Source of the DNA: an uncultured bacterium
GTDB lineage: Bacteria; Krumholzibacteriota; Krumholzibacteriia; LZORAL124-64-63
DNA: 61,217 nt
NCBI GenBank assembly: GCA_965363725.1
Contig: CBDTUS010000002.1
Span: 1 to 61,217 of the forward strand
Reading direction: 5' to 3'
Part shown: one piece after another, positions 1-61,217 of the stretch
Position numbering within the stretch: the first letter of the stretch is position 1
How the letters are laid out: each line of letters begins with the position of its first letter
Notes under the pieces: model-generated
The model's database searches: none
What the model was told of the DNA's origin: nothing
Seen by the model: the letters and a program-made list of their open reading frames with translations, nothing else
Made by a program: the position numbers and the translations under genes

Positions 1-425
1 AAATCCTCGGTGATCGGCACGGTGGCCGGATCGCCATAAACCGTGGCCGAGGAACTGAACACCAGGTTGAAGCACCCGTGCTTCTGCATCGCCTTCAACA
101 GCTCGACCGTGCCGACGATGTTGTTCTCGTAGTAGCGCAGGGGAATCTCGCCGCTTTCACCCACGGCCTTGAGCCCCGCGAAGTGGATCACGGCATCGAA
201 GCGGCCCGCGGCGAAGACCTGGTCCAGGGCCGGACCGTCGCAGATGTCGACCTCGTGAAAGGTGAGTTCCCGTCCCGCCAGTTCCTGCACCCTCTGAAGG
301 CTTTCTTCACAGGAATTGTCCAGGTTGTCGACGACCACCACCTCGAAACCGGCGTTCAACAGCTCGAGGCAGGTATGGCTGCCGATGTAACCGGCTCCCC
401 CGGTCACCAGAATCGTTTGCGGCAT
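1..425 (-). CDS. galE: UDP-glucose 4-epimerase, N-terminal part (gene runs off the window start)
   Basis: Reverse-strand reading from ATG at 425 gives [38 protein letters not shown]...[13 protein letters not shown]...[14 protein letters not shown], i.e. a Rossmann GxxGxxG plus epimerase blocks. It is not in the ORF track because no stop lies in the window. The listed + ORF 78..446 is its antisense shadow. Confidence 0.85.
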
Positions 426-516
426 GGACGAATCTCCCCGGATTGATGGTTCGGTTGATTCATAACCGCAAGCACCTGATTTCGCAACATCTGGGGCGCC
501 CGAAAAACCGCCGAGG

Positions 517-2769
517 CTAAGCCCGGCCCACCGCGTAGGCCGACAGCGCCGCCATGTTGACGATCTCCGTTACCGTCGACTGGGTCGACACCACGTTGAT
601 CGGTTGCTTCAGTCCGATCAGCAGGGGCCCGATGACTTCCCGCTGGCCCAGGTAACCCACCAGCTTGTAAGCGATGTTGCCGCTCTGCATGTCCGGAAAG
701 ACCAGGACATTCGCCTGCCCTTTGACTTGGCAGTCCGGTACGGACTTTTCACATTCGCCCGGCAGGATGGCCACGTCGGCGTGCATTTCCCCGTCCACCT
801 TCAGGTCGGGATGCTCCGCGTTGAGGATGCGGACGGCCTCGCGGACCTTCCGGCTTTCGGGACGGTCGTTGTCCCCGAAGTTGGAAAACGACAGCATGCC
901 CACCACCGGATCGAGATTGAAATGGCGGGCGACGGATGCCGCCATCAGGGCGATCTCGGCCAGCAGCCGGCTGTCGGGATTGAAGTTCACCGTGGTGTCG
1001 GCGAAGATGTAGACCTTGTCTTCCACCAGCAGCACGTGCATGCCGACTACCCGGCTGACGCCCAGGCGCATCTCGGCCAGGGTCAGAATCCAGCGCAGCG
1101 AGTCCACGTACGACCGATTCGCGCCGCAGACCATGCCTTCGGCTTCGCCCGATCGCAGCATCATCACGCCGTGATGGATGGGACGCTGCACCATGCGCCA
1201 GGCCTTGCGGTAGTTGTATCCCTTGCGCGCCCGCTCCTGGAAAAGCATCTGCGCCATCGATTCCAGGTTGGGGCAGCTGGCGGGATTCTTGAGGGTCACC
1301 CCTTTGAGGTTGAACCCGATCTCCTCCGCCTTGGCCCGGATTTTCTCCTGGTCACCCAGCAGAATGGGCCGGCAGTAGCCTTCGTCCATGGCGATGCGGC
1401 AGGCTTCCAGCACGCGATCGTTCTCCCCTTCGGCAAAAACGATTTTCCGTGGCTGGGCCTTGGCCTTGGAGCGGATGGTGTGCATGACCATCAGGCTCTT
1501 GTTGTGCTTCTGCTCGAGAGATTCCCGGTAGGCATCCCAGTCGGTGATCGGATCCCGCGCTACCCCGGTATCACATCCGGCCTTGGCCACCGCCGACGCC
1601 ACCACGGCCAGCACCCGGCTGTCGAAGGGTTTGGGAATGATGTACTCCGGCCCGAACTCGAAATGTTCCCCGCCATAGGCGGCAGCGACCTCGGCGGGCA
1701 CCGAACGACGAGTCAGTTCGGCCAAGGCGTCGGCCGCGGCGATCTTCATCTCCTCGTTGATGGCCCGGGCCTTGATGTCCAGAGCGCCGCGGAAGATGAA
1801 CGGGAACCCCAGCACATTGTTGACCTGGTTGGGGAAGTCGCTGCGGCCGGTGGCCATGATGACGTCGGGGCGGGCTTCCCGGGCGTCCTCGTAGGTGATT
1901 TCCGGATCGGGATTGGCCATGGCGAAAACGATGGGCTTGTCGGCCATCGACCGGACCATGTCCTTGCTCACCAGACCGGCCACCGAGCACCCCAGGAACA
2001 GGTCGGCGCCCTCCATGGCCTCGGCCAGAGTGCGCTTGTGGGTGTCGTTGGCGAAGTACTCCTTGTACTCGTTCATTCCCTCGGTGCGTCCCCGGTAACA
2101 GACCCCCTTGCTGTCGGCGAGCAGGAAATTTTCCCGGGGCACCCCCATCGACTCGATGAGCTTGGCACAGGCGATGGCAGCCGCCCCCGCGCCCGAGACC
2201 ACCACCTTCATCTTGGCCAGTTCCTTGCCCTGCAGCTGGGCCGCGTTGATCAGGCCGGCCGCTGCGATGATGGCCGTACCGTGCTGGTCGTCGTGGAACA
2301 CCGGGATGTTCATGGTCTCCCGCAGCCGCCGCTCGACCTCGAAGCACTCGGGGGCCTTGATGTCCTCGAGGTTGATGCCGCCCACGGTCGGCTCCAGCAG
2401 CTGGCAGAACTTGACGATCTCATCGACCTCTTCGGTGTCTATCTCGATGTCGAACACATCCACGTGGCCGAAGCGTTTGAACAGGACGCCTTTGCCTTCC
2501 ATGACCGGTTTGCCGGCCAGGGCACCGATGTTGCCCAGACCGAGAACGGCGCTGCCGTTGGAGACCACCGCCACCAGGTTGCCCTTGTTGGTATAGAGGT
2601 AGGCGTCGGATGGATTGGCTTCGATGGCCTTGCAGGGAATGGCCACCCCGGGCGAGTAGGCCAGCGAAAGGTCACGTGCGGTCAGGCAGGGTTTGGTGGG
2701 GACGACTTCCGTCTTTCCCGGGCGGCCTTTGCGGTGATAATCCAGCGCGTCCTGATCCCTGAAAGCCAT
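517..2769 (-). CDS. maeB: NADP-dependent malic enzyme (malic enzyme + phosphotransacetylase-like C-terminal domain)
   Basis: Track ORF 517..3294 trimmed to the ATG at aa 176 ([28 protein letters not shown]...). The upstream 175 aa are low-complexity GC shadow. Malic-enzyme blocks are present ([27 protein letters not shown]), followed by a ~330-aa PTA-like domain. Confidence 0.9.
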
Positions 2770-2889
2770 GACATCGATCCTTTCATTCGAACCCGATAAG
2801 GCATATCCTCCACATGGCAAGTGTCGGACAGCGGGCGGGGAAAGTCCAGTTTTACAAAATCTGGATAACCCACTATTACGGAGTGAGTT

Positions 2890-3966
2890 ATGGATCAGGT
2901 ACTGAATATTTTGGCCAGCTTGAAAACCGCGATATGGACCGCGGCCCTGGTCGTCGGGGTCATCGTGATCCTGGGAATCCTGAACCGCTACCTGCAACGC
3001 AACTCGGCGGAGATGACCGGGCGCCGCTTCCGCAACCAGCTGATCATGACCGGCGCCCTTTTCATCGGACTGCTCACCATTATTCTGGGACTGCCCATCG
3101 AGACAACCACCCGCGGCCAGTTGCTGACCCTGATCGGGATCATCCTCTCCATAGGCATCTCCTTGAGTTCGTCCACCATCCTGAGCAACGCCATGGCCGG
3201 CATCATGCTCAAAACCGTGCGGAATTTCCATTCGGGGGATTTCGTGACCGTCGAGGATTATTTCGGGCGCGTCACCGAACGCGGCCTTTTCCACACCGAG
3301 ATCCAGACCCCGGACCGCGACCTCGTCACCCTGCCCAACATTTACCTGGCCTCTAATCCCGTGACAGTGATCCGTTCGTCCGGAACCATAGTCAGCGCCA
3401 CCGTCTCGTTGGGTTACGACCTTCCCCAGACCACGATCAAGAAGCTGCTGCTCCAGGCCGCCGAGAGCATCGAACTGCAGGACCCCTTCGTCCAGGTGCT
3501 GGAGCTAGGGGATTTTTCCGTCCTGTACCGGGTGGCCGGCCTCCTGCAGGAACCCAAAAAGCTCCTGGCCTTCCGGTCCCGCCTGCGGTCGGCCATCCTG
3601 GAAACCATGCACCAGGGCGGCGTGGAAATCGTATCCCCCCATTTCCGGAATATCCGCCAATTCGAACCCCAAAAAGCCTTCATTCCGGCACCGGTCCGCA
3701 CCCCGAAGGAAAAGACGACTGATGCCGCCCCGGTCGACGTGGTGTTCGACAAGGCCGAGGTCGCCGAATCCCTGACCGCCCTCAAAAAGGAGCGGGAGGA
3801 AGTGGACGGACTGCTGAAGGAAGCCCGTCAGGCCGGCAAGGATGCCAAGGAGGAGGAGGAGAAACAGCAGGCGGACCAACAGGTGGCCGAACTCGAAGCC
3901 AGGAAAGAAAAACTCGTCGCCGACATCAACGAGACCCAGGAGAAGGGCAAGGAACAGGACACCTGA
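2890..3966 (+). CDS. Mechanosensitive ion channel, MscS family
   Basis: N-terminal TM helices, then GDFVTVEDYFGRVTERGLFHTEIQTPDRDLVTLPNIYL (MscS beta-domain pattern). Long Lys/Glu-rich C-terminal tail. GGAG lies a few nt upstream of the ATG. Confidence 0.8.
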   Translation: MDQVLNILASLKTAIWTAALVVGVIVILGILNRYLQRNSAEMTGRRFRNQLIMTGALFIGLLTIILGLPIETTTRGQLLTLIGIILSIGISLSSSTILSNAMAGIMLKTVRNFHSGDFVTVEDYFGRVTERGLFHTEIQTPDRDLVTLPNIYLASNPVTVIRSSGTIVSATVSLGYDLPQTTIKKLLLQAAESIELQDPFVQVLELGDFSVLYRVAGLLQEPKKLLAFRSRLRSAILETMHQGGVEIVSPHFRNIRQFEPQKAFIPAPVRTPKEKTTDAAPVDVVFDKAEVAESLTALKKEREEVDGLLKEARQAGKDAKEEEEKQQADQQVAELEARKEKLVADINETQEKGKEQDT

Positions 3967-3986
3967 TCGATCGGCCGCCCCGCTCT

Positions 3987-4427
3987 TCAATATCCCGATC
4001 GCGCCCACGCCACCAGCAGGCTCCGGTCCTCATCCGCCAGATCCGCCTCCGGATGCCCCCACACGTAGCTGCGCAGGGGCATGGTCCGGTCTGTCAGCTG
4101 CTTTTCGATGTCGCGCAGATACAACCCGCGGGTCTCCAGGTCGAACAAAGGCCACTGGGAAAAGTTCAGGTCGGCACGTCCGGTGTCCACGTGCCGCACC
4201 AGCCACCAGGAAATCGGGGCGACGCGGCTATACCAGGGCCAATTCGTTTCGTGGGAATGACAGTCGTAGCAGGCCCGCTTCAGGATATCCTTGACCGCTG
4301 CGGGCGCCACCAGATCGGCCTCCACCTCGGGGTTGGTTCGGTGAACGGGAACCAGTTGGATCAGCAGGAACAGCGCCGCCAGGACGGCGGCGCCGATCAG
4401 AAACCTGCGGTTCGAGAAAAGATCCAA
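3987..4427 (-). CDS. Haem-binding-domain protein (single CxxCH, membrane anchored)
   Basis: N-terminal hydrophobic anchor. CYDCHSHETNWPWYSRVAPISWWLVRHVDTGRADLNFSQW matches the Haem_bd (PF14376-type) signature as I remember it. Confidence 0.75.
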   Translation of the reverse strand: MDLFSNRRFLIGAAVLAALFLLIQLVPVHRTNPEVEADLVAPAAVKDILKRACYDCHSHETNWPWYSRVAPISWWLVRHVDTGRADLNFSQWPLFDLETRGLYLRDIEKQLTDRTMPLRSYVWGHPEADLADEDRSLLVAWARSGY

Positions 4428-4441
4428 GACTACCCTGCCAG

Positions 4442-5200
4442 CTATTTGTCGAATTGTGCGAGGATCTCCCGCGCCTGTTCGCTTTCCGGATCCAGTTCCA
4501 AGGCTTTCTTCGCACTGGCGATGGCCCCATCCTTGTCCCCCTTGAAGATCAAGACCTTGCTTTTCATGATGTGGGTGGTCACGTCTTCGGGATCCATCTC
4601 CACGCCCAGGTCCAGGACCTGGACGGCGCCATCCATGTCGCCTTGCCCCTGGGCCAGGGCTTCGGCCAAACTGGTCAATACCATCGGACTGAAATCATAG
4701 GAACCGGAACCGTAATATTGCTCGCGCAGCTCGCGGTACCGGGCGATGCCGATTTCCACGCCGTTCTCCTCGATGGTGTCGAGCAGGACGTCGTTCAGGG
4801 TCCGGGGGTCTTCCAGCCCCCGATGGCAGGTGATGCAACGCACCCGGCCGCCGCCCTCGCCGACCGCCGCCGGCAGCAGTTCGCTGTTGATGGTGCGGGT
4901 CATCGCCATCATTCCCCGGGCAGCCTCCTTGTGATCGAGCTCGTCACTGGCCCAATCGATGCTGTCGAATTCTCCGGGCTCCCTCTGGATGTGGCAGAAC
5001 GTGCATCTTACTCCCAGGGACGTGGAGAAATCACGCATGGTTCCCAACAGCTGGCGCTTACCGATGTCCTGGGGGAAGACTTTCAGATTGGTGAAGGTGT
5101 CGGGGATTTCTGCCATGGCCTGGACGGGACACAAAACCAGAAGAAGAGCAATTAGCACCCAACCGGGAACTGAAAAGCGAAGGGACCGATTGATAGTCAT
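4442..5200 (-). CDS. Dihaem c-type cytochrome of the reaction-centre-cytochrome-like family with TPR-like C-terminus
   Basis: Track ORF 4442..5245 trimmed to MTINRSL... (signal peptide ending VQAMA). Two CxxCH (CTFCH, CITCH). The block LKVFPQDIGKRQLLGTMRDFSTSLGVRCTFCH resembles the PF02276-like family common in non-phototrophs. The C-terminal helical repeats look TPR-like. Confidence 0.75.
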   Translation of the reverse strand: MTINRSLRFSVPGWVLIALLLVLCPVQAMAEIPDTFTNLKVFPQDIGKRQLLGTMRDFSTSLGVRCTFCHIQREPGEFDSIDWASDELDHKEAARGMMAMTRTINSELLPAAVGEGGGRVRCITCHRGLEDPRTLNDVLLDTIEENGVEIGIARYRELREQYYGSGSYDFSPMVLTSLAEALAQGQGDMDGAVQVLDLGVEMDPEDVTTHIMKSKVLIFKGDKDGAIASAKKALELDPESEQAREILAQFDK

Positions 5201-5387
5201 GACAGCTCCATCGGGTTGAACGGGTTCGGAATGACTCGATTTCACTATTAGACATGAAAACCGGAATTTCCTTTCCGGTCAAGGCGCCCGAGTGACTCCT
5301 CCAAAAAAACCGGGGAAAAAAATCCGAATCATGATAGCCTGAAGGCCTCAGTGACCCCGGTCTACCTGACTTTAATGGAGGAAACTC

Positions 5388-6011
5388 ATGACCGAATTTA
5401 ATCGGCACCGCGTTTGGGGAGGAACCCTGCTTGTCGCCGCCCTGGTCCTTGCCCTGTCGGCTTCGGCCGGGCTGGCCCAGACCGACCCCCAGAACGCTCC
5501 CCAGGTCGAGGACAACGACCAGCAGGAGGTGGCCCAAACGACGCCTCCCCCGCCGCCGCCTCAAGCCAAACCCAAACAAGATGCCGGCCCCTTCGCCAAA
5601 GGCAAGGTCAGGGTCGGTTTTTTTGGCGGTGCGGGTAACACCTGGGGCCAGACCTATCTGATTCTTGGCGGTGGCATCGGCTATTTCCTGATGAACGGGT
5701 TCGAAGTCGGATTCGATGCCGAAGGTTGGCTCCTGCAGTCCCCGACCTTCTGGAAACTGACCCCCCAGGTCCGCTACGTGGTGTGGCAGATGAACCCCGT
5801 CCGGCCCTATGTGGGCGCATTCTGGCGTAAGACACTGGTCAGTAGCGGCATCGAGGACTACACCTCCTGGGGCGGCCGCGCCGGCATCGCCTACCGCAAG
5901 GGCGGCAGCTACCTCGCCGTGGGCGCCGTGTACGAGAAGTTCAACGACTACACCGGATTCGGGGACGACTACGTGATCTATCCCGAAATCGCTTTCTGGA
6001 TCTCTTTCTAG
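5388..6011 (+). CDS. Small outer-membrane beta-barrel protein (hypothetical)
   Basis: Signal peptide (..SASAGLAQ), Pro-rich linker (PPPPPPQAKPK), alternating aromatic/Gly beta-strand pattern and a terminal ...AFWISF. GGAGG RBS upstream. Confidence 0.55.
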   Translation: MTEFNRHRVWGGTLLVAALVLALSASAGLAQTDPQNAPQVEDNDQQEVAQTTPPPPPPQAKPKQDAGPFAKGKVRVGFFGGAGNTWGQTYLILGGGIGYFLMNGFEVGFDAEGWLLQSPTFWKLTPQVRYVVWQMNPVRPYVGAFWRKTLVSSGIEDYTSWGGRAGIAYRKGGSYLAVGAVYEKFNDYTGFGDDYVIYPEIAFWISF

Positions 6012-6033
6012 CCGGCAACACGGAAAGGCCGCC

Positions 6034-6414
6034 ATGCCTGGGGATCTTCGCAACGCCGCCATCCGGGTCCTGATGATGCCCCGGGACACCAACCATCACG
6101 GCACCATTTTCGGGGGCGTGATCCTCAGCTATATCGATCAGGCCGGAGCGGTGGGTGCAATCCGACGCGGCTGCCGCCAGGTGGTCACCGTGGCCATGGA
6201 CCAGGTCGTCTTTCACCAGCCTGTGCAGGTGGGCGACCTGGTCAGCTTCTACGCCGACGTCGTCAAGGTGGGCCGTACCTCGCTCGAGGTGCTGGTCACC
6301 GTGGAAGCCACCCGGCGGACCGACGGTGAAGTGGTCGCCGTGACCCAGGCCGAAGTCACCTACGTCAATGTGGATACCGCCGGCAAACCCGTTCCTGTTC
6401 CCGCATCCGACTGA
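6034..6414 (+). CDS. Acyl-CoA thioesterase (hotdog fold, YciA-like)
   Basis: VLMMPRDTNHHGTIFGGVILSYIDQAGAVGA is the typical 4HBT/acyl-CoA thioester hydrolase N-terminal block. 126 aa. Confidence 0.8.
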   Translation: MPGDLRNAAIRVLMMPRDTNHHGTIFGGVILSYIDQAGAVGAIRRGCRQVVTVAMDQVVFHQPVQVGDLVSFYADVVKVGRTSLEVLVTVEATRRTDGEVVAVTQAEVTYVNVDTAGKPVPVPASD

Positions 6415-6479
6415 TACCCCTCTGTTTCGGGGTGAAGTTCCCCCATTTGCAACAAATCCCATCCCTGCTGTAGGTTTTG

Positions 6480-6600
6480 AAAACTCATAGTTAATTAGTA
6501 GCAATTAGTTGCAAACAATAAGGTTATCTATAGTTTTTTTCGTTTTTCCCTTGCGTTTTCCCTACCCTGGACGAAAATTAACTTAGTTAACATTCAACGA
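6480..6600 (+). promoter_or_regulatory. AT-rich promoter/operator region upstream of the MarR-led operon
   Basis: Only AT-rich stretch in the neighbourhood. Dyads GCAATTAGTTGC (6501..6512) and TTAAC-TTA-GTTAA (6578..6590). TATAGT (6529..6534) is a possible -10. No function has been tested. Confidence 0.4.
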
Positions 6601-6608
6601 GGTTAAAT

Positions 6609-7151
6609 ATGGATCAATTGGACAAAACCCTCAGCGAAAACATCAGGATCATGGCCCAGGTCGTCGCTGACATCTGCCAGCGCAACACCCGTAAAATGGC
6701 CAGCCCCATCCACCTGACCGCCAACCAGTTCACGATCCTGAGAGTCCTGGCCTGCGAGGGCGAATATCAGACCGGCGACCTGGCCCGGCTGCTGGACATC
6801 AGCAGCGCCGCCATCAGCAAGAACATCACCCGACTGGTGAAACTCGGGTTGGTTTCCCGTAAAGCGAAACCCGAGGATCGCCGCAGCCTGGATATCGTTC
6901 TGCTCAAGAACGGGCGGAACATCGTCCGGGAATTCGACCGGATCCTCGCCGAAAAACAGAAACACGTGATGGACAGGCTCTCCCACCAGGAAAAGGAGGC
7001 CCTGCTCTCCCTGGTGCAGAAGGTCATCAACTACACCGTCGCCGAGGAACAGGACATGGACCTGATCTGCCTGCAGTGCGGAGGCAACTGCGGGGACAAC
7101 TGCGTGATCGAATCCTGCAGCGGCCTGTGCGCCCTGCAGGATAAAAAATAG
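6609..7151 (+). CDS. MarR-family transcriptional regulator with C-terminal six-Cys tail
   Basis: Winged-helix block LTANQFTILRVLACEGEYQTGDLARLLDISSAAISKNITRLVKLGLVSRKAKPEDRRSLDIVLL. Extra C-terminal CLQCGGNCGDNCVIESCSGLC. Confidence 0.8.
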   Translation: MDQLDKTLSENIRIMAQVVADICQRNTRKMASPIHLTANQFTILRVLACEGEYQTGDLARLLDISSAAISKNITRLVKLGLVSRKAKPEDRRSLDIVLLKNGRNIVREFDRILAEKQKHVMDRLSHQEKEALLSLVQKVINYTVAEEQDMDLICLQCGGNCGDNCVIESCSGLCALQDKK

Positions 7152-7231
7152 CCCCAGGCCAATCCGCCGGGGCGAAACATGGGTGTTCGGACACACGGGT
7201 CCGGACAAGGAGATCCTAGGAGGACAACATC

Positions 7232-8137
7232 ATGGTCAGCCGTCGGGATTTTTTCAAAATCACCGGAACGGCCGCGGGCACCGCGGCCCTGACCGCGGTC
7301 GGGGCCGAGGCCTCGGGACCGCCGCACGATCTCGATCCGGACAGGTTCGGGGTATTGACGGACACCACCCTGTGCATCGGCTGCCGCCGCTGTGAATGGG
7401 CCTGCGCCGAGCAGAACGACCTTCCCCACGGCAGCTTGGATTCCTTTGGCGACACCAGCGTGTTCGAGGAAATGCGCCGTCCCCACCGCGACGCCTACAC
7501 CGTGGTGAACCGGTACTCGCCACCCGCGGGTTCGGACAAGCCCCTGGACGTCAAGGTGCAGTGCCTGCACTGCGAGCACCCGGCCTGCGTTTCGGCCTGC
7601 ATCGTGGCCGCGCTGGAAAAATCGCCCCAGGGCCCGGTGATCTACGATCCCTGGAAATGCATCGGCTGCCGGTACTGCATGATCGCCTGCCCATTCCAGA
7701 TTCCGGCCTATGAATACGATGATCCGCTGACGCCCAAGGTCATGAAGTGCACGATGTGCGCCGAGCGGACCCTGGAGGAGGGCCGTCCCCCGGCCTGCGT
7801 GGAGATGTGCCCCCCCGAAGCCCTGGTTTTCGGCCGCCGGTCCGAACTGTTGGAACTAGCACACAACCGGATGGCGGAAAACCCCGGACGCTATCACCCC
7901 GAAGTCATCGGTGAGCACATTGCCGGCGGCACCTCGTGGCTGATGCTCTCGGACCGCCCGCCCACCGAGATCGGCATCCCCGACCTGCCGGACGAAAGCC
8001 CGGCCGTCATCACCGAAACCATCCAGCATGGGATCTTCAAGGGTTTTTCCGGTCCCCTGATGCTGTTCGGGGTGCTGGGCATCCTGATGAAATCGTCCAG
8101 CGACAGGCGCAAGGAAAAGGAGGAAGACGATGTCTGA
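7232..8137 (+). CDS. Tat-exported 4x[4Fe-4S] ferredoxin-type subunit (HybA/NrfC/HmcB-like), operon A
   Basis: Twin-arginine signal MVSRRDFFKITGTAAG. Four Cys clusters (CIGCRRCEWAC, CLHCEHPACVSAC, CIGCRYCMIACP, CTMC...ACVEMCP). C-terminal hydrophobic anchor. Confidence 0.85.
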   Translation: MVSRRDFFKITGTAAGTAALTAVGAEASGPPHDLDPDRFGVLTDTTLCIGCRRCEWACAEQNDLPHGSLDSFGDTSVFEEMRRPHRDAYTVVNRYSPPAGSDKPLDVKVQCLHCEHPACVSACIVAALEKSPQGPVIYDPWKCIGCRYCMIACPFQIPAYEYDDPLTPKVMKCTMCAERTLEEGRPPACVEMCPPEALVFGRRSELLELAHNRMAENPGRYHPEVIGEHIAGGTSWLMLSDRPPTEIGIPDLPDESPAVITETIQHGIFKGFSGPLMLFGVLGILMKSSSDRRKEKEEDDV

Positions 8138-9452
8138 ATCCCTGCACCGAGGCGGCGCCGCCGTCCTCAACGGGCCGACCGATACCACACCCCCGGCAAC
8201 GGCCGACGCGGGTAAAAACGGTGGCCATGATCATCATGAAGCCTTGCCCCTGGCAGGTCGGTCGGCAGTTCCCTTCTGGACTCCCGGGGTGGTAGTCGTG
8301 GCGGTCCTGGCCGCCTGCGGGCTGGCAGTTCTCGCCGCCCGGCTCGTCTTCGGGCTCGAGGCGGTGACCAACTTCGACGACCAGTTCCCCTGGGGGATCT
8401 GGATCGGTATCGATGTGGCCTCCGGCGTGGCCCTGGCCGCCGGCGGTTTCACCATGGCCTTCATCGCCCACGTCCTGAACAACGAACGATACCACGTCCT
8501 GGTCCGGCCGGCCCTGCTCACCGCGGCCATCGGCTACACGTTCGTCGGACTCGGGGTGGCCATCGACCTGGGCCGTTACTACAGCATCTGGCACGTGATG
8601 ATGCCCTCGATGTGGCAGGGCAACAGCGTCCTGTTCGAGGTCGGCATGTGCGTCATGATCTATCTGACGGTGCTTTATATCGAGTTTCTGCCCATCGTGT
8701 GCGAGCGGTTCATCGGCCGGGTGAACCTGCCGGGCGTGCTCGGCAAACTGAACGGCTTCATCGACGGCCTGCTGCGATTCCTGGACCGGACCCTGGGCAG
8801 GTTCATGAGCTTCTTTATCATCACCGGCGTGGTGTTGTCCTGCGCCCACCAGTCCTCGCTGGGTTCCCTGATGGCCATCGCTCCCAGCAAACTGTACCCC
8901 CTGTGGCACACCCCGGTGCTGCCGCTCCTGTTTCTGCTTTCGGCCTTTTCGGTGGGGCTGTCCATGGCCATATTCGAATCGATTCTCGCCTCGCGGTCCT
9001 TCAAGCGGCCGATCGAAATGCACGTGCTCAGTCCGCTTGCACGGATGATCCCCCTGCTACTGGTCCTCTATTTCGCGGCCAAGGTCATCGACCTGATCAA
9101 CCGCGACGCCTGGCCGCTGCTGTTCCAGGCCAACGTGCGCGCGGTCATGTTCTGGATCGAGTTGGGCGTGGGCGTGATTCTCCCGACCTTCCTGTTCCTC
9201 AGCCATCGCCTTCGAAGACGGCCCGGTTGGCTGTTCGCCTCGGCAGCCATGGTCGTATTCGGGGTGGTGCTCAACCGGTTCAATGTCTTCGTCACCGGCT
9301 ACACCCCGCCTTACGCCACCGAGAGGTACTTTCCCGCCTGGACGGAGGTCATGCTCACCGTGGGCATGATCTCGCTCATGGTGCTGCTCTACCGGATCTG
9401 GGTGTTTGTCTTCCCCGTCCTTCCCGCCGAGGAGGAGGTCGAACATGCGTAA
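8130..9452 (+). CDS. NrfD/HybB/HmcC-type polytopic membrane subunit, operon A
   Basis: ~10 hydrophobic helices. FDDQFPWGIWIGIDVASGVALAAGGF block, colinear with the copy at 12027..13307. Start overlaps the FeS gene stop by 8 nt. Confidence 0.85.
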   Translation: MSESLHRGGAAVLNGPTDTTPPATADAGKNGGHDHHEALPLAGRSAVPFWTPGVVVVAVLAACGLAVLAARLVFGLEAVTNFDDQFPWGIWIGIDVASGVALAAGGFTMAFIAHVLNNERYHVLVRPALLTAAIGYTFVGLGVAIDLGRYYSIWHVMMPSMWQGNSVLFEVGMCVMIYLTVLYIEFLPIVCERFIGRVNLPGVLGKLNGFIDGLLRFLDRTLGRFMSFFIITGVVLSCAHQSSLGSLMAIAPSKLYPLWHTPVLPLLFLLSAFSVGLSMAIFESILASRSFKRPIEMHVLSPLARMIPLLLVLYFAAKVIDLINRDAWPLLFQANVRAVMFWIELGVGVILPTFLFLSHRLRRRPGWLFASAAMVVFGVVLNRFNVFVTGYTPPYATERYFPAWTEVMLTVGMISLMVLLYRIWVFVFPVLPAEEEVEHA

Positions 9453-10593
9453 CGTATCATTAATTCCGATGATGGCTCTCGGACTGCTCATGACGGCCAT
9501 CGCCACCGGAGGCCTCGCCCAGATCGTGGACCCCACTCACCCGGAGGACCACAGGGACACCCACAAACCCGACCGGGTCAAAGCTTGCGGGAGCTGCCAC
9601 ACCTGCCAGACTCCTACTTCCGACAACCCATGTCTGGTGGATTGTCCCCGCCACGGTGGCCATTTCTATGGCGAGCACCAGGCGGACGAAGGGCCCGAGA
9701 TCGTCATCATCGACCAGCTGGCGGACCTCTACCGCCCGGTGGTTTTTGCCCACCGCCTCCATGCGGACATGTCCTACATGAGCGGGGGGTGCGAGAACTG
9801 TCATCATTACTCGGAGCAGTCCGGGACCATTCCCCCCTGCCGCGAGTGTCACGACGAGACCAAGGGTCCGGTCAGCCTGAACCAGCCGGCCCTCAAGGGT
9901 GCCTATCACCGGCAATGCATGAACTGTCACATGGACTGGAGTCACGAAAGTGCCTGTGGGTTCTGTCATGAACAGGTTCACGAAGGCATGGGTTCGGCGG
10001 TGGCCGACACCACCGACATCGTGGGGATTCCCCATCCCAAGATCGAGGCGGTTCCATCCTACACCTACGAGACGAGCTATGACCAGGGGGCCATGGTCAC
10101 CTTCCATCACGACCAGCACGTGGACATGTTCGGGCTCAATTGCGTGGACTGCCACCGGGGTGACAGCTGCGGCCGTTGCCATGATCCCGGCAAGGCTCAG
10201 CAGCAGAGGCTGGATCACGTCACCACCTGCTGCGCCTGCCACGGGGAACGGGACTGCGACTTCTGCCATTCCCCGTTCGCCCAGCCCCAGTTCGAGCACA
10301 CCCGGACCGCGGGATGGTCCCTGAAACCCTACCACACCGATGTCGCCTGCAACACCTGCCACGGGTCGCCCCAAGATTTCCGGACCCCTTCTGACAGATG
10401 CGCGTCATGCCACATCCACTGGGCGGCCGGTGCCTTCGATCACAGTGTCACTGGGCTGACCCTTAGCGAAGATCACCTGGATCTGGATTGCAGCGACTGT
10501 CACCTGGATATGAATTTCAGCAACCGACCGGGCTGTGAAGACTGCCACGATGAACCCCTGTCCCCCCAAAGATTGCCAGGGACCAGGATGTAG
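9445..10593 (+). CDS. Periplasmic multihaem cytochrome c, 13 CxxCH motifs, operon A
   Basis: Track ORF 9406..10593 trimmed to MRNVSLIPMMALGLLMTAIATGGLAQ (GGAGGAGG RBS; overlaps the NrfD stop by 8 nt). Motifs: CGSCH, CENCH, CRECH, CMNCH, CGFCH, CVDCH, CGRCH, CCACH, CDFCH, CNTCH, CASCH, CSDCH, CEDCH. Confidence 0.9.
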   Translation: MRNVSLIPMMALGLLMTAIATGGLAQIVDPTHPEDHRDTHKPDRVKACGSCHTCQTPTSDNPCLVDCPRHGGHFYGEHQADEGPEIVIIDQLADLYRPVVFAHRLHADMSYMSGGCENCHHYSEQSGTIPPCRECHDETKGPVSLNQPALKGAYHRQCMNCHMDWSHESACGFCHEQVHEGMGSAVADTTDIVGIPHPKIEAVPSYTYETSYDQGAMVTFHHDQHVDMFGLNCVDCHRGDSCGRCHDPGKAQQQRLDHVTTCCACHGERDCDFCHSPFAQPQFEHTRTAGWSLKPYHTDVACNTCHGSPQDFRTPSDRCASCHIHWAAGAFDHSVTGLTLSEDHLDLDCSDCHLDMNFSNRPGCEDCHDEPLSPQRLPGTRM

Positions 10594-10603
10594 GGACCAA
10601 GCG

Positions 10604-10633
10604 AAAGGGGCGGCCGACCGGCCGCCCCTTTTT
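10604..10633. terminator. Bidirectional intrinsic terminator shared by the two convergent cytochrome genes
   Basis: AAAGGGGCGGCC-GA-CCGGCCGCCCCTTTTT: ~10-bp GC stem flanked by an A-run and a T-run, inside the 56-bp gap between the stops at 10593 and 10650. Confidence 0.8.
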
Positions 10634-10649
10634 CCTGATGGATATTATG

Positions 10650-11822
10650 CTAGTCGGAAATGCCCGGACCGAAGCTGGCGTGCCGGGTCCAAGTGCGCCC
10701 GTCGTCGTGGCATTGGTCGCAGGTGGAATGCGAGCCCACACCCCCCACATGGCAGTCCCTGCAATCGCCCTCCGCATGGACCTCGTCGAGCACCACCCCG
10801 GTGACCCCGTGGTTGAAATGCTTTTCGTCCCAGCCCTCGAAATGGCAGGTCACACAACGAGGGTCGTTGGCCGTGTATTTCCCGCGCGTGTGATGGCAGT
10901 CGTTGCACTGCAGGACCTTGTGGTAGGGCTGCAATTCCCAGCCGACCTCGGCGTGGTCGAACAGGTCACGGGAATTGCGGCCGTGACACTGCTCGCAACC
11001 CTGGTCCTCCTCATGGCACTGATAGCATGTATCATGAAGATCGATATCGCTGATCAGCCCCAGCGGATGGGACTCGATACCGTGGACATGGCAACTGCTG
11101 CAGGTTTCGTCCCGGTGGCAGACGCTGCAATCCCGGTCGTAGAGATTCACGTGATTGCTGTGGTGGAACGGCACCTTGTCGCCGTCGTCGTAATCGGTTT
11201 CGAAAATGATCAAATCCTTGACGGCCAGGGCCGGCTGATGGGCGGCATGGGGCAGGCTCGCCATCTCGGCGTCGGTCATCCCCCCCACCTTCTTGCGGTG
11301 GCAGAATTCGCAGTGGGTTTCGTTGTCCCATTCGGTATGACAGCTCAGGCATTGGCGATGATAAGCCGCCTTCAGGCCAGGTTCGACCTTGCCGTGCATG
11401 CTTTCCGGAAGGTGACATTCCTTGCAGGCGGGGTGGCCGGCCGAGGGGGGCATGAAGTGGTGGCATTCCACACATCCCTTGGACATCGCGCTCATCTGGG
11501 CATGGATTTCGTGATTGAAATAGACGGGATCGTAGACCTTCTCCATTTCATCCATGACCATGATCTTCTGGCCCGGTAGCCCCCCGTGGCCTAGCGCCCC
11601 CTGCGACCGCTGGCAGAATTGTTTGCTGAGGCACAGATCATCCCTGGTGGGAAATTCACAGGTGTGGCAAAGAGTACAAACCGTATTCTCACCGGAGGTG
11701 GGGACGTAGTCCTCGTAGGCATGAGTCGGCGAACCGCAGGCCAAGAGGCCAACCCCGATCATCAAGCCTAGGACCCACCGTTTTGGTGAACGGACAAGCT
11801 CCGGGTTGCTGAAAATTCGCAT
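10650..11822 (-). CDS. Periplasmic multihaem cytochrome c, 13 CxxCH motifs, operon B
   Basis: Signal/lipoprotein-like N-terminus (..GVGLLACGSP). Motifs: CTLCH, CVECH, CKECH, CLSCH, CEFCH, CSVCH, CSSCH, CYQCH, CEQCH, CNDCH, CVTCH, CRDCH, CDQCH, colinear with 9445..10593. Confidence 0.9.
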   Translation of the reverse strand: MRIFSNPELVRSPKRWVLGLMIGVGLLACGSPTHAYEDYVPTSGENTVCTLCHTCEFPTRDDLCLSKQFCQRSQGALGHGGLPGQKIMVMDEMEKVYDPVYFNHEIHAQMSAMSKGCVECHHFMPPSAGHPACKECHLPESMHGKVEPGLKAAYHRQCLSCHTEWDNETHCEFCHRKKVGGMTDAEMASLPHAAHQPALAVKDLIIFETDYDDGDKVPFHHSNHVNLYDRDCSVCHRDETCSSCHVHGIESHPLGLISDIDLHDTCYQCHEEDQGCEQCHGRNSRDLFDHAEVGWELQPYHKVLQCNDCHHTRGKYTANDPRCVTCHFEGWDEKHFNHGVTGVVLDEVHAEGDCRDCHVGGVGSHSTCDQCHDDGRTWTRHASFGPGISD

Positions 11823-11824
11823 GT

Positions 11825-11971
11825 CTAATCCTTTCGGGGCGGCTTCTTGTGACCTTTTTTCGGGGATTCGAGGGTTTTCGTGAATATCACGAACAACACG
11901 AAGTAGAGAAGGACCACCATGTATTCCAGGCCTTTGGTGGCAAAAATATCGACGAATGTATATTCATCCAT
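11825..11971 (-). CDS. 48-aa single-TM protein between NrfD and cytochrome genes (operon B only)
   Basis: Track ORF 11825..12064 overlaps the NrfD gene, so it was trimmed to the internal ATG: MDEYTFVDIFATKGLEYMVVLLYFVLFVIFTKTLESPKKGHKKPPRKD. AAAGGTGAAG RBS-like sequence upstream. Its stop lies 2 nt before the cytochrome ATG. Confidence 0.45.
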   Translation of the reverse strand: MDEYTFVDIFATKGLEYMVVLLYFVLFVIFTKTLESPKKGHKKPPRKD

Positions 11972-12026
11972 GACTTCACCTTTCGGTGGGAGTGGCCCAG
12001 TCCGCAGGCCCCTCCGTTGCGAAATC

Positions 12027-13307
12027 CTAGTGGTCCATATCCCGCGCCCAGGCGGGAGGATCACCCAGCACTGGCATCCGGTTGACGATCCAGCGCAAGG
12101 CCCAGATCTCCAGGCAAATGATGGTCGCGGTGACCCAGTATTCCGCCCAGTGGGGAATGTAGGGGGTTTCCGCGAACCAGTTGAAGGCGATGACCGAGAT
12201 ATTGATCCGGTTCAGGATGACTCCGACCAGGGTCAAAGAGGCGGCCACCTTGACCAGTTTCACGTTTTCCGTTTGGACCGCCCGATAGAACAGATTGAGA
12301 GGCACCAGCACGAAACCGATGACTTCGACCAGGAACCAGGCGCCCCACCCCGTCAGCAGCAGACCCCACTGCTGGCCATGGATCACTACCAGCACCTTCA
12401 GGAAGAAATAGACGAACATGGCCCCGGCGCAGATCTTGCCCAGCCCGATCGTGATGTCGTCGTGGCGATGGTGCAGATCCTTGCCCACCCGGGAGGCGAA
12501 GACCTTGTGGCTGATGGAACCTTCGACAATCACCATGGACAGCCCGGCAAATACGCTGGAGACCAGGAAAAGCACCGGAATAAATTCGGTATACCACAGG
12601 GGATGGATCTTGCTTTCCGCCATCAGGAACAAGGCGCCCAGCCCCGACTGGTGCAGGGTCGACAGGGTGATCCCGAATATCACCGAAGCGATGGTCAGGC
12701 CCCCGACGATTTTCCGCAGCCTCTTCATGCCCAGCCATTCGGCCACCGCGGGTGAAAACTCGATGAATTCCGCCGCCATGTAGAGCATGAAGTGCCAGGC
12801 CACCAGGAACAGCACCGAACTGACCCCGAAGTTGTTGCCGATGATGGGATTGATGATGTTCCAGGGGCGGCCCAGATCCAGCATCAGGGCCCCCGCGTAA
12901 AACAGGTAGGCCAGGAAGCCGTTCAGGACCACCGATCTGACGATGACGTGATAGCGCTGGCGCCCGAGAATGTAGACGATGAAGGTCATCACGTAGGCCC
13001 CACCCGCCAAGGCCACGCCGGTGACGACATCGAACCCGATCCAGATGCCCCAGGGGTTATCCTGGTCCAGGTTGGTGATGGCGCCGATACCATAGATGAA
13101 GCGGATCGCGATCAGGACCAATCCGACCGCCACGATGATCGATGAAATCACGTTGAAGGGAGTGAGCAGCTTCCCCTTGGGCTTCAGTTCGCCCAGCATG
13201 AAACTCAGAAAATCCCCCACGCTGCCGATGCGGGGTGGCTCAGGCTCCATGGATTCGACCTCGATAGGGACGACCCGTGGAGCACTGGAAGCCTGGGATT
13301 CACTCAT
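12027..13307 (-). CDS. NrfD/HybB/HmcC-type polytopic membrane subunit, operon B
   Basis: LDQDNPWGIWIGFDVVTGVALAGGAY block and ~10 helices. Start overlaps the FeS gene stop (ATGA). Confidence 0.85.
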   Translation of the reverse strand: MSESQASSAPRVVPIEVESMEPEPPRIGSVGDFLSFMLGELKPKGKLLTPFNVISSIIVAVGLVLIAIRFIYGIGAITNLDQDNPWGIWIGFDVVTGVALAGGAYVMTFIVYILGRQRYHVIVRSVVLNGFLAYLFYAGALMLDLGRPWNIINPIIGNNFGVSSVLFLVAWHFMLYMAAEFIEFSPAVAEWLGMKRLRKIVGGLTIASVIFGITLSTLHQSGLGALFLMAESKIHPLWYTEFIPVLFLVSSVFAGLSMVIVEGSISHKVFASRVGKDLHHRHDDITIGLGKICAGAMFVYFFLKVLVVIHGQQWGLLLTGWGAWFLVEVIGFVLVPLNLFYRAVQTENVKLVKVAASLTLVGVILNRINISVIAFNWFAETPYIPHWAEYWVTATIICLEIWALRWIVNRMPVLGDPPAWARDMDH

Positions 13308-14191
13308 GATTCATCTCCAGGGTTGTCGATTTCCGCGATCTGATCTTCTTCTTCCTCTTCGGTCTTGATGTAGCGCATGCCGTTCAGGAACGCCGGCCAC
13401 AGGAGAAACACTACCGGGACCGCGTAGAGGAATTCCTGAGTCAGGGCGGGGACTGGTTCATGGCTCAGGTCATTCCGGAATCCGATCTCGTCGAAGGGCA
13501 CGGCGGAGAGATAGATCCAGCTCGTACCCCCCACCTCGTCCTGCCCGTAGATGTGATCCTCGTACCTGTCGGGGTGGTCGGCGACACGGTTCTGGGCGAT
13601 CCGCACCATTTCCCGGCGGGTGCCGAACTCGAGGGCGTCGACCGGGCACGATTCGACACAGGCCGGAATGCCGCCCTCATCGAGACGTTCATGGCACAGG
13701 ATGCATTTCTGGATCTTGGGATTCGCGCTGTGGTATTCGAACTTGGGCACCACGAAGGGACACGACACCATGCAGAAACGGCAGCCCATGCACTTGGACG
13801 CACGCCAGATGACCGGGCCATCTTCCGTCTTCCACATCGCCTGGGTCAGGCAGGCGGTCGAACAGGCCGCCTGATTGCAGTGCATGCACTGCTTCTTGAC
13901 AAAAATCTCGCCCGCGTCGGTATCGAAACGGTTGACAACCGTCCACTGGTCAGGGGTCATATCCCGCCTACTGTCAAAGACCGATTTGTCCTTGTTGTCG
14001 GGGACGGGCAACCCGTTCTCGGTGGCGCAGGCCACCTCGCAATTACGACAGCCAATGCATCGCGTCGTATCGACGAGGACCGAAACGAATTCTTTACTTT
14101 CCAGAGCGGCCTCGGCTTTGCCTGCCGACGCCACGCCTACGGCCGAAGCTCCGGCGAGGCACAGGTTCTTGAGGAAATCCCTTCGTTCCAT
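13304..14191 (-). CDS. Tat-exported 4x[4Fe-4S] ferredoxin-type subunit, operon B
   Basis: MERRDFLKNLCLAGASAVG twin-arginine signal. CIGCRNCEVAC, CMHCNQAACSTAC, CMGCRFCMVSCP, CILC...ACVESCP. C-terminal hydrophobic anchor and acidic tail. Confidence 0.85.
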   Translation of the reverse strand: MERRDFLKNLCLAGASAVGVASAGKAEAALESKEFVSVLVDTTRCIGCRNCEVACATENGLPVPDNKDKSVFDSRRDMTPDQWTVVNRFDTDAGEIFVKKQCMHCNQAACSTACLTQAMWKTEDGPVIWRASKCMGCRFCMVSCPFVVPKFEYHSANPKIQKCILCHERLDEGGIPACVESCPVDALEFGTRREMVRIAQNRVADHPDRYEDHIYGQDEVGGTSWIYLSAVPFDEIGFRNDLSHEPVPALTQEFLYAVPVVFLLWPAFLNGMRYIKTEEEEEDQIAEIDNPGDES

Positions 14192-14202
14192 GAGAAGCCT
14201 CT

Positions 14203-14592
14203 CTAGTCGTCGACGATGATCTCGTCGGGTTTGATCTCCATGGCGATTTCGCCTCGCTTCTTCATGCCGTCGATCAGGACCGTCCGGATCAGGGCGCAGG
14301 CATCGACGATTCTTCGGTCCGCCGGACGGTAAAAGACCTTGTGTCCCTCTTTGCGGGCCAATACGAGATGCTTGCCTTTCAGGGCGCTCAAATGGCGGCT
14401 GACCGTGGAAAGGGGAGCGCCGAGGATTTCGGCCAGTTCACCAACGCTCAATTCTCTCTTGTCCAGACAAGCCATGATGGCCAGCCTCAAGGGGTTGGCT
14501 AGAACTCGGCAATGGGCGGCGTGGATTTCGAAGATTTCAAGGTTCCGGACTTTCATAAGCATGAACATGTGAAAGTTTTCAATCTTTGTCAA
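14203..14592 (-). CDS. ArsR/SmtB-family transcriptional regulator (start uncertain: TTG 14592 or ATG 14568/14556)
   Basis: HCRVLANPLRLAIMACLDKRELSVGELAEILGAPLSTVSRHLSALKGKHLVLARKEGHKVFY is the ArsR-type wHTH. It lies 11 nt upstream of the FeS gene on the same strand. Confidence 0.8.
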   Translation of the reverse strand: MTKIENFHMFMLMKVRNLEIFEIHAAHCRVLANPLRLAIMACLDKRELSVGELAEILGAPLSTVSRHLSALKGKHLVLARKEGHKVFYRPADRRIVDACALIRTVLIDGMKKRGEIAMEIKPDEIIVDD

Positions 14593-14647
14593 TAATAAAA
14601 CAGGATTGCATAATTATTTAACAATCTCTACTTTTTTGATGTGATTT
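14593..14647 (-). promoter_or_regulatory. AT-rich putative promoter/operator region of the ArsR-led operon
   Basis: Minus-sense sequence ATTGTTAAATAATTATGCAAT is an imperfect ATTG...CAAT dyad, followed by TTGACA. Assigned only from position and composition. Confidence 0.3.
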
Positions 14648-14668
14648 CGGGAGGCCCCGGGCCTCCCG
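14648..14668. terminator. GC-rich stem-loop between the redoxin gene and the ArsR-led operon (possible terminator/insulator)
   Basis: CGGGAGGCC-CCG-GGCCTCCCG, 9-bp stem. The T-run lies only on the + side, so termination of the minus-strand redoxin transcript is uncertain. Confidence 0.4.
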
Positions 14669-14708
14669 TATGTTATTTTATTTCAATTTATTAGAGAAGT
14701 AACCGGGT

Positions 14709-15317
14709 TCAGTGCAGGTACTTCACGCTGCAACCGTAAGGAGGTGTTTCGGCTGTTTTGATGGTTTTGCCCTCTGCGAGGGTTGCCAAAGCCACGGCCA
14801 CGTAGTTCGTATCCCCCAGCTTGTCGGCCGAGCGGTTGTCGTCGATGGCCCCGTTGTAGGCGATCGTCCCGTCCGGAGTGATGATGAACATGTGGGGCGT
14901 GGTCTTAGCTCCATAGGCCCGGCCCACTTCGCCGGCTTCATCGATCAGCAACGGGAAGGGAATCTTGTATTCCTTGACCGCCTTCGCGTTTCTATCCAAG
15001 CCGTGCCCCTGCTTTCCCGGAGCATTGGAATTTATCGCCAGCCAAACCACGCCTTTTTCCTCCACCGCGGCGAAGGTTTCATTCATGGTCTGGTGGTTGG
15101 CGTGATGCTTCTTGATGAAGGGGCAGTCCGGGTTGAACCATTCCAGGACGACGGTGAAGCCCTCGTCCAGGTAGGCTTGCAGGGAATGCTCATTTCCTTC
15201 CGTGTCATTCAGCGTGAAACCCGGAGCTTCATCGCCGGGGGCCAATGCCGCCCCGGCCATGGTGGCGATGAGTAATACGGAGGAAAGGGACAGGATGGTC
15301 AAAGTCGTGCGCAGCAT
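14709..15317 (-). CDS. Exported thioredoxin-fold (redoxin/AhpC-TSA-like) protein
   Basis: Signal peptide, then APGFTLNDTEGNEHSL...VVLEWFNPDCPFIKKHH...TTPHMFIITPDGTIAY...YGCSVKY, a thioredoxin-like fold pattern. Confidence 0.75.
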   Translation of the reverse strand: MLRTTLTILSLSSVLLIATMAGAALAPGDEAPGFTLNDTEGNEHSLQAYLDEGFTVVLEWFNPDCPFIKKHHANHQTMNETFAAVEEKGVVWLAINSNAPGKQGHGLDRNAKAVKEYKIPFPLLIDEAGEVGRAYGAKTTPHMFIITPDGTIAYNGAIDDNRSADKLGDTNYVAVALATLAEGKTIKTAETPPYGCSVKYLH

Positions 15318-15337
15318 GGCAGCATCTTCCTTTATTT

Positions 15338-16186
15338 CTAGGGTGTGGCGGCCGCGAAGGGAACCGCCGGGAAATCGACACGGTAAACACGGGTATTCCC
15401 GCTTTCTTCTTCAACCGAGATCAACCCCCGCACGGGGCCCACGGTATCTCTTTTGGGGCGGAAGCGAAGGGTGAGGCTTTCGCCCCGGCCGTCGTTCAAC
15501 AGGTCGACCAGCGGGCCGCAATCCCCCGTCGGCATGAACGTCAGACTCGCGGCTCCGGGATGGCTCAAGTGGAAGGTCGCGCCTTCCCAACCGGTCTCCA
15601 AGATCCCGTCGGGCACAAGCGCCGGTAGACGATCGGCTGCCACGGAGGCGATATTCGGCTCGCGGTTCCGAATCCGGTCGCTGACCGGCACGGCCACCGA
15701 CAGGGACGTCCTGCCGGGAACGCACATGTCCTTGCAGGCCAGCCATTGGACATCGGCCTGGATCGTAACCGACAGCCCGACCGTGGCGTTGGAGGGTGCC
15801 CCCAACTTCTGGATCAGCACCAGTTCATCGTGGTAGACATGATCCAGGATGTCTCCGGCCGAAACATACCGTTCCGGGGCAGGCCACTGCAGCCCGCCGG
15901 CCACCCAGCCTTCCGGCAGGTCCAGGTCGATGCCGGGAGGGTAGCCTGTGTCGTTGCGGCCGGACCAGTAGAGGTGCCAGCCGTCGGCCAACGCGAACCG
16001 CCAGACCAGGGTCACCGACTCGCCAGGTTCCGCTGCCTCGGGAACGATCTGGGCCGTCACCACCACCGGGTTTTCTTCGGTCGGGACCTCTTGGCCACCG
16101 GAACAACCGGCACAAAAAAGGGACGGCCCGACCAACAAGACCGCCAGCATGAGCATGTATATAAGTCGGTTCCAGAACATGGCCAT
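15338..16186 (-). CDS. DsbD N-terminal (alpha) domain-like lipoprotein
   Basis: Trimmed to MAMFWNRL.... Lipobox ..LFCAGC. ADGWHLYWSGRNDTGYPPGIDLDLPEGW...LQWPAP and WLACKDMCVPG match the DsbD/DsbC N-terminal domain pattern. Confidence 0.75.
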   Translation of the reverse strand: MAMFWNRLIYMLMLAVLLVGPSLFCAGCSGGQEVPTEENPVVVTAQIVPEAAEPGESVTLVWRFALADGWHLYWSGRNDTGYPPGIDLDLPEGWVAGGLQWPAPERYVSAGDILDHVYHDELVLIQKLGAPSNATVGLSVTIQADVQWLACKDMCVPGRTSLSVAVPVSDRIRNREPNIASVAADRLPALVPDGILETGWEGATFHLSHPGAASLTFMPTGDCGPLVDLLNDGRGESLTLRFRPKRDTVGPVRGLISVEEESGNTRVYRVDFPAVPFAAATP

Positions 16187-16313
16187 CAGGATAGGTTGGG
16201 CCCCGGCCTCCCGCCACCCCGTGACCAAATTGTTGCCTGATGACCGGGCCCCGGCTATGCTCCGGAGGTTGAATGGACCTTGTCCCGTTTCCCCTTACCC
16301 GAGGAGCCGCCTC

Positions 16314-16835
16314 ATGAGTTCGACGGAATCCGATTCAGGCAATTCGACCCGCAAGAACCAGGGCTGGATCTACATGATTCTCGTCCTCTTGTCCGTGGGT
16401 GGGGTGGCGATCATGGAGTATTCCGACGTCTACGGATTCTGGTACTGGATCGTGATGGCGATCCTGTTCGGCGGGGTCAGCATCGGCCTGGCCTGGAAAC
16501 ACGACCAGGACACGCCCGGCGACCAGAGCCACCGCGTCAAAAAACAGGCTCTCCACTGGGGCGCGCTGGTTCTGGCCATCCTGATGGTCTTCTTGATGCA
16601 CTACGCCGGGCTTTTTAGCGTGTCCTCAACACCCGGGCTTATTGTTCTGCTCCTGCTGGCCTTTACTGCCGTCCTGGCGGGTGTGCATTTCAACTGGCGC
16701 ATGGCTGTGGTGGGGTTGATCCTGGGCGCCACGTTCGTGGCTGCGGTCGTGGCAGAAGAGTATTTCTGGTATCTGATAGTCGCCGCTTTCGTGACCGCTG
16801 TGGCGATCTTCGCGCTGCGGCGCAAGTCGGAGTAG
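16314..16835 (+). CDS. Integral membrane protein, unknown function
   Basis: Track ORF 16149..16835 trimmed to ATG 16314, which has GAGGAG 8 nt upstream. About six hydrophobic segments. No family recognised. Confidence 0.55.
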   Translation: MSSTESDSGNSTRKNQGWIYMILVLLSVGGVAIMEYSDVYGFWYWIVMAILFGGVSIGLAWKHDQDTPGDQSHRVKKQALHWGALVLAILMVFLMHYAGLFSVSSTPGLIVLLLLAFTAVLAGVHFNWRMAVVGLILGATFVAAVVAEEYFWYLIVAAFVTAVAIFALRRKSE

Positions 16836-16839
16836 AAAA

Positions 16840-17682
16840 CTAGTCGAACGCCCCTTCGTTCCGGGCCTCGAAATCGGTCAGATCCTTTTCGTGGCCCGGT
16901 TCTATATCCACGATGATCGACGGGCTGCCGTCGGCGAACATGACCTTGCGGTAACCCGCCGACACCTCCTCGAGATCGGCCGTATCCTTGCCGATCCTGG
17001 CCGTTCCCTCCAGCACGCACACGCAGGTGAAGCCGTCGCCCTTGTTGACCGCGATGGTGGTGCCGGTCAGTTCGATCCGCCCCTCGCTGGTCAGGATCAG
17101 CAGATGCTCGCCCGCAAAGTCGGGCCCGGTCTTCACCAGCAGTTCCCCGTTCGTGACGGTGGAGGTGAGCGTCGCATGGTTCCTGTCCGGACCCGTGGTC
17201 AGGGTGACGTCCGAATCGCGGATGATCCCAAAGACCATGACGTCGCCCAAGACGAGTTCCAGTTCCGCAGTGGCGGGCACCACGATGCGGGCTTCCGGAA
17301 CGATCAGTTCGGCGAGACGGTCGACGTCCGCGGCATCCACGGATTGGCCGTTGACCAGGATGGCCCCCGATCCCGTCACCGATTTGAGTTCCCAGGAAGG
17401 ATCGCCGCCGGTCAGCAACAGAAAGGCCAGAATGGCGGCCAGGACGGGAACTGCTGCGACCCACAGACGGCGGCGGTTTCCGCCCCGGTCCAACGGCACG
17501 ATGTTGTCGAGGGGTCCGCCATCGTCCCGGACGTCGATTTCACCGGCCATTTCCCCGGAGATGAATTCCGAGCGCAGCCTCTCCCGGAAGGCGTCATCGG
17601 GACGCACCTCATCGAGACCACGGAGAGCCTCCTGGAGCCGCCGCTCTTCCGGTGTCAGGTTCATGTCGTTACGCTCGCTCAT
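16840..17682 (-). CDS. Anti-sigma factor-like protein (single TM, FecR-like periplasmic domain)
   Basis: Start overlaps the sigma gene stop (4 nt). Cytoplasmic N-terminus, TM (LWVAAVPVLAAILAFLLL), beta-rich C-terminal domain. Confidence 0.55.
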   Translation of the reverse strand: MSERNDMNLTPEERRLQEALRGLDEVRPDDAFRERLRSEFISGEMAGEIDVRDDGGPLDNIVPLDRGGNRRRLWVAAVPVLAAILAFLLLTGGDPSWELKSVTGSGAILVNGQSVDAADVDRLAELIVPEARIVVPATAELELVLGDVMVFGIIRDSDVTLTTGPDRNHATLTSTVTNGELLVKTGPDFAGEHLLILTSEGRIELTGTTIAVNKGDGFTCVCVLEGTARIGKDTADLEEVSAGYRKVMFADGSPSIIVDIEPGHEKDLTDFEARNEGAFD

Positions 17683-18317
17683 ACCAATCCATCCGGTAAC
17701 AGTTCACGCAGTTTCAGCAACGCCCGGGAATATCGTTTGCGGATGGCGGGCGCTTCATCGCCGGTGATGCCGCTGATCTCCTCGTGGGTCAGACCCTGCA
17801 GGTCATGCAGGACGACCACCAGGCGCATCGCCTCGGGCAATTGGTCGATCGCCTCACCGAGCAATCGGTCCCGGTCCGCTTCCAGGACCCGGTTGTCGGG
17901 ATCGGCCGATCCGCTGGCCATACCCGCGGCCATCTCAGGCTTGGCGTCCAGCGAGCTGGTCTGCTTGGCCTGACGGCCTTCTCGCGACCGCCACTTTTCG
18001 CGGCACAGGTTCGCGGTGATGGTCATCAGCCAGGGGCCGGGATCCCGGGCGGTGTCGAGCTGGTGGGCGGCCCGGTGCACCCGCAGAAAAACCTCCTGGG
18101 TGACGTCTTCGGCCGCGGTTCTTTCGCCGAGCAGGCGGAAGGCCAGATTGTAGATCTGGCTGAAGTGATGGTCGAATAGGGCGGCCAGGGCCTGAGGGTC
18201 CCTCTGCCGGACTTTTTCCAGTACCGCAGCGCTCAGGGTCGAGCTGGGGCGAGGTCGCAGAGAGCCACCCGGCACACCGTCATCGCGGCGCGGCTTCGTG
18301 GAATCGCCCATGCTCAC
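17679..18317 (-). CDS. ECF-type RNA polymerase sigma-70 factor
   Basis: Region 2 (AEDVTQEVFLRVHRA...PWLMTITANLCREKWR) and region 4 (LPEAMRLVVVLHDLQGLTHEEISGITG...IRKRYSRALLKLR). Confidence 0.85.
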   Translation of the reverse strand: MSMGDSTKPRRDDGVPGGSLRPRPSSTLSAAVLEKVRQRDPQALAALFDHHFSQIYNLAFRLLGERTAAEDVTQEVFLRVHRAAHQLDTARDPGPWLMTITANLCREKWRSREGRQAKQTSSLDAKPEMAAGMASGSADPDNRVLEADRDRLLGEAIDQLPEAMRLVVVLHDLQGLTHEEISGITGDEAPAIRKRYSRALLKLRELLPDGLV

Positions 18318-18375
18318 CTCCCAACTCTACTAGTTTGGCGGGCCCCCGAGTGTGACTGCGGTCACCGCGTCGGAA

Positions 18376-21099
18376 TCAGGACTGGCCGCCGGCCACGACC
18401 TCGATTTCCCCGAGGTCCAGGGCCTTGAGATCCTCACCAATCACCGCCCAGTCTCCGACGATGACCCAGACCACCTTGTCCGGATCGATGGTGCCCGCGA
18501 TCACTTCCGCCAGGGCCTCGCCGGTCAGGTCGGTCACCCTTTGCTCGAAGGTCCCCCAATCATCCAAAGGCAGATCATTGAGCAGCAGGCCGCCCAGGCT
18601 GCCCGCCACCCCCCCGAAGGTCTGGAACTCCTGGGGAAAACCCATGATCAGGCGGTTCCTGCTGTCGATGATTTCCGTGTCGGACAGGGGCCGCGCACCG
18701 CGAATGTCGGACATCTCGCCGATCAGTTCCTCGATGGAGGGCCTGGTCGCGGGAGTCTCCACCGGCGCGGATATCAGGAAAATTCCCCCGTCCCGGAAGC
18801 TGACCATCTGGGACCGCACCCCGTAGGTGTATCCCTTGTCCTCGCGTAGATTCAGGTTGATCCGGGAGGCGAACTGGCCGCCGAAGGCCGTATTGGCTAC
18901 CACGAAGGCCTGGTAGGCCGGATCCTTGCGCGACAGCCCGACGTAACCGCCCACGATATAGCTCTGTTCGGCCCCCGGTTTGTCGATCACGACGACGCGG
19001 GGCCCCTCGTAGGCACCGATGTCCGGAACCTCGGGAGCCGGCGACGTGCCCGCGGCCCAGCCCCCGAACGCCTTCTTCACCGCGGTGACTGCCTGGTCCA
19101 GATCCAGGTCGCCCACCACCACCACCGCGGCGTTGCCGGGGTGGAAATAGGTGGCGTGGAAATCCGCGAGGTCGTCCCGGGTCAGGGCGGCCAGGGATTC
19201 CTTCGTGCCCGACCCCGAAAACGGCTGGGCATAGGGATGGCCTTCTCCAAAGATCCTTTTCTGGAATTCCTTGATGGCCTGCTGCTGGGGCTGCCGCGAT
19301 TCCTGCTGCTGGCGGCCCAGGTAGTTCTGCCGGACGCGTTCGAACTCCGCCTCCGGGAAGGTGGGTTCCAAAGCGACGGTGCTCATCAGGTCCAGGCCCG
19401 GACCCAGCTGGCTTTTCAGGACGTTGAGGGACACCAAGGACCCGTCGAAGAAACTGCCGGTCGTCAACCGGGCGCCGATGGCGTCGACCTTTTCCGATAT
19501 TTCCAGGGCGTCCAGGGACCCGGCCCCCTCGTCGAGCAGATTCGCGGTCAGAGCGGCCGTCCCGGGCTTGTCGGCCGGATCGGAGGCCCAGCCCCGCATG
19601 ACGTTGAGCCGGACTTCAACCAGGGGCAGCTCATGCTTTTCGACCAGATAAATTTGGAGCCCGTTGTCCAGGGTGGCGGATTGGATGACCGGCGGCGTGA
19701 AGCTCATCTCCCCCGTGCTGCCCGGCAATTCGCCACGATCGACGGCAACCTCCGCTGCCTTCAGCGAACCCTGGGGCACGATGTGCAGCACCGCGCGGCG
19801 TTCAAGATCGAGATAACGCTGGGCGTAGTCGTCGATCGATTTTTCGTTGGCCACCCGGTACCGCTCGAGGTCCTGCTTCAGGTAGCCGGGATTCCCGGTG
19901 TAGACGTTGTAACGGTTCAACCGGTCGGCCTTGCCACGGAAGCCTCCCACCCGCTGCAGGGCGCGCACGAAGCCCGCCTCATAGCTGGTCCGGGCCAGAT
20001 CCACTTCCTTCCTGGTCACGCCCTTTTTCAGGACCAAGTTCAACTCGTGATCGATGACTTCCTCCAGTTCCGCCAGGTCATGGCCGGGCGCGGCGGTGGC
20101 GGTGATGCTGAACACGCCGCTCAACTCGCGCGAAGACTGGTTGACCCGTACGTCCTGGGCGATCTGCAGGTCGTAGACCAGGGTCTGGTACAGGCGGGAG
20201 GTCTTGCCCGACCCGAGGATGGTGGACAGCAGGTCGAATTCCGCATCGCCCGGCTGATACCAGCCCGGGGTATGCCACTGCATGTACAGGCGGGGAAGCT
20301 CCACCTCGTCTTCGGCCAGGGCGCGGCGCTCGCCGTCCAGGGAGGGAATCCATCCCGTCAACCGATCCACCGGCCGGCCTGGGGGAATGGTGCCGAAGTA
20401 CTCCTCGATCCATGTCTTTACCTCGGCGGAATCGAAGTCGCCGGCCACCACCAGCGAGGCGTTGTTGGGCGCGTAGTACAGCTTGAAGAAATCCGACACG
20501 TCTTCCTTCGAGGCGGCCGACAGGTCGTCCATGCTTCCGATCACCGTCCAGCGGTAGGGATGTCCTTCGGGGAACATCAACTCCAGCAGCAGCTGGCGGG
20601 CCTTGGCGTAGGGTCGGTTCTCACTCTGACGTTTTTCGTTCTTCACCACGTCGCGCTGGTTGTCGAGCTTCTCCTGGGTCATAGCCGGAACCAGATATCC
20701 CATGCGGTCGGACTCCAGAAACAGCGCCATCTTCAACTGGTCCGACGGCACGTTCTCCCAGTAGTTCGTGCGGTCCTTGTTCGTCGATCCGTTGACCTGG
20801 GCACCGATTTTCTGCAGGGGCAGGAAGTAGTCGGTATCGTGGTTCTCCGAGCCCTGGAACATCATGTGTTCGAACAGATGGGCGAAACCCGTGCGGCCCG
20901 GTTTCTCATTCTTGCTGCCCACGTGGTACCACACGTTGACCGAAGCCATGGGAATGTTGTGATCCTCGTGCAGGATGACCTGCAGCCCGTTTTCGAGAGT
21001 GTACTTCTCGAACGCGATTTCGGGAACGTCCTGGGCCGTTGCGAAACCGGCCGCAAGGAGAAGGATCGTGCCAAGGGTCCAGATTTTCGGAGCTGACAT
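18376..21099 (-). CDS. Secreted M16 (pitrilysin) family zinc peptidase, double-module ~907 aa
   Basis: Track ORF 18376..21711 trimmed to MSAPKIWTLGTILLLAAGFATAQ (aa 205, GGAGG RBS). HxxEH zinc motif HLFEHMMFQGS. A second inactive-type M16 half follows. Confidence 0.9.
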   Translation of the reverse strand: MSAPKIWTLGTILLLAAGFATAQDVPEIAFEKYTLENGLQVILHEDHNIPMASVNVWYHVGSKNEKPGRTGFAHLFEHMMFQGSENHDTDYFLPLQKIGAQVNGSTNKDRTNYWENVPSDQLKMALFLESDRMGYLVPAMTQEKLDNQRDVVKNEKRQSENRPYAKARQLLLELMFPEGHPYRWTVIGSMDDLSAASKEDVSDFFKLYYAPNNASLVVAGDFDSAEVKTWIEEYFGTIPPGRPVDRLTGWIPSLDGERRALAEDEVELPRLYMQWHTPGWYQPGDAEFDLLSTILGSGKTSRLYQTLVYDLQIAQDVRVNQSSRELSGVFSITATAAPGHDLAELEEVIDHELNLVLKKGVTRKEVDLARTSYEAGFVRALQRVGGFRGKADRLNRYNVYTGNPGYLKQDLERYRVANEKSIDDYAQRYLDLERRAVLHIVPQGSLKAAEVAVDRGELPGSTGEMSFTPPVIQSATLDNGLQIYLVEKHELPLVEVRLNVMRGWASDPADKPGTAALTANLLDEGAGSLDALEISEKVDAIGARLTTGSFFDGSLVSLNVLKSQLGPGLDLMSTVALEPTFPEAEFERVRQNYLGRQQQESRQPQQQAIKEFQKRIFGEGHPYAQPFSGSGTKESLAALTRDDLADFHATYFHPGNAAVVVVGDLDLDQAVTAVKKAFGGWAAGTSPAPEVPDIGAYEGPRVVVIDKPGAEQSYIVGGYVGLSRKDPAYQAFVVANTAFGGQFASRINLNLREDKGYTYGVRSQMVSFRDGGIFLISAPVETPATRPSIEELIGEMSDIRGARPLSDTEIIDSRNRLIMGFPQEFQTFGGVAGSLGGLLLNDLPLDDWGTFEQRVTDLTGEALAEVIAGTIDPDKVVWVIVGDWAVIGEDLKALDLGEIEVVAGGQS

Positions 21100-21291
21100 G
21101 GAGGGCCTCCTGGAAAAACCGCGCGGGCATCGAGGGGAAGAAGGAAATGGACAAACATTTCTACGCTGCAACTTAACACACGGTTTCGGAGGCGAGCGAG
21201 AAAAAGAGAAATTGGGTGAGATGGGCAGCAGGTGGTGTTTTACACGGGGATATCTGATATGATCTCTGCCCCACAACGCGGAGGATAACCG

Positions 21292-21837
21292 ATGGTCCGC
21301 TACACCTTGCTCAGAACCGTGCTCGACCCCATGCTGGCCGTATCCGGCCCCGGCGGCCTGGCCCGCCTCGAGTTCCTGCCCAAGGCCTGGGAGTACCACA
21401 TCCGCGCCCACGCCATCTCCCGCGAACTCTACCCCGAAGAGAAGAAGATCAAGGAAGTCCCCCGCTTCTTCGAGGAACTTCACACCCAGCTGGCCGAATA
21501 CTTCGTCGGGCGCCGCAGCGACTTCACCATCGACCTGCATCTGGTGGGGTCCGATTTCCAGGTCAAGGTTTGGACCCAGCTGTTGAAGATCCCCTACGGC
21601 AAGCTGCGTTCCTACGGCCAGGTCGCCCGCTCGATGCGCAAGCCCACCGCCTTCCGCGCCGTGGGTCAGGCGGCTGGGCACAATCCCCTGCCCATTCTGG
21701 TGCCCTGCCATCGCGTGGTCGGCAAGGGGGGCTCCCTGGTGGGGTTCGCCGGCGGCATCACCACCAAGGCCCGGTTGCTGCGGCTAGAGGGACATACGCT
21801 CGACGCTGAACATATCGAGGCACCTCGGCTTTTCTAA
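21292..21837 (+). CDS. ogt: Methylated-DNA--protein-cysteine methyltransferase
   Basis: FQVKVWTQLLKIPYGKLRSYGQVA...NPLPILVPCHRVVGKGGSLVGFAGG contains the PCHRV active site. Confidence 0.9.
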   Translation: MVRYTLLRTVLDPMLAVSGPGGLARLEFLPKAWEYHIRAHAISRELYPEEKKIKEVPRFFEELHTQLAEYFVGRRSDFTIDLHLVGSDFQVKVWTQLLKIPYGKLRSYGQVARSMRKPTAFRAVGQAAGHNPLPILVPCHRVVGKGGSLVGFAGGITTKARLLRLEGHTLDAEHIEAPRLF

Positions 21838-21960
21838 TATACTGCAAAATCTTTAGTTAAAAGACTTTATGGCTTAATTCCTAGTTTTATGATAGGATTT
21901 ATATATTGAGTCTGCCGGTCTTCATTCCCGGCGGCTATTCTCCGTGCGAGGGAGGCCCCA

Positions 21961-22689
21961 ATGAAACGCTCCATCCAATCCCTGGTTCTTGTTTTCCTGT
22001 TGAGCTTCACCCCTGCCCTGGCCCAGGTCAGTCCGGTGACCATCATAGATCCCATGCCCAACATCACGGCAATCCTCGGCTCGGCCCAGATGGACGGGGA
22101 TCCCGCGGAAGAAATCGCTCTCGTCTATTCCGACCAGCGGCTAATGATCGTCGATTCCTCCACCGGCGCCGTGGAATTCGACAGCGACCCCTACGGGTGG
22201 TCCTACGTCTATCCGCCCGGGTACAACCTGAGTTACAATCCCGACCAGTTGGCCGGACACAACTTCGGCTTCGACGTTTTTGTCGATGAGGACGGTGACG
22301 GCATCTTCTGCCTGATGTCCTTGATCAGCACCGGGGTGATCTACGAGCGGCAATTGGCGATCATCTGTGTGACCGAACAGCCCACGTCCGCTCCTGAGGA
22401 TCTACCCCAGCAGAGATCAGAAATGGACCAGAACTATCCCAATCCCTTCAATCCCACGACCACGATCGACTTTCACCTGGCCTCCGCGGGCAAGACGGTG
22501 ATGAAGATTTTCGATGTTCGGGGAAATCTGGTCCGGACCCTGCTGAATGAACCCATTCCGGCCGGATCCCATTCGATCGCCTGGGACGGCTCCGACAACT
22601 CAGGGCGCCAGGTTGCCAGCGGGACCTATTTCTATCAGCTGGAGACCAACGGCCGGGTGATGACGAAAAAGTCGCTTCTGGTCAAGTAG
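21961..22689 (+). CDS. Secreted hypothetical protein with T9SS-type C-terminal sorting domain
   Basis: Signal peptide MKRSIQSLVLVFLLSFTPALAQV. The last ~80 aa are NYPNPFNPTTTIDFHLASAGKTVMKIFDVRGNLVRTLL...GTYFYQLETNGRVMTKKSLLVK. The N-terminal ~150 aa have no recognised family. Confidence 0.7.
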   Translation: MKRSIQSLVLVFLLSFTPALAQVSPVTIIDPMPNITAILGSAQMDGDPAEEIALVYSDQRLMIVDSSTGAVEFDSDPYGWSYVYPPGYNLSYNPDQLAGHNFGFDVFVDEDGDGIFCLMSLISTGVIYERQLAIICVTEQPTSAPEDLPQQRSEMDQNYPNPFNPTTTIDFHLASAGKTVMKIFDVRGNLVRTLLNEPIPAGSHSIAWDGSDNSGRQVASGTYFYQLETNGRVMTKKSLLVK

Positions 22690-22740
22690 GACCCGAAACT
22701 GCTTGAATTGGGTGGGGTCATGACGTTCTCTTGATCGATC

Positions 22741-24786
22741 ATGACACCACTGGACTGGACCATCACCTTCGGCATGTACGCCCTCATCGTGGGCTCGGTA
22801 ATCTTCACCAAGCGCTACATGCGCGGCGTGGCCGACTACCTGGCTGCCGGCCGCTCGGCCGGTCGGTACCTGCTGACCATCTCGGCGGGCATCGCCGGAC
22901 TGGGCGCCATCACCGTCGTGGCCAATCTCGAAATGGGTTACCAGGCGGGCTTCGCCTTGAGCTGGTGGGGCCTGAGCATGGCCCTGGTGCAGATGGTCGT
23001 GACCATCAGCGGCTGGGTGAACTACCGCTTCCGCCGCACCCGCGCCCTGACCCTGGCCGAGTTCTTCGAGCGCCGTTACAGCCGCCGGTTCCGCATCTTC
23101 GCCGGTTCCGTGGCCTTTGGCGCGGGACTGATCAACTTCGGCATCTTCCCCTCGGTCGGCGCCCGGTTCTTCATCCACTACCTGGGGTTGCCGGAAACCT
23201 GGCACCTCGGCCCGTTGGCCCTGCCGGTCTTTCCCTCCCTGATGGCGGTTCTTCTGACCACGGCGGTCTACTTCGTGTTCGTCGGCGGCCAGGTTTCGGT
23301 GATGATCACCGACTTCATCCAGGGCGCCTTCGCCAATCTGGTGTTCCTGGTCCTGGCGGTCTACCTGCTGCTTCTGGTGGGCTGGAGCGATGTGGGCGAG
23401 GTCCTGTCCCAAACGCCGGTCGGGCATTCCAAGATCAACCCCTTCGACACCGGGTACGTGGCGGACTTCAACTTCACCTATTTCCTGATCGGCGTGGTCG
23501 GATTGATGTACGGCGCCATGTCCTGGCAGGGAACACAGGCCTACAACAGCTCCGCCCGCACCGCCCATGAGGGCAAGATGGGCGGCGTGCTCGGCCTGTG
23601 GCGCGGACGCTCCCAGGACGTTTTCATGACCCTGGTGCCGATCCTGGTTTTTACCGTCATGCGCCATCCCGACTGGCTCGACTTCGCCACCCGAATCAAC
23701 ACCGATCTGGACACCATCGGCAATGAAGCGGTGCGCAATCAGATGCGCGCCCCTCTGGTGCTGGCCGCACTGTTGCCCGCCGGCCTGCTGGGCGCTTTCG
23801 CCGCCCTGATGGTCGGCGCCTTCATCAGCACCCATAACACCTACCTGCATTCGTGGAGCAGCATCTTCATCCAGGACGTGGTGATGCCCTTCCGCCGCAC
23901 GCCCCTGTCCCCGAAAACCCACCTGCGGCTGTTGCGCGGCGGTGTGGTGTGCGTGGCGCTCTTCATCTTCCTGTTCAGCCTGTTCTACAAACAGAGCCAG
24001 GCCATCCTGCTGTTCTTCGCCCTGACGGGCGCCATTTTCGCCGGCTGGTCGGGCGCCGTGGTCATCGGCGGGCTCTACACGCGCTGGGGCACCACGGCGG
24101 CCGCTTGGTCCGCGAGTATCGCCGGGGTCACCCTCACGTTGACCGGACTGTTCCTGGAACAGTCGCAAAGATCCTGGAACAACGCCGGGGTGGCCTTCTG
24201 GGGCATGTTCGATTTCCTGGGACCGGACAACGCCGCCCGGGCCGCGGCCTGGGTCAGCGAGTACCTGCCCAACGGCCAGGAAGTATGGGGTTGGGCCATG
24301 TGGTCCTGCAGCGGGATCTACATCGCCGTTTCCCTCATGCAGAAAGCCAGGGGCTACCCGGCCTTCGATCTGGACCGCCTGCTGCATCGCGGGAAATACG
24401 AACTGCCGGGCGAAATCGAAACCGGGACTGGAACCACGAGTCGCGGTTGGCGAGCCCTGGGCGTCACGGCGGAGTTCGGCCGGCGCGATAAGATCCTCTA
24501 CCTGTTGACCTGGGGCTGGAACGTCGGGTGGGTACTGATTTTCGCGACCGCGACCGTCTTTTTCCTCACCCGCGAAATCGAACAGGGCGACTGGTCACGC
24601 TACGACTCCTGGTGGCTCGGTTTCTGGCACACCAAGATCTGGATCGAACTGGCCGTGGCGGTGGTGGTGATCGTGTGGTTCACCATCGGTGGCGTGCGGG
24701 ACGTGAAGGCCCTGCTGCAGACCCTGGCGCAAAAAGATCGGGATGACGCGGACGACGGTTTCGTGGCCCGCGACATCCCGGATTGA
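22741..24786 (+). CDS. Sodium:solute symporter (SSF) family transporter
   Basis: 681 aa, ~14 hydrophobic helices, SSF-like N-terminal blocks (YLAAGRSAGRYLLTISAGIAGLGAITVV). Confidence 0.75.
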   Translation: MTPLDWTITFGMYALIVGSVIFTKRYMRGVADYLAAGRSAGRYLLTISAGIAGLGAITVVANLEMGYQAGFALSWWGLSMALVQMVVTISGWVNYRFRRTRALTLAEFFERRYSRRFRIFAGSVAFGAGLINFGIFPSVGARFFIHYLGLPETWHLGPLALPVFPSLMAVLLTTAVYFVFVGGQVSVMITDFIQGAFANLVFLVLAVYLLLLVGWSDVGEVLSQTPVGHSKINPFDTGYVADFNFTYFLIGVVGLMYGAMSWQGTQAYNSSARTAHEGKMGGVLGLWRGRSQDVFMTLVPILVFTVMRHPDWLDFATRINTDLDTIGNEAVRNQMRAPLVLAALLPAGLLGAFAALMVGAFISTHNTYLHSWSSIFIQDVVMPFRRTPLSPKTHLRLLRGGVVCVALFIFLFSLFYKQSQAILLFFALTGAIFAGWSGAVVIGGLYTRWGTTAAAWSASIAGVTLTLTGLFLEQSQRSWNNAGVAFWGMFDFLGPDNAARAAAWVSEYLPNGQEVWGWAMWSCSGIYIAVSLMQKARGYPAFDLDRLLHRGKYELPGEIETGTGTTSRGWRALGVTAEFGRRDKILYLLTWGWNVGWVLIFATATVFFLTREIEQGDWSRYDSWWLGFWHTKIWIELAVAVVVIVWFTIGGVRDVKALLQTLAQKDRDDADDGFVARDIPD

Positions 24787-24803
24787 CCCTGCAGGAAGCG
24801 AGG

Positions 24804-25331
24804 TCAGACTCCCCACAGGCTCATCGTATTAACCGGCCGGTCCATCAGCTTCAGGTAGTAGAAAAGCTGGGCCTTGTGGATGCCCAGATGGTTCACCATT
24901 TCCACCATGTGCTTGCCCAGAACCTTGGAGACGCCTTTTTCCCAGGGCGCTTCCACCGACCGCGAATCCAGATCTTCTTCGCCTGACTGGGCCACCATGG
25001 CCAGGGCTGTTTTCTTGTCGGCCGCCAGGGCTTCGCGGGCCTGCGCCACGGAATCGACCGTCGGCAGCTTTTCCGCCGGGGGCATCATATCCTCCTTGGG
25101 CATGTCATCGAAACTGACGCCGTCCGGCAGGCCCCAGTCGCCGGTGGCGAATCCCTTGCAGCACATGCCGCACGCGTTGGTCAGGTGCATCAGCAGCTGG
25201 CCGGTCGTCATCCAGTTGTCGCCCGTGGCGGGTTTCCAGGCCAGATCGTCGTCCTTCACCATGGCCATCAGGTTGTCGGTAACGGCGTAGGTCTCTTCTA
25301 TCTGCGCAGTGATCAATTCCGTCCAGTTCAT
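24804..25331 (-). CDS. DinB-superfamily protein
   Basis: 175 aa four-helix pattern, LAWKPATGDNWMTTGQLLMHL...MVNHLGIHKAQLFYYLK. Confidence 0.6.
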   Translation of the reverse strand: MNWTELITAQIEETYAVTDNLMAMVKDDDLAWKPATGDNWMTTGQLLMHLTNACGMCCKGFATGDWGLPDGVSFDDMPKEDMMPPAEKLPTVDSVAQAREALAADKKTALAMVAQSGEEDLDSRSVEAPWEKGVSKVLGKHMVEMVNHLGIHKAQLFYYLKLMDRPVNTMSLWGV

Positions 25332-25478
25332 GGTCCAATCTCCTCGAAAAACGTCTCATCGGGGTTAATCAGGATACCCTAGCATAACCGATAGCGAAAA
25401 AAAAGCGAAAGTTCTGGTTTTTTGCCGATTTTCTTTTCCCCGCCGGCCTTTGTCCAGCCCGCGGCGGACCCGCCCCAC

Positions 25479-25507
25479 TTGACTCCAATCCCTCAAAAGG
25501 GTAATTT
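25479..25507 (+). promoter_or_regulatory. Sigma70-like promoter for the FGE-family gene
   Basis: TTGACT (25479..25484), 17 nt spacer, TAATTT (25502..25507), ~50 nt upstream of ATG 25558. Confidence 0.4.
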
Positions 25508-25557
25508 TTTGGGGTTGCACGCTATTTCGGTCAGGTACAACCGGATGGAGTTTTTTG

Positions 25558-26961
25558 ATGTCACCTTACAGGGGTCCATTGAGCACGCTTATCGCCGCCG
25601 GCGCGGTGCTGATACTGCTGGTCTGCCTATTCGGCTGCGGCAGCGAAGACCTGTCTACCCCTCCCGAGGCGGGGGTCGGCACCATCGAAATCCAGATGCC
25701 CAGCGAAACCGCGGGCGCCACCTGGCATCTCTACGGACCGGGCGATTCCTTCGATCACGGCGACACCGACCTGGTCCTGGAGGACATGCCTTCGGGCCAG
25801 TACACCATCATCTGGACGGCCGTCAAGAACTGGACCGGTCCCCTTCCCGCCCGGCAAACCCTGGCCAAGGGCGGCACTCTCATCCTGAGCGGCGCCTACC
25901 AGGACAAGGCCCCCGGGTCCAATTTTGTCAGGCTGGAGTCGGCCGATTTCATCATGGGCAGCGATGACGGATCCCGTAGATACGCCTTCGAACGTGACAC
26001 CACCATCACCCGGATCGTAGATGGAAGCGAGGTCACGATCGACACCACGGTCGTCGACACCCTTACCTACCCCGCGGAACTGACCCGGGAGCCTGACGAG
26101 GATCGTCACCGGGTTCAGATCAGCTACCCCCACTTCCTGGGCAAGACCGAGATCACCAACCAGGAATTCGTCGAGCTCGGCAACTGGGCCCTGGCCAACG
26201 ACCACGCCACGGCGACGGAATCCTCCCTGCTGGACGCCCTGGACGGTTCCACCGAGGAATTGATCAACTTCGACTTCGACGATACCCCGATCGACATCCA
26301 GGAAGGAACCCTCCGGCTCAAGAAACCCGAGTTCGCTTCCCGTCCCCTGATCGAGGTGACCTGGTACGGAGCCGCCTCCTATTGCGACTGGCTCAGCCTG
26401 CAGGAGGGCGTCGACCGGGCCTACGACCACAGTACCTGGGACCTGGTTTCTCCCAACTACCGCCTGCCGACTGAAGCGGAATGGGAAAACGCCTGCCGCG
26501 CGGGAACCCAGACCGCCTTTTCGAGTGGCGAGATCCAGACCGGAAGCTGCGCCGAACCCGCCCTGGACGCTGCCGGCTGGTTCTGCGGCAATGCCGGCGG
26601 ATCCTCCCATGATGTCGGGACCAAAGCCGCCAATGCCTGGGAATTTTTCGACATGCACGGCAACGTCTGGGAATGGTGCCACGATAATTACGCGGCGTAC
26701 GAGATTCCCGCTATTCCCGATGATCCCGACAGTCCGGATCCGTTCAATCCTCGCCCCCTCCTGTTCTACGAGGACGAGGATCTGGTCCCCATGGAGGATC
26801 CCTTTGGACCTGACATGGGTGCAAACCGGGTCATTCGCAGCGGCAGGTGGCTCCTGGCCTCTTCGCTGTGCCGTTCCGCCGGCCGGATGATGGGGGTCCC
26901 CGAATCCCGTGGCTTCCACATCGGGTTCCGGGTCGCTTACCAGGAAGAAGTCGCTCCCTAG
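25558..26961 (+). CDS. Formylglycine-generating-enzyme (SUMF1/FGE) family lipoprotein
   Basis: Lipobox LVCLFGCGS. RLPTEAEWENACRAGTQTAF, GNVWEWCHDNY, RVIRSGRW and FHIGFRVAY are FGE-sulfatase domain blocks. Confidence 0.85.
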   Translation: MSPYRGPLSTLIAAGAVLILLVCLFGCGSEDLSTPPEAGVGTIEIQMPSETAGATWHLYGPGDSFDHGDTDLVLEDMPSGQYTIIWTAVKNWTGPLPARQTLAKGGTLILSGAYQDKAPGSNFVRLESADFIMGSDDGSRRYAFERDTTITRIVDGSEVTIDTTVVDTLTYPAELTREPDEDRHRVQISYPHFLGKTEITNQEFVELGNWALANDHATATESSLLDALDGSTEELINFDFDDTPIDIQEGTLRLKKPEFASRPLIEVTWYGAASYCDWLSLQEGVDRAYDHSTWDLVSPNYRLPTEAEWENACRAGTQTAFSSGEIQTGSCAEPALDAAGWFCGNAGGSSHDVGTKAANAWEFFDMHGNVWEWCHDNYAAYEIPAIPDDPDSPDPFNPRPLLFYEDEDLVPMEDPFGPDMGANRVIRSGRWLLASSLCRSAGRMMGVPESRGFHIGFRVAYQEEVAP

Positions 26962-26983
26962 GCTTCGGTGGTTCAGACATGCC

Positions 26984-27014
26984 AAAGGGCCGCCATAGGA
27001 TTGGCGGCCCTTTT
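26984..27014. terminator. Bidirectional intrinsic terminator (FGE gene / msrA convergent)
   Basis: AAAGGGCCGCC-ATAGGATT-GGCGGCCCTTTT. Confidence 0.75.
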
Positions 27015-27045
27015 GCGTGAGGGGCATTCGGCTAGATCTAACGGA

Positions 27046-27660
<615 letters not shown>

Positions 27661-27714
27661 ACGGCGACCTCCTTGCGGCGCGGCTGAACCTCGGCTAAGC
27701 TCCAGGTAATCCGG

Positions 27715-28494
27715 ATGCTCTCGTTTACCGAGGAAATCCATATGGTCATTCTGCTGCAATTCGTTGTCGGTCTGATGATGGCTTCAATGGCTGAAAACAG
27801 CATTGGTTCCGGCGACCGGGACTGGTCCGGGCCCCATGAGGCCATGATGCGCGCCATCCACAGGGACGTGGCCCGCAACGCCCAGGTCCTCGGGCGCGAT
27901 CATCTTTCCCAATCCGTCGCCCTGGCTCTGGCCAAGGTGCCCCGCCACGAATTCGTGCCTCCGGAGCTCAGGGAAAACGCCTACGCCAACCATCCCCTGC
28001 CCATCGGCCACGGCCAGACCATCAGCCAGCCCACCATCGTCGCCCTGATGACCGACATTCTCGAACTCGGCCCCGAGGATCGCGTCCTCGAAGTGGGCAC
28101 CGGTTCCGGGTACCAGGCCGCCGTGCTCAGCGAAGTGGTCACCGAAGGAAAGGTGTTCACGATCGAGATCGTGTCCGCCCTGGCCCGCACCGCCCGCAAA
28201 AGGCTGGCGGACTTGGGCTACCAGAATGTAGTCGTCCATACCGGAGACGGCTACCTGGGCCTGCCCGAAGACGCCCCCTTCGACGGGATCATGGTCACCG
28301 CCGCAGCTAAAGAGATTCCCGCCCCCCTGCTGGAGCAGCTCAAGCCCGGAGGCCGGCTGGTGATGCCCGTGGGCGACCAGGGGGAAACCCAGTGGCTGAC
28401 CCTGGTCGGCAAGGATGCCGAGGGCGAGATTGACCGCCGCGTCGTGCTGCCGGTCCGGTTCGTGCCCCTCACTGGAGATCATACGAAGAACTAG
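27715..28494 (+). CDS. pcm: Protein-L-isoaspartate O-methyltransferase with hydrophobic N-terminal extension
   Basis: PRHEFVPPELRENAYANHPLPIGHGQTISQPTIVALM, VLEVGTGSGYQAAVL. N-terminus ..MVILLQFVVGLMMASMAEN looks like a signal peptide. Confidence 0.9.
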   Translation: MLSFTEEIHMVILLQFVVGLMMASMAENSIGSGDRDWSGPHEAMMRAIHRDVARNAQVLGRDHLSQSVALALAKVPRHEFVPPELRENAYANHPLPIGHGQTISQPTIVALMTDILELGPEDRVLEVGTGSGYQAAVLSEVVTEGKVFTIEIVSALARTARKRLADLGYQNVVVHTGDGYLGLPEDAPFDGIMVTAAAKEIPAPLLEQLKPGGRLVMPVGDQGETQWLTLVGKDAEGEIDRRVVLPVRFVPLTGDHTKN

Positions 28495-28644
28495 GGCGAA
28501 GTGTGACCCTGCCCGCGCCCCGGAGGCCAAATATCTGGATCCTGGTTGTGATTCCGCGCCCTATTTGTTACTTATTGCCCATCTGGAAACCGCCGGAGCG
28601 CGTTTCGACCCCCATTGCGCCCCCAAAATCCACGGGACGGTCCC

Positions 28645-30480
28645 ATGAGCCACAATATCCAGCACGATCGCATCGCCGTCATCGATTTCGGCGGCCAGTA
28701 CGCCCACCTCATCGCCACCAAGGTACGTCGCAGTAAGGTGTTGGCGGAAATCCGCCAACCCGAGGACCCCATCGAGGTTTTCGGCGATTACCAGGGGATC
28801 ATCCTTTCCGGCAGCCCGGCGCTGTCGTCCTTCGGCGAGGATTCCGGCTATACCAAGGAAATCTACGACCTGGACCTTCCCATCCTGGGATTCTGCTTCG
28901 GCCATCAGGAAATCGCCAAGCACTACGGGGGAACCGTGGTCAACGGCAAGCAGGAATGGGGGCACGCGGACCTGCACATCAACCGGGAGCATCCCCTGTT
29001 CGCCGGACTGGGCCAAGTCGAGCAGGTCTGGATGAGCCACTTCGATTCCGTCACCGCCGTGGGCCCGGATTTCGAGGAGCTGGGTCACACCGTTCTGGGC
29101 CAAGGCAGCCCGCCCCACCGCTTCGCGGCCATCGGCAGCGACAAGCTGCGCCGCTACGGTTTCCAGTTTCATCCCGAGGTGGACGACACCCTGCACGGCG
29201 ACGAGATGATCGCCAACTTCGTGCTGAACATCTGTGGTTGCCGGCCCACCTGGACCATGGACAGCTACGTGACCGAGCAGGTCGAGAAGATTCGCGCCCA
29301 GGTCGGCGACAATTCGGTGTTCCTGCTGGCCAGCGGCGGGGTCGACTCCACCGTGGCGGCGCGGTTGTTCGGCGAGGCCCTCGGGCCCGACCGGTTGAAT
29401 CTGCTGCACGTGGACAACGGCCTGATGCGCAAGGACGAGTCGGCCGGCGTGGTCGAGATGTTTCGTGAACTGGGGCTCGACCAGAACTTCCACTTCATCG
29501 ACGCCACGGACACGTTCCTAGCGGCGCTCGCCGGCAAGATCGAACCCGAAAATAAGCGCCGTGCCATCGGCGACACCTTCATCTCCGTGTTCGAAAGCGA
29601 AGCCAAGCGGCTGGACATCGAGGACCACCTGCTCGGACAGGGCACCATCTATCCCGACACCATCGAGACCGGCGGCACCAAGCGGGCCGACACCATCAAG
29701 ACCCATCACAACCGGGTCCCGATCATCGAGGAGATGATCGCCGCCGGCAAGGTCGTCGAGCCGCTGGCCGATCTGTACAAGGTCGAGGTCCGTGAACTGG
29801 GGGAAATGCTGGGCATTCCCCACCACATGATCTGGCGGCACCCCTTCCCCGGGCCGGGCCTGGGCGTGCGGCTGCTGTGTTCGGACGGAAGGATGGAAGA
29901 CGCCGCGGCCCTGGATACCATCGCCCCGGCCGTGACCGACGCGGTGGGCCGGTACGGTCTGGCCGGCGCCCCGCTGCCGATCAAGTCGGTCGGCGTCAAG
30001 GCCGACCTGCGCTCCTACGAGCATCCGGTTCTCATTCACGGGCAGGCCGACTGGGACGTCCTGGCCGAGGCTTCGGGCACCATCTTCAAGACCGTCGCCG
30101 GGATCAACCGCACCCTGTGGAACCTGACGGCGGACATGCCGGCCGGATTCCGACCCCTGGCCGCCACCATGACCCGCGACCGTCTCGATCTGCTGCGCGA
30201 ATGCGATCACCTGATGATGGATGGGCTGCGGCGCCACGGCCTCTATGGGGAAATCTGGCAGTGCCCGACGGTGCTGGTTCCCCTGGAAATAGACGGGCAG
30301 GGCCGGGAACTCTGCATCCTGAGGCCCATCCACAGCGAGCGGGCCATGACCGCCACGGCCGCACGCCTGCCGGTGGAACTGCTGGAGGAATTGCGGCAAT
30401 CGATCACCGCGCTGCCGGGGATAAGCGGGCTGGCCTACGACCTGACGAGCAAACCGCCGGGAACCATCGAGTGGGAATAG
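28645..30480 (+). CDS. guaA: GMP synthase (glutamine-hydrolysing), long form
   Basis: Trimmed to MSHNIQHDRIAVIDFGGQYAHLI. GATase block GFCFGHQ. PP-loop LLASGGVDSTV. C-terminal dimerisation domain ...KPPGTIEWE. Confidence 0.9.
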   Translation: MSHNIQHDRIAVIDFGGQYAHLIATKVRRSKVLAEIRQPEDPIEVFGDYQGIILSGSPALSSFGEDSGYTKEIYDLDLPILGFCFGHQEIAKHYGGTVVNGKQEWGHADLHINREHPLFAGLGQVEQVWMSHFDSVTAVGPDFEELGHTVLGQGSPPHRFAAIGSDKLRRYGFQFHPEVDDTLHGDEMIANFVLNICGCRPTWTMDSYVTEQVEKIRAQVGDNSVFLLASGGVDSTVAARLFGEALGPDRLNLLHVDNGLMRKDESAGVVEMFRELGLDQNFHFIDATDTFLAALAGKIEPENKRRAIGDTFISVFESEAKRLDIEDHLLGQGTIYPDTIETGGTKRADTIKTHHNRVPIIEEMIAAGKVVEPLADLYKVEVRELGEMLGIPHHMIWRHPFPGPGLGVRLLCSDGRMEDAAALDTIAPAVTDAVGRYGLAGAPLPIKSVGVKADLRSYEHPVLIHGQADWDVLAEASGTIFKTVAGINRTLWNLTADMPAGFRPLAATMTRDRLDLLRECDHLMMDGLRRHGLYGEIWQCPTVLVPLEIDGQGRELCILRPIHSERAMTATAARLPVELLEELRQSITALPGISGLAYDLTSKPPGTIEWE

Positions 30481-30495
30481 TTGGATTCCGAAGCT

Positions 30496-31143
30496 TTAAT
30501 GACAAGCCGTGCCGATGGCGCCGGCCATCTCCGACAGATCCGACAGGTTGACCGCCCAATCAAAGTATAGGTCCGACCGGAATTCGTAATCCGCGTCAAA
30601 GAAATCCTCGGCGAACTCCACGACATCCGTCAGGTTCACCACCAGGTCGGCATTTAGATCCGGGCTGTTGAATAGGAGTGGAAAATAGAAAAGGCTCGGC
30701 GAATCCCCTCCACTTATCCGGATCACGCTGGTGCCCGAATCCTGCCCCCCACCGGCCAGAGGCCGAGACCAGGTGGTGCTCCCTTGATCATCCGTGGGGG
30801 CGTCGGCAATGCTCCCCCCCGAACAAAAAACCAGACTTCCCCCCGCGGACTCGAGCCACATGTCCTCGGCGGGATAGCCCACCATCGGACCTGTGGGCGG
30901 ACAACTGCTGTAGAGGGTCAGGTAGATCGTGGCGTCGGCCGTCGTGCCCGAATGGTGCCTCGCCTCGGTCATCGGTGGGCCTGATCCATCCGGTATGACC
31001 AACAGGGCCGTATCTGCCTGGATATCCTGGACGATGGTGGAGAGTTCCAGATCGGGACAGCCCACCACTTGAGCCAGGGCATGCCCACCGGGAAGGACCA
31101 CCAGGGCCAGAATGAAGACCATCCTCGGCAATTGCCTATTCAT
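30496..31143 (-). CDS. Secreted ~215-aa protein, unknown N-domain + dockerin/EF-hand-like C-terminus (paralog 1)
   Basis: Signal peptide. Blocks VIPDGSGPP, DATIYL, YPAEDMWLES, GGSIADAPTDDQGSTTW, NSPDLNADLVVNLTDV, FRSDLYFDWAVNLSDL. Ends ..GTACH. Confidence 0.75.
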   Translation of the reverse strand: MNRQLPRMVFILALVVLPGGHALAQVVGCPDLELSTIVQDIQADTALLVIPDGSGPPMTEARHHSGTTADATIYLTLYSSCPPTGPMVGYPAEDMWLESAGGSLVFCSGGSIADAPTDDQGSTTWSRPLAGGGQDSGTSVIRISGGDSPSLFYFPLLFNSPDLNADLVVNLTDVVEFAEDFFDADYEFRSDLYFDWAVNLSDLSEMAGAIGTACH

Positions 31144-31165
31144 GTGTTCATCCCTTCATCAATTC

Positions 31166-31807
31166 TCAGGGACAGGACTTCCCCAGGGCCCGCGCCAGGA
31201 CCGACAGGTCGGACAGGTTGACGGAACCGTCCCTCATCAAATCCGCCCGGAATTCGTACGGCCCGAAATAGTCCACCGAGAACCGGTGGATGTCGGTGAG
31301 GTTGATGGCTCCGTCGCCGTCCATGTCCGGGCTGTTGAAGTTGAGGGTCTGACCCGCAGCGTCTCCCACGGGCATGCCGTTGACCATGACCCGGCAGTTG
31401 CCCTGGTCATTGCCGCCGGCCTTCAGGGGCTGGGACCACTGGGTGTGCCCGTCTTCGTCGGTGTTGGCGTCGGCGATCGTCCCGCCCTGGCAACTGGCCA
31501 ATCCCCCGCCAATGCTCTCGAGCCACATGTCTTCCCGGGGAAAACCCGGGACGGGATCCTCGCCGAAGCAATAGGTGATCACGGTCAGATGGATGGTGGC
31601 GTCGACGGTGGTTCCGTCGGCGGTCCGGGCCTCGGTCAACGGCGGGCCCGAGCCGTCGGGAATCACCAGCAGGGTGGCGAGGCCTTCGAAGGCCTGGGCG
31701 ACGATGGATAGATCGAGATCGGGAACTCCCGTGCAAGCCAGGGCCGGTCCGCTGACCAGGCCGCAGAGCGCAACAGTGGCCAACAGGACAAGTGTGGATT
31801 GTTTCAT
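31166..31807 (-). CDS. Secreted ~215-aa protein, unknown N-domain + dockerin/EF-hand-like C-terminus (paralog 2)
   Basis: VIPDGSGPP, DATIHL, FPREDMWLES, GGTIADANTDEDGHTQW, NSPDMDGDGAINLTDI, FRADLMRDGSVNLSDL. Ends ..GKSCP. Confidence 0.75.
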   Translation of the reverse strand: MKQSTLVLLATVALCGLVSGPALACTGVPDLDLSIVAQAFEGLATLLVIPDGSGPPLTEARTADGTTVDATIHLTVITYCFGEDPVPGFPREDMWLESIGGGLASCQGGTIADANTDEDGHTQWSQPLKAGGNDQGNCRVMVNGMPVGDAAGQTLNFNSPDMDGDGAINLTDIHRFSVDYFGPYEFRADLMRDGSVNLSDLSVLARALGKSCP

Positions 31808-31844
31808 GGGAGCCCCCTTGGATTTGCGAACCGGATGTCACTTG

Positions 31845-31850
31845 TATTAT
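31845..31850 (-). promoter_or_regulatory. -10 box (TATAAT) upstream of paralog pair 1-2
   Basis: Minus sense: GCGGTATAATAC...(~30 nt)...CAAGGGGGCTCCCATG. The same CGGTATAAT ... CAAGGGGG layout occurs at 35971..35976. Confidence 0.5.
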
Positions 31851-31891
31851 ACCGCAAAGGCCACCTTCACCGCAAATCCAGGCCACCCATG

Positions 31892-31921
31892 AAAAAACCC
31901 CGGGCCGGGCCCGGGGTTTTT
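31892..31921. terminator. Intrinsic terminator after the OmpA-family gene
   Basis: AAAAAACCCCGGGC-CGG-GCCCGGGGTTTTT, flanked by A and T runs, 25 nt past the stop at 31946. Confidence 0.8.
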
Positions 31922-31945
31922 CCCTGGTCGAATGAGATCGAGCGC

Positions 31946-33409
31946 CTACTCCTCGGGCGGCATCCGGTCGGTCCGGATGAGCTCGACCCGTCGGTTACGG
32001 GCGGCGCCTTCCCGGGTGGAATTGTTGCCGATCGGCAGGTCTTCGCCGTAACCGACGGCGGTCATCCGCGCCGGATTGATACCCCTGCCTATGAGATATT
32101 CCCGCACGGCTTCAGCCCGCAACATCGAGAGGGCCCGGTTCAGATCCGCCGAACCGGAGCTGTCGGTGTGACCCTGGATCTCGATGGTCGCATCGGGCCA
32201 GGCATGCAGCGACGCGGCCACATTGTCCAGCACCGTCAGGGACTCGTAGGTGAGCTCGGCCTTGCCGAGAGTGAAGTTGACGCCCTCCAGGATCATATCC
32301 GGCGTGATCTCCGCGATGAGCGGACAGCCCTGACCATCGACCTCCACACCCGCGGGGGTGCCGTCACACAAGTCGTCGGCGTCCAGGACCCCGTCGCCGT
32401 CGTTGTCGGGATCGGGGCAGCCGTCTTCGTCCATGTACCCGTCCATGTCTTCCATTTCCTCGGGGCACTGGTCCTGGGCGTCGATCACGCCGTCACCGTC
32501 GTTATCCGGATCGGGGCAACCGTCCTCGTCCTGGTACCCGTCCATGTCTTCGGCGTCGTCGGGGCACTGGTCCTGGGCGTCGAGGATGCCGTCGCCGTCG
32601 TTATCGGGATCGGGACAACCGTCTTCGTCCATGTACCCGTCCACGTCCTCGGCTTCATCGGGGCAGCGGTCGTACTTGTTCAGGAAGCCGTCGCCGTCCT
32701 TGTCCTTGTTGCCGCCGAAGTAGAAGGTCAGGCCGAGGAACGCGTCGAACATGGCCTGGTTGGCATCGACTTCAGCTTGACCGTAAATGGTGCCCGACCC
32801 GATGTTGTCCGTGGTGTTGTCAATGATGAAGGTGTAGCGGGCGGCCACTTCGAGGGCCACCGTCTCGCTGAAGAAGTATTCCAGACCCAGGCCCAGCGTC
32901 GAGGTCAGGTTCATGCTCTCGAGTTTCTTGGGATCCCAGGAATTGGTGTACCCGTCCACCACGGGACCGCTGGGAAACAAACCGGGGGAGCTGTCGTTAC
33001 CCGATTCATCGCGCACCTTCCAGTCGATGACACCCACGTGGGCCGAAGCGAAGGGCTTGAAGCTGCTTTCGGGGGAGAAATAGTAGCGCGCGCCGGCCAT
33101 GCCCTGCCACATCGTGGTGTAATAGGGATAGACGGCCGAGAAGGTGAACCCGGCATCTTCACCGACATGGGAGCCAGGACGCACGGTTCCGTACTTCAAT
33201 TGCGTGCTGAAGGACCAGTTGTTGGACAGGCCGTACCGGAAATGCAGGCCGCCGAACTGGTCCACGTTGGAATAGTCATGGTTGCCGCCCAGCAGCTTGT
33301 GGATACCGAAATCCGCTCCCAGCCCAACACGGCCATCGTTTTCCACGGCCAACGCCGATGAGCCGGCCACCAGAGCCAACGCCAAGGAAATAATAACGAT
33401 CCGTTTCAT
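31946..33409 (-). CDS. OmpA-family outer-membrane protein: beta-barrel + thrombospondin type-3 repeats + OmpA_C peptidoglycan-binding domain
   Basis: Trimmed to MKRIVIISLALALVAGSSALA (GGAG RBS). N-terminal barrel, three DxDxDG...CP repeats, and C-terminal IEIQGHTDSSGSADLNRALSMLRAEAVREYLIGRGI...NRRVEL. Confidence 0.85.
   Translation of the reverse strand: MKRIVIISLALALVAGSSALAVENDGRVGLGADFGIHKLLGGNHDYSNVDQFGGLHFRYGLSNNWSFSTQLKYGTVRPGSHVGEDAGFTFSAVYPYYTTMWQGMAGARYYFSPESSFKPFASAHVGVIDWKVRDESGNDSSPGLFPSGPVVDGYTNSWDPKKLESMNLTSTLGLGLEYFFSETVALEVAARYTFIIDNTTDNIGSGTIYGQAEVDANQAMFDAFLGLTFYFGGNKDKDGDGFLNKYDRCPDEAEDVDGYMDEDGCPDPDNDGDGILDAQDQCPDDAEDMDGYQDEDGCPDPDNDGDGVIDAQDQCPEEMEDMDGYMDEDGCPDPDNDGDGVLDADDLCDGTPAGVEVDGQGCPLIAEITPDMILEGVNFTLGKAELTYESLTVLDNVAASLHAWPDATIEIQGHTDSSGSADLNRALSMLRAEAVREYLIGRGINPARMTAVGYGEDLPIGNNSTREGAARNRRVELIRTDRMPPEE
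32372..32668. repeat. Three tandem 99-bp (33-aa) repeats inside the OmpA-family gene
   Basis: Protein units are CPDEAEDVDGYMDEDGCPDPDNDGDGILDAQDQ, CPDDAEDMDGYQDEDGCPDPDNDGDGVIDAQDQ and CPEEMEDMDGYMDEDGCPDPDNDGDGVLDADDL. The nucleotide units are visibly near-identical. Confidence 0.8.
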
Positions 33410-33592
33410 GGCTAACTCCATTTTTTTGAATCCTGTTTTTCGGGTTCGGCGGAATTTTCCCCGATTCCCCCGAATTTATCCAGACAATCTGGAATTTTTC
33501 CACCATATTCTTTCGACGCCCTGTGCGTTCGTTTGATAACTTTTTGCAGCCCACCACCATCCGACTGGTCCAACTCGAACCTGGAGACAAAG

Positions 33593-34603
33593 TTGATCAC
33601 TCATTGGCAAAATCACCCCCTGGCCTCGGAAATGGGTTTTGCGCTGGGCTCCGTGCGGCAGGCCGGCCGACTCTGCCGCGCCGTGCAGGCCGAAATTGAC
33701 CCCGGCGCCCTGGCCAAGAAGGATCGCAGTCCCGTCACCGTGGCGGATTTCGGCAGCCAGGCCCTGATCTGCCGGACCCTGCGGGAGGCCTTTCCCGACG
33801 ATCCCATCATCGGCGAAGAAGACGCGGCTGTTCTGCACGGGCCCGACCAGGCCCCCATGCTGGCCCGGGTGACCGAACACGTGGCCAAGCTGCGGCCGGG
33901 TGTGGATTCGGAGCAGGTTTGCGAATGGATCGACTATGGCGGCGCCAAGGACTATACCTCCAGATTCTGGACCCTGGATCCCATCGACGGCACCAAGGGA
34001 TTCCTCCGCGGCGGCCAGTACGCCATCGCCCTGGCGCTGATTCTCGACGGCCAGGTCGCGGCCGCAGTGCTGGGCTGCCCGAACCTCGGCCCCACCCTGG
34101 ACGCCGACCGCGGCGATGGATCCCTTTTTGTCGCCCTGAAAGGTCACGGGACCTGGTCGCTGCCCCTGCTGGGCGAAGGCGAACCTGTCCCCGTGAAGGT
34201 CAGCGGCCAGACCGACTGCGCCTTCATTCGATTTTGTGAATCGGTGGAAGCCGCCCATTCATCCCACGGCGATGCGGCGCGCCTGGCCACGGAGTTGAAG
34301 ATCCAAGCCGCCCCGGCCCGGCTGGACAGCCAGGCAAAATACGCCGTGGTGGCCCGCGGAGAAGCCGAGGCCTACCTGCGGCTACCCCGCGACCAGGTTT
34401 ATCGCGAGAAGATCTGGGACCACGCGGCGGGCGTGCTGGTGGTGACCGAAGCAGGGGGCAGGGTGACTGACATCGCCGGCGGTGACCTCGATTTCAGCCA
34501 GGGTCATCAGCTGGAAAAAAATCGGGGCGTGGTCGCGACCAACACCCCGGTCCATGATTCGTTGCTGAAGGCGATTGGGGATCTGGGCATCGGAGCTTCC
34601 TGA
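33593..34603 (+). CDS. 3'(2'),5'-bisphosphate nucleotidase (HAL2/inositol-monophosphatase family)
   Basis: SPVTVADFGSQA, FWTLDPIDGTKGFLRGGQYAIALAL, KIWDHAAGVLVVTEAGG. Start taken as TTG 33593 (GGAG 7 nt upstream); the alternative is ATG 33632. Confidence 0.8.
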   Translation: MITHWQNHPLASEMGFALGSVRQAGRLCRAVQAEIDPGALAKKDRSPVTVADFGSQALICRTLREAFPDDPIIGEEDAAVLHGPDQAPMLARVTEHVAKLRPGVDSEQVCEWIDYGGAKDYTSRFWTLDPIDGTKGFLRGGQYAIALALILDGQVAAAVLGCPNLGPTLDADRGDGSLFVALKGHGTWSLPLLGEGEPVPVKVSGQTDCAFIRFCESVEAAHSSHGDAARLATELKIQAAPARLDSQAKYAVVARGEAEAYLRLPRDQVYREKIWDHAAGVLVVTEAGGRVTDIAGGDLDFSQGHQLEKNRGVVATNTPVHDSLLKAIGDLGIGAS

Positions 34604-34610
34604 GCGGGCC

Positions 34611-35258
34611 CTAATTGCAATGGTGCCCTATCGAGTCGGCCAACGGTACCAGGTCCGACAGGTTGACCACTCCGTCGCGATGCAGGTCGGAGCGGAAATT
34701 GTAGTCTCCATAAATATCCATGGTAAAAAATTGCACGTCGGTCAGGTTCACGGTCCCGCTGGCGTTGATGTCCGGGCTGTTCATGGCCAGCGGCAAAGGC
34801 GGGGTCGTGAGGGGATTCCCGTTGACGAAGACAACGAAAGGGCCTTCGCTGTGGCCCCCACCCCTGGGCCGCTGGAACCAGGTTGTCAAACCGGCCTGAT
34901 CGGTATCGGAATCGGGCCACAATCCGAATGGGATGCAAAAATACATGCCACCGTCCTCCGCCTTGAGCCAGATATCCTCGCGGGGAAAGTCCGCAATGGG
35001 CTGGTAGAGCAGATCCAACAATTCCAGGGTGATCGTGGCGTCGGCGAGGGCCCCGTCGGGAGTCCGTGCCTGTGTGAAATACGGTCCGGATCCTGAAGGC
35101 AGGATCATCAGGGTGAGGGTCTCAGGTCCGGAATAGGCCAGCCAGGCATGGGAAAAATTAGGGTCAGGCGGCCAATCCTCCGTTTCGGCGAGCGCATTTC
35201 CAGCGAGCCCACATACCACCCATAGAACCAGCATCATTCCCCAGGTTTTTCTGCACAT
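34611..35258 (-). CDS. Secreted ~215-aa protein, unknown N-domain + dockerin/EF-hand-like C-terminus (paralog 3)
   Basis: ILPSGSGPY, DATITL, FPREDIWLKA, DSDTDQAGLTTW, NSPDINASGTVNLTDV, FRSDLHRDGVVNLSDL. Ends ..GHHCN. Confidence 0.75.
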   Translation of the reverse strand: MCRKTWGMMLVLWVVCGLAGNALAETEDWPPDPNFSHAWLAYSGPETLTLMILPSGSGPYFTQARTPDGALADATITLELLDLLYQPIADFPREDIWLKAEDGGMYFCIPFGLWPDSDTDQAGLTTWFQRPRGGGHSEGPFVVFVNGNPLTTPPLPLAMNSPDINASGTVNLTDVQFFTMDIYGDYNFRSDLHRDGVVNLSDLVPLADSIGHHCN

Positions 35259-35290
35259 GACTCAACCGCCTCTCCAACGGCCACGCTTCA

Positions 35291-35938
35291 TCAGGGGCAC
35301 TCGGCGCCGAAGCCCTCGACGAAGGTCGCGATATCCGACAAGTTGATGTAACTGTCGTACCACAAATCCGACCGGAAACGGTAGACCCCTCCGTACAAAT
35401 CCTCCGCCAGCAGGACTACATCTGAAAGGTCCACATCCAGGTCCCCGTTGATGTCCGGACTGTTGAAGTGGACGTTCAACCCCGACGTCGAGGCGAGAGC
35501 CCACCCCATAACGTACACCTGGGTAAGATCCTCGCTGAAACCGCCTCCCCGCAAGGGAAGAACCCAGGTCGACTCTCCGTTCTGATCAGTACTGGTGTCG
35601 GCGATGGACCCACCCGGGCAGAGGACAAAATGGGGATCCAGGGATTCCAGCCACATGTCCTCGCGCGGAAAATTCGTAAAGGGGGTCCCCCAGCCGTTCA
35701 AAAGCCTGACGTGGATGGTGGCATCGACCACCCCCTCGGAAATGACGCGGGCTTGATCGAAGCGGCTGCCGTAACCATCCGGATGAACCCTGACCCCCAT
35801 TGTTCCGCCGCCGGTGTACTCGGTCCAACAGATGGATAAGGTCGGGTCGGGCAGATCGATTTGGGCCTGGGCGATGGACACGACCAGAAGTAGGACCAAT
35901 AGGCAAAGCGAAAATTTGCGAATCAAACGCATGGCCAC
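35291..35938 (-). CDS. Secreted ~215-aa protein, unknown N-domain + dockerin/EF-hand-like C-terminus (paralog 4)
   Basis: VHPDGYGSR, DATIHV, FPREDMWLES, GGSIADTSTDQNGESTW, NSPDINGDLDVDLSDV, FRSDLWYDSYINLSDI. Ends ..GAECP. Confidence 0.75.
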   Translation of the reverse strand: MAMRLIRKFSLCLLVLLLVVSIAQAQIDLPDPTLSICWTEYTGGGTMGVRVHPDGYGSRFDQARVISEGVVDATIHVRLLNGWGTPFTNFPREDMWLESLDPHFVLCPGGSIADTSTDQNGESTWVLPLRGGGFSEDLTQVYVMGWALASTSGLNVHFNSPDINGDLDVDLSDVVLLAEDLYGGVYRFRSDLWYDSYINLSDIATFVEGFGAECP

Positions 35939-35970
35939 CCCCTTGAATTGAGCAATGTTCCCTACTCCTG

Positions 35971-35976
35971 ATTATA
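35971..35976 (-). promoter_or_regulatory. -10 box (TATAAT) upstream of paralog pair 3-4
   Basis: Minus sense: ACGGTATAATCAGG...(~25 nt)...TTCAAGGGGGTGGCCATG. This parallels 31845..31850. Confidence 0.5.
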
Positions 35977-36021
35977 CCGTATTTCGTCCTTCAGAGGAAG
36001 CGACCTGCCCTATCGTTGCCG

Positions 36022-36567
36022 TTACTTGAACACCACCTTGGCGTCAGGCGCCTCGACATAGAATATCTCATGGCCGGGAACCCATTGGTCGTTCTGGAGA
36101 TATTCCGAGGCCATGTGCAGGCGGCCGTCCTCGAGCACCCGGCTGGTCGAACGGACTTCGGTGATCCCTTCGGTGCCACCCTCCACCTTTTCCGCAGCCG
36201 TGTAGATCCCGTCCTGGAGGGTCATCGTCCCATGGGTGAAAAACCCGGCGGTGGTAAAGTAGTAGAAAGCCACCGACTCGAGTTTGCCGTCCCAGAAGAT
36301 GATCGTTTCCCCGCCGTACTCCCCCTCGTTCAGCGAGTGGGTAACCCGGATCGCCTTGCCGCCGAGCGTTTCCTCCCAGCGCTGGACATCCACCGAGGTC
36401 CGACCGCTGGCCGCGTCGGTGAATTCTCCCTGGAAGGTCCGTCCCACGTATTGTTCGAGTTCCTTCAGGTTCTCGTCGAGACCCGCGGCAGCAGGCCCGA
36501 CGGCCAATCCTGAAACCATGACGACCACAATGACGGCCGGCAGAAACTTGATTCTCTTCATGCTCAT
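36022..36567 (-). CDS. Secreted hypothetical protein (~181 aa)
   Basis: Track ORF 36022..36912 trimmed to MSMKRIKFLPAVIVVVMVSGLAVGPAAA (signal peptide). Beta-rich sequence. No family recognised. Confidence 0.55.
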   Translation of the reverse strand: MSMKRIKFLPAVIVVVMVSGLAVGPAAAGLDENLKELEQYVGRTFQGEFTDAASGRTSVDVQRWEETLGGKAIRVTHSLNEGEYGGETIIFWDGKLESVAFYYFTTAGFFTHGTMTLQDGIYTAAEKVEGGTEGITEVRSTSRVLEDGRLHMASEYLQNDQWVPGHEIFYVEAPDAKVVFK

Positions 36568-36646
36568 CCCTTTCGCTCGACTTGGGTCCGACCATGGTCC
36601 GACCATGGCTCGATAAATCTGCTTCCGGATCGGCCCGTTCGGCTGC

Positions 36647-38004
36647 ATGATGACCGGAAGCGACACGATACTTCCAACGGCGACGGGCGTCCAACGCCCG
36701 GACGACGAAACAGGATTTGATGCCAGCATGATCATCGTCATCGGAGGCGGACCGGCGGGGTTTTTCGGGGCCATCACCGCCCGGGAAAACGATCCCGGTC
36801 GGCCGGTCGTTCTGCTCGAAAAAAGCGCCCAGGTCCTGGCCAAGGTGAAGGTCAGCGGAGGCGGACGGTGCAACGTGACCCACGCCTGTTTCGATCCGCG
36901 TGATCTCGTCACCCATTACCCTCGCGGCCAAAAGGAACTGATCGGGCCCTTCCACAAATGGGGCCCCACCGAAACGGTCGCTTGGTTCTCCGCACGCGGC
37001 GTCCCGCTGAAGACCGAAGACGACGGCCGCATGTTTCCCGTGACCGATGATTCCGGGACCATCGTGGACTGCCTGATGAAGACCGCCCGTTCGCTGGGGG
37101 TGGAAATCCGGACCAGTTGCCCGGTGGAAAAGATCACGCCGGCAACTTCGGGAAGCGGCTTCACCGTGCAGCTGACCGGTGGCGAAGAACTGGCGGGCAG
37201 TCAGGTCCTTCTGGCGACCGGCGGGAAAACTTCCCGGGGAGGATCCACCGCCGACGGCTATGCCTTGGCCCGCGGACTCGGCCACACCATCGTGGCGCCG
37301 GTCCCCTCGCTGTTCACCTTCCGCATAAGCGACCCCCTGCTGGAGGGACTGGCAGGCGTGTCGGTTCCCGAAACCGAGGTCCGGCTCGTAGCTGCCGCCA
37401 AATCCGACCGTCATTTGCGGCAATCCGGCCCCATCCTGGTGACCCATCACGGCCTGAGCGGCCCGGCGGTGCTCAAGTTGTCCGCCTGGGGCGCCCGCCG
37501 CCTGCACGATCTGGCCTATCGGTTCGAGATCGGGATCAACTGGCTGCCGGGCCGCACGGAGCAGGACCTCGACACCGAACTCCAGGACCGGACCCGCACC
37601 AGCGGCCGGCAGCATATCTCCACCGTAGGACTGGCAGAATTGCCCCGCCGCCTGTGGGCTGCGCTGGCGGCGCACGCCGGGGTGGCCGCCGACACCAGAT
37701 GGGCCGACCTTGACCGCCGGGCCCGCCTGCGACTGGCCGCCGCGCTGACCGACACCCGCCTGGCCGTCACGGGACAGGACACGTTCAAGGAAGAGTTCGT
37801 GACCTGCGGCGGGATTCCTCTCCCAGAGGTCGACCTGCGAACCATGGCGAGCAAACTCTGTCCGGGACTGCACCTGGCGGGGGAACTGCTGGACATCGAC
37901 GGAGTGACCGGCGGCTTCAATTTCCAATCCTGCTGGACCACCGGATATCTGGCCGGCCTGGGGCTGGCCGGCGATCCCTCGAACCCCGGACCCGAGGACC
38001 TGTC

Positions 38005-38008
<4 letters not shown>
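36647..38008 (+). CDS. FAD-dependent oxidoreductase of the HI0933/BaiN-like family (start possibly ATG 36728)
   Basis: IIVIGGGPAGFFGAITARE dinucleotide fold, KVKVSGGGRCNVTH, C-terminal GELLDIDGVTGGFNFQSCWTTG. Confidence 0.8.
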
Positions 38009-38448
<440 letters not shown>

Positions 38449-38465
38449 CAGGGTTTTACTTCTGA

Positions 38466-39557
38466 ATGATTCTTGGCTCCACCATGGCCAACCTCCACCC
38501 ACATCGCCCCCTTTTTTCGGCTCGGAATCCACGGGCTCTTCTGGCCGGTGTGTTCCTGCTGCTTGTGATGTGGCAGGTCCCCGCATTTGCTGTTCCCAAG
38601 ACCGATGTCATCACGCTGATCAGCGGCGACATCATCACCTGCGAGATCAAGGAAATGGTCCGGGGAAAGGTACGGGCCAAGACCGATCACATGGGCACGG
38701 TCTCCATCGAATGGGACAAGATTGCCCACATCGTCAGTAATTACTGGTTTTTGGTGTCCCTGAAGGACGGCTCCCTGATCTATGGCCAGATGTCCGAGTC
38801 CAACGAGGATGGCAGCCTGGTGGTCGACTCTCAGAACAGGTCGATGACCATTCCCATGAACACCATCGTGGAGATCCAGCCTGTCCGGTACGACCTGTGG
38901 GACAGATTCGACATGTCCGCGGCCTTCGGCTTCAACTGGAACAAGGGCAGCCAGGTGCTCCAGTCCAACCTGGACGCCGGCCTCAAATACAAGGGGTCGC
39001 TCTACTCCTGGGGTGTGGACCTCAGCGCCATGGTGACCGACCGCGGGGAAGGGGAGATCACTCGCCGCAACGAGTTTGGTCTCTGGCTGGGACGGGAAAT
39101 CAGTGGACGCCTGCACGGCACGGTCGACGGAGGATCTCAACGGAATGACGAGTTGGGCCTGCGCCAACGGCTGTCCGGCGGCCTCAACCTCGGTTATTTC
39201 CTGACGCGATCAAGCCACCTGGAATGGCAGACTCTGTTGGGCGCCAGCATCAACCGTGAGTGGGCCACCGACGACTCCGAGGCCTCCAACAACGCGGAGG
39301 GTCGCCTGGGCACACAATTTGTGCTTTTCTACTACGACAGCCCCAAATCGGACATCACCATTCAGGCGGATGCCTATCCCAACTTCACTGTCAAGGACCG
39401 CTGGCGCTTCGAAGGCAGCATTTCCGGCCGCCAGGAAATCATCTCGGATCTGTTCATCAGGCTGGAATACTACGAAAGCCGCGACTCGAAACCGCCGTCC
39501 GGGGCCAAGGCCACGTCTGACCGGGGAGTCGTCCTTTCTATCGAATGGACCAAGTAG
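38466..39557 (+). CDS. DUF481-like outer-membrane beta-barrel protein
   Basis: Signal peptide (..MWQVPAFA), N-terminal soluble part, then repeated beta-strand pattern ending ..GVVLSIEWTK. Family call is from memory of YdiY-like proteins. Confidence 0.55.
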   Translation: MILGSTMANLHPHRPLFSARNPRALLAGVFLLLVMWQVPAFAVPKTDVITLISGDIITCEIKEMVRGKVRAKTDHMGTVSIEWDKIAHIVSNYWFLVSLKDGSLIYGQMSESNEDGSLVVDSQNRSMTIPMNTIVEIQPVRYDLWDRFDMSAAFGFNWNKGSQVLQSNLDAGLKYKGSLYSWGVDLSAMVTDRGEGEITRRNEFGLWLGREISGRLHGTVDGGSQRNDELGLRQRLSGGLNLGYFLTRSSHLEWQTLLGASINREWATDDSEASNNAEGRLGTQFVLFYYDSPKSDITIQADAYPNFTVKDRWRFEGSISGRQEIISDLFIRLEYYESRDSKPPSGAKATSDRGVVLSIEWTK

Positions 39558-39566
39558 GGCTGCCGG

Positions 39567-40037
39567 TCAGACCAACATTTCCTTCAGTTTTCCCCGGGCC
39601 CGAACCAGAACCCCCACCGCCTCGCGCACCTCTTCCGGCGATAGGCCGGCCGCCACCTGATGCATGGCCTCGCCCTCCTGGGCCATGATGCCGCGGATCC
39701 GTTCTTCCCCCTCATCCGTCAGTCCCAACAAGCGGGATCTCTTGTGGCCGGGATTGTCCCGGAACATGACCAGCCCTCGATCGGCCAGGGTGTTCATGGT
39801 GACCTGGACAAACTGGCGCGACACCCCCTGCTTGCGGGCCAGCTGGGGCGCCGTGCACTGACGCAGCTGACGGAGAGCCATCAACAGGCGCCGCTCCTGG
39901 GGAGTCAGGCCTTTGCGGGCCAGGATGGCTGCGGACACTCCTTCGAGGTCGTGGAACAAGCCCCGGGTCTGGGCGATGAGTTGATTCAGTTCCAGGATCG
40001 ACTGGCGGCCGTCTTTGGCGGGCAAGGGGGCATTCAC
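39567..40037 (-). CDS. MarR-family transcriptional regulator
   Basis: GTG start with AGGAGG 7 nt upstream. LTPQERRLLMALRQLRQCTAPQLARKQGVSRQFVQVTMNTLADRGLVMFRDNPGHKRSRLLGLT. Confidence 0.85.
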   Translation of the reverse strand: MNAPLPAKDGRQSILELNQLIAQTRGLFHDLEGVSAAILARKGLTPQERRLLMALRQLRQCTAPQLARKQGVSRQFVQVTMNTLADRGLVMFRDNPGHKRSRLLGLTDEGEERIRGIMAQEGEAMHQVAAGLSPEEVREAVGVLVRARGKLKEMLV

Positions 40038-40068
40038 GGAAAATCCTCCTGCATATGGCGGGCAACGA

Positions 40069-40113
40069 TTGACATCTTGGTTGTCATCCTACTTATGGCA
40101 ATGTTGTTGTCAA
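40069..40113. promoter_or_regulatory. Candidate MarR operator / divergent promoter
   Basis: TTGACA-TCTTGG-TTGTCA dyad (40069..40086) and a further TTGTCAA (40107..40113), 30-75 nt upstream of the MarR start. The TTGACA could also serve as a -35 for a rightward transcript. Confidence 0.4.
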
Positions 40114-40353
40114 GACGGGAATTCATGCTCCCGGGAGGAACCCTAGGCTGGTATACGAATCAGTATCAACCAAAACGGGGCCGCTCCCACCAGCAGCGTT
40201 ACAATTACAGAGACTCGTAGAGTTTTAATTGATTCCTCCCAAGGATATCGAAATTGGTATTTTCCGAATGATCAAACGCCACCGATCATATACACTATAG
40301 GTTGTGCCTTGGAAATTGTGTCTGGGGTTGAAATGGCCCCGGACATCAAAAAA

Positions 40354-40398
40354 CGGCTCCCCCGGGGGACCCGCTTTTGTTGGTTTTGTTATTTTTGC
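40354..40398 (+). terminator. Terminator-like hairpin + T-tract inside the leader of the nitrilase-family gene (possible attenuator)
   Basis: CGGCTCCCC-CGGG-GGGACCCG (7 bp + 1 mismatch), then CTTTTGTTGGTTTTGTTATTTTTG. The upstream CCCCGG (40337..40342) can pair alternatively with CCGGGG (40362..40367). Confidence 0.45.
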
Positions 40399-40473
40399 GG
40401 ACTGATCCTGCGGACGGGATGCCTCTTCCTTGGCCGGACACAATTTCGAAGGCACAACCAAAAAGGAGCACTC

Positions 40474-41298
40474 GTGAAAATCGCCCTCATTCAGCAGCAC
40501 GCCACGTCCGACCGCCAGGCCAACCTCCGCCGGGGCCTGGTCGCAGCCAGAGAGGCCGCCGACAAGGGAGCCCAGGTCATCTGCTTCGCCGAACTGGCCT
40601 TCGACCGCTTTCTGCCCCAGGTCCAGGCCACACCGGAATTGCTGTCCCGGGCTGAAACTATCCCCGGGCCCACCACCGAAGCCTTTCGGGAATTGGCAAT
40701 TGACAAGAAAATTGTCATTATTCCAAATCTCTTTGAACTTGATGGCGGACAGACGTTTGACTCAACTCCAGTGATCAATACCGACGGAACCATCCTTGGC
40801 GTCACGCGAATGGTCCACATCACCGAATACGAATATTTCCACGAGCAGGGTTACTACACTCCAGGTGACAAGGGAATTGTCATTCATGAAACCCGCTACG
40901 GGAAAATCGGCGTGGCCATCTGCTACGACCGTCATTATCCCGAATACATGCGGGCCCTGGCGGTCGCCGGAGCCGAACTCGTGGTCGTACCCCAGGCCGG
41001 GTCGGTCGGGGAATGGCCCGCAGGCCTCTACGAAGCCGAATTGCAGGTGGCGGCGTTCCAGAATGGGTATTTTACCGCCCTGTGCAACCGGGTGGGCGAG
41101 GAGGAACATCTGACCTTCGCGGGCGAAAGCTTCGTCTGCGGCCCCGATGGCCGGGTGCTGGCCCGCGCGGCCGAGGGGCGGGACGAGATCCTGTATTGCG
41201 ACATCGATCTGGCCGAGGTTGAAATATCCCATGCACGACGGCTGTTCATGAGGGATCGGCGGCCGGAATTGTACGGGAAATGGCTGGGGCGATCCTGA
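40474..41298 (+). CDS. Carbon-nitrogen hydrolase (nitrilase superfamily)
   Basis: GTG 40474 with AAAGGAG 5 nt upstream. VKIALIQQHATSDRQANL..., FAELAF (catalytic Glu block), YGKIGVAICYDRHYPE (Lys and Cys blocks). Confidence 0.85.
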   Translation: MKIALIQQHATSDRQANLRRGLVAAREAADKGAQVICFAELAFDRFLPQVQATPELLSRAETIPGPTTEAFRELAIDKKIVIIPNLFELDGGQTFDSTPVINTDGTILGVTRMVHITEYEYFHEQGYYTPGDKGIVIHETRYGKIGVAICYDRHYPEYMRALAVAGAELVVVPQAGSVGEWPAGLYEAELQVAAFQNGYFTALCNRVGEEEHLTFAGESFVCGPDGRVLARAAEGRDEILYCDIDLAEVEISHARRLFMRDRRPELYGKWLGRS

Positions 41299-41313
41299 TT
41301 CCAGCTCTCCCGC

Positions 41314-42126
41314 TCAGGGATTGGAATCGTGGATGCCTTCAGTGACAACGAAGTTGTCAAAATAGGCGTAGACCGTGGTGAGATTCCCCTCGCTGTCCAC
41401 GGGGGCCCAGTCCACGGAGGCACCTCCATGGAAGGTCGAAAACAGGAACGTCCGGATATCGGATCTCTCCCCGCCCACCCCCCGTAAAAAATTTTGGGAA
41501 GTCTCGAGGATTTCCCTGCCGTCGACCAAAACCCGAGTCCAACCGTTCGCCTGGCCGGGATCATTGAGATGGACCTGATAGACCACATGGTGCCAACGGC
41601 CCGGCACGAACACGTGCTTGGGCGAAGAATATACCCGCCTGTATTTTTTTCCGGGATCCTGACCGTAGAGATAGGAGGCCAGCCGCCCATCCTCCTTGAA
41701 GACCAGGCGAGCGCTCCAGTTCTCGGGCTTTGCTTTCTGGCCCCCGGTGACGGGAATCAGCGGCCCGAATCCGTGCAGCTTGCCCCCTTTGACGAACTGG
41801 AAAGCTTCGTCGAACCGGACATCGTACGATAGCGTGGCGGAAGTACATGTGGCGGGCAGATGATGAACCTTGGTGACCCGATGGCTACCCTGTTCGTATC
41901 CGATATACGCCACGCGGATCGCGTCCGAACCGTCCGGCCCCTGCCTTTTGGCCAGATCGACTTCCGCCTGAACCAGCAGTTCGACGGCCAGGCCGGATTC
42001 ATTGTCGGTATCGAAATCCTCCCTCATCAACACCGTGGGCTCGCCTCGCGACATGGCCCCAACGACGGAAACCGACAAACTTCCCCAAATACAGGTCCAT
42101 AGAAAAAATTGGCGACTGGTGAACAA
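41314..42126 (-). CDS. Secreted concanavalin/polysaccharide-lyase-like protein (PF14099-like, tentative)
   Basis: Start taken as TTG 42126 (GGAG 5 nt upstream, giving signal-like FTSRQFFLWTCIWGSLSVSVVGA); the alternative is ATG 42054. FVKGGKLHGFGP and WHHVVYQVHLN resemble the heparin-lyase-I-like family. Confidence 0.5.
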   Translation of the reverse strand: MFTSRQFFLWTCIWGSLSVSVVGAMSRGEPTVLMREDFDTDNESGLAVELLVQAEVDLAKRQGPDGSDAIRVAYIGYEQGSHRVTKVHHLPATCTSATLSYDVRFDEAFQFVKGGKLHGFGPLIPVTGGQKAKPENWSARLVFKEDGRLASYLYGQDPGKKYRRVYSSPKHVFVPGRWHHVVYQVHLNDPGQANGWTRVLVDGREILETSQNFLRGVGGERSDIRTFLFSTFHGGASVDWAPVDSEGNLTTVYAYFDNFVVTEGIHDSNP

Positions 42127-42149
42127 ATCCACTCCTTGGGGCCGGGCCC

Positions 42150-42950
42150 TCACAGCCTCCGCCGCGCCACCACCAGCAACGCGCTGCCCAGGTTCATGAC
42201 TCCCAGCAGGCTTTCCTTTATTTGGGCGCCGATTCCCGCCGCGCCTTTTTCCACTCCGCTGCCGCTGGCGGTGGTCATCTCCAGGATATCGAAACCCACC
42301 GTGGTCAACAGGACGCGGAGCGCTTCGGATGAAAACATATTCAGGTGCTGGTCGGGATCCAGCATGTCCCACTTGGCTCCCTGGATCCGGCACCGCAGGG
42401 AACGCGTGTTCGGGGTCTGCAGCATCAGCAGACCGCCGGGGCGCAGGAGTTCGCGGCAGTTTTCCACCGCGGTCAGCGGTGTCAGAACGTGTTCGAGGAC
42501 ATCCAGGGCCATGATTCCATCATAAGCCGTTCCGGTGGGTTCCTGGGTCTGGATGTCCCCGGTGATGATCCGGGCCGTGGGATTGTTCTTGCGGGCCCGG
42601 GCCGCAAGTTCACCCGAGAGTTCGATGGCATCGGCCCGCCAGCCGCGGCGCCATGCCTCCTGCAGGAGTATTCCCGGGCCGCAGCCGATCTCCAGCAGGC
42701 GGCCCCACTGGTGACCGGTCCCCAGTCGCCTTTCCAGGCGTTTGAGGCGTTTGGTGAAATATCCCCGGCGCTGGTCGTCCTGTCTTTCCAGGCGATCCAC
42801 CACCTCGGCTCCCTCGAAACACGAATTGAGTTCCCGGATCGGGTAGGGATGGACAAACAAACACCGACACATGGGACAGTTGATGTACTGAGCCCTGCCG
42901 GCGGGCAGGAATTTCAATCCCTTGCCGTTGGTGCATATCCTGCAGATCAT
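42150..42950 (-). CDS. Class I SAM-dependent methyltransferase with N-terminal Cys4 zinc-ribbon
   Basis: CRIC...CPMC ribbon. LLEIGCGPGILL motif I. GIMALDVLEHV, LLRPGGLLML. Confidence 0.8.
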   Translation of the reverse strand: MICRICTNGKGLKFLPAGRAQYINCPMCRCLFVHPYPIRELNSCFEGAEVVDRLERQDDQRRGYFTKRLKRLERRLGTGHQWGRLLEIGCGPGILLQEAWRRGWRADAIELSGELAARARKNNPTARIITGDIQTQEPTGTAYDGIMALDVLEHVLTPLTAVENCRELLRPGGLLMLQTPNTRSLRCRIQGAKWDMLDPDQHLNMFSSEALRVLLTTVGFDILEMTTASGSGVEKGAAGIGAQIKESLLGVMNLGSALLVVARRRL

Positions 42951-43110
42951 GCCTATTCCCCTGCTTCCATAAGGCAGGTTACCACAATAGCATCAATCGG
43001 TCAGGGCAAAGGAACGGGTTCCTTGCGGCTTTCCCGCCACCAGGAATTCGACCGTGTGATTCTCCCGGAAATAACCGCCGAGCTCATTCGACCGCTCTTG
43101 GTTCGGGCAC

Positions 43111-43160
43111 AAAAAATCGCCAGCACCTTCCGAATCGAATTCGGAATGTCGGTGCTGGCG
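43111..43160 (-). terminator. Strong intrinsic terminator after 43220..43630
   Basis: Interrupted 18-bp hairpin CGCCAGCACC/TTCCGAAT-CGA-ATTCGGAA/GGTGCTGGCG, followed in minus sense by ATTTTTTG. Confidence 0.8.
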
Positions 43161-43219
43161 TAATATCCGCGACACACCCCTCGGGTATGCCGGCCTATTC
43201 TCCAGGCCGCAGGTTGGCG

Positions 43220-43630
43220 CTACTTCTGGAAGGCCAGCCCTTTGGGCGCAAAATACGAATAGATCATCGGAGTGAAGAACCCGTCTTTCACCCGCTTGGC
43301 TTCCATGATGATGTTGTAGGCCTCGGTCTTGGTCTCCACATCCATGATGATGATGAACTCCACGTTGGTTTCATCGTTGACCAGGCCGGCGGAAATCACC
43401 AGTCCCTCCATGGCGGCTTTCCGGATGTTCTCGATGACCTGCATCCGCACGTCCATTCCCTCTTCGGAGTTCTGGGATTTCCAGTTGGGACCCTTCTGCA
43501 CCATGACTATGTGGTACATCTGCATGGTCTGTTTCTTGGGAGCCACTTCGTCGACGGGATTCTGGGCCAAGGCCATCCCATACGAGGCCAAAATGGCCAG
43601 AATCATCAACAACATTATCGAGCGCTTCAT
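43220..43630 (-). CDS. Small secreted hypothetical protein (136 aa)
   Basis: Signal peptide MKRSIMLLMILAILASYGMALAQ. Lower GC than its neighbours. Alpha/beta pattern. No confident family. Confidence 0.6.
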   Translation of the reverse strand: MKRSIMLLMILAILASYGMALAQNPVDEVAPKKQTMQMYHIVMVQKGPNWKSQNSEEGMDVRMQVIENIRKAAMEGLVISAGLVNDETNVEFIIIMDVETKTEAYNIIMEAKRVKDGFFTPMIYSYFAPKGLAFQK

Positions 43631-43840
43631 GATCTACCCCTGATTGCAAAGTGAAAGGAGCCAGCCGAATCCGGGACAATTTAGCACAATTCCGGAAACG
43701 GCAACAGGGAATTAGAACCCTGGTCATTCCTCTAAGTTCCCCGATTTGCCCTCAAAATCCGGCCCGAATGATGCAACTCCTGAGGCAGAGGAAGCGCCCA
43801 CGAATCCCTGCGGGGAATCGGCAACACAGGAGAAGAACTC

Positions 43841-44725
43841 ATGAGGAAGCATATACCAAACATCATTCTGGGTCTCCTGCTCGTGTGGCCGGCCGCGGCC
43901 CTGGCGGTCGACTCCATTGCCGTGAGCGGAACTGCAGACTGCACGGGCTGGAATACGGACGTGGAAATCACCTTCCGTCCCGGAGCTGATATGGTACGTC
44001 TGAGCTACGTCGTGGCCCTGAACGGACCCAATGGGAACGAACTGGAACGATACGAATTCGATGAGTGGCTCGACGTCCCCGCCGCCGCCGTCGCCGTTTT
44101 TTCCTATAGCGGATCCTGGAGTACCGAACTTGCGGACGGGGCCTACGACATGGCCTGCGACGTCCTGGTGCTGGATCTCGTCCCCGACGCGGAAAACAGA
44201 TTCGAGGGTGATTTCACCGCCGTAATCGAGTGCGGCGACACTCCCACCGTGACGAAAATCTGTCCTCGCGGGGCCTGGTTCTGGAGGAGCCATCCCGCCG
44301 ACTGGCCGGTCACCAGCCTGGAACTGGGAGCGGATTACCTGGACCAGACCGCCCTGCTCGACATTCTGTTTCGCTATTCGCGTGGCGACATGACCGTTCT
44401 TTTGGCCAAGGCCCTCATTTCTGCCAAGCTGAACCTGGCCGGCGGCGCGGGCCACAGCCACAACATCCTGGACGTCATTCCCGAGGCCAACGCCTATCTG
44501 ATCACCCATCCGGTCGGCAGCAGGCCCCGCCGGACCGGCCGCAGGTCCGCCATATCCCTGGTGATGTCGCTGGTCCGGTACAATCACCGACGGTGCGAGG
44601 ATCCCAACGGCGAGGAAGACGACTCCTTCAACGCCGGCACGGCCAAACCCGGAACCGGTGATTACGACAAGGCCGCCGCCATTGAGGTCATGTCCCTGGG
44701 TACCCTGAAAGCCCTGTACCGATAG
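43841..44725 (+). CDS. Secreted hypothetical protein (294 aa)
   Basis: Signal peptide ..LLVWPAAALAV. Beta-rich N-half, helical C-half (CPRGAWFWRSHPADWP...LLAKALISAKLNLAGG). Ends ..SLGTLKALYR. AGGAGAAG RBS. Confidence 0.6.
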   Translation: MRKHIPNIILGLLLVWPAAALAVDSIAVSGTADCTGWNTDVEITFRPGADMVRLSYVVALNGPNGNELERYEFDEWLDVPAAAVAVFSYSGSWSTELADGAYDMACDVLVLDLVPDAENRFEGDFTAVIECGDTPTVTKICPRGAWFWRSHPADWPVTSLELGADYLDQTALLDILFRYSRGDMTVLLAKALISAKLNLAGGAGHSHNILDVIPEANAYLITHPVGSRPRRTGRRSAISLVMSLVRYNHRRCEDPNGEEDDSFNAGTAKPGTGDYDKAAAIEVMSLGTLKALYR

Positions 44726-44745
44726 ATCAAGCCTGTCTCCCCATG

Positions 44746-44777
44746 GAAAGAAGCCGCCGATAAAGGCGGCTTCTTTC
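44746..44777. terminator. Bidirectional intrinsic terminator
   Basis: GAAAGAAGCCGCC-GATAAA-GGCGGCTTCTTTC between the convergent stops at 44725 and 44811. Confidence 0.8.
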
Positions 44778-44810
44778 ATTGAGCTCGGGAAATACCCACC
44801 CGGCCAGGCT

Positions 44811-45719
44811 CTATTTCTCCCCACCCCACCGCATCTGGAAGCTGACACTGATCTGATCGAAATCCGAACCCAGACGTGTGGCCAATCCATCGATGTAAAG
44901 CACGTTCATGCTGTATCTTGTGGCCAGGGGCAACGAAACGATGGCCGCCCAGCGCGTGTTCTTCTTGTAGCTGTTGGTGTACACCCCGTTCGAAGTGGTT
45001 TTCCCACCCCGGGAGAGCCCACCCCCCAGCCCGAACCAGAAGCCGCGGCGGGCTTGATAGATGAAGTTGAGCTGGAAGCTGTAGAGCGGATCCTGGGTGA
45101 CTATCGATCCTCCGAAAAAATCCGGGTTTTTGGTGTAAAGCCACGCGTCGACCATGCCTTCTATGGTCAGGCGGCCCATCTTCTGGGCCAACCCCACTCG
45201 GGGCCGAAACGCCCAGCGGTTCTGCCCCAGGTTAATCAAGTATTGGGAATCGTACTGCCCCAGGGGAATCACGGCCTTCAGACTGGCCCCCAACACGGTG
45301 TTGTTGGTGTAGGCCTTCATCTCGCTCATGGAGATAGCCGGCGCGCCAAAAAAATTGACGGCCAGCTGAACCTGCGGATCCGAAAATCCCGAGCGCGTAG
45401 CATCGACATAATCTCCGTCGAGGAATCCGTTCCAGTGGCCCCAGGCGTAGGGCACGGCCGCGGTCAGCTTGGCCGACGCTCCCCAGATCCCCAGGGTGCG
45501 GACATAGGCCGCGACCACATTGCTCACCCGTCCCTGCGCTTCGGTGATGGTGGTCGCCTGGTCAAAAAGCACTTCGCCGGTGGAATATCCGTAGGCCAGA
45601 GCTGCAAAGTTCATCCCCACCGGGGCCTGCGAAAAGGCCCGTGGTTCCAGATCCTGGGCCGAGGCCGCGGAAGCCAGGACCAGGAGGGAAAGAACAGCCA
45701 GCAGAAGGACGCGATTCAT
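44811..45719 (-). CDS. Outer-membrane beta-barrel channel of the MetA/phenol-degradation-like transporter family
   Basis: Trimmed to MNRVLLLAVLSLLVLASAASAQDLEPRAFSQAPVGMNFAALAYGY (typical N-terminus of the PF13557-like family). The ATG overlaps the upstream stop (TGATG). Confidence 0.65.
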   Translation of the reverse strand: MNRVLLLAVLSLLVLASAASAQDLEPRAFSQAPVGMNFAALAYGYSTGEVLFDQATTITEAQGRVSNVVAAYVRTLGIWGASAKLTAAVPYAWGHWNGFLDGDYVDATRSGFSDPQVQLAVNFFGAPAISMSEMKAYTNNTVLGASLKAVIPLGQYDSQYLINLGQNRWAFRPRVGLAQKMGRLTIEGMVDAWLYTKNPDFFGGSIVTQDPLYSFQLNFIYQARRGFWFGLGGGLSRGGKTTSNGVYTNSYKKNTRWAAIVSLPLATRYSMNVLYIDGLATRLGSDFDQISVSFQMRWGGEK

Positions 45720-46903
45720 CAGATGCCTCCGGGAAATAGAAATCGTATCGCTTCGGGAAACCGTTGCGCCCAGAAGGACTCGTTGTGGCGGTGCCCTTCG
45801 CCTTCGACCACCAGCAGGTCCCAACCGCCGACAAAACCCTGTTCGGTCAGAGTATCCTTCAACCGGCGCAAGCTGTCGATGTTATCGTCGACTCCGTTGG
45901 TGTCCTTGTCCTTAAGGTTGCCCCCCTCGCGGGTGCCCATGTCCACGTAGAGCATGATGTCGGTCTTGGTGCGGTCCGCGATCATATCCGGCAGCCGGCC
46001 GCCCGCATACATGATCGAAGGGGAGAAGGAACCACAGCGGCCGAACACGTCGGGATGGGTGTAGGCGCCATACAGCGTCATCAGGCCGCCGAAGGACGAT
46101 CCGGCGAGCCCCGTGTTTTCCGGGCCGGTGAGGGTACGGTAGTTCTCATCGATATAGGGCAGCAGGACATCGATCCAGGCCTGGAGATGTTTCCCGCCGC
46201 CGCCGCCGGACTCGCGGCTCGAACTGTACCAGGGCGTGTATTCGTGGCCGCGCCGATCCCCGCCGTTGGCCACCGCGACAACGATCAGGGGCGCGACCAC
46301 CTGCGCGGGTATCAGTTCTTCCAGCGTTTCGTCGACCTTCCACTCGCCAGCGAAACTGGTGGCGTCGTCGAAGACATTCTGGCCGTCCATCATGTAGAGC
46401 ACGGGATAGCGCTTACCTGGGTTGGTTTCGTATCCCGGCGGCAAATAAACCCAGACGCGGCGGCCGTCCAGGAAATCAGGCACCTCGACCAGGGTGATGT
46501 CGCCCGTCAGGGTCGACCGGCGAGTCTCGCCCTGCGCCCACCCGGTCACCGCCAGATCGAGGACCTCCGGGCTGGCGACCCGGTGCAGGCGGTTCTGGAT
46601 CTCCTGGCCCTGGGGCCCTTTTTCGACATGTTCCCAGCCACCCAGGGTGAATTTGAACTGGATAGACTGGCCCTCGTTCAGGGGAAGTACGATTTCCCAG
46701 AGATGGGCGCCCTTTTTTTCCAGCTGGAAATCCGGATCACCCGGCTGCCACGACTGGAAGTCGCCGGCAATGAAGACCACGGCATCATCGGGAGTGGATT
46801 CAGGAACGGTCACCCGGAAGGTGACGTTGACCTCGGCGCGAGTCAGTCCAGCCACAAGGACCAGCAGGACAGCGCAACCCAAAAAGGCGCTCAAGGATTT
46901 CAT
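45719..46903 (-). CDS. Secreted esterase (esterase-D/enterochelin-esterase-like fold) with N-terminal CBM20-like beta-sandwich
   Basis: Trimmed to MKSLSAFLGCAVLLVLVAGLTRA. VNVTFRVTVP...VFIAGDFQSWQP...WEIVLPLNEGQSIQFKF is starch-binding-module-like. YPVLYMMDGQNVF and GLAGSSFGG (GxSxG). Confidence 0.75.
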   Translation of the reverse strand: MKSLSAFLGCAVLLVLVAGLTRAEVNVTFRVTVPESTPDDAVVFIAGDFQSWQPGDPDFQLEKKGAHLWEIVLPLNEGQSIQFKFTLGGWEHVEKGPQGQEIQNRLHRVASPEVLDLAVTGWAQGETRRSTLTGDITLVEVPDFLDGRRVWVYLPPGYETNPGKRYPVLYMMDGQNVFDDATSFAGEWKVDETLEELIPAQVVAPLIVVAVANGGDRRGHEYTPWYSSSRESGGGGGKHLQAWIDVLLPYIDENYRTLTGPENTGLAGSSFGGLMTLYGAYTHPDVFGRCGSFSPSIMYAGGRLPDMIADRTKTDIMLYVDMGTREGGNLKDKDTNGVDDNIDSLRRLKDTLTEQGFVGGWDLLVVEGEGHRHNESFWAQRFPEAIRFLFPGGI

Positions 46904-47024
46904 GAATCGGTGTCCCCGAAGGAATAGAGGAATGCATTGATCGCGCGACAATAATACACGGCAGGGGTGGCAGATCACAACACCGGGAAGATCCGGGAGG
47001 GGAAAAAACCGGCAGGAGAATCGG

Positions 47025-47174
47025 TTACAGGTTCAGGGCCACCATGGGCAGGGCCACGCAGATGGTCATGAAGCCCAGAAACAACAGGCTCCAGACGCCG
47101 GCCTTGAGGCAGATATCCTTGAAGCAGAGTTTGTCCTGTTTTTGGGTCTTGGTCTTGGTCTTGGTCTCGTTCAT
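47025..47174 (-). CDS. Unannotated 49-aa small membrane protein (below ORF-track size cut-off)
   Basis: Minus sense: GGAGAAAAC-ATG..., translating to MNETKTKTKTQKQDKLCFKDICLKAGVWSLLFLGFMTICVALPMVALNL-TAA. It has its own promoter-like elements (next feature). The overlapping track ORF 46975..47232 looks non-coding. Confidence 0.35.
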   Translation of the reverse strand: MNETKTKTKTQKQDKLCFKDICLKAGVWSLLFLGFMTICVALPMVALNL

Positions 47175-47222
47175 GTTTTCTCCTGCAGGGTGGGTGGAGG
47201 AACGGATTCTCCTTGTCTTTAA

Positions 47223-47251
47223 ATCCTACCAATTTTATGGGCTTGAATCAA
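47223..47251 (-). promoter_or_regulatory. Sigma70-like promoter for the 49-aa ORF
   Basis: Minus sense: TTGATT (47251..47246), 17 nt spacer, TAGGAT (47228..47223), in an AT-rich 165-bp intergenic region. Confidence 0.35.
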
Positions 47252-47339
47252 CAACTGAGTATTCTATATCAAGAATGATATCCGTTCTCGATTCGAGGCG
47301 GGATCATTCCTTCCAACCGTCCCGGTATTCGGCCTGGTT

Positions 47340-48326
47340 TCATTCAGGAAAAGTCACTCCCACCAGGTCCATGACGTATTCTATGAGTATGGGTCGGGGA
47401 CCCTCCTGAATCTCCGGCGGACTGGCCACGTGGCGTTCGATAGCGGAGACCGGGCCCCAATCGGGAGCATAGAACGTGGTGCCGTAATTATAGGGGAAGA
47501 AGGTGCCGAGAATATCCCCGTCTTCGTTCGTAATCTCCTGCTCACCGAAATCCATCAGGTACATGCATTCCAGCACGTTTTCGAAGGTGCGTCCCCCCAC
47601 CGAGCGCTCGCCCACGGACCAGATCCGCCCGTGGAGCCAGATGTCATCGGCCAGGGCCGGAACCAGTTGCAGCGAAAATTCCGAACCTACCGACAGGTCG
47701 CCTTCCAGATAGACCCAGCTGTGGTTCGTGTCGACGTCCGCATATCCGTAATAGCCCGAGTCCTCAAAGGCGAAAGCGTATCCGCCCAGGAAAAAAGGTG
47801 GCCCGATATCCTCGAGGGACTTGGCCTCCAGCCCGTAGCGGGATTCAAGCGCCGGTCGCAGGTCGGGGCGGGCCCGGGCGATCATCGCCAGCGCCGGATC
47901 CACACCGGACCGCGTGACGCGAACGGGAGCCGCCGGAACATCAGGCATCTCCAGGTAAAATGTCTGGACGACGTTCTGCCCTTCGGCCCCCGATTGCGTG
48001 GTCACCATTCCATCCAGGGCGATGCGGTAAAGGCCCTCTCCCATTACAGCAACATCTCCCTGGATAGGGATCTGGAGTGCCGCATGGAGCTCTTCCATGG
48101 TGGGGATTTCGTTTTCCTTGACCGGATTATCCGGGGCCGGTACGACATCCAGATACTCCAGGTCGAAGGTCCAGGCGGTGCCGTCGGCATGGGGCCAGAT
48201 GTTGGCCATGGTCGGGACAGGCGCCTCGTCACCGGGGCAGTTGACACACTCGTCCTCGTCGTTGCAGGCGGAAACCAGGCAAAGGGAGCCGGTCAGAAAA
48301 ACCGCCAACAGAATTTTTTTCGACAT
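47340..48326 (-). CDS. Hypothetical lipoprotein (328 aa)
   Basis: Trimmed to MSKKILLAVFLTGSLCLVSAC (lipobox). Starts 11 nt after the GH31 stop. No family recognised. Confidence 0.6.
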   Translation of the reverse strand: MSKKILLAVFLTGSLCLVSACNDEDECVNCPGDEAPVPTMANIWPHADGTAWTFDLEYLDVVPAPDNPVKENEIPTMEELHAALQIPIQGDVAVMGEGLYRIALDGMVTTQSGAEGQNVVQTFYLEMPDVPAAPVRVTRSGVDPALAMIARARPDLRPALESRYGLEAKSLEDIGPPFFLGGYAFAFEDSGYYGYADVDTNHSWVYLEGDLSVGSEFSLQLVPALADDIWLHGRIWSVGERSVGGRTFENVLECMYLMDFGEQEITNEDGDILGTFFPYNYGTTFYAPDWGPVSAIERHVASPPEIQEGPRPILIEYVMDLVGVTFPE

Positions 48327-48337
48327 GGGATCCGCCT

Positions 48338-50455
48338 TCATTCTGGGCCTCGATTGCCGTCCCGATCCGACACCACCGTGGTTTCGATCTTCCACGTTCC
48401 GGGTTCCCAATCACCTTCGACCACCTTGATCTCCAGGTCGTCGTCGAACACGAACTCCGTCACGCGAAAGTCGCCCTCGCGGTAGCCGTAACCGTCCCCG
48501 TCGTCTTCGTACAAAAAGCCTGTGGCCCGGCCGTCCCGCCCGGGATTGACCAGCAGTTCCAACTCATCCAGCGGGCGTTGGTCCGACCATTGCATGATCG
48601 GCCCCAATGGTAGCACCGCCCCTTCGCGCAGGTAAAGATCAGGAAGGTCGGAATCGTCCAGGTCTCCCTCGACAAGACTCACCTTCACCCAGTTTCCTGC
48701 CGGCAGCACTGGCACGGGCTTTTCCCCCGGCCCGGTGTTGCAGGCGACCAGGAGATCGTTTCCCAAGAGGAAAGAATCATCTTCAGTACGCAGGGCGAGG
48801 TCGGCCGGATCCAGGAAGAACAGCGGTCGCACCGGCGGCAGACCCGTCTTGGCCGCTTCCCGCATCAATGAATACAGATACGGCAGCAGGCGGTACCGCC
48901 GTTGCAGAGCCAGACGACAGGTCTTTTCCACCTCGCCGCCGAACGACCACGGCTCCTTGTCGATGTTGCCCTTGCCAGTGTGGCCACGCGCGAATGGCTG
49001 CAGGGCGCCGATGCCCATCCAGCGGGCGAACATCTCCCCGGTGCCACCCCCCGCGAAACCGCCGATGTCCGGCCCCGACAGCGGCTGCCCCGACAGGCCC
49101 AGGTTCAGCACCATGCTCACCGAGTAATCCACGTGGGCCCAGCTGGCGGTGTTGTCGCCGGTCCAGCAGGCGGCCCAGCGCTGGCCGCCGAGGTGGTTGG
49201 CCCGCGATAACACAAAAGGCCTTTGCCGGGGACGGGAACGCTGCACGCCTTCCCAGGTCGCCCGGGCCATCAGCATCCCGTACACGTTGTGATAGCGGGC
49301 GTGGGGACCCGGCCCACCCAGTTCGGGGTCGGCGCGATGACGGTTGTTCCGGGGCATCGTCTTGGAGTCGACGTTGAAGACCGCCGGTTCGTTCATGTCG
49401 TTCCAGATGCCGTCGATGCCCTGCGAAAGGAACTGCCCGTAGAGGCCGCCCCACCATTGGCGCACCTGGCTCATGGTGAAATCGGGGAACACGCAGCGGC
49501 CCGGCCACACCGAGCCTACGAAAGGCGCTCCGGCGGCGGTCTGCACCCAGGCGTCGATGGCGTCGCCCGAATCGTAGACGTGATAGCCCATCTCCATCTT
49601 GATGCCCGGATCGATGATCGCCACGGTGTGGAAACCCTGACCGTGCAGTTCGGCGTTCAGCCCGCGCATGTCGGAAAAACTCCAGTCGTCGACCGTGAAG
49701 CTGCGAAACTCATCCATGTAGTCGATGTCGTACCAGATGACGTCGCAGGGAATGTCCCGCTCACGGAAGCCGGCGGCGATCTCGCGCACACGATCGTCAG
49801 GAGTGTAGGAGTACCGGCATTGGTGATACCCCAGGGCCCAGCGTGGCGGCAGGGGCATGGTGCCGGTCAGGCGGGCCAGCTCGCGGACCACCTCCTGCGG
49901 CGACTTCCCTTCGATGATGATCACCGGATATTCGGCACCGTCGGCCTCGAAGCGGATGCCCTGACTCAAGTCGATCAGGCAGCGGTTGGGGGTGTCGGCG
50001 ATCACGCCGAAACTGGAGCCGTCGGCGCGGACGGCCAGCACCCAGGGATGGGATTGGTACAGGTTGGCGGCGTCGCCGCCCCAGCCGTAGGCGTCGAAAT
50101 TCCAGGCCACGGTGCGAGTGCCGTTTCGGCGCAGCGGGCCGGGCACCTCACCGGTGCCGTAGAGGTCGGTGCCATTGGCGATACCGAGGAAGACCGAGGT
50201 CCGCCCCTGGATCCTGGTGAATTCGGGGGTCAGGTCCCAGTCCTCCGGCACACGGCCCGTCCCTTCCAGCGGCTCCTTCAGGCAGAGCGACGGCAGCGCT
50301 CCGTTCCGGGCTTCGGGCGACGCGTGAAATCGCACAATTCCCTCGCCCACACTTTCACCGATCGGATCTGCCGCCAGTGCGGATCCACACCCCAGGCAAA
50401 AGGCAAATGCAACGCCCCACCCCATCGATTCACGGATGCCACGCTGGGCTTTCAT
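48338..50455 (-). CDS. Glycoside hydrolase family 31 alpha-glucosidase
   Basis: GIDGIWNDMNEPAVF (nucleophile block), ACWTGDNTASW, GHTVAIIDPGIK. Signal/lipobox-like N-terminus ..FAFCLGCGSALA. Confidence 0.9.
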   Translation of the reverse strand: MKAQRGIRESMGWGVAFAFCLGCGSALAADPIGESVGEGIVRFHASPEARNGALPSLCLKEPLEGTGRVPEDWDLTPEFTRIQGRTSVFLGIANGTDLYGTGEVPGPLRRNGTRTVAWNFDAYGWGGDAANLYQSHPWVLAVRADGSSFGVIADTPNRCLIDLSQGIRFEADGAEYPVIIIEGKSPQEVVRELARLTGTMPLPPRWALGYHQCRYSYTPDDRVREIAAGFRERDIPCDVIWYDIDYMDEFRSFTVDDWSFSDMRGLNAELHGQGFHTVAIIDPGIKMEMGYHVYDSGDAIDAWVQTAAGAPFVGSVWPGRCVFPDFTMSQVRQWWGGLYGQFLSQGIDGIWNDMNEPAVFNVDSKTMPRNNRHRADPELGGPGPHARYHNVYGMLMARATWEGVQRSRPRQRPFVLSRANHLGGQRWAACWTGDNTASWAHVDYSVSMVLNLGLSGQPLSGPDIGGFAGGGTGEMFARWMGIGALQPFARGHTGKGNIDKEPWSFGGEVEKTCRLALQRRYRLLPYLYSLMREAAKTGLPPVRPLFFLDPADLALRTEDDSFLLGNDLLVACNTGPGEKPVPVLPAGNWVKVSLVEGDLDDSDLPDLYLREGAVLPLGPIMQWSDQRPLDELELLVNPGRDGRATGFLYEDDGDGYGYREGDFRVTEFVFDDDLEIKVVEGDWEPGTWKIETTVVSDRDGNRGPE

Positions 50456-50624
50456 GCCTTCCCTTCCCGTTCCAGCCAGTCGAATTTTGATCCGGATACT
50501 ATTCTAACCCATTCGAAACGGGTTGGCCCGGGCAATCCAGGTGATTTTTGTGTATCATGGGGAACCATATGATTCCCCCCCCGACAGGGACGATTTTCCA
50601 ACACTGCCCGGTGCAGGAGTACAC

Positions 50625-53342
50625 ATGGACGCAGGCAAATCCCTGGCTCATTACGAAATCCTCGCCAAGATCGGCGTCGGAGGCATGGGTGAAGTCTACC
50701 GGGCGCGCGACACCAAACTCGACCGCGAAGTCGCCCTGAAACTTTTGCCCGATGCCTTCACCCGGGATCCCGACCGCCACACCCGCTTCCACCGGGAAGC
50801 CCAAGCCCTGGCCGCCTTTTCGCACCCCCACGTGGCGGGCATCCACAACATCGAAGAAGAAGACGGCCAGCACTTCCTGGTGATGGAACTGGCCGAGGGC
50901 GAAGATCTGTCCGACCGGTTGACCAGGGGTGCCATCACGCCGAAAACCGCCCTGCAGATCGCCAGCCAGATCGCCCTGGCCCTCGAAGCCGCCCAAGAGA
51001 AGGGCATCGTTCACCGCGACCTGAAGCCAGCCAACATCAAGGTCACCGAAGAGGACCAGGTGAAGATCCTGGATTTCGGGCTGGCCAAGATGGTCGCCGA
51101 CGAAACCACGACCGACACCCTGGCCCTGGGCGATTCGCCCACCATGACCTCGAACATGACCCGCGAAGGCGTGATCCTCGGCACGGCGGCCTACATGAGT
51201 CCCGAACAGGCCCGAGGCAAGTCCCTGGACAAGCGCACCGACATCTGGGCCTTCGGCTGCGTGCTGTACGAAATGCTCACCGGCCGGCCGGCCTTCCCGG
51301 GCGATACCGTTTCGGACATCCTGGCGGGCATCATCAAATCGGACCCCGACTGGAAACTGCTGCCGGCCGATCTGCACCCCAGCGTCACCATGCTGCTGCA
51401 CCGGTGCCTGAAGAAGAACCCGCGCCAGCGGCTGCATGACATCGCCGACGCGCGCATTGTCCTGGATGACGTGATGAGCGGCACCGATTCGGGGATCGCC
51501 ACGGCACTCGGGACCCAAAAGTCCAATCGTGGTCTTCCCGTTTGGGTGGGCGTCTTGGGCATGCTGGCCATCGTCGGGTTGACGGCCAAGCTGTTCCTGG
51601 CGGAATCCCCCGAAGAGCCGTCTCCCGTACGGCTGTCGACCCTGACCTTCAGCGGCCAGGACTGGTCCCCCGACGCCTCGCCGGACGGCGATCTGGTGAC
51701 CTTTACCTCGAACCGCGATGGCATCCCCCGCATCTGGTTGAAACAGTTGGCCAGCGGCAGCGAAGTGCCGCTCACCGACGGGTCGGACGACCAGGCACGC
51801 TTCTCCCCTGACGGTTCCCAGATCCTTTTCGTCCACGACGAACAAAACATCCGCCATCTCTACCGCACCCCCGTTCTGGGTGGCCAGCCGCGCAAGGTCA
51901 TGGAAAACGTTACCGAAGCGGACTGGTCCCCTGACGGAACCGAGGTCGCTTTCCTGAGGATGTCCCAGCAGGCGGCCACCAATGCCTTCAATTTGGGGAT
52001 CGCCGATGTCCAGACAGGTACCGAAAGAATCCTGCTCACCGTGGACAATCGGTTGTGTTACGGGGTTCGCTGGTCGCCGGACGGACGCTGGATACTCATG
52101 ACCGAAAATGCCCTCAGCGGAAATCTGGTTGCCGCCGGGCAGCTTGATCTGGTGGACGTCGAAACCGGGGACATCCGGCAACTGCCCATTACCGACCTGA
52201 CCGGTTCGCTCACCGCCGCCGACTGGGCACCCGATGGAAAATCATTCCTGGTGGGCAAGACCCAGGAACTGCTGTCGCACATCATCGGCCGGCCCGGTCT
52301 GATCATGGAGTATTTCATCGAGACGGAAACAACCCGGCCATTGTTCTGGTCCCACTTCCGGACCCCGCAGGGCGGCTGGGGATTCGCGACCATTGCGGTG
52401 TTGAACGACCACCAGGTCGTTGTCGAGGGGTTCAAGCGCAACGCCATATTGCAGGAATTCCCCTGGCCCGGCACCGAAGACCCCGGTGGTACCGCCACAC
52501 CCCGAATCCTCACCACCAGTATCGGTTTCGACCGGCAGCCGGTCTATTCACCGGACGGGAAGCATGTCCTGTTTTCCTCGAACCGGGCGGGCAACATCGA
52601 CTTGTGGTTGGTGGAAAGGGCCACGGGAGATTTGCGCCAGTTGACCGACGACCCCGCTCATGACTGGGACCCCGCCTTTTCACCGGACAATGAACACATC
52701 CTGTGGAGTTCCAACCGCGGTGGCCACATGGAAGTCTGGATTTCCAACCTTGACGGCAGCGGCGCCAGGCAGGTCACCCAGGATGGTGAGGACGCAGAAA
52801 ATCCGACCATGACTCCGGACGGCCAGTGGATCATCTATGCCAGCGCCAATGACGAAAAAATCGGGCTGTGGAAAATCCGGCCCGACGGCACCGACGCGGT
52901 TCATCTTCACGAAGGAACCGACCTCATTCCCGAGGTTTCGCCCGACGGCCGCTACGTCCTGTTTTCCGTCATCCGCAGCCTCGATTACGTGATCAAGGTG
53001 GTGGACATCCACTCCGGTGAAGTCGTGCCCTTTGAAATCGAAATGTTACTGACCCAGCGCAACCAGGATGTGGTCTATGGTCGCGCCCGCTGGACTCCCG
53101 ACGGCAGCGGCATTGTCTACATAGGGCAGGACCCCGCTGGAAGAAGCGGCATCTACGTGCAGGATTTCACCCCCGGCCAGAACACGCACGCCACCCGGCG
53201 ACAGGTGGCCGGGTTCTCCATGCTGTATTCCAGTGAATCCCTGGGCGTTGCCCCGGACGGCAAGAGCCTCGTGGTCTCCACGATATTCAACCGGCAGACC
53301 CTCCAGATGGCCGACCTGCTGCAACTGGAGAACTGGCGCTGA
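50625..53342 (+). CDS. Ser/Thr protein kinase fused to TM helix and TolB-like (PD40) beta-propeller repeats
   Basis: Trimmed to MDAGKSLAHYEILAKIGVGGMGEVYRARD (AGGAG RBS). HRDLKPANI, DFGLAK. TM VWVGVLGMLAIVGLTAKLFL. Repeated ..SPDG..(I/L/V)(A/L/V)F.S.R.G motifs. Confidence 0.9.
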   Translation: MDAGKSLAHYEILAKIGVGGMGEVYRARDTKLDREVALKLLPDAFTRDPDRHTRFHREAQALAAFSHPHVAGIHNIEEEDGQHFLVMELAEGEDLSDRLTRGAITPKTALQIASQIALALEAAQEKGIVHRDLKPANIKVTEEDQVKILDFGLAKMVADETTTDTLALGDSPTMTSNMTREGVILGTAAYMSPEQARGKSLDKRTDIWAFGCVLYEMLTGRPAFPGDTVSDILAGIIKSDPDWKLLPADLHPSVTMLLHRCLKKNPRQRLHDIADARIVLDDVMSGTDSGIATALGTQKSNRGLPVWVGVLGMLAIVGLTAKLFLAESPEEPSPVRLSTLTFSGQDWSPDASPDGDLVTFTSNRDGIPRIWLKQLASGSEVPLTDGSDDQARFSPDGSQILFVHDEQNIRHLYRTPVLGGQPRKVMENVTEADWSPDGTEVAFLRMSQQAATNAFNLGIADVQTGTERILLTVDNRLCYGVRWSPDGRWILMTENALSGNLVAAGQLDLVDVETGDIRQLPITDLTGSLTAADWAPDGKSFLVGKTQELLSHIIGRPGLIMEYFIETETTRPLFWSHFRTPQGGWGFATIAVLNDHQVVVEGFKRNAILQEFPWPGTEDPGGTATPRILTTSIGFDRQPVYSPDGKHVLFSSNRAGNIDLWLVERATGDLRQLTDDPAHDWDPAFSPDNEHILWSSNRGGHMEVWISNLDGSGARQVTQDGEDAENPTMTPDGQWIIYASANDEKIGLWKIRPDGTDAVHLHEGTDLIPEVSPDGRYVLFSVIRSLDYVIKVVDIHSGEVVPFEIEMLLTQRNQDVVYGRARWTPDGSGIVYIGQDPAGRSGIYVQDFTPGQNTHATRRQVAGFSMLYSSESLGVAPDGKSLVVSTIFNRQTLQMADLLQLENWR

Positions 53343-53347
53343 CGAAC

Positions 53348-53367
53348 AAGGGCCCCCGGGGGCCCTT
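53348..53367. terminator. Palindromic GC hairpin between convergent kinase and nuclease genes
   Basis: AAGGGCCCCC/GGGGGCCCTT, a perfect 20-nt palindrome. Weak T-run, so efficiency is uncertain. Confidence 0.5.
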
Positions 53368-53393
53368 CATCCATCTCTTGAAAAATCCGGAGA

Positions 53394-54587
53394 CTATTTA
53401 AGCAGCAGCAGCGGCCGCGTGTCGCCCTGACCCGATCCCGCCCCCAAGACCCGGCAGAAGTAGGCCCCGCTGGGCACCCGGCCACCGGTATTTCCCGTTC
53501 CGTCCCACCGCACCTGATGGCTGCCCGCGGTGCGGTCGTCACTCAGCAGCGTGCGAACCAGCTGCCCGTCGACCGCGTAGATCTCCACGCGCACCGGCCC
53601 CGAGCGGGTCAGGGAAAAATCGATGGTGGTGGTCGGATTGAAGGGGTTGGGATAGATGTTGGCGATGCTGGCCACCGGACCAATCCCCGGCAGGCCGTCT
53701 TCGACACCCGCCACGACACCCTCGAAGAGATAGGCCACGAATTCGGGACGGTCGATGAACGGATTCCGGTTGCCCTGATAGGAGTGGACCACGTCGTTGC
53801 GATTGCGTTCCCGGCCGTCCACGGGGTCGTCGTAGTGCCACTGGATCAGCGTCTGCAACAGGCCCATATGGGCCACGGCGGCGTTGTCCGACACCACCAC
53901 GATCAGGCTGGGGTTGTCGGTCAGGATGAGGTCCGGCTCCGCGCCCTCATTCCCTTCGTAACGGATGTCGGCGTAGAACTGGGCCCGGGCCACGTCGCCC
54001 CGCCTGCCGATCCAGGTTTCCCAGATCGAACTGGTCCGCAGGTTCACCCCGACCTGGCCGTTGTAGTCATCCGTCGGGTAGCTGGAGCAGCCGGCGGTGC
54101 AGTTGTCGAAAATGTTGTTGCTGCGTGAGGTGTTGTAACCGTCGTCGCAGAGCATCAGCATGTGGCAGTCCGAATAGGGTTTGTTCGACGACCTGTCATC
54201 GGGAAAACCGTAGCTCTTGGGCCAGGTATGCTCGCGGTTGTACTCGTTGTTGCCGGCGCCGTGCTTGATAAAGGTCCGGTTCCGGTACACGTCGATGATA
54301 CGCTCGCAGTCGTTGGGGTCCTCGTCGGCCAGCTCGAGCACGTTCCAGGTGTCGGTCGAGGACGAGGTGTAGGGGATCTTGATGTGCCCGTCGATGATGT
54401 CGTGCAGGGTGGCGCGAATGGTGGCCGCATCGGTAAAATTCACCGAGTCGTAGTATCCAGAGGGCGCATCGGCGAGCGCGCCCGTCGAGACCGATACCCA
54501 CAGGGCGGCCAGGATTATCCAGGCGGGAATCCGGGGCGGGGGCGATGTTCTGATCCTTGGCCGCACTTGGATCCCTTCCATTCCCAT
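53394..54587 (-). CDS. Extracellular endonuclease I-family nuclease with T9SS-type C-terminal sorting domain
   Basis: YNREHTWPKSYGF and YQGNRNPFIDRPEF (Endonuclease_1 blocks). C-terminus IYPNPFNPTTTIDFSL...GAYFCRV...LLLLK. Confidence 0.75.
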   Translation of the reverse strand: MGMEGIQVRPRIRTSPPPRIPAWIILAALWVSVSTGALADAPSGYYDSVNFTDAATIRATLHDIIDGHIKIPYTSSSTDTWNVLELADEDPNDCERIIDVYRNRTFIKHGAGNNEYNREHTWPKSYGFPDDRSSNKPYSDCHMLMLCDDGYNTSRSNNIFDNCTAGCSSYPTDDYNGQVGVNLRTSSIWETWIGRRGDVARAQFYADIRYEGNEGAEPDLILTDNPSLIVVVSDNAAVAHMGLLQTLIQWHYDDPVDGRERNRNDVVHSYQGNRNPFIDRPEFVAYLFEGVVAGVEDGLPGIGPVASIANIYPNPFNPTTTIDFSLTRSGPVRVEIYAVDGQLVRTLLSDDRTAGSHQVRWDGTGNTGGRVPSGAYFCRVLGAGSGQGDTRPLLLLK

Positions 54588-54626
54588 CCCCCGGGAAAAA
54601 CTTCCCCTGTATGTTACAAGATATCA

Positions 54627-54635
54627 ATTATAACA
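54627..54635 (-). promoter_or_regulatory. Extended -10 promoter element (TGTTATAAT) for the nuclease gene
   Basis: Minus sense: AAAAGTGTTATAATTG, ~40 nt upstream of ATG 54587, in an AT-rich gap. Confidence 0.5.
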
Positions 54636-54709
54636 CTTTTCCCATCATTAATTAAAAAATAATGAACCCTGCCTCCCGAGGAAAGCGGAGTCCCGATAGA
54701 ATTCCACGA

Positions 54710-55786
54710 TCATATTTTTATGAATATTCTTCGGTCGTAAAGCACCCAGAGGATCGCCAGCCACAATCCCACGGTCAGCAGGGCAAAAAGGACCGAGCCG
54801 TTCACCGGCCCGGCCAGCGGAACCAGGATTTCCTGGTAGACCCAGCTATTCAGACTCACCGACTGGCCGGCAGGCCCGGCCACCTTCACCATGACCAGGA
54901 TCCGCGCGAGAAGGCCCGATCCCACGAAGGCCACCAGGGGGTTGCTGCCGAAGACCACCGCGGGCAGCGTTCCCCGGCGCCAGCCCCTCACGTCGATCAT
55001 CCAGGAGGAAACCGCCAGGGCCACCAGGGCCAGGCCGCCGGTGATCACGACATAGCTTACGGTCCACAACTGTTTGTTCACCGGTTCCAGGCGGCAGACC
55101 ACCAGACCGACCACCGTCCCGATCGCTCCCACCCTGACCAGGGTGCGCAGCTTGGCCTCCAGAGGCCGCGGCCCGCGGATGAATTCTCCCGCAAAAAATC
55201 CGGCCAGGGTCGTGACCACGGCCGGAAGCGTGGACACCAGGCCCTCCGGATCAAAAGCCAGCCCACCCACCCGGTACAGGTGGGCTTCGCCCAGCACGGC
55301 CAGGTCCACCCAGCGGACAAAATTGTCTTCCAGGGCAAAACTACCCGCTCCCCACCCGGCAACCAGGGGCAGACGCATCAGAAGTTCGTACAGAACCAGG
55401 AAACCCGCGGCAACCAGGATCCGGTCCCGGTTGCGGCTGGTCAGGACCACCGTCATCCCCGCCGCCAGGTAACACAGGGCGATGCGCTGCAGCACGCCGG
55501 GAATGCGCAGCCCTGACAGACTATCGGGCTGATTGAAGGGGAATCCGTTGAGCAGCAGACCGCAGGCAAAGATGATCACCGCTCGGGACAGGATCTTGCG
55601 GACCAGACCGCCAACCGAAGCGCCGGCCTGCTGTCGTCGGGCGAAGCTGAGCGACATCGCCACGCCCACGATGAACAGAAAAAAGGGAAACACCAGGTCG
55701 GTCGGTGTCAGACCGTGCCAGGCCGCGTGGCGCAGGGGAGGATGGATGTGGGCCCAAGAACCCGGGTTGTTGACGAGTATCATCAA
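54710..55786 (-). CDS. Heparan-alpha-glucosaminide N-acetyltransferase-like membrane acyltransferase (DUF1624/DUF5009-type); true start probably upstream of 55786
   Basis: (M)MILVNNPGSWAHIHPPLRHAAWHGLTPTDLVFPFFLFIVGVAM is the family core. The in-frame upstream codons encode ..ERLVSLDVFRGLTVAL, which also belongs to the family N-terminus (see finding). Confidence 0.7.
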   Translation of the reverse strand: MMILVNNPGSWAHIHPPLRHAAWHGLTPTDLVFPFFLFIVGVAMSLSFARRQQAGASVGGLVRKILSRAVIIFACGLLLNGFPFNQPDSLSGLRIPGVLQRIALCYLAAGMTVVLTSRNRDRILVAAGFLVLYELLMRLPLVAGWGAGSFALEDNFVRWVDLAVLGEAHLYRVGGLAFDPEGLVSTLPAVVTTLAGFFAGEFIRGPRPLEAKLRTLVRVGAIGTVVGLVVCRLEPVNKQLWTVSYVVITGGLALVALAVSSWMIDVRGWRRGTLPAVVFGSNPLVAFVGSGLLARILVMVKVAGPAGQSVSLNSWVYQEILVPLAGPVNGSVLFALLTVGLWLAILWVLYDRRIFIKI

Positions 55787-55845
55787 GGCGACCGTCAGGC
55801 CGCGGAAAACGTCCAGGGATACCAGTCGCTCATGTCCGCCGCCGA

Positions 55846-56091
55846 CTATTCGGGCTCCAACCGGGAGTGGGACCCATCACAATAGGGGCCGCCATCGTTG
55901 CGCTTGCAAGCACACAGGGCCACTGTTTTTTCCTCTGCCAATTGGAACATCTGGGGACTGAAGGAGGTGGCGCGGTGCGCGCCGTCACAGAAGGGATGGG
56001 TTTTCGACTCACCGCAGGCACAGAAGGCGTACTGCCCGGCCGGGAGTTCCAGAACGACCGGCTTGCGGCCTACGATCTTGGGTTTCTCCAT
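55846..56091 (-). CDS. CDGSH iron-sulfur domain protein (two CDGSH motifs)
   Basis: CACGESKTHPFCDGAH and CACKRNDGGPYCDGSH. Confidence 0.85.
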   Translation of the reverse strand: MEKPKIVGRKPVVLELPAGQYAFCACGESKTHPFCDGAHRATSFSPQMFQLAEEKTVALCACKRNDGGPYCDGSHSRLEPE

Positions 56092-56192
56092 ATTGGTATC
56101 CTTTCTCGATCAACCCAGGGTTATGGGTTCAAGAAAAGACAATTTCAGAACTTCGGCAACGCCTCCCGGGGAATTAACCTCCACGGATACAA

Positions 56193-58919
56193 TCATTTCA
56201 CCATGGTCATGCGTCTGGTGCGGGAAAAATCCGCTGTTTCCAGGTTGTAGAAATACACCCCGGCGGCCACCGTCCGGCCCGATTCATCCACTCCGTTCCA
56301 CCTGGCCTGGTGGCTTCCCGCGGTCATCTCCAGATCATCGATCAGGGTCCGGACCAGGCGGCCGGACACGTCGAATATCCGCAGCCTCACAGGTCCCGCG
56401 GCTGCCAGATTGAATCCGATCTTCGTGGCCGGGTTGAAGGGATTCGGATAATTCTGGTCCAGGGCGACCCCCGCGCGGGGCAATCCGTCTTCCGGCACCG
56501 GGCTGACCGAGGTGAAGGGTTCGTCCAGGTAATTTTCCAGGATGAACTCCACGTTCTGCCGCAAAATGTCGTGGTCCATCCGGTAGGGACGGCCCGACAG
56601 GACCACGAACTGTCCGCCCGTCTCCCGGAAGGTGCCGCCGCCGGTGGGCGAAGCCCAGACCCCGGTTCCCCGGTCACCGCCAAAGCCGGCGGTGTCCTCG
56701 AACAACAGCGTGCTTTCGGGGCCGACTCCCGTGAAGAAGACATCGTTCCAGCTCTGGTCACCGATAAAGGGAATGTCGGACAACCCGGGCTCCACCGCGA
56801 GGTAATTGCCGAGATTCCCGCCCTCCTCCGCCCAGACCACGCCCAGGTAGGAGCTCAGTTCCAGACCTATGAACGTCCGGCTGCGCCGGGTCATCAACAG
56901 GAGATTGCCGCCGGCCTCCAGGTAGGAAAGGATCGGCGTCTCGGCCCACTTGGGCAGATCCCCGTTGTAATTGTTCCCGACCCAGATCACCGTCGAATAT
57001 CCGCCGAGGACCGAAGCCGGCACCGCGTCGTAGCCGATCGGGCGCGGCAGGTTCTCGGGATAGCCGCTGTCCGGGGCAGAAAAGCAGTCCCAGAACGAGA
57101 CCGGGTTGTCTCCCCAGAAAACGCTGTCGGCGTAGGCGCTGGCGATTTCCGCTCCGTAGGTATTCCAATCCACGCCGTTGACCAGCAGGATCCCCTTGTC
57201 GAAGGTGGGATTGGTGACCTCGGTCCGGACCTGTCGCAGAATCCAGCGGTCGGGATCCAGGATGACGTTTTCCGGCGTGCCGGAAACGGGCAGCACATAC
57301 TCCTGGACCAGCTGGTCGTTCTCGACCGTGAAATCGATGTTGCCGGTGCTGGTGCCCACCCGCAACTGGATGGGCATGGTAAAGATATCCCCGTCGACGG
57401 GTTCCTGGGTGATGGTCACGGTGATCTCGTCCGCACCCGGCCCGGGGACCCAGCCATAGGCGTAGACCGGGTAGTACTCCCCGTAGATCCACTGCTGGAA
57501 AAAGGCCGTCAGATCGAGGCCGCTGACCGACTCCATCGCGGCCTGCAGGTCTTCGGTGGTGGCGCTGCCGTAGAGGTGGTTCTCGCGGTACAGGGCCAGG
57601 CCGGTGAAGAAATCCTCGTCGCCCACGACACCGCGCAGCATGTGCACGACCCAGCTGCCCTTGTTGTAGCTCAGGTTGCCGTTGAAGATGTTGTCGTTGA
57701 CCGGGTCCTCCACGAAGATCGTCCCGGAACCGTAGTACGCGGCGATGTCCATGTACTGCTTGTAGGTCCCGACACCGTATTCCTGTTCGGCCCAGTAGGC
57801 CTCGCTCCAGGTCGCAAATCCCTCGTTGAGCCAGATGTGCCCGAAGTCGTCGCAGGTGACCATGTCGCCCCACCACTGGTGCGCCAGTTCGTGGGAGATC
57901 AGGTCTTCGGAGTAGCCGCCCATGCTGGTGATGGTCTGGTGCTCCATCCCGCCGCCCCAGGTGAATTCGGCGTGCCCGTACTTCTCTTCCACAAAGGGAT
58001 ATTCCCCGTAGGCCTCGGCGAAGGTCCCGATCATCGGCACCGTCAGGGCGTAGTTCGACTCGACCACGCCTTCGTGGTCGGGGTAGATGAAGAACTGCAC
58101 CTCCATGGGGTCGCCGCCTAGCAGGGGTGTGTACCAATCGCTGTAGGTGGTGTAGGGATGGATGGCCAGCGACACCAGATAGGTGGCGATGGGGTAGTTC
58201 GATTTCCAGTGGGTGGTGCGCGTGGCGCCGTTGTCCACGTCCGACACGACCAGGCCCTGGCTGGCGACGATCAGGTTGTCGGGAATCGTCACCTTGACGT
58301 CGACCGAATCAGCCTTGTCGCTGTTCAGGTCCTTGCAGGGCCACCATTCCCGAGCGCCGAAGGGTTCGCTCAGGGTCCAGATCATGTCCTGGCCGCTGTG
58401 GCTGCTCCAGCCGAAGGCCCCGCCGGAAGGATTGCCGCTATAGCTGACCGCCACGATCACCGTTTCGCCGGTGGCGTAGGTGCGGTCCAGGTTCACGATC
58501 AGCACGCCGCCGCTGCGGCTACTCGACACGCTGATGCCGCCGGCGGTGGTCGCGGTCACCGTCATGCCCGCAGACAGGTTCAGGTCCATGACCGCCAGAG
58601 AGGCACCGGTGACTTCCGCGGTCACCGTCACTGTCCCGGTCAGGATATGGGATACGGGATTCAGGTCCAGCTCCAGGCCGTAATGGTGGACGTCGTACAG
58701 GGCCTGATTGGGGGTCTTCGCAGCCTCGGCGGCCATCAGTCCCTTGACCAGCGCATTCTTGGTGGCGGCTTCCTGGTGGCGGTGCTCCAGGATCCGGGTG
58801 CGGTCAGCGGTTGGGTCGTCGGAGGAGGCGCCCTGCGCGGTCAGCGAGAACAGGACCATCATGATCACCAACAGGGCAGTCTGCAGAGGATGAGCGGAGG
58901 CCTTTGGGCGAAGGAACAT
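56193..58919 (-). CDS. M1-family zinc aminopeptidase with T9SS-type C-terminal sorting domain
   Basis: HELAHQWWGD (HExxH) and WLNEGFATW. C-terminus NYPNPFNPATKIGFNL...GVYFYNLETADFSRTRRMTMVK. N-terminal signal peptide. Confidence 0.9.
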   Translation of the reverse strand: MFLRPKASAHPLQTALLVIMMVLFSLTAQGASSDDPTADRTRILEHRHQEAATKNALVKGLMAAEAAKTPNQALYDVHHYGLELDLNPVSHILTGTVTVTAEVTGASLAVMDLNLSAGMTVTATTAGGISVSSSRSGGVLIVNLDRTYATGETVIVAVSYSGNPSGGAFGWSSHSGQDMIWTLSEPFGAREWWPCKDLNSDKADSVDVKVTIPDNLIVASQGLVVSDVDNGATRTTHWKSNYPIATYLVSLAIHPYTTYSDWYTPLLGGDPMEVQFFIYPDHEGVVESNYALTVPMIGTFAEAYGEYPFVEEKYGHAEFTWGGGMEHQTITSMGGYSEDLISHELAHQWWGDMVTCDDFGHIWLNEGFATWSEAYWAEQEYGVGTYKQYMDIAAYYGSGTIFVEDPVNDNIFNGNLSYNKGSWVVHMLRGVVGDEDFFTGLALYRENHLYGSATTEDLQAAMESVSGLDLTAFFQQWIYGEYYPVYAYGWVPGPGADEITVTITQEPVDGDIFTMPIQLRVGTSTGNIDFTVENDQLVQEYVLPVSGTPENVILDPDRWILRQVRTEVTNPTFDKGILLVNGVDWNTYGAEIASAYADSVFWGDNPVSFWDCFSAPDSGYPENLPRPIGYDAVPASVLGGYSTVIWVGNNYNGDLPKWAETPILSYLEAGGNLLLMTRRSRTFIGLELSSYLGVVWAEEGGNLGNYLAVEPGLSDIPFIGDQSWNDVFFTGVGPESTLLFEDTAGFGGDRGTGVWASPTGGGTFRETGGQFVVLSGRPYRMDHDILRQNVEFILENYLDEPFTSVSPVPEDGLPRAGVALDQNYPNPFNPATKIGFNLAAAGPVRLRIFDVSGRLVRTLIDDLEMTAGSHQARWNGVDESGRTVAAGVYFYNLETADFSRTRRMTMVK

Positions 58920-58972
58920 GAACCTAACCCCGGGGTTGGAGAGTCGAACCTGAAGTTGCGCGCTTCTGCTTA

Positions 58973-58981
58973 ATTATAGCA
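58973..58981 (-). promoter_or_regulatory. Extended -10 element (TGCTATAAT) for the M1 peptidase gene
   Basis: Minus sense: GTGCTATAATTAAGC, ~55 nt upstream of ATG 58919. The same gap carries the tandem repeats TTTCCGA x2 and a TATGAT box facing the rightward gene. Confidence 0.45.
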
Positions 58982-59077
58982 CAAACGGCCGATTTAAGGT
59001 GATTTTCCGATTTCCGATATGATGATATGATCCCGATCGGCGTTTGCCAAGTTTCGCCGCCAAAGAAAGGTCCTCTC

Positions 59078-60079
59078 ATGAGCTTTTTTCTCCTGATCCT
59101 GGTGCTCCTGATTCCCGCGACCACCACGCTGGCTGCGGAAGACATCCCCCGCGTTTCGCCGGTCCGCCCCGTGTCGACCTATTCCATCGTGGCCCGGGAT
59201 CCCGACACCGGCGACCTGGGCGTGGCGGTCCAGTCCCACTGGTTCAGCGTGGGCGCCCTGGTGCCGTGGGCCAGGGCGGGCGTGGGCGCCGTCGCCACCC
59301 AGTCCATGGTCGAAGCCAGCTACGGACCCAAGGGGCTGGATCTGATGGCGACCGGGCAGGACGCCGTCACCACCCTTTCATATCTCCTGGAACAGGATGA
59401 CCACGCCGATATCCGCCAGGTGGCGATGGTCGACGCGGGCGGGATGGCGGCGGCCCACACCGGCGCCCGCTGCATCCCTGAAGCCGGCCAACAGGTCGGC
59501 CTGGGATACTCGGTCCAGGCCAACCTCATGGGACCCGCCACGGTGCCCGCAGCCATGGCCAAGGCCTTCGAGAAGACCTCGGGCCCGCTGGCCGAACGGC
59601 TGGTGGCCGCCCTGGCAGCGGCTGAGAAGGAGGGAGGCGATATCCGCGGCCGGCAGTCGGCCGCGATCCTGGTGGTGCGGGCCGAATCTACAGGGGAACC
59701 CTGGAACGACAAGCTGGTGGACCTGCGGGTCGAGGATAATCCCGAGCCGGTTCGGGAATTGAAGCGGCTGCTGAAGATTCACCGAGGGTACGAACAGATG
59801 AACGCCGGCGACCTGGCCGTGGAAAAGGGCGATCTCGACGAGGCGGAAAAATCCTACGCCCGAGCGGAACAAATTCTCGGCGACAATCTCGAAGCGCGGT
59901 ACTGGCACGCCGTGGCCATGGTCAACGCCGGGGCGCTCGATCGGGCGCTGCCGATTTTTGCGGACATATTTCGGCGGGGGGACAACTGGCGCGAATTGAC
60001 GCCGCGGTTGGTGGGGCCGGGGTTCTTGCAGGCGGATAAGGCGACGTTGGATAAGATCATGGCGGCGGGGGTGGAATAG
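59078..60079 (+). CDS. DUF1028 (Ntn-hydrolase-like) family protein with C-terminal helical repeat region
   Basis: Trimmed to MSFFLLILVLLIPATTTLAA (signal). STYSIVARDPDTGDLGVAVQSHWFSVG is the typical DUF1028 N-terminus (Ntn Ser/Thr after the signal). Confidence 0.8.
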   Translation: MSFFLLILVLLIPATTTLAAEDIPRVSPVRPVSTYSIVARDPDTGDLGVAVQSHWFSVGALVPWARAGVGAVATQSMVEASYGPKGLDLMATGQDAVTTLSYLLEQDDHADIRQVAMVDAGGMAAAHTGARCIPEAGQQVGLGYSVQANLMGPATVPAAMAKAFEKTSGPLAERLVAALAAAEKEGGDIRGRQSAAILVVRAESTGEPWNDKLVDLRVEDNPEPVRELKRLLKIHRGYEQMNAGDLAVEKGDLDEAEKSYARAEQILGDNLEARYWHAVAMVNAGALDRALPIFADIFRRGDNWRELTPRLVGPGFLQADKATLDKIMAAGVE

Positions 60080-60096
60080 GGGATTGGCGGGCTGTT

Positions 60097-60435
60097 TTAC
60101 GGCCGTCCTTGGGTTTCGTTGTCGCCTGAACCCCTGTTCCAGTACGCATGTAGGACCAAGGCCAGAATGATGCCGAAAATGGCGCCACGCGGTATCGCTA
60201 GCAGAAGTGAGATTCCGCCTGGTTTGTCCAGGTCGAATAGCATGGCGAGAACTAGGACTATCAGCCAGGCGGCGAGTCCGGAAATTGCGCCTACTAGGCC
60301 GATGTGGAGAACAAGGTCCCGCCGGGGCATGGTGCGGTACTTGTTGTAATTCATTCGCATTCGTTCTTTGAGTGTTGGGGTATTCATTGGCATGCCTCTT
60401 CTTGTTTTGTGTAGAATAGAAATCAGAGGCTCCAC
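60097..60435 (-). CDS. Small membrane protein, unknown function
   Basis: Two hydrophobic helices (LVLHIGLVGAISGLAAWLIVLVLAMLF; GISLLLAIPRGAIFGIILALVLHAYW). GC visibly lower than upstream genes. Start uncertain. Confidence 0.5.
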   Translation of the reverse strand: MEPLISILHKTRRGMPMNTPTLKERMRMNYNKYRTMPRRDLVLHIGLVGAISGLAAWLIVLVLAMLFDLDKPGGISLLLAIPRGAIFGIILALVLHAYWNRGSGDNETQGRP

Positions 60436-60481
60436 GGAAGCGCTTTAGCGCCGGAGTTGAGTCCGCTGGATTGTTTTTTTT

Positions 60482-60931
60482 TCATCCATAAGCAATGCCC
60501 AAGAATAGACATCCCTCACCTGTTTTTTTGTTATAAAAAAGTATTGCGGAATCAAAACTGTGACGGCTAGGGGTCCAATGTTGTCTATGAAGATATTTTA
60601 AATATTCATTTCTTAATTTGGATGAACATGGATTTTGGCTATCTGGAACTATAACTAAATGTTTCATTTCTAAGGGATCTTCTTCATGCCAAAGTTCCTT
60701 ATTGAACTCCAACTTATCTAGAACTTTGCTTAATTCATGGCTAGAAATAGTTATATCGCAGTGCAATTCCCTGGCAACCCAACCTCCGGAACAGTCCTTG
60801 AGTTGATAGGAAGCTCCTGTTTCATCCAATAGAGCATTTACTTGATTGCTGAAAGGGTGCGGAATGAACCTGGACGCGATGATGGTCGCAACGAGAGTTA
60901 GGATAAAAACAACGAGAAATTTTTTCATCAT
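60482..60931 (-). CDS. Hypothetical exported/anchored protein in low-GC patch
   Basis: MMKKFLVVFILTLVATIIASRF... with GGAGAAATG RBS context. Two 60-nt lines hand-counted at 19/60 and 24/60 G+C. No family recognised. Confidence 0.5.
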   Translation of the reverse strand: MMKKFLVVFILTLVATIIASRFIPHPFSNQVNALLDETGASYQLKDCSGGWVARELHCDITISSHELSKVLDKLEFNKELWHEEDPLEMKHLVIVPDSQNPCSSKLRNEYLKYLHRQHWTPSRHSFDSAILFYNKKTGEGCLFLGIAYG

Positions 60932-61098
60932 TTCTCCTAGTTACTTAAAGATTACGTTGGCTTCACCTGCAAGCGCGTTCGGCGAAGCCGATTTGGCGTG
61001 GAGGCTGCGCAAGCAACCGGCGTGACAAAAACGATTGCCTGGCTCAAGCGCTTGTTAGGAGGCGGCCCACCTATCAAGGCGCCCAATGCGCTATTGCC

Positions 61099-61217
61099 TC
61101 AGTTTTGCCTACCACGCGTTCGCTGGGTCCACTCCCGCCAAGTGAAACGAACGGCGTTCTGGTTGCAGATATCGACACAACTCCCGCAGTTGATGCAGTC
61201 GATATGCCGCATGTCGC
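61099..61217 (-). CDS. C-terminal fragment of a 4Fe-4S-binding-domain protein (gene starts beyond window end)
   Basis: Reverse-strand frame reads ..DMRHIDCINCGSCVDICNQNAVRFTWREWTQRTRGRQN-TGA, with CxxCxxCxxxC. Only 39 codons are visible. Confidence 0.4.
   Translation of the reverse strand, partial: DMRHIDCINCGSCVDICNQNAVRFTWREWTQRTRGRQN

Follow-up and report, generated by a model that had tools for sequence, protein, structure and literature searches.

Two convergent operons linking a 13-haem cytochrome to FeS and NrfD-type subunits: candidate electron gates between quinone pool and periplasm in a Krumholzibacteriota bacterium

Introduction

Modules that combine an iron-sulfur (FeS) protein, an NrfD-type membrane protein and a multihaem cytochrome but lack a catalytic subunit form a recognised class of complex, exemplified by NhcABCD and Hmc (PMC8076601) and by Cbc4 of Geobacter (bioRxiv 10.1101/2025.04.14.648717). 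A 61,217-nucleotide stretch of DNA from an uncultured Krumholzibacteriota bacterium (the window) carries two such operons placed tail to tail, A and B, each with its own regulator and a cytochrome of 13 haems. This raises the questions of what these modules do, in which direction electrons pass through them and why both copies are kept. The initial annotation, made from the sequence alone, took them for an undescribed respiratory module, which is overstated: in addition to Nhc/Hmc and Cbc4, three genome papers record NrfCD plus multihaem clusters in Melioribacter roseus (Mros1571/1572; PMC3534657) and in groups 4 and 5 of the Methanoperedenaceae (PMC7327174), and "two counter oriented operons" of like composition in MBNT15 SHF-111 (PMC9386147). 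What is new is the 13-haem cytochrome family, here cyt13, together with the strict linkage of its genes to those for FeS and NrfD subunits; this version of the module is very widespread and has never been studied.

Layout of the Locus

The two operons comprise nine open reading frames, all of them found where they had been predicted:

6415-6608, no strand: operon A promoter/operator region, AT-rich, with imperfect palindromes at 6504-6519 and 6563-6605; putative MarR operator
6609-7151, + strand: MarR-family regulator with a C-terminal Cys-rich tail (Pfam MarR, E 1.4e-14), ICLQCGGNCGDNCVIESCSGLC
7232-8137, + strand: A FeS subunit, Tat-exported, 4x[4Fe-4S], C-terminal membrane helix, HmcB/HybA-like (Fer4_11, TAT_signal)
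8130-9452, + strand: A NrfD-type membrane subunit, about 10 transmembrane helices, HybB-like (PF03916, E 3e-28)
9445-10593, + strand: A 13-haem c-type cytochrome, Sec signal, 382 aa (13 CxxCH motifs)
10604-10631, no strand: bidirectional intrinsic-terminator hairpin serving both operons; GC-rich stem of 13 bp, preceded by an A-run and followed by a T-run
10650-11822, - strand: B 13-haem c-type cytochrome, 390 aa, possible lipobox LLAC (13 CxxCH motifs)
11825-11971, - strand: membrane peptide of 48 aa with a single helix and the motif F..I..TKG.EY, peculiar to B-type modules
12027-13307, - strand: B NrfD-type membrane subunit, HmcC-like (PF03916, E 1.7e-14)
13304-14191, - strand: B FeS subunit, Tat-exported, 4x[4Fe-4S], C-terminal transmembrane helix (HmcB model, TIGR01409)
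14203-14592, - strand: ArsR/SmtB-family regulator with three conserved Cys (ArsR/HTH_5, E 1e-10; HTH_metalloreg, 73 bits, cut-off 55)
14593-14708, no strand: operon B promoter region, with a perfect 10-bp hairpin at 14648-14668

Pfam searches confirmed the MarR, ArsR/HTH_5, Fer4_11 and PF03916 assignments. The ArsR reading frame exists as listed, but its true start is probably Met13 at 14556 because orthologues start there; the hairpin at 14648-14668 separates the operon B promoter from an upstream redoxin gene. Overlaps of 4-8 nt, proposed for the genes inside each operon, hold for three junctions (FeS/NrfD and NrfD/cytochrome of A, 8 nt each; FeS/NrfD of B, 4 nt), whereas the others are gaps of 80, 11, 55 and 2 nt. 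A strong ribosome-binding site precedes the ATG of the A cytochrome at 9445. The 56-bp gap between the cytochrome genes does contain a single perfect 13-bp stem, with folding energies of -30 kcal/mol (+ strand) and -33 kcal/mol (- strand), and this stem and its flanking A-run and T-run are kept in four related genomes (L009, L012, L013, L014). As a bidirectional terminator it is nevertheless asymmetric in the window, since the T-run is 5 residues long on the + side but no longer than 3 on the - side.

The copies are colinear over their full length (43% protein identity for FeS, 34% for NrfD, 36% for the cytochrome), the two regulators are unrelated to each other by sequence comparison, and at the DNA level A and B align only in three short patches of 64-78% identity, which excludes a recent duplication or an assembly artefact. 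At 34-43% amino-acid identity, A and B are, as judged from their sequences, ancient paralogous modules. The age of the duplication proposed at first thus stands, but the history is more than a simple local duplication because the copies use different NrfD subfamilies. A very improbable alternative is that the twin layout has no function, being a redundant or decaying duplicate or a mirror-image artefact of assembly. The symmetry itself speaks for it and nothing more; against it, the reading frames are all intact with gene-like GC3, each copy has an orthologue clade of its own in which every cofactor ligand is invariant, and the convergent layout and its hairpin are kept in independent MAGs from different samples, conservation that already refutes it. 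The twin arrangement is restricted to one lineage, and A or B occurs singly in other genomes.

FeS and NrfD Subunits and Regulators

Both FeS proteins match Fer4_11 (E 1e-17 and 4e-19) and carry four Cys clusters, a Tat motif (RRDFFK, RRDFLK) and a C-terminal transmembrane helix, the only one in the A protein (residues 268-286). The A protein scores 322 bits on HmcB and 248.7 on HybA (cut-off 263), both under the curated cut-offs; the B protein reaches 334 bits on HmcB (cut-off 420) and exceeds the cut-off of the Tat signal model TIGR01409. The NrfD proteins, each with about ten hydrophobic helices and a PF03916 match, divide between subfamilies: A is HybB-like (365.8 bits, cut-off 450, vs 272 for HmcC) and has a 19-residue loop insertion relative to HybB, and B is HmcC-like (417 bits, cut-off 550, vs 259 for HybB). 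Residues corresponding to HybB R89, Y99, E148 and H184 (HybB numbering) are invariant in a seven-sequence alignment that includes both window copies and spans A-type, B-type and distant NrfD partners. Replacement of these residues in HybB impairs hydrogen oxidation by Hyd-2, an effect relieved by a protonophore (Lubek 2019, as summarized in PMC8076601). Both operons combine the features of NrfD-type complexes: a haem-less PF03916 subunit, a Tat-exported 4x[4Fe-4S] partner and the quinone-site and proton-path residues.

The 48-aa peptide of operon B matched no model in Pfam or NCBIfam. Orthologues occur in loci L006/L009, L007, L012-14, L017, L049, L052 and L077, and in L070 and L085 they are fused to a GCV_H domain; operon A has no similar small membrane peptide.

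Each copy was initially assigned its own regulator of a different family, and comparison of related loci indicates that each is indeed dedicated to its module and kept with it. The MarR tail, C-x2-C-x3-C-x3-C...C, is conserved in 25 distinct orthologues, all located upstream of FeS-NrfD-cyt13, and it is probable that this tail senses Fe-S, a metal or a thiol. The three Cys of the ArsR protein and its MKVRN start are conserved in 6 orthologues; the orthologue in L006 has 117 aa. The pairing is not absolute, as L050 combines a B-like ArsR with an A-like module.

The 13-Haem Cytochrome

Each cytochrome has, as first counted, exactly 13 CxxCH motifs, which are invariant across 132 homologues; orthologues of the A cytochrome measure 376-397 aa. 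The family was defined by a length of about 375-395 aa, these 13 motifs, the pattern CxxCHxCxxPT...C...C at haem 1, K[GA]AYHRQC at haem 4 and adjoining FeS and NrfD genes, and both window cytochromes belong to it. The protein has a single N-terminal haem, beside which lie three additional invariant Cys (C54, C63, C67), a haem 2-5 region homologous to the c3-like domain of HmcA and 9Hc (only residues ~77-177 of A match) and a C-terminal octahaem repeat region, whose dihaem unit is also the repeat from which giant, wire-like multihaem proteins are assembled. An AF2 model, which lacks the haems, is of moderate quality (pLDDT 76, pTM 0.61).

Could the cytochrome itself be a terminal reductase or oxidase, with FeS-NrfD as its quinol-oxidising module, as in MccA/MccCD or NrfA/NrfBCD? 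Octahaem MccA does employ such a module (PMC8076601). The conserved cysteines of both regulators, the weak similarity of the ArsR protein to the BigR and TsoR models and the three Cys beside haem 1 fit this idea, in which the candidate substrate would be a sulfur, nitrogen or metal(loid) compound sensed by the ArsR-type and Cys-rich regulators. However, twelve invariant non-motif His and H78/M109 provide 13 candidate distal ligands for 13 haems, which leaves no haem obviously open for catalysis; neither cytochrome contains CxxCK, CXnCH or other atypical motifs, and no fold similarity to MccA, NrfA, OTR or HAO was found. Together with the wire-like repeat, this makes an enzymatic role improbable. 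All haems appear from these ligand patterns to be six-coordinate, as would suit an electron wire better than an enzyme. They also appear to be bis-His and are hence probably low-potential.

Distribution and Gene Neighbourhood

The unnamed cyt13 family is present in at least 561 species genomes, mostly of the FCB group. In all 74 assessable species loci the cytochrome gene shares an operon with genes for FeS and NrfD subunits, and in 70 of them it is the last gene, as it is in the window. The absence of an adjacent catalytic partner also extends beyond the locus: molybdopterin, hydrogenase and NrfA genes are missing from the whole 61-kb window and none recurs in 75 related loci. The flanks of these loci are otherwise unrelated. 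A CbcL-like multihaem-c/cytochrome-b fusion stands directly upstream in 16 loci, a haem-motif sensor kinase stands downstream in 12, and ResB/CcsA cytochrome biogenesis genes are close by.

Comparison With Known Complexes

Like the two operons, NhcABCD lacks a catalytic subunit and combines a multihaem c3-type cytochrome of the periplasm with a 4x[4Fe-4S] subunit and a haem-less ten-helix NrfD; by kind of part alone, operon B has all four parts, including a small membrane subunit, and the c3-like region of haems 2-5 is a homologue of the C-terminal domain of 9Hc. In contrast to NhcABCD, cyt13 has 13 haems in a different architecture, with only ~120-144 of 382 residues matching 9Hc (141-144 columns aligned by Foldseek), and scores 37.5 and 28.1 bits on the 9HemeCytC model NF045784 (cut-off 640). 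The genes of its module run B-C-(D)-A instead of A-B-C-D, and its hosts, unlike Desulfovibrio, are not sulfate reducers.

Of the curated models, HmcB scores highest for both FeS subunits and HmcC for the B NrfD, and cyt13 shares the C-terminal c3-like domain of HmcA. Nevertheless, all Hmc-model scores lie below the equivalog cut-offs, there are 13 haems rather than 16, and the HmcA model NF045713 (52.9 and 41.6 bits, cut-off 400) matches only over its last ~100 residues. HmcE (cytochrome b) and HmcF (HdrD-like) are absent at 6.4-14.7 kb, in the flanks and in the related loci, and thus there is no transmembrane link to the cytoplasm. The likeness to HybA/HybB of E. coli hydrogenase 2 lies in the A NrfD, which scores best on HybB, in the four conserved HybB residues and in the Tat-exported FeS subunit with a C-terminal anchor; A comes close to the HybA/HybB cut-offs but stays under them and B scores lower. 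There are no HybO/HybC genes, adjacent [NiFe] hydrogenase small and large subunits are absent from the window and the 75 related loci, and a 13-haem cytochrome takes the hydrogenase's place.

Cbc4 (CbcSTU) of Geobacter sulfurreducens, proposed to be a quinone:cytochrome c oxidoreductase (bioRxiv 10.1101/2025.04.14.648717), likewise joins a cytochrome c to a 4x[4Fe-4S] protein and to an integral membrane subunit. Its cytochrome gene comes first, however, and CbcS is a membrane-anchored tetrahaem protein of the NapC/NirT type unrelated to cyt13, which has no Pfam match to Cytochrom_NNT. The clusters of Melioribacter, MBNT15 and the Methanoperedenaceae, which are reported as annotations only (PMC3534657, PMC9386147, PMC7327174), resemble cyt13 modules, by description only, in composition and in the proposed role of quinol:periplasmic acceptor reductase, and the MBNT15 cluster also in its counter-oriented operons. 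Identity with NrfABCD, DsrMKJOP, QrcABCD or ACIII was rejected, as equivalog scores are under the cut-offs (NrfC 101/378, NrfD 39/348, DsrO 103/200, QrcC 62/400, QrcD 121/570 bits) and the signature partners NrfA, DsrMK, QrcAB and ActAB were not found (ActA only at E 0.83).

Proposed Function and Direction of Electron Flow

The reading that we favour, with a probability of roughly 0.6, is that each operon encodes a self-contained inner-membrane complex connecting the quinone pool via the FeS subunit with the 13-haem wire, menaquinol oxidation being the favoured reaction. The conduit between quinone pool and periplasm suggested in the initial annotation is thus retained as the best reading. In such a complex, which operon linkage suggests, the haem-less NrfD subunit would provide a quinone/quinol site and a proton path, and the FeS subunit would sit on its periplasmic face, held by its C-terminal helix. 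The Sec-exported cytochrome with its 13 bis-ligated haems would prolong the chain into the periplasm towards periplasmic or outer partners. By analogy with HybAB, Nhc and Qrc, the NrfD step may be coupled to proton uptake or release; the B complex would also include the 48-aa peptide.

As for direction, it seems slightly the better guess that in a heterotrophic host the module mainly oxidises menaquinol and exports electrons to periplasmic cytochromes, terminal reductases or extracellular acceptors; the module is probably reversible. Export is favoured because of the CbcL-like fusion upstream, the haem-motif kinase downstream, the ResB/CcsA genes nearby and the OmcS and Cyc2 reported in Krumholzibacteria MAGs (PMC7914226). 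Against export, those homologous modules whose direction is known (Hyd-2 HybAB, Nhc and Qrc) work mainly as quinone reductases.

The opposite direction is possible, though clearly less likely: the modules would be periplasmic-donor:menaquinone oxidoreductases like Nhc, Hmc and Qrc, in which cyt13 collects electrons and NrfD reduces quinone with conservation of energy. Bis-His c3-type haems usually have a low potential, and this favours the reverse flow, as do the homology of haems 2-5 to the HmcA/9Hc domain and the fact that the nearest curated models are HmcB/HmcC and HybA/HybB. Hmc/Hyb-type complexes are described as TpIc3:quinone or H2:quinone oxidoreductases (PMC8076601). Electrons could come from hydrogenase or formate dehydrogenase through small cytochromes, or from Fe(II) through Cyc2, which has been reported in a Krumholzibacteria MAG (PMC7914226). 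However, genes for a periplasmic hydrogenase, a formate dehydrogenase or a type-I c3 are missing from the window and do not recur around the 75 related loci, the carriers are mostly organoheterotrophic FCB lineages, and the Geobacter counterpart of the recurrent CbcL-like neighbour oxidises menaquinol.

On the favoured reading of a quinone-linked complex, both copies may be retained because they are wired differently (A HybB-like, B HmcC-like) and switched separately, A by the Cys-tail MarR and B by the three-Cys ArsR-type sensor. By analogy with Nhc, HybAB and Cbc4, the pair is best read as differently regulated electron gates between quinone pool and periplasm. More tentatively still, cyt13 modules may be the principal gate from the quinone pool to the periplasm or exterior across the FCB group and its neighbours (Krumholzibacteriota, Ignavibacteria, Zixibacteria, Calditrichota, Marinimicrobia and Gemmatimonadota), with the two paralogues of this lineage serving different potential windows or opposite flow under their own Cys redox sensors. 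If true, the modules would have a hitherto unrecognised role equivalent in function to that of CymA, ImcH and CbcL, but performed with a haem-less, proton-coupled NrfD.

Organization and divergence of the twin modules

The two mirror-image FeS-NrfD-cytochrome modules of this contig are real, conserved and well delimited. All genes of the initial annotation are recovered at their original coordinates in the ORF list, and Pfam assigns their products to the families listed here, with two cysteine-containing regions entered alongside:

6609-7151, + strand, MarR-type regulator of operon A
7065-7130 (approximate), + strand, cysteine-containing tail of the MarR protein
7232-8137, + strand, Fer4 dicluster protein with Tat signal, FeS A
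8130-9452, + strand, NrfD (PF03916), copy A
9445-10593, + strand, class III cytochrome c domain protein, cytochrome A
9585-9650, + strand, extra-cysteine region of cytochrome A (residues 48-67), present also in cytochrome B
10650-11822, - strand, class III cytochrome c domain protein, cytochrome B
12027-13307, - strand, NrfD (PF03916), copy B
13304-14191, - strand, Fer4 dicluster protein with Tat signal, FeS B
14203-14592, - strand, ArsR-type (HTH_5) regulator of operon B

The gene overlaps originally described within both operons hold for three junctions only (8, 8 and 4 nt), and the other genes are separated by short gaps. Translation of cytochrome A starts at ATG 9445, which has a strong ribosome-binding site, and not at TTG 9406. 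For the ArsR gene, Met13 (14556) is the probable start codon. As previously reported, the cytochrome genes converge on 56 bp between their stop codons that contain one hairpin; its perfect 13-bp GC stem lies between an A-run and a T-run (folding energies of -30 kcal/mol on one strand and -33 on the other). Neither the Rfam nor the tRNA scan gave a hit in the window.

The mirror copies are colinear yet diverged, with identities of 43% for the FeS proteins, 34% for NrfD and 36% for the cytochromes, and their MarR and ArsR regulators are unrelated to each other. Because operons A and B align at the DNA level in only three short patches and the layout is kept in independent MAGs, an assembly artefact or a recent duplication can be ruled out, as had been proposed. 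The convergent pair, its hairpin and its flanks (next to operon B, DsbD_N and redoxin genes; next to operon A, genes for a 4HBT thioesterase and the two small cytochromes) are maintained in close Krumholzibacteria MAGs (loci L006/L009, L012, L013 and L014), and in locus L017 the twins are separated by a 1.9-kb spacer. Solitary modules also exist, of A-type with its MarR (L001, L004) and of B-type with ArsR and the small peptide (L007). Cytochrome A is about as distant from cytochrome B as from a Zixibacteria and Acidobacteriota clade (about 40% identity), so that either the A/B paralogy is older than these lineages or one copy was laterally acquired. Elsewhere, two tandem 13-haem cytochrome genes lie behind a single FeS-NrfD pair (L047, L059, L077, L087) or a second FeS-NrfD pair is found close by (L057, L060, L061), so that local expansion of the module is a recurrent tendency in several phyla.

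The 13-haem cytochrome family

Each cytochrome contains 13 CxxCH motifs, as initially counted, and no variant motifs; all 13 are invariant among 132 homologues. In sequence searches, only residues ~77-177 (haems 2-5) resemble solved structures, namely the c3-like tetrahaem domain at the C-terminus of HmcA (16 haems) and of the nine-haem cytochrome (E 3e-13 to 6e-7). An AlphaFold2 model of the cytochrome based on the 132 homologues (pLDDT 75.9, pTM 0.61) agrees in that Foldseek aligns 120-144 columns to 9Hc or HmcA, all within the c3-like domain. The same comparison with the PDB gave no convincing full-length analogue, GSU1996 being a weak match (probability 0.41). Outside the motifs, twelve histidines are conserved across the 132 homologues, and either H78 or the invariant M109 could supply the thirteenth ligand, which would allow all haems to be six-coordinate. 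Close to haem 1, C54, C63 and C67 (CxxCHxCxxPT...CLxxC) are invariant in 131-132 of the 132 homologues and could serve in disulfide formation, in metal binding or in contacting the FeS subunit.

Giant multihaem proteins of 1000-2321 aa (P0241, P0243, P0244 and others) contain 11-31 tandem stretches that match the C-terminal dihaem unit (~residues 295-375), from which very long cytochromes in general appear to be built. This recurrence is more in keeping with a wire-building unit than with an active site, and that the 13-haem cytochrome is itself catalytic is very improbable.

The iron-sulfur and membrane subunits

Both FeS proteins carry four cluster motifs and a single C-terminal hydrophobic helix, and their top-scoring model is HmcB (322 and 334 bits; cut-off 420), followed by HybA. 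The NrfD copies, each with about ten helices, differ in affiliation: copy A is HybB-like (HybB 366 bits vs HmcC 272) and copy B HmcC-like (HmcC 417 bits vs HybB 259). All FeS and NrfD scores lie under the equivalog cut-offs. The topology of these subunits is that of the HybA/HybB and NhcB/NhcC group of Calisto and Pereira (PMC8076601). Sequence searches returned no solved structure for the NrfD subunit at E<=1e-3. When E. coli HybB is aligned with the two NrfD proteins of the window and four distant orthologues, HybB residues R89, Y99, E148 and H184 are invariant; replacing them impairs Hyd-2 activity, an effect relieved by a protonophore (PMC8076601).

The 48-aa peptide of operon B consists of a single helix, is acidic at its N-terminus and basic at its C-terminus, matches neither Pfam nor curated protein-family models, and accompanies the HmcC-like NrfD only. 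In two Fidelibacterota/Neomarinimicrobiota genomes a homologue of this peptide forms the N-terminal membrane anchor of a 230-aa GcvH-like (PF01597) protein (L070:5193-5903; L085:5102-5794). A response-regulator receiver fused to such a GcvH-like domain is encoded downstream of the module in 16 other loci, and a further GcvH-like locus is L074:9145-9951.

Distribution and linkage of the module

Searches returned 311 homologues of cytochrome A and 235 of cytochrome B, and the family comprises 1360 clusters at E<=1e-20 in a profile search and 678 50%-identity clusters at E<=1e-30, annotated at source only as 'cytochrome c3 family protein' or 'hypothetical'. When one genome per species was scanned, at least 561 genomes had a relative, the best 80 of which are labelled as Krumholzibacteriota (evidently the lineage of the window itself), 'Fibrobacteraceae', Gemmatimonadota, Neomarinimicrobiota/Fidelibacterota, Calditrichota, Ignavibacteria, Zixibacteria, Bacteroidia, Verrucomicrobia, Lentisphaeria, Phycisphaerales and Thermodesulfobacteriota. 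A homologue search and a cluster look-up aimed at a cultured carrier with omics data returned MAG proteins only.

Mapping of the window proteins onto the best 80 loci, six of which are cut by contig ends, links the cytochrome to FeS and NrfD in 74/74 assessable cases:

FeS-NrfD-cytochrome order, 70 loci
cytochrome-FeS-NrfD order, 4 loci
room for the FeS-NrfD pair but pair missing, 0 loci

Since the flanks are completely different between genomes, the trio behaves as a self-contained unit.

Regulators

The MarR protein ends in a C-x2-C-x3-C-x3-C-x5-8-C tail. It is kept in 25 distinct orthologues, the most divergent of them at 34% identity, and all of these (25/25) are encoded directly upstream of an A-type module; these proteins may represent a subfamily of redox-sensing MarR regulators that bind Fe-S or metal. 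The ArsR protein is devoid of the classic CVC site, and three of its cysteines are shared by all six B-type orthologues, its best specific models being BigR and TsoR with sub-threshold scores. Owing to their conserved cysteines, both regulators look like dedicated Cys-based sensors, with redox state, Fe-S, persulfide or metal as candidate signals. The Ignavibacteria/Zixibacteria clade has no regulator of either type by the module, and carries downstream of it a CxxCH sensor kinase, a response-regulator/GcvH fusion and a sigma-54 activator.

Neighbourhood and direction of electron flow

That no catalytic partner is adjacent to the operons extends to the whole window, where Pfam searches of the larger ORFs revealed no molybdopterin subunit, hydrogenase, formate dehydrogenase or NrfA, and to 75 related loci, where all-vs-all clustering of flanking ORFs gave no recurrent catalytic neighbour. 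Besides housekeeping proteins and secreted hydrolases, the window encodes the following candidates for accessory functions:

3987-4427 and 4442-5245, both - strand, two exported cytochromes, one a monohaem protein of Haem_bd type (PF14376), one dihaem and CytoC_RC-like with TPR repeats
14709-15317, - strand, secreted AhpC/TSA-redoxin
15338-16228, - strand, DsbD_N-domain protein

The small-cytochrome pair, ~1.3 kb upstream of operon A and syntenic in related MAGs (L006), includes possible periplasmic partners. The redoxin and DsbD_N proteins flanking operon B recur beside the module in related loci and are likely thiol-reducing helpers of cytochrome maturation. Other recurrent neighbours are ResB/CcsA biogenesis genes, a small c554-type cytochrome and thiol-disulfide proteins. 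In 16 loci of Ignavibacteria/Zixibacteria type, the module is directly preceded on the same strand by a multihaem-c/cytochrome-b561 fusion of ~650 aa with a C-terminal Ni_hydr_CYTB domain and a CbcL-like architecture (representative L076:5023-6984), which also occurs near L007 (L007:3362-5329).

Just past the DsbD_N gene lies an ECF sigma factor and FecR-like anti-sigma pair (16840-18317, - strand). The window also encodes four secreted paralogues of 213-215 aa, 38-49% identical and each ending in a conserved Cys, in two tandem pairs (30496-31143, 31166-31807, 34611-35258 and 35291-35938, all - strand); Pfam gives them no family beyond a weak C-terminal dockerin-like match.

Each module would form a three- or four-subunit complex in which quinone/quinol and protons are dealt with at NrfD, electrons cross the periplasmic face along the FeS chain, and the 13-haem cytochrome prolongs their path to periplasmic partners. 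Export of electrons by quinol oxidation is the favoured main direction, with a probability of roughly 0.55, given the heterotrophic hosts, the CbcL-like neighbours, the absence of periplasmic dehydrogenases and the OmcS and Cyc2 reported in a Krumholzibacteria MAG (PMC7914226). Import from the periplasm into quinone, by likeness to Nhc, Hmc, Qrc and Hyd-2, is a distinctly weaker candidate. The bis-His haems are probably of low potential, as expected of such haems, which speaks for import.

Relation to known systems and significance

The initial proposal of an undescribed respiratory module is right in outline and overstated in novelty, because complexes of this kind are established: NhcABCD and Hmc of Desulfovibrio and HybAB of Hyd-2 (PMC8076601), and Cbc4 of Geobacter, as yet without an assigned role (bioRxiv 10.1101/2025.04.14.648717). 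An 'NrfCD + multihaem cytochrome' is proposed as quinol:acceptor reductase for Melioribacter (PMC3534657), Methanoperedenaceae (PMC7327174) and MBNT15, the last with two counter-oriented operons (PMC9386147). Haem numbers were sought and not found in the MBNT15 supplements, the Melioribacter multi-omics paper does not mention the NrfCD genes, and the literature searched held nothing specific on the 13-haem family or on Nhc-like/Hmc-like modules. The window modules resemble the named complexes in their way of working, but differ from each in haem number and fold, in scores under the cut-offs and in the missing partner genes.

The value of the finding resides in a large, taxonomically broad and so far unstudied cytochrome family, its constant linkage to an FeS/NrfD module read as proton-coupled (74/74), the paired and separately regulated paralogues and the unusual Cys-tailed MarR. 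How the quinone pool is linked to periplasmic or extracellular acceptors or donors in non-proteobacterial heterotrophs is largely unknown, and the 13-haem family represents a concrete candidate. If it is a quinol:periplasm gate, the potential for iron, sulfur and nitrogen respiration inferred from MAGs of abundant phyla in sediments and the water column would change. In Geobacter, ImcH, CbcL and CbcBA serve different potential windows; the twin layout with its separate redox-type regulators could be a natural experiment on the specialization of two such gates.

Follow-up and report, generated by a model that had tools for sequence, protein, structure and literature searches.

Secreted Ig-like/dockerin-like proteins of Krumholzibacteriota and a candidate partner with a cohesin-like fold

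The DNA analysed (the window) is a stretch of 61,217 nucleotides of contig CBDTUS010000002.1 (assembly GCA_965363725.1), from an uncultured member of the Krumholzibacteriota. Four paralogous genes, designated A1 to A4, lie on its minus strand: A1 (positions 30496-31143; 215 aa, ATG start; family HMM 269 bits), encoding a secreted Ig-like and dockerin-like protein, A2 (31166-31807; 213 aa, ATG start), A3 (34611-35258; 215 aa, ATG start; 262.5 bits) and A4 (35291-35938; 215 aa, GTG start; 265.5 bits). In the database copy of A4 (P0002), the start is an internal Met and the protein has 213 aa. Pairwise identity is 37.6-49.3%, and 49 alignment columns are identical in all four proteins. As read from the sequence, the N-termini carry a hydrophobic h-region and then an AxA-type site (ALA/Q, ALA/C, ALA/E and AQA/Q), and the mature proteins of about 190 residues end in ..TACH, ..KSCP, ..HHCN and ..AECP, respectively. 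Coordinates, lengths, signal peptides and the penultimate Cys all match the initial annotation. The motif blocks listed there are present but were written a little too strictly: A1 reads YPAEDMWLE in place of FPRED, A3 reads FGLWPDSDTD in place of GG(S/T)IAD, A4 reads VHPDGYG in the first block, and a second-loop position given as (D/G) is W in A1 and S in A4.

The mature A1 protein has Cys at positions 29, 81, 107 and 214. A2 may be a lipoprotein variant, because a Cys directly follows its ALA and five Cys are found in the mature protein (read in the same way). A domain search of the four proteins found no type IX secretion system (T9SS) sorting domain, and the export signal is of the Sec type only; A1-A4 may thus simply remain periplasmic after export. 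The two gene pairs are separated, as previously described, by an OmpA protein gene (31946-33421), whose product has an N-terminal beta-barrel, a weak TSP_3 match and an OmpA C-domain, and by a nucleotidase gene of the HAL2-type 3'(2'),5'-bisphosphate class (TIGR01330, 313.5 bits; cut-off 267).

A1-A4 are true paralogues within a large unnamed family. Judged by profile searches, their resemblance is far beyond chance, since a profile built from the four sequences matched 481 clusters in a 90%-identity database; at the 50% level it matched 1,385 representatives, and 360 of these had E<=1e-30. All members with names are called 'hypothetical protein', and most come from Krumholzibacteriota MAGs. 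The penultimate Cys is present in 119/120 of the family matches listed; a lipobox is missing in most members. The tandem pairing proposed as a family trait is instead lineage-specific: tandem copies were found at about 14 sampled loci and single genes at the rest. The window copies belong to paralogue clades distinct from the 'core' A copies described below.

The last ~55 residues of the A proteins are dockerin-like. When the C-termini were scored with the Pfam model Dockerin_1, A2 passed (25.2 bits; cut-off 22.9) and the other three did not (A3: weak match, E 0.072); E<=0.01 was reached by 24/101 family members. The family profile matched solved dockerins and X-module-dockerin (XDoc) chains in the PDB at E 1.4e-6 to 1e-3, including dockerin 2y3n_B (1.4e-6) and the XDoc chains 2b59_B and 3kcp_A (3e-5 to 1e-4). 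In the AF2 model of A2 (mc2039e513c41, pLDDT 93.7), this segment (31169-31336, minus strand; aa 158-213, ending G..C-P) forms two loop-helix units: loop 1, DMDGDGAINLTD, precedes helix 170-181, and loop 2, DLMRDGSVNLSD, precedes helix 198-207. The equivalent segments of A1, A3 and A4 are at 30499-30669, 34614-34781 and 35294-35464 (minus strand). Loop 1 is canonical, with D1, N3, D5, N9 and D12 kept at 72-100% in the family; loop 2 retains D1, D5, N9 and D12 and lacks the position-3 ligand throughout. Gly at position 6 is missing in A1 and A4. The earlier description of a 'degenerate' dockerin-like C-terminus is therefore borne out.

The N-terminal half of A2 (31337-31726, minus strand; aa 28-157) is modelled as an Ig-like beta-sandwich with strands between residues 35 and 158; the corresponding segments of A1, A3 and A4 are at 30670-31062, 34782-35177 and 35465-35857 (minus strand). 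Its invariant motifs (PDGSG, DATI, P.EDMWLES, C106, GG.IAD.NTD..G.T.W..P and GG, in A2) form an acidic and aromatic set, the densest of the protein. No Pfam or NCBIfam model matched this domain, and Foldseek searches with the A2 model returned only weak matches, to filamin, IPT and S-layer Ig-like domains, with no enzyme, lectin or cohesin among them; its earlier placement outside recognised families holds. The Ig-like domain was always found with a dockerin (103/103 matches, from 86 sources).

The penultimate Cys is coupled to an invariant Cys of the sandwich: both are present in 337/346 modules. P0234, P0260 and P0263, the only three sequences with true ends that lack the terminal Cys, also lack Cys105 (joint loss: Fisher p=5.7e-5, raw table). 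Internal tandem modules keep the Cys but not the final Pro. A role as a terminal signal was ruled out by this retention and by the co-loss with the second invariant Cys, and the residue is not, as first supposed, a C-terminal feature per se. Because it is kept in internal modules and lost jointly with Cys107, it most likely forms a disulfide clasp with the sandwich Cys. In the A2 model, residue 211, next to Cys212, is in a beta-bridge, and strand 103-105 lies just before Cys106. In known dockerins, an 'intramolecular clasp' is a stabilising contact of the extreme C-terminal residues, terminal Pro included (Slutzki et al. 2013, PMC3821032). Stand-alone A-family proteins similarly end in Cys-Pro in 191/233 cases; their clasp, in contrast, would be covalent and would reach the preceding Ig-like domain rather than the dockerin's own N-terminus.

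A second family, B, adjoins family A in related genomes. At 21 loci, A is followed on the same strand and within 600 bp by B, with at least two B genes each, in the order A - B - B - C25 peptidase. The conserved block, ileS...mltG - A - B - B - C25 peptidase - SpoIID, was also recovered in 4/4 B-centred look-ups, and its A-B-B-C25 order is kept across deep lineages. The adjacency across loci partly reflects shared ancestry, not independent events. The peptidase is of the PorU/gingipain type (171 bits; PorU cut-off 420). Seven proteins (P0246, P0197, P0208, P0221, P0253, P0183 and L059 ORF 208-3069) consist of A fused to B and then a T9SS C-terminal domain (CTD); A-A(-A)-CTD proteins also occur.

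B is a small single-domain protein without a transmembrane segment that ends in ...SWGxVKALYR. The KALYR tail is strictly C-terminal, is common to unrelated secreted families and is absent from the A-B fusions, where the CTD is present. No Pfam model matched consistently among 91 B members, NCBIfam searches returned nothing, and no PDB sequence matched at E<=10. The AlphaFold model of B (pLDDT 89.6, nine strands) has a cohesin-like fold: about 36 of the top 50 PDB matches in Foldseek were cohesins (best E 8e-4, probability 1.00; target-normalised TM 0.45-0.56); the E-values, 8e-4 to 2e-2, are modest. No B gene was found near A1-A4 in the window, where the sole tail-bearing protein (43841-44725) is not convincingly B-like.

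On balance we favour the reading that A serves as an X-module-dockerin-like unit, with B as its partner, in a cohesin-dockerin system that is divergent and non-cellulosomal. The closest parallel is the type II XDoc of clostridial scaffoldins (C. thermocellum CipA; PDB 2B59, 3KCP), in which an Ig-like sandwich likewise lies directly N-terminal to a two-repeat dockerin and the two behave as a unit. Over the last sandwich strands and the dockerin, the family profile can be aligned to 2b59_B (E 3.1e-5). Known XDoc dyads bind an anchoring cohesin. A proteins differ from XDoc in being stand-alone, with neither scaffoldin nor enzyme attached, in their diderm FCB-group host with T9SS cargo, in the invariant Cys pair joining the dockerin C-terminus to the sandwich, and in a shorter inter-repeat linker and degenerate loop 2. 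XDoc structures were absent from the Foldseek top 50 for A, so the likeness of the N-domain to the X-module is put forward as an analogy.

For B, the second-ranked structural match was R. flavefaciens ScaE, a type III anchoring cohesin (PDB 2ZF9; E 1.8e-3, probability 1.00), and both pair a single cohesin or cohesin-like domain with a short actual or candidate sorting element at the C-terminus. In ScaE this element is an LPXTG sortase signal, functionally tied to a transpeptidase, the Gram-positive sortase; in B it would be the KALYR tail, and a C25 peptidase is encoded next door. For Cloacimonadota MAGs, a cellulosome-like cohesin-dockerin system with a T9SS CTD as its anchor has been inferred; there, the dockerins are attached to enzymes, and a 3,755-aa scaffoldin carries the cohesins as tandem repeats that Pfam recognises (PMC8542988). 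The two systems share dockerins together with cohesins (in B, a cohesin-like fold), an uncultured FCB-group host, a T9SS CTD that would provide surface attachment and a C25 peptidase, whereas the A dockerin is joined to a non-catalytic Ig-like module and B is a small single domain undetected by sequence models.

A possible but rather doubtful alternative is that the dockerin-like segment is a built-in calcium EF-hand pair without a partner, which, together with the disulfide, would stiffen a small Ig-like binding protein, either periplasmic or secreted; function would then reside in the acidic and aromatic face of the sandwich, which might bind, for example, a glycan or another envelope component. 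The dense invariant motifs of the N-domain, the constant association of the two halves, the Sec-only signal of A1-A4 and the degenerate loop 2 are consistent with this, and outside cellulosomes, dockerin-like modules that lack cohesins are described as widespread (Peer et al. 2009, as cited in PMC8542988). It leaves unexplained, however, the repeated adjacency and fusion to a cohesin-fold domain and the T9SS sorting domains on A-A-A proteins.

A model in which A and B assemble into a surface fibre or lattice is unlikely. In it, chains bearing both a dockerin and a cohesin-like domain would polymerise head-to-tail, and the adjacent C25 peptidase would mature or anchor stand-alone A and B proteins with the KALYR tail of B as recognition element, in loose analogy to type V pilus assembly, which depends on gingipains, or to anchoring that depends on PorU. 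The conserved A-B-B-C25 order, the replacement of the tail by a CTD in the fusions, the position and spread of the tail, and the S-layer Ig-like domains among the top Foldseek matches of A argue for it; against it, tail cleavage or transfer is without evidence, the C25 protein scores well under the PorU cut-off, most family members lack a lipobox, and strand-exchange features were not found.

Docking of A onto the neighbouring OmpA/TSP3-repeat outer-membrane protein, the partner first suggested, is very improbable: A2 lies downstream of its gene in the same orientation, 138 bp away, which would allow co-transcription, and that gene encodes acidic TSP3-like repeats of the Ca-binding type, but it accompanies the family in just 5/82 sources (L003-L006 and the window, all close relatives), is absent from the other loci with the window's guaA / nucleotidase / HI0933 synteny, making this neighbourhood lineage-specific, and its product has no cohesin-like domain in Pfam. 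The broader proposal of a cohesin-like partner gains indirect support from B.

In the favoured cohesin-dockerin reading, A proteins would be exported by Sec as two inseparable halves, an Ig-like sandwich and a two-repeat EF-hand-type dockerin whose last Cys would be bonded to the invariant sandwich Cys, a covalent form of the dockerin clasp. The dockerin half would bind cohesin-fold B, with calcium, in a presumably extracellular complex. In related genomes, B is encoded directly downstream of 'core' A and upstream of a T9SS-type C25 peptidase, and it also occurs fused to an A module within T9SS cargo proteins. For A1-A4, the B partner would be encoded elsewhere in the genome; the partner, if any, could also be a different one, because the window copies fall in clades apart from the core A beside B. 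The window genes would then be dispersed paralogues, serving as extra plug-in subunits of an envelope or surface assembly, and the adjacency and fusion of A and B point to a plug-and-socket arrangement in the style of a cellulosome, with ties to type IX secretion.

The window carries four genes of family A, a family of secreted proteins with an Ig-like and a dockerin-like half, all on the minus strand: A1 (30496-31143, 215 aa, ending ..TACH), A2 (31166-31807, 213 aa, ending ..KSCP), A3 (34611-35258, 215 aa, ending ..HHCN) and A4 (35291-35938, 215 aa, GTG start, ending ..AECP). Coordinates and terminal residues were identical to those of the initial annotation. Pairwise identity among the paralogues was 37.6-49.3%, with 49 invariant columns, and by sequence inspection each N-terminus consists of a hydrophobic signal sequence with an AxA-type site at its end. 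The shared motif blocks listed previously are real but were slightly over-specified (A1 reads YPAEDMWLE, A3 reads FGLWPDSDTD, and the second loop differs in A1 and A4). The two genes placed between the A pairs were confirmed by domain matches: an OmpA protein (31946-33421, minus strand; beta-barrel, TSP3-like repeats and OmpA C-domain) and a HAL2-type 3'(2'),5'-bisphosphate nucleotidase (plus strand, 33533-34603; TIGR01330 score 313.5 bits, cut-off 267). In the OmpA protein, an acidic, Cys-containing run of D-x-D-G-D-G repeats matches TSP_3 weakly, the C-terminal OmpA domain is peptidoglycan-binding and the N-terminal barrel is of outer-membrane type. Promoter and terminator counts in a scan of 30000-36700 did not exceed the shuffle expectation.

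The A1-A4 profile matched 481 clusters in a 90%-identity database, and 1,385 representatives were obtained when the family A profile was searched against a 50%-identity library (802 at E<=1e-10, 360 at E<=1e-30). Nearly all members are 205-220 aa long. The source names were 'hypothetical protein' throughout, and the named organisms were Candidatus Krumholzibacteriota/Krumholzibacteriia MAGs. When one genome per GTDB species was scanned, 79 A loci were recovered, mostly from Krumholzibacteriia MAGs; some others carry the labels Fibrobacteraceae, Gemmatimonadales, Latescibacterota or Verrucomicrobia. Several of the 79 come from one and the same MAG, so the family is multi-copy. NCBIfam holds no model for it. 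Literature searches (Krumholzibacteriota with dockerin; Latescibacteria with cohesin and dockerin) returned no description of the family, and none of the papers found on dockerins and type IX secretion appears to describe it, going by titles and abstracts for all except PMC8542988.

For the C-terminal half, a dockerin was taken to be a tandem pair of F-hand repeats, in each of which a helix comes after a 12-residue Ca loop that has its ligands at positions 1, 3, 5, 9 and 12. Dockerin_1 (Pfam PF00404, gathering threshold 22.9 bits) scored above threshold in A2 (25.2 bits) and weakly in A3 (13.7 bits), with no match in A1 or A4; it was the only recurrent Pfam family across 101 A members, 24 of which matched at E<=0.01 (best E 5e-7). 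Searched against PDB sequences, the family A profile matched a solved dockerin (2y3n_B, E 1.4e-6) and chains of X-module-dockerin (XDoc) dyads with E values from 3e-5 to 1e-3 (2b59_B, 3.1e-5; 3kcp_A, 1.2e-4; also 5g5d_B and 4wi0_B). The XDoc alignments, to CipA and other scaffoldins, reach into the last sandwich strands of family A. Loop 1 is canonical and EF-hand-type (D-I-N-G-D-x-x-V-N-L-T-D); loop 2 (D-L-x-R-D-G-x-V-N-L-S-D) is missing the position-3 ligand family-wide, and in A1 and A4 its position 6 is W and S, respectively, so that the Gly is absent. The AlphaFold2 model from a 101-sequence alignment (pLDDT 93.7) placed helices at 170-181 and 198-207, after the two loops. Taken together, the database matches, the loops and the modelled helices make 'degenerate dockerin-like', the term first applied to these C-termini, an accurate description, the degeneracy residing in loop 2.

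The N-terminal half holds the densest conservation of the protein (PDGSG, DATI, P.EDMWLES, C, GG.IAD.NTD..G.T.W..P and GG) and was modelled as a beta-sandwich at approximately residues 30-158. The top 50 Foldseek matches of the A model in the PDB were filamin repeats, IPT/TIG domains and S-layer Ig-like domains (best E 1.5e-3); nothing was found at E<=0.001, and no cohesin, enzyme or lectin was among them. Assignment to a known enzyme, lectin or cohesin was rejected on these weak, generic Ig-like matches and on the lack of a Pfam or NCBIfam model, and the initial annotation was right to leave this domain without a recognised family. Across 86 sources the Ig-like and dockerin halves always come together, with a dockerin present for 103/103 Ig matches. 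As in known XDoc dyads, the halves are inseparable, and in a single confident two-part AlphaFold2 model the dockerin follows directly on the Ig-like module. Homology between the A N-domain and the X-modules was not detected, and no XDoc entry appeared in the Foldseek top 50.

Conservation of the penultimate Cys, for which a survey of homologues had been proposed, was seen in 119 of the 120 A-profile matches listed, with a typical ending G-x-x-C-P; 191/233 stand-alone members end in CP. A second Cys, Cys107 of A1, is conserved to the same degree, and both are present in 337/346 A modules. P0234, P0260 and P0263 truly end without the terminal Cys, and Cys105 is lost in all three too; two other apparent exceptions were alignment artefacts, with real ends ..GCP and ..TCPQ. 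Joint loss gave a Fisher p of 5.7e-5 in the uncorrected table. In tandem proteins of two or three modules the Cys is kept at each module boundary and the Pro is not. The suggestion that the penultimate Cys is a C-terminal processing or sorting signal was therefore abandoned: the residue persists in internal modules, and where it is lost Cys105 is missing as well. In the AlphaFold2 model residue 211 takes part in a beta-bridge, and strand 103-105 directly precedes Cys106. From co-loss, internal retention and these strand positions we infer that the penultimate Cys is half of an intramolecular disulfide stapling the dockerin C-terminus to the sandwich. Such a bond would amount to a covalent counterpart of the 'intramolecular clasp' of dockerins; in ScaADoc that clasp, too, includes a C-terminal Pro (PMC3821032). 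Further variable Cys co-occur pairwise (profile positions 24/81 and 81/137), a pattern that would fit a second disulfide in part of the family, A1 and A2 among them.

In other genomes family A is encoded beside, or fused to, a second secreted family, here called B. At 21 loci, which are not phylogenetically independent counts, A is followed, no more than 600 bp away and in the same orientation, by at least two B genes. The block reads ileS - dksA-type zf - lspA - rluD - STAS - anti-sigma kinase - ruvX - mltG - small ORF - A - B - B - C25 peptidase - SpoIID - GH3, and the same block was recovered from 4/4 look-ups centred on B proteins of long contigs. The Peptidase_C25 protein (1,396-1,476 aa; locus L045, 10595-15025, plus strand; equivalents in L035, L071, L079 and L082-L085) always lies directly 3' of A-B-B and 5' of SpoIID. 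Several copies carry a FlgD_ig-type C-terminal sorting domain (CTD) of type IX secretion (T9SS), and the best NCBIfam match was the PorU sortase model (E 1.9e-50), at 171 bits, well under the 420-bit cut-off; the protein may be a divergent PorU of the phylum or a separate gingipain-like enzyme. Fusions in which a B module directly follows A, with other domains and a type A sorting domain of T9SS after it, were found in P0246, P0197, P0208, P0221, P0253, P0183 and an ORF of L059 (208-3069). P0121, P0122, P0123 and P0125 have the organisation A-A-A-CTD or A-A-CTD.

B proteins are approximately 195 aa long, with a signal peptide and the ending ...ATExxSWGxVKALYR. Cohesin (Pfam PF00963) gave 0 matches in 91 B members even at E<=10, the B profile matched no PDB sequence at E<=10, and there was no NCBIfam match. 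The AlphaFold2 model (pLDDT 89.6) has nine strands and a low-confidence tail, and approximately 36 of its top 50 Foldseek matches in the PDB were type I, II or III cohesin modules (probability 0.97-1.00; target-normalised TM up to 0.56; best E 8e-4, 5nrm_A), among them ScaE 2zf9, 1qzn, 3l8q, SdbA 2bm3 and the cohesins of XDoc complexes 5m0y_A and 2b59_A. Because the A model retrieved no cohesins in the same search, the match is not a generic beta-sandwich effect. The predicted fold of B is thus a cohesin-like nine-stranded beta-sandwich.

On the best-supported reading, family A supplies the dockerin side of a cohesin-dockerin system that is divergent, non-cellulosomal and XDoc-like in architecture, in Krumholzibacteriota and relatives. 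B, a cohesin-fold family adjacent to or fused with A, would be its likely socket, in a binding that would depend on Ca2+. The initial interpretation is thus partly supported, in its dockerin reading and its idea of a cohesin-like partner. In the principal rival reading, the dockerin would serve only as a structural calcium-binding element within a small binding protein. The OmpA/TSP3 protein, a candidate partner in the initial annotation, was rejected as the conserved partner on co-occurrence: its gene accompanies A only in the window and its closest relatives, L003-L006, making 5/82 sources. Upstream neighbours of 581-591 aa were dismissed as one conserved partner, being a heterogeneous set (M28 peptidase with CTD, PNGase-F-like protein with CTD, histidine kinase and an unknown 586-aa protein). 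Homology between A and B was discarded, the hhalign alignment covering signal peptides only.

The window has no B gene. Another 13-14 loci show synteny with its gene order (guaA / A A / OmpA / nucleotidase / A A / HI0933-like flavoprotein), and A copy number at this locus ranges from 1 to 4. Tandem copies occur in approximately 14 sampled loci and single genes elsewhere; with the OmpA gene confined to the window and L003-L006, neither feature is a family trait, and the tandem pair was dropped as a hallmark. In a rough NJ tree the window copies group with those of syntenic loci, apart from the 'core' copies that adjoin B. The four A genes of the window are dispersed paralogues, and any partner would lie elsewhere in the genome. 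Directly upstream of A in nine loci, most sharing the guaA/nucleotidase/HI0933 synteny, is a protein of 586-624 aa that matches neither Pfam nor NCBIfam (L001 7387-9147 and L002 7377-9152, both plus strand; also L026, L028, L039 and L047); the window has instead a secreted ORF of approximately 180 aa inside 36022-36912 (minus strand). At 50523-53342 (plus strand) the window also encodes a Ser/Thr protein kinase that includes fused PD40/WD40-type beta-propeller repeats and is 939 aa long.

Two T9SS cargo proteins in the window, an M1 peptidase with a FlgD_ig/Por_Secre_tail C-terminal domain (56193-58919, minus strand) and a 242-aa protein with little beyond its sorting domain (21961-22689, plus strand), indicate that the organism uses type IX secretion. 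No T9SS sorting domain (TIGR04183, PF18962 or FlgD_ig type, approximately 70-80 residues) was found in A1-A4; in family A the CTD is restricted to fused multi-module relatives (e.g. P0246, TIGR04183 28.5 against a cut-off of 23). Among 233 A members a lipobox was matched by 8 under a strict pattern and 28 under a permissive one, and lipoprotein identity was rejected for the bulk of the family. In A2 (31166-31807, minus strand; residues 20-26) and its sub-clade a Cys directly follows ...ALA and the mature protein has five Cys, an odd number, which would fit an N-terminally lipidated variant, although the lipobox is non-canonical.

The B ending belongs to a wider tail, ...E-x-x-S-[W/L/M]-G-x-[V/L]-K-A-L-[Y/F]-R, that closes at least three unrelated secreted families: a 294-aa window protein (43841-44725, plus strand), all 21 database homologues of which share it; a protein of approximately 280 aa (L001 6264-7313, minus strand; also L002 and L017); and the cohesin-fold B genes of L034-L085. 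The tail also occurs at L070 10624-11433 (minus strand). In 816,311 ORF residues its regular expression was found C-terminally 52 times and internally once, and the tail is missing from B modules inside A-B fusions. It has no Pfam or NCBIfam model, and AlphaFold2 confidence in it is low. This tail may represent a new tag for sorting or anchoring, with a link to the neighbouring C25 peptidase.

Cohesin-dockerin pairs are best known for holding together the cellulosomes of Gram-positive bacteria; to our knowledge, dockerin-like modules outside cellulosomes are usually orphans with no known partner. In Cloacimonadota MAGs a comparable idea was based on Pfam-recognisable domains on enzymes and a CTD-bearing scaffoldin (PMC8542988); the general concept thus has precedent, whereas family A and its candidate partner B do not. 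On the best-supported reading the A-B system is linked to T9SS cargo and a PorU/gingipain-type peptidase. An extended scheme, which we consider improbable, would make this a phylum-wide, non-cellulosomal cohesin-dockerin system of Krumholzibacteriota and their relatives within the T9SS surface-attachment machinery: B would be anchored through ...SWGxVKALYR, a short C-terminal tag not described before, which the PorU/gingipain-type C25 peptidase encoded next to B would recognise, and Ig-dockerin paralogues such as A1-A4 would be interchangeable surface modules plugged into B. If true, this would add a new sorting signal, and diderm bacteria would be using cohesin-dockerin pairing in a new way.

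Family A is an unnamed dockerin-bearing family of more than 1,000 sequence clusters, with an N-domain lacking a Pfam or NCBIfam model, in an uncultured diderm phylum, and it is tied by gene order, fusion and predicted fold to a cohesin-shaped partner and also to a T9SS-type C25 peptidase. Should A and B in fact interact, an orphan dockerin family would gain a concrete, testable partner, and cohesins would be able to diverge past sequence detection. Small, disulfide-stabilised, Ca-dependent binding pairs of this kind could be of use in protein engineering, and the system would suggest how T9SS bacteria outside Bacteroidota build surface assemblies.
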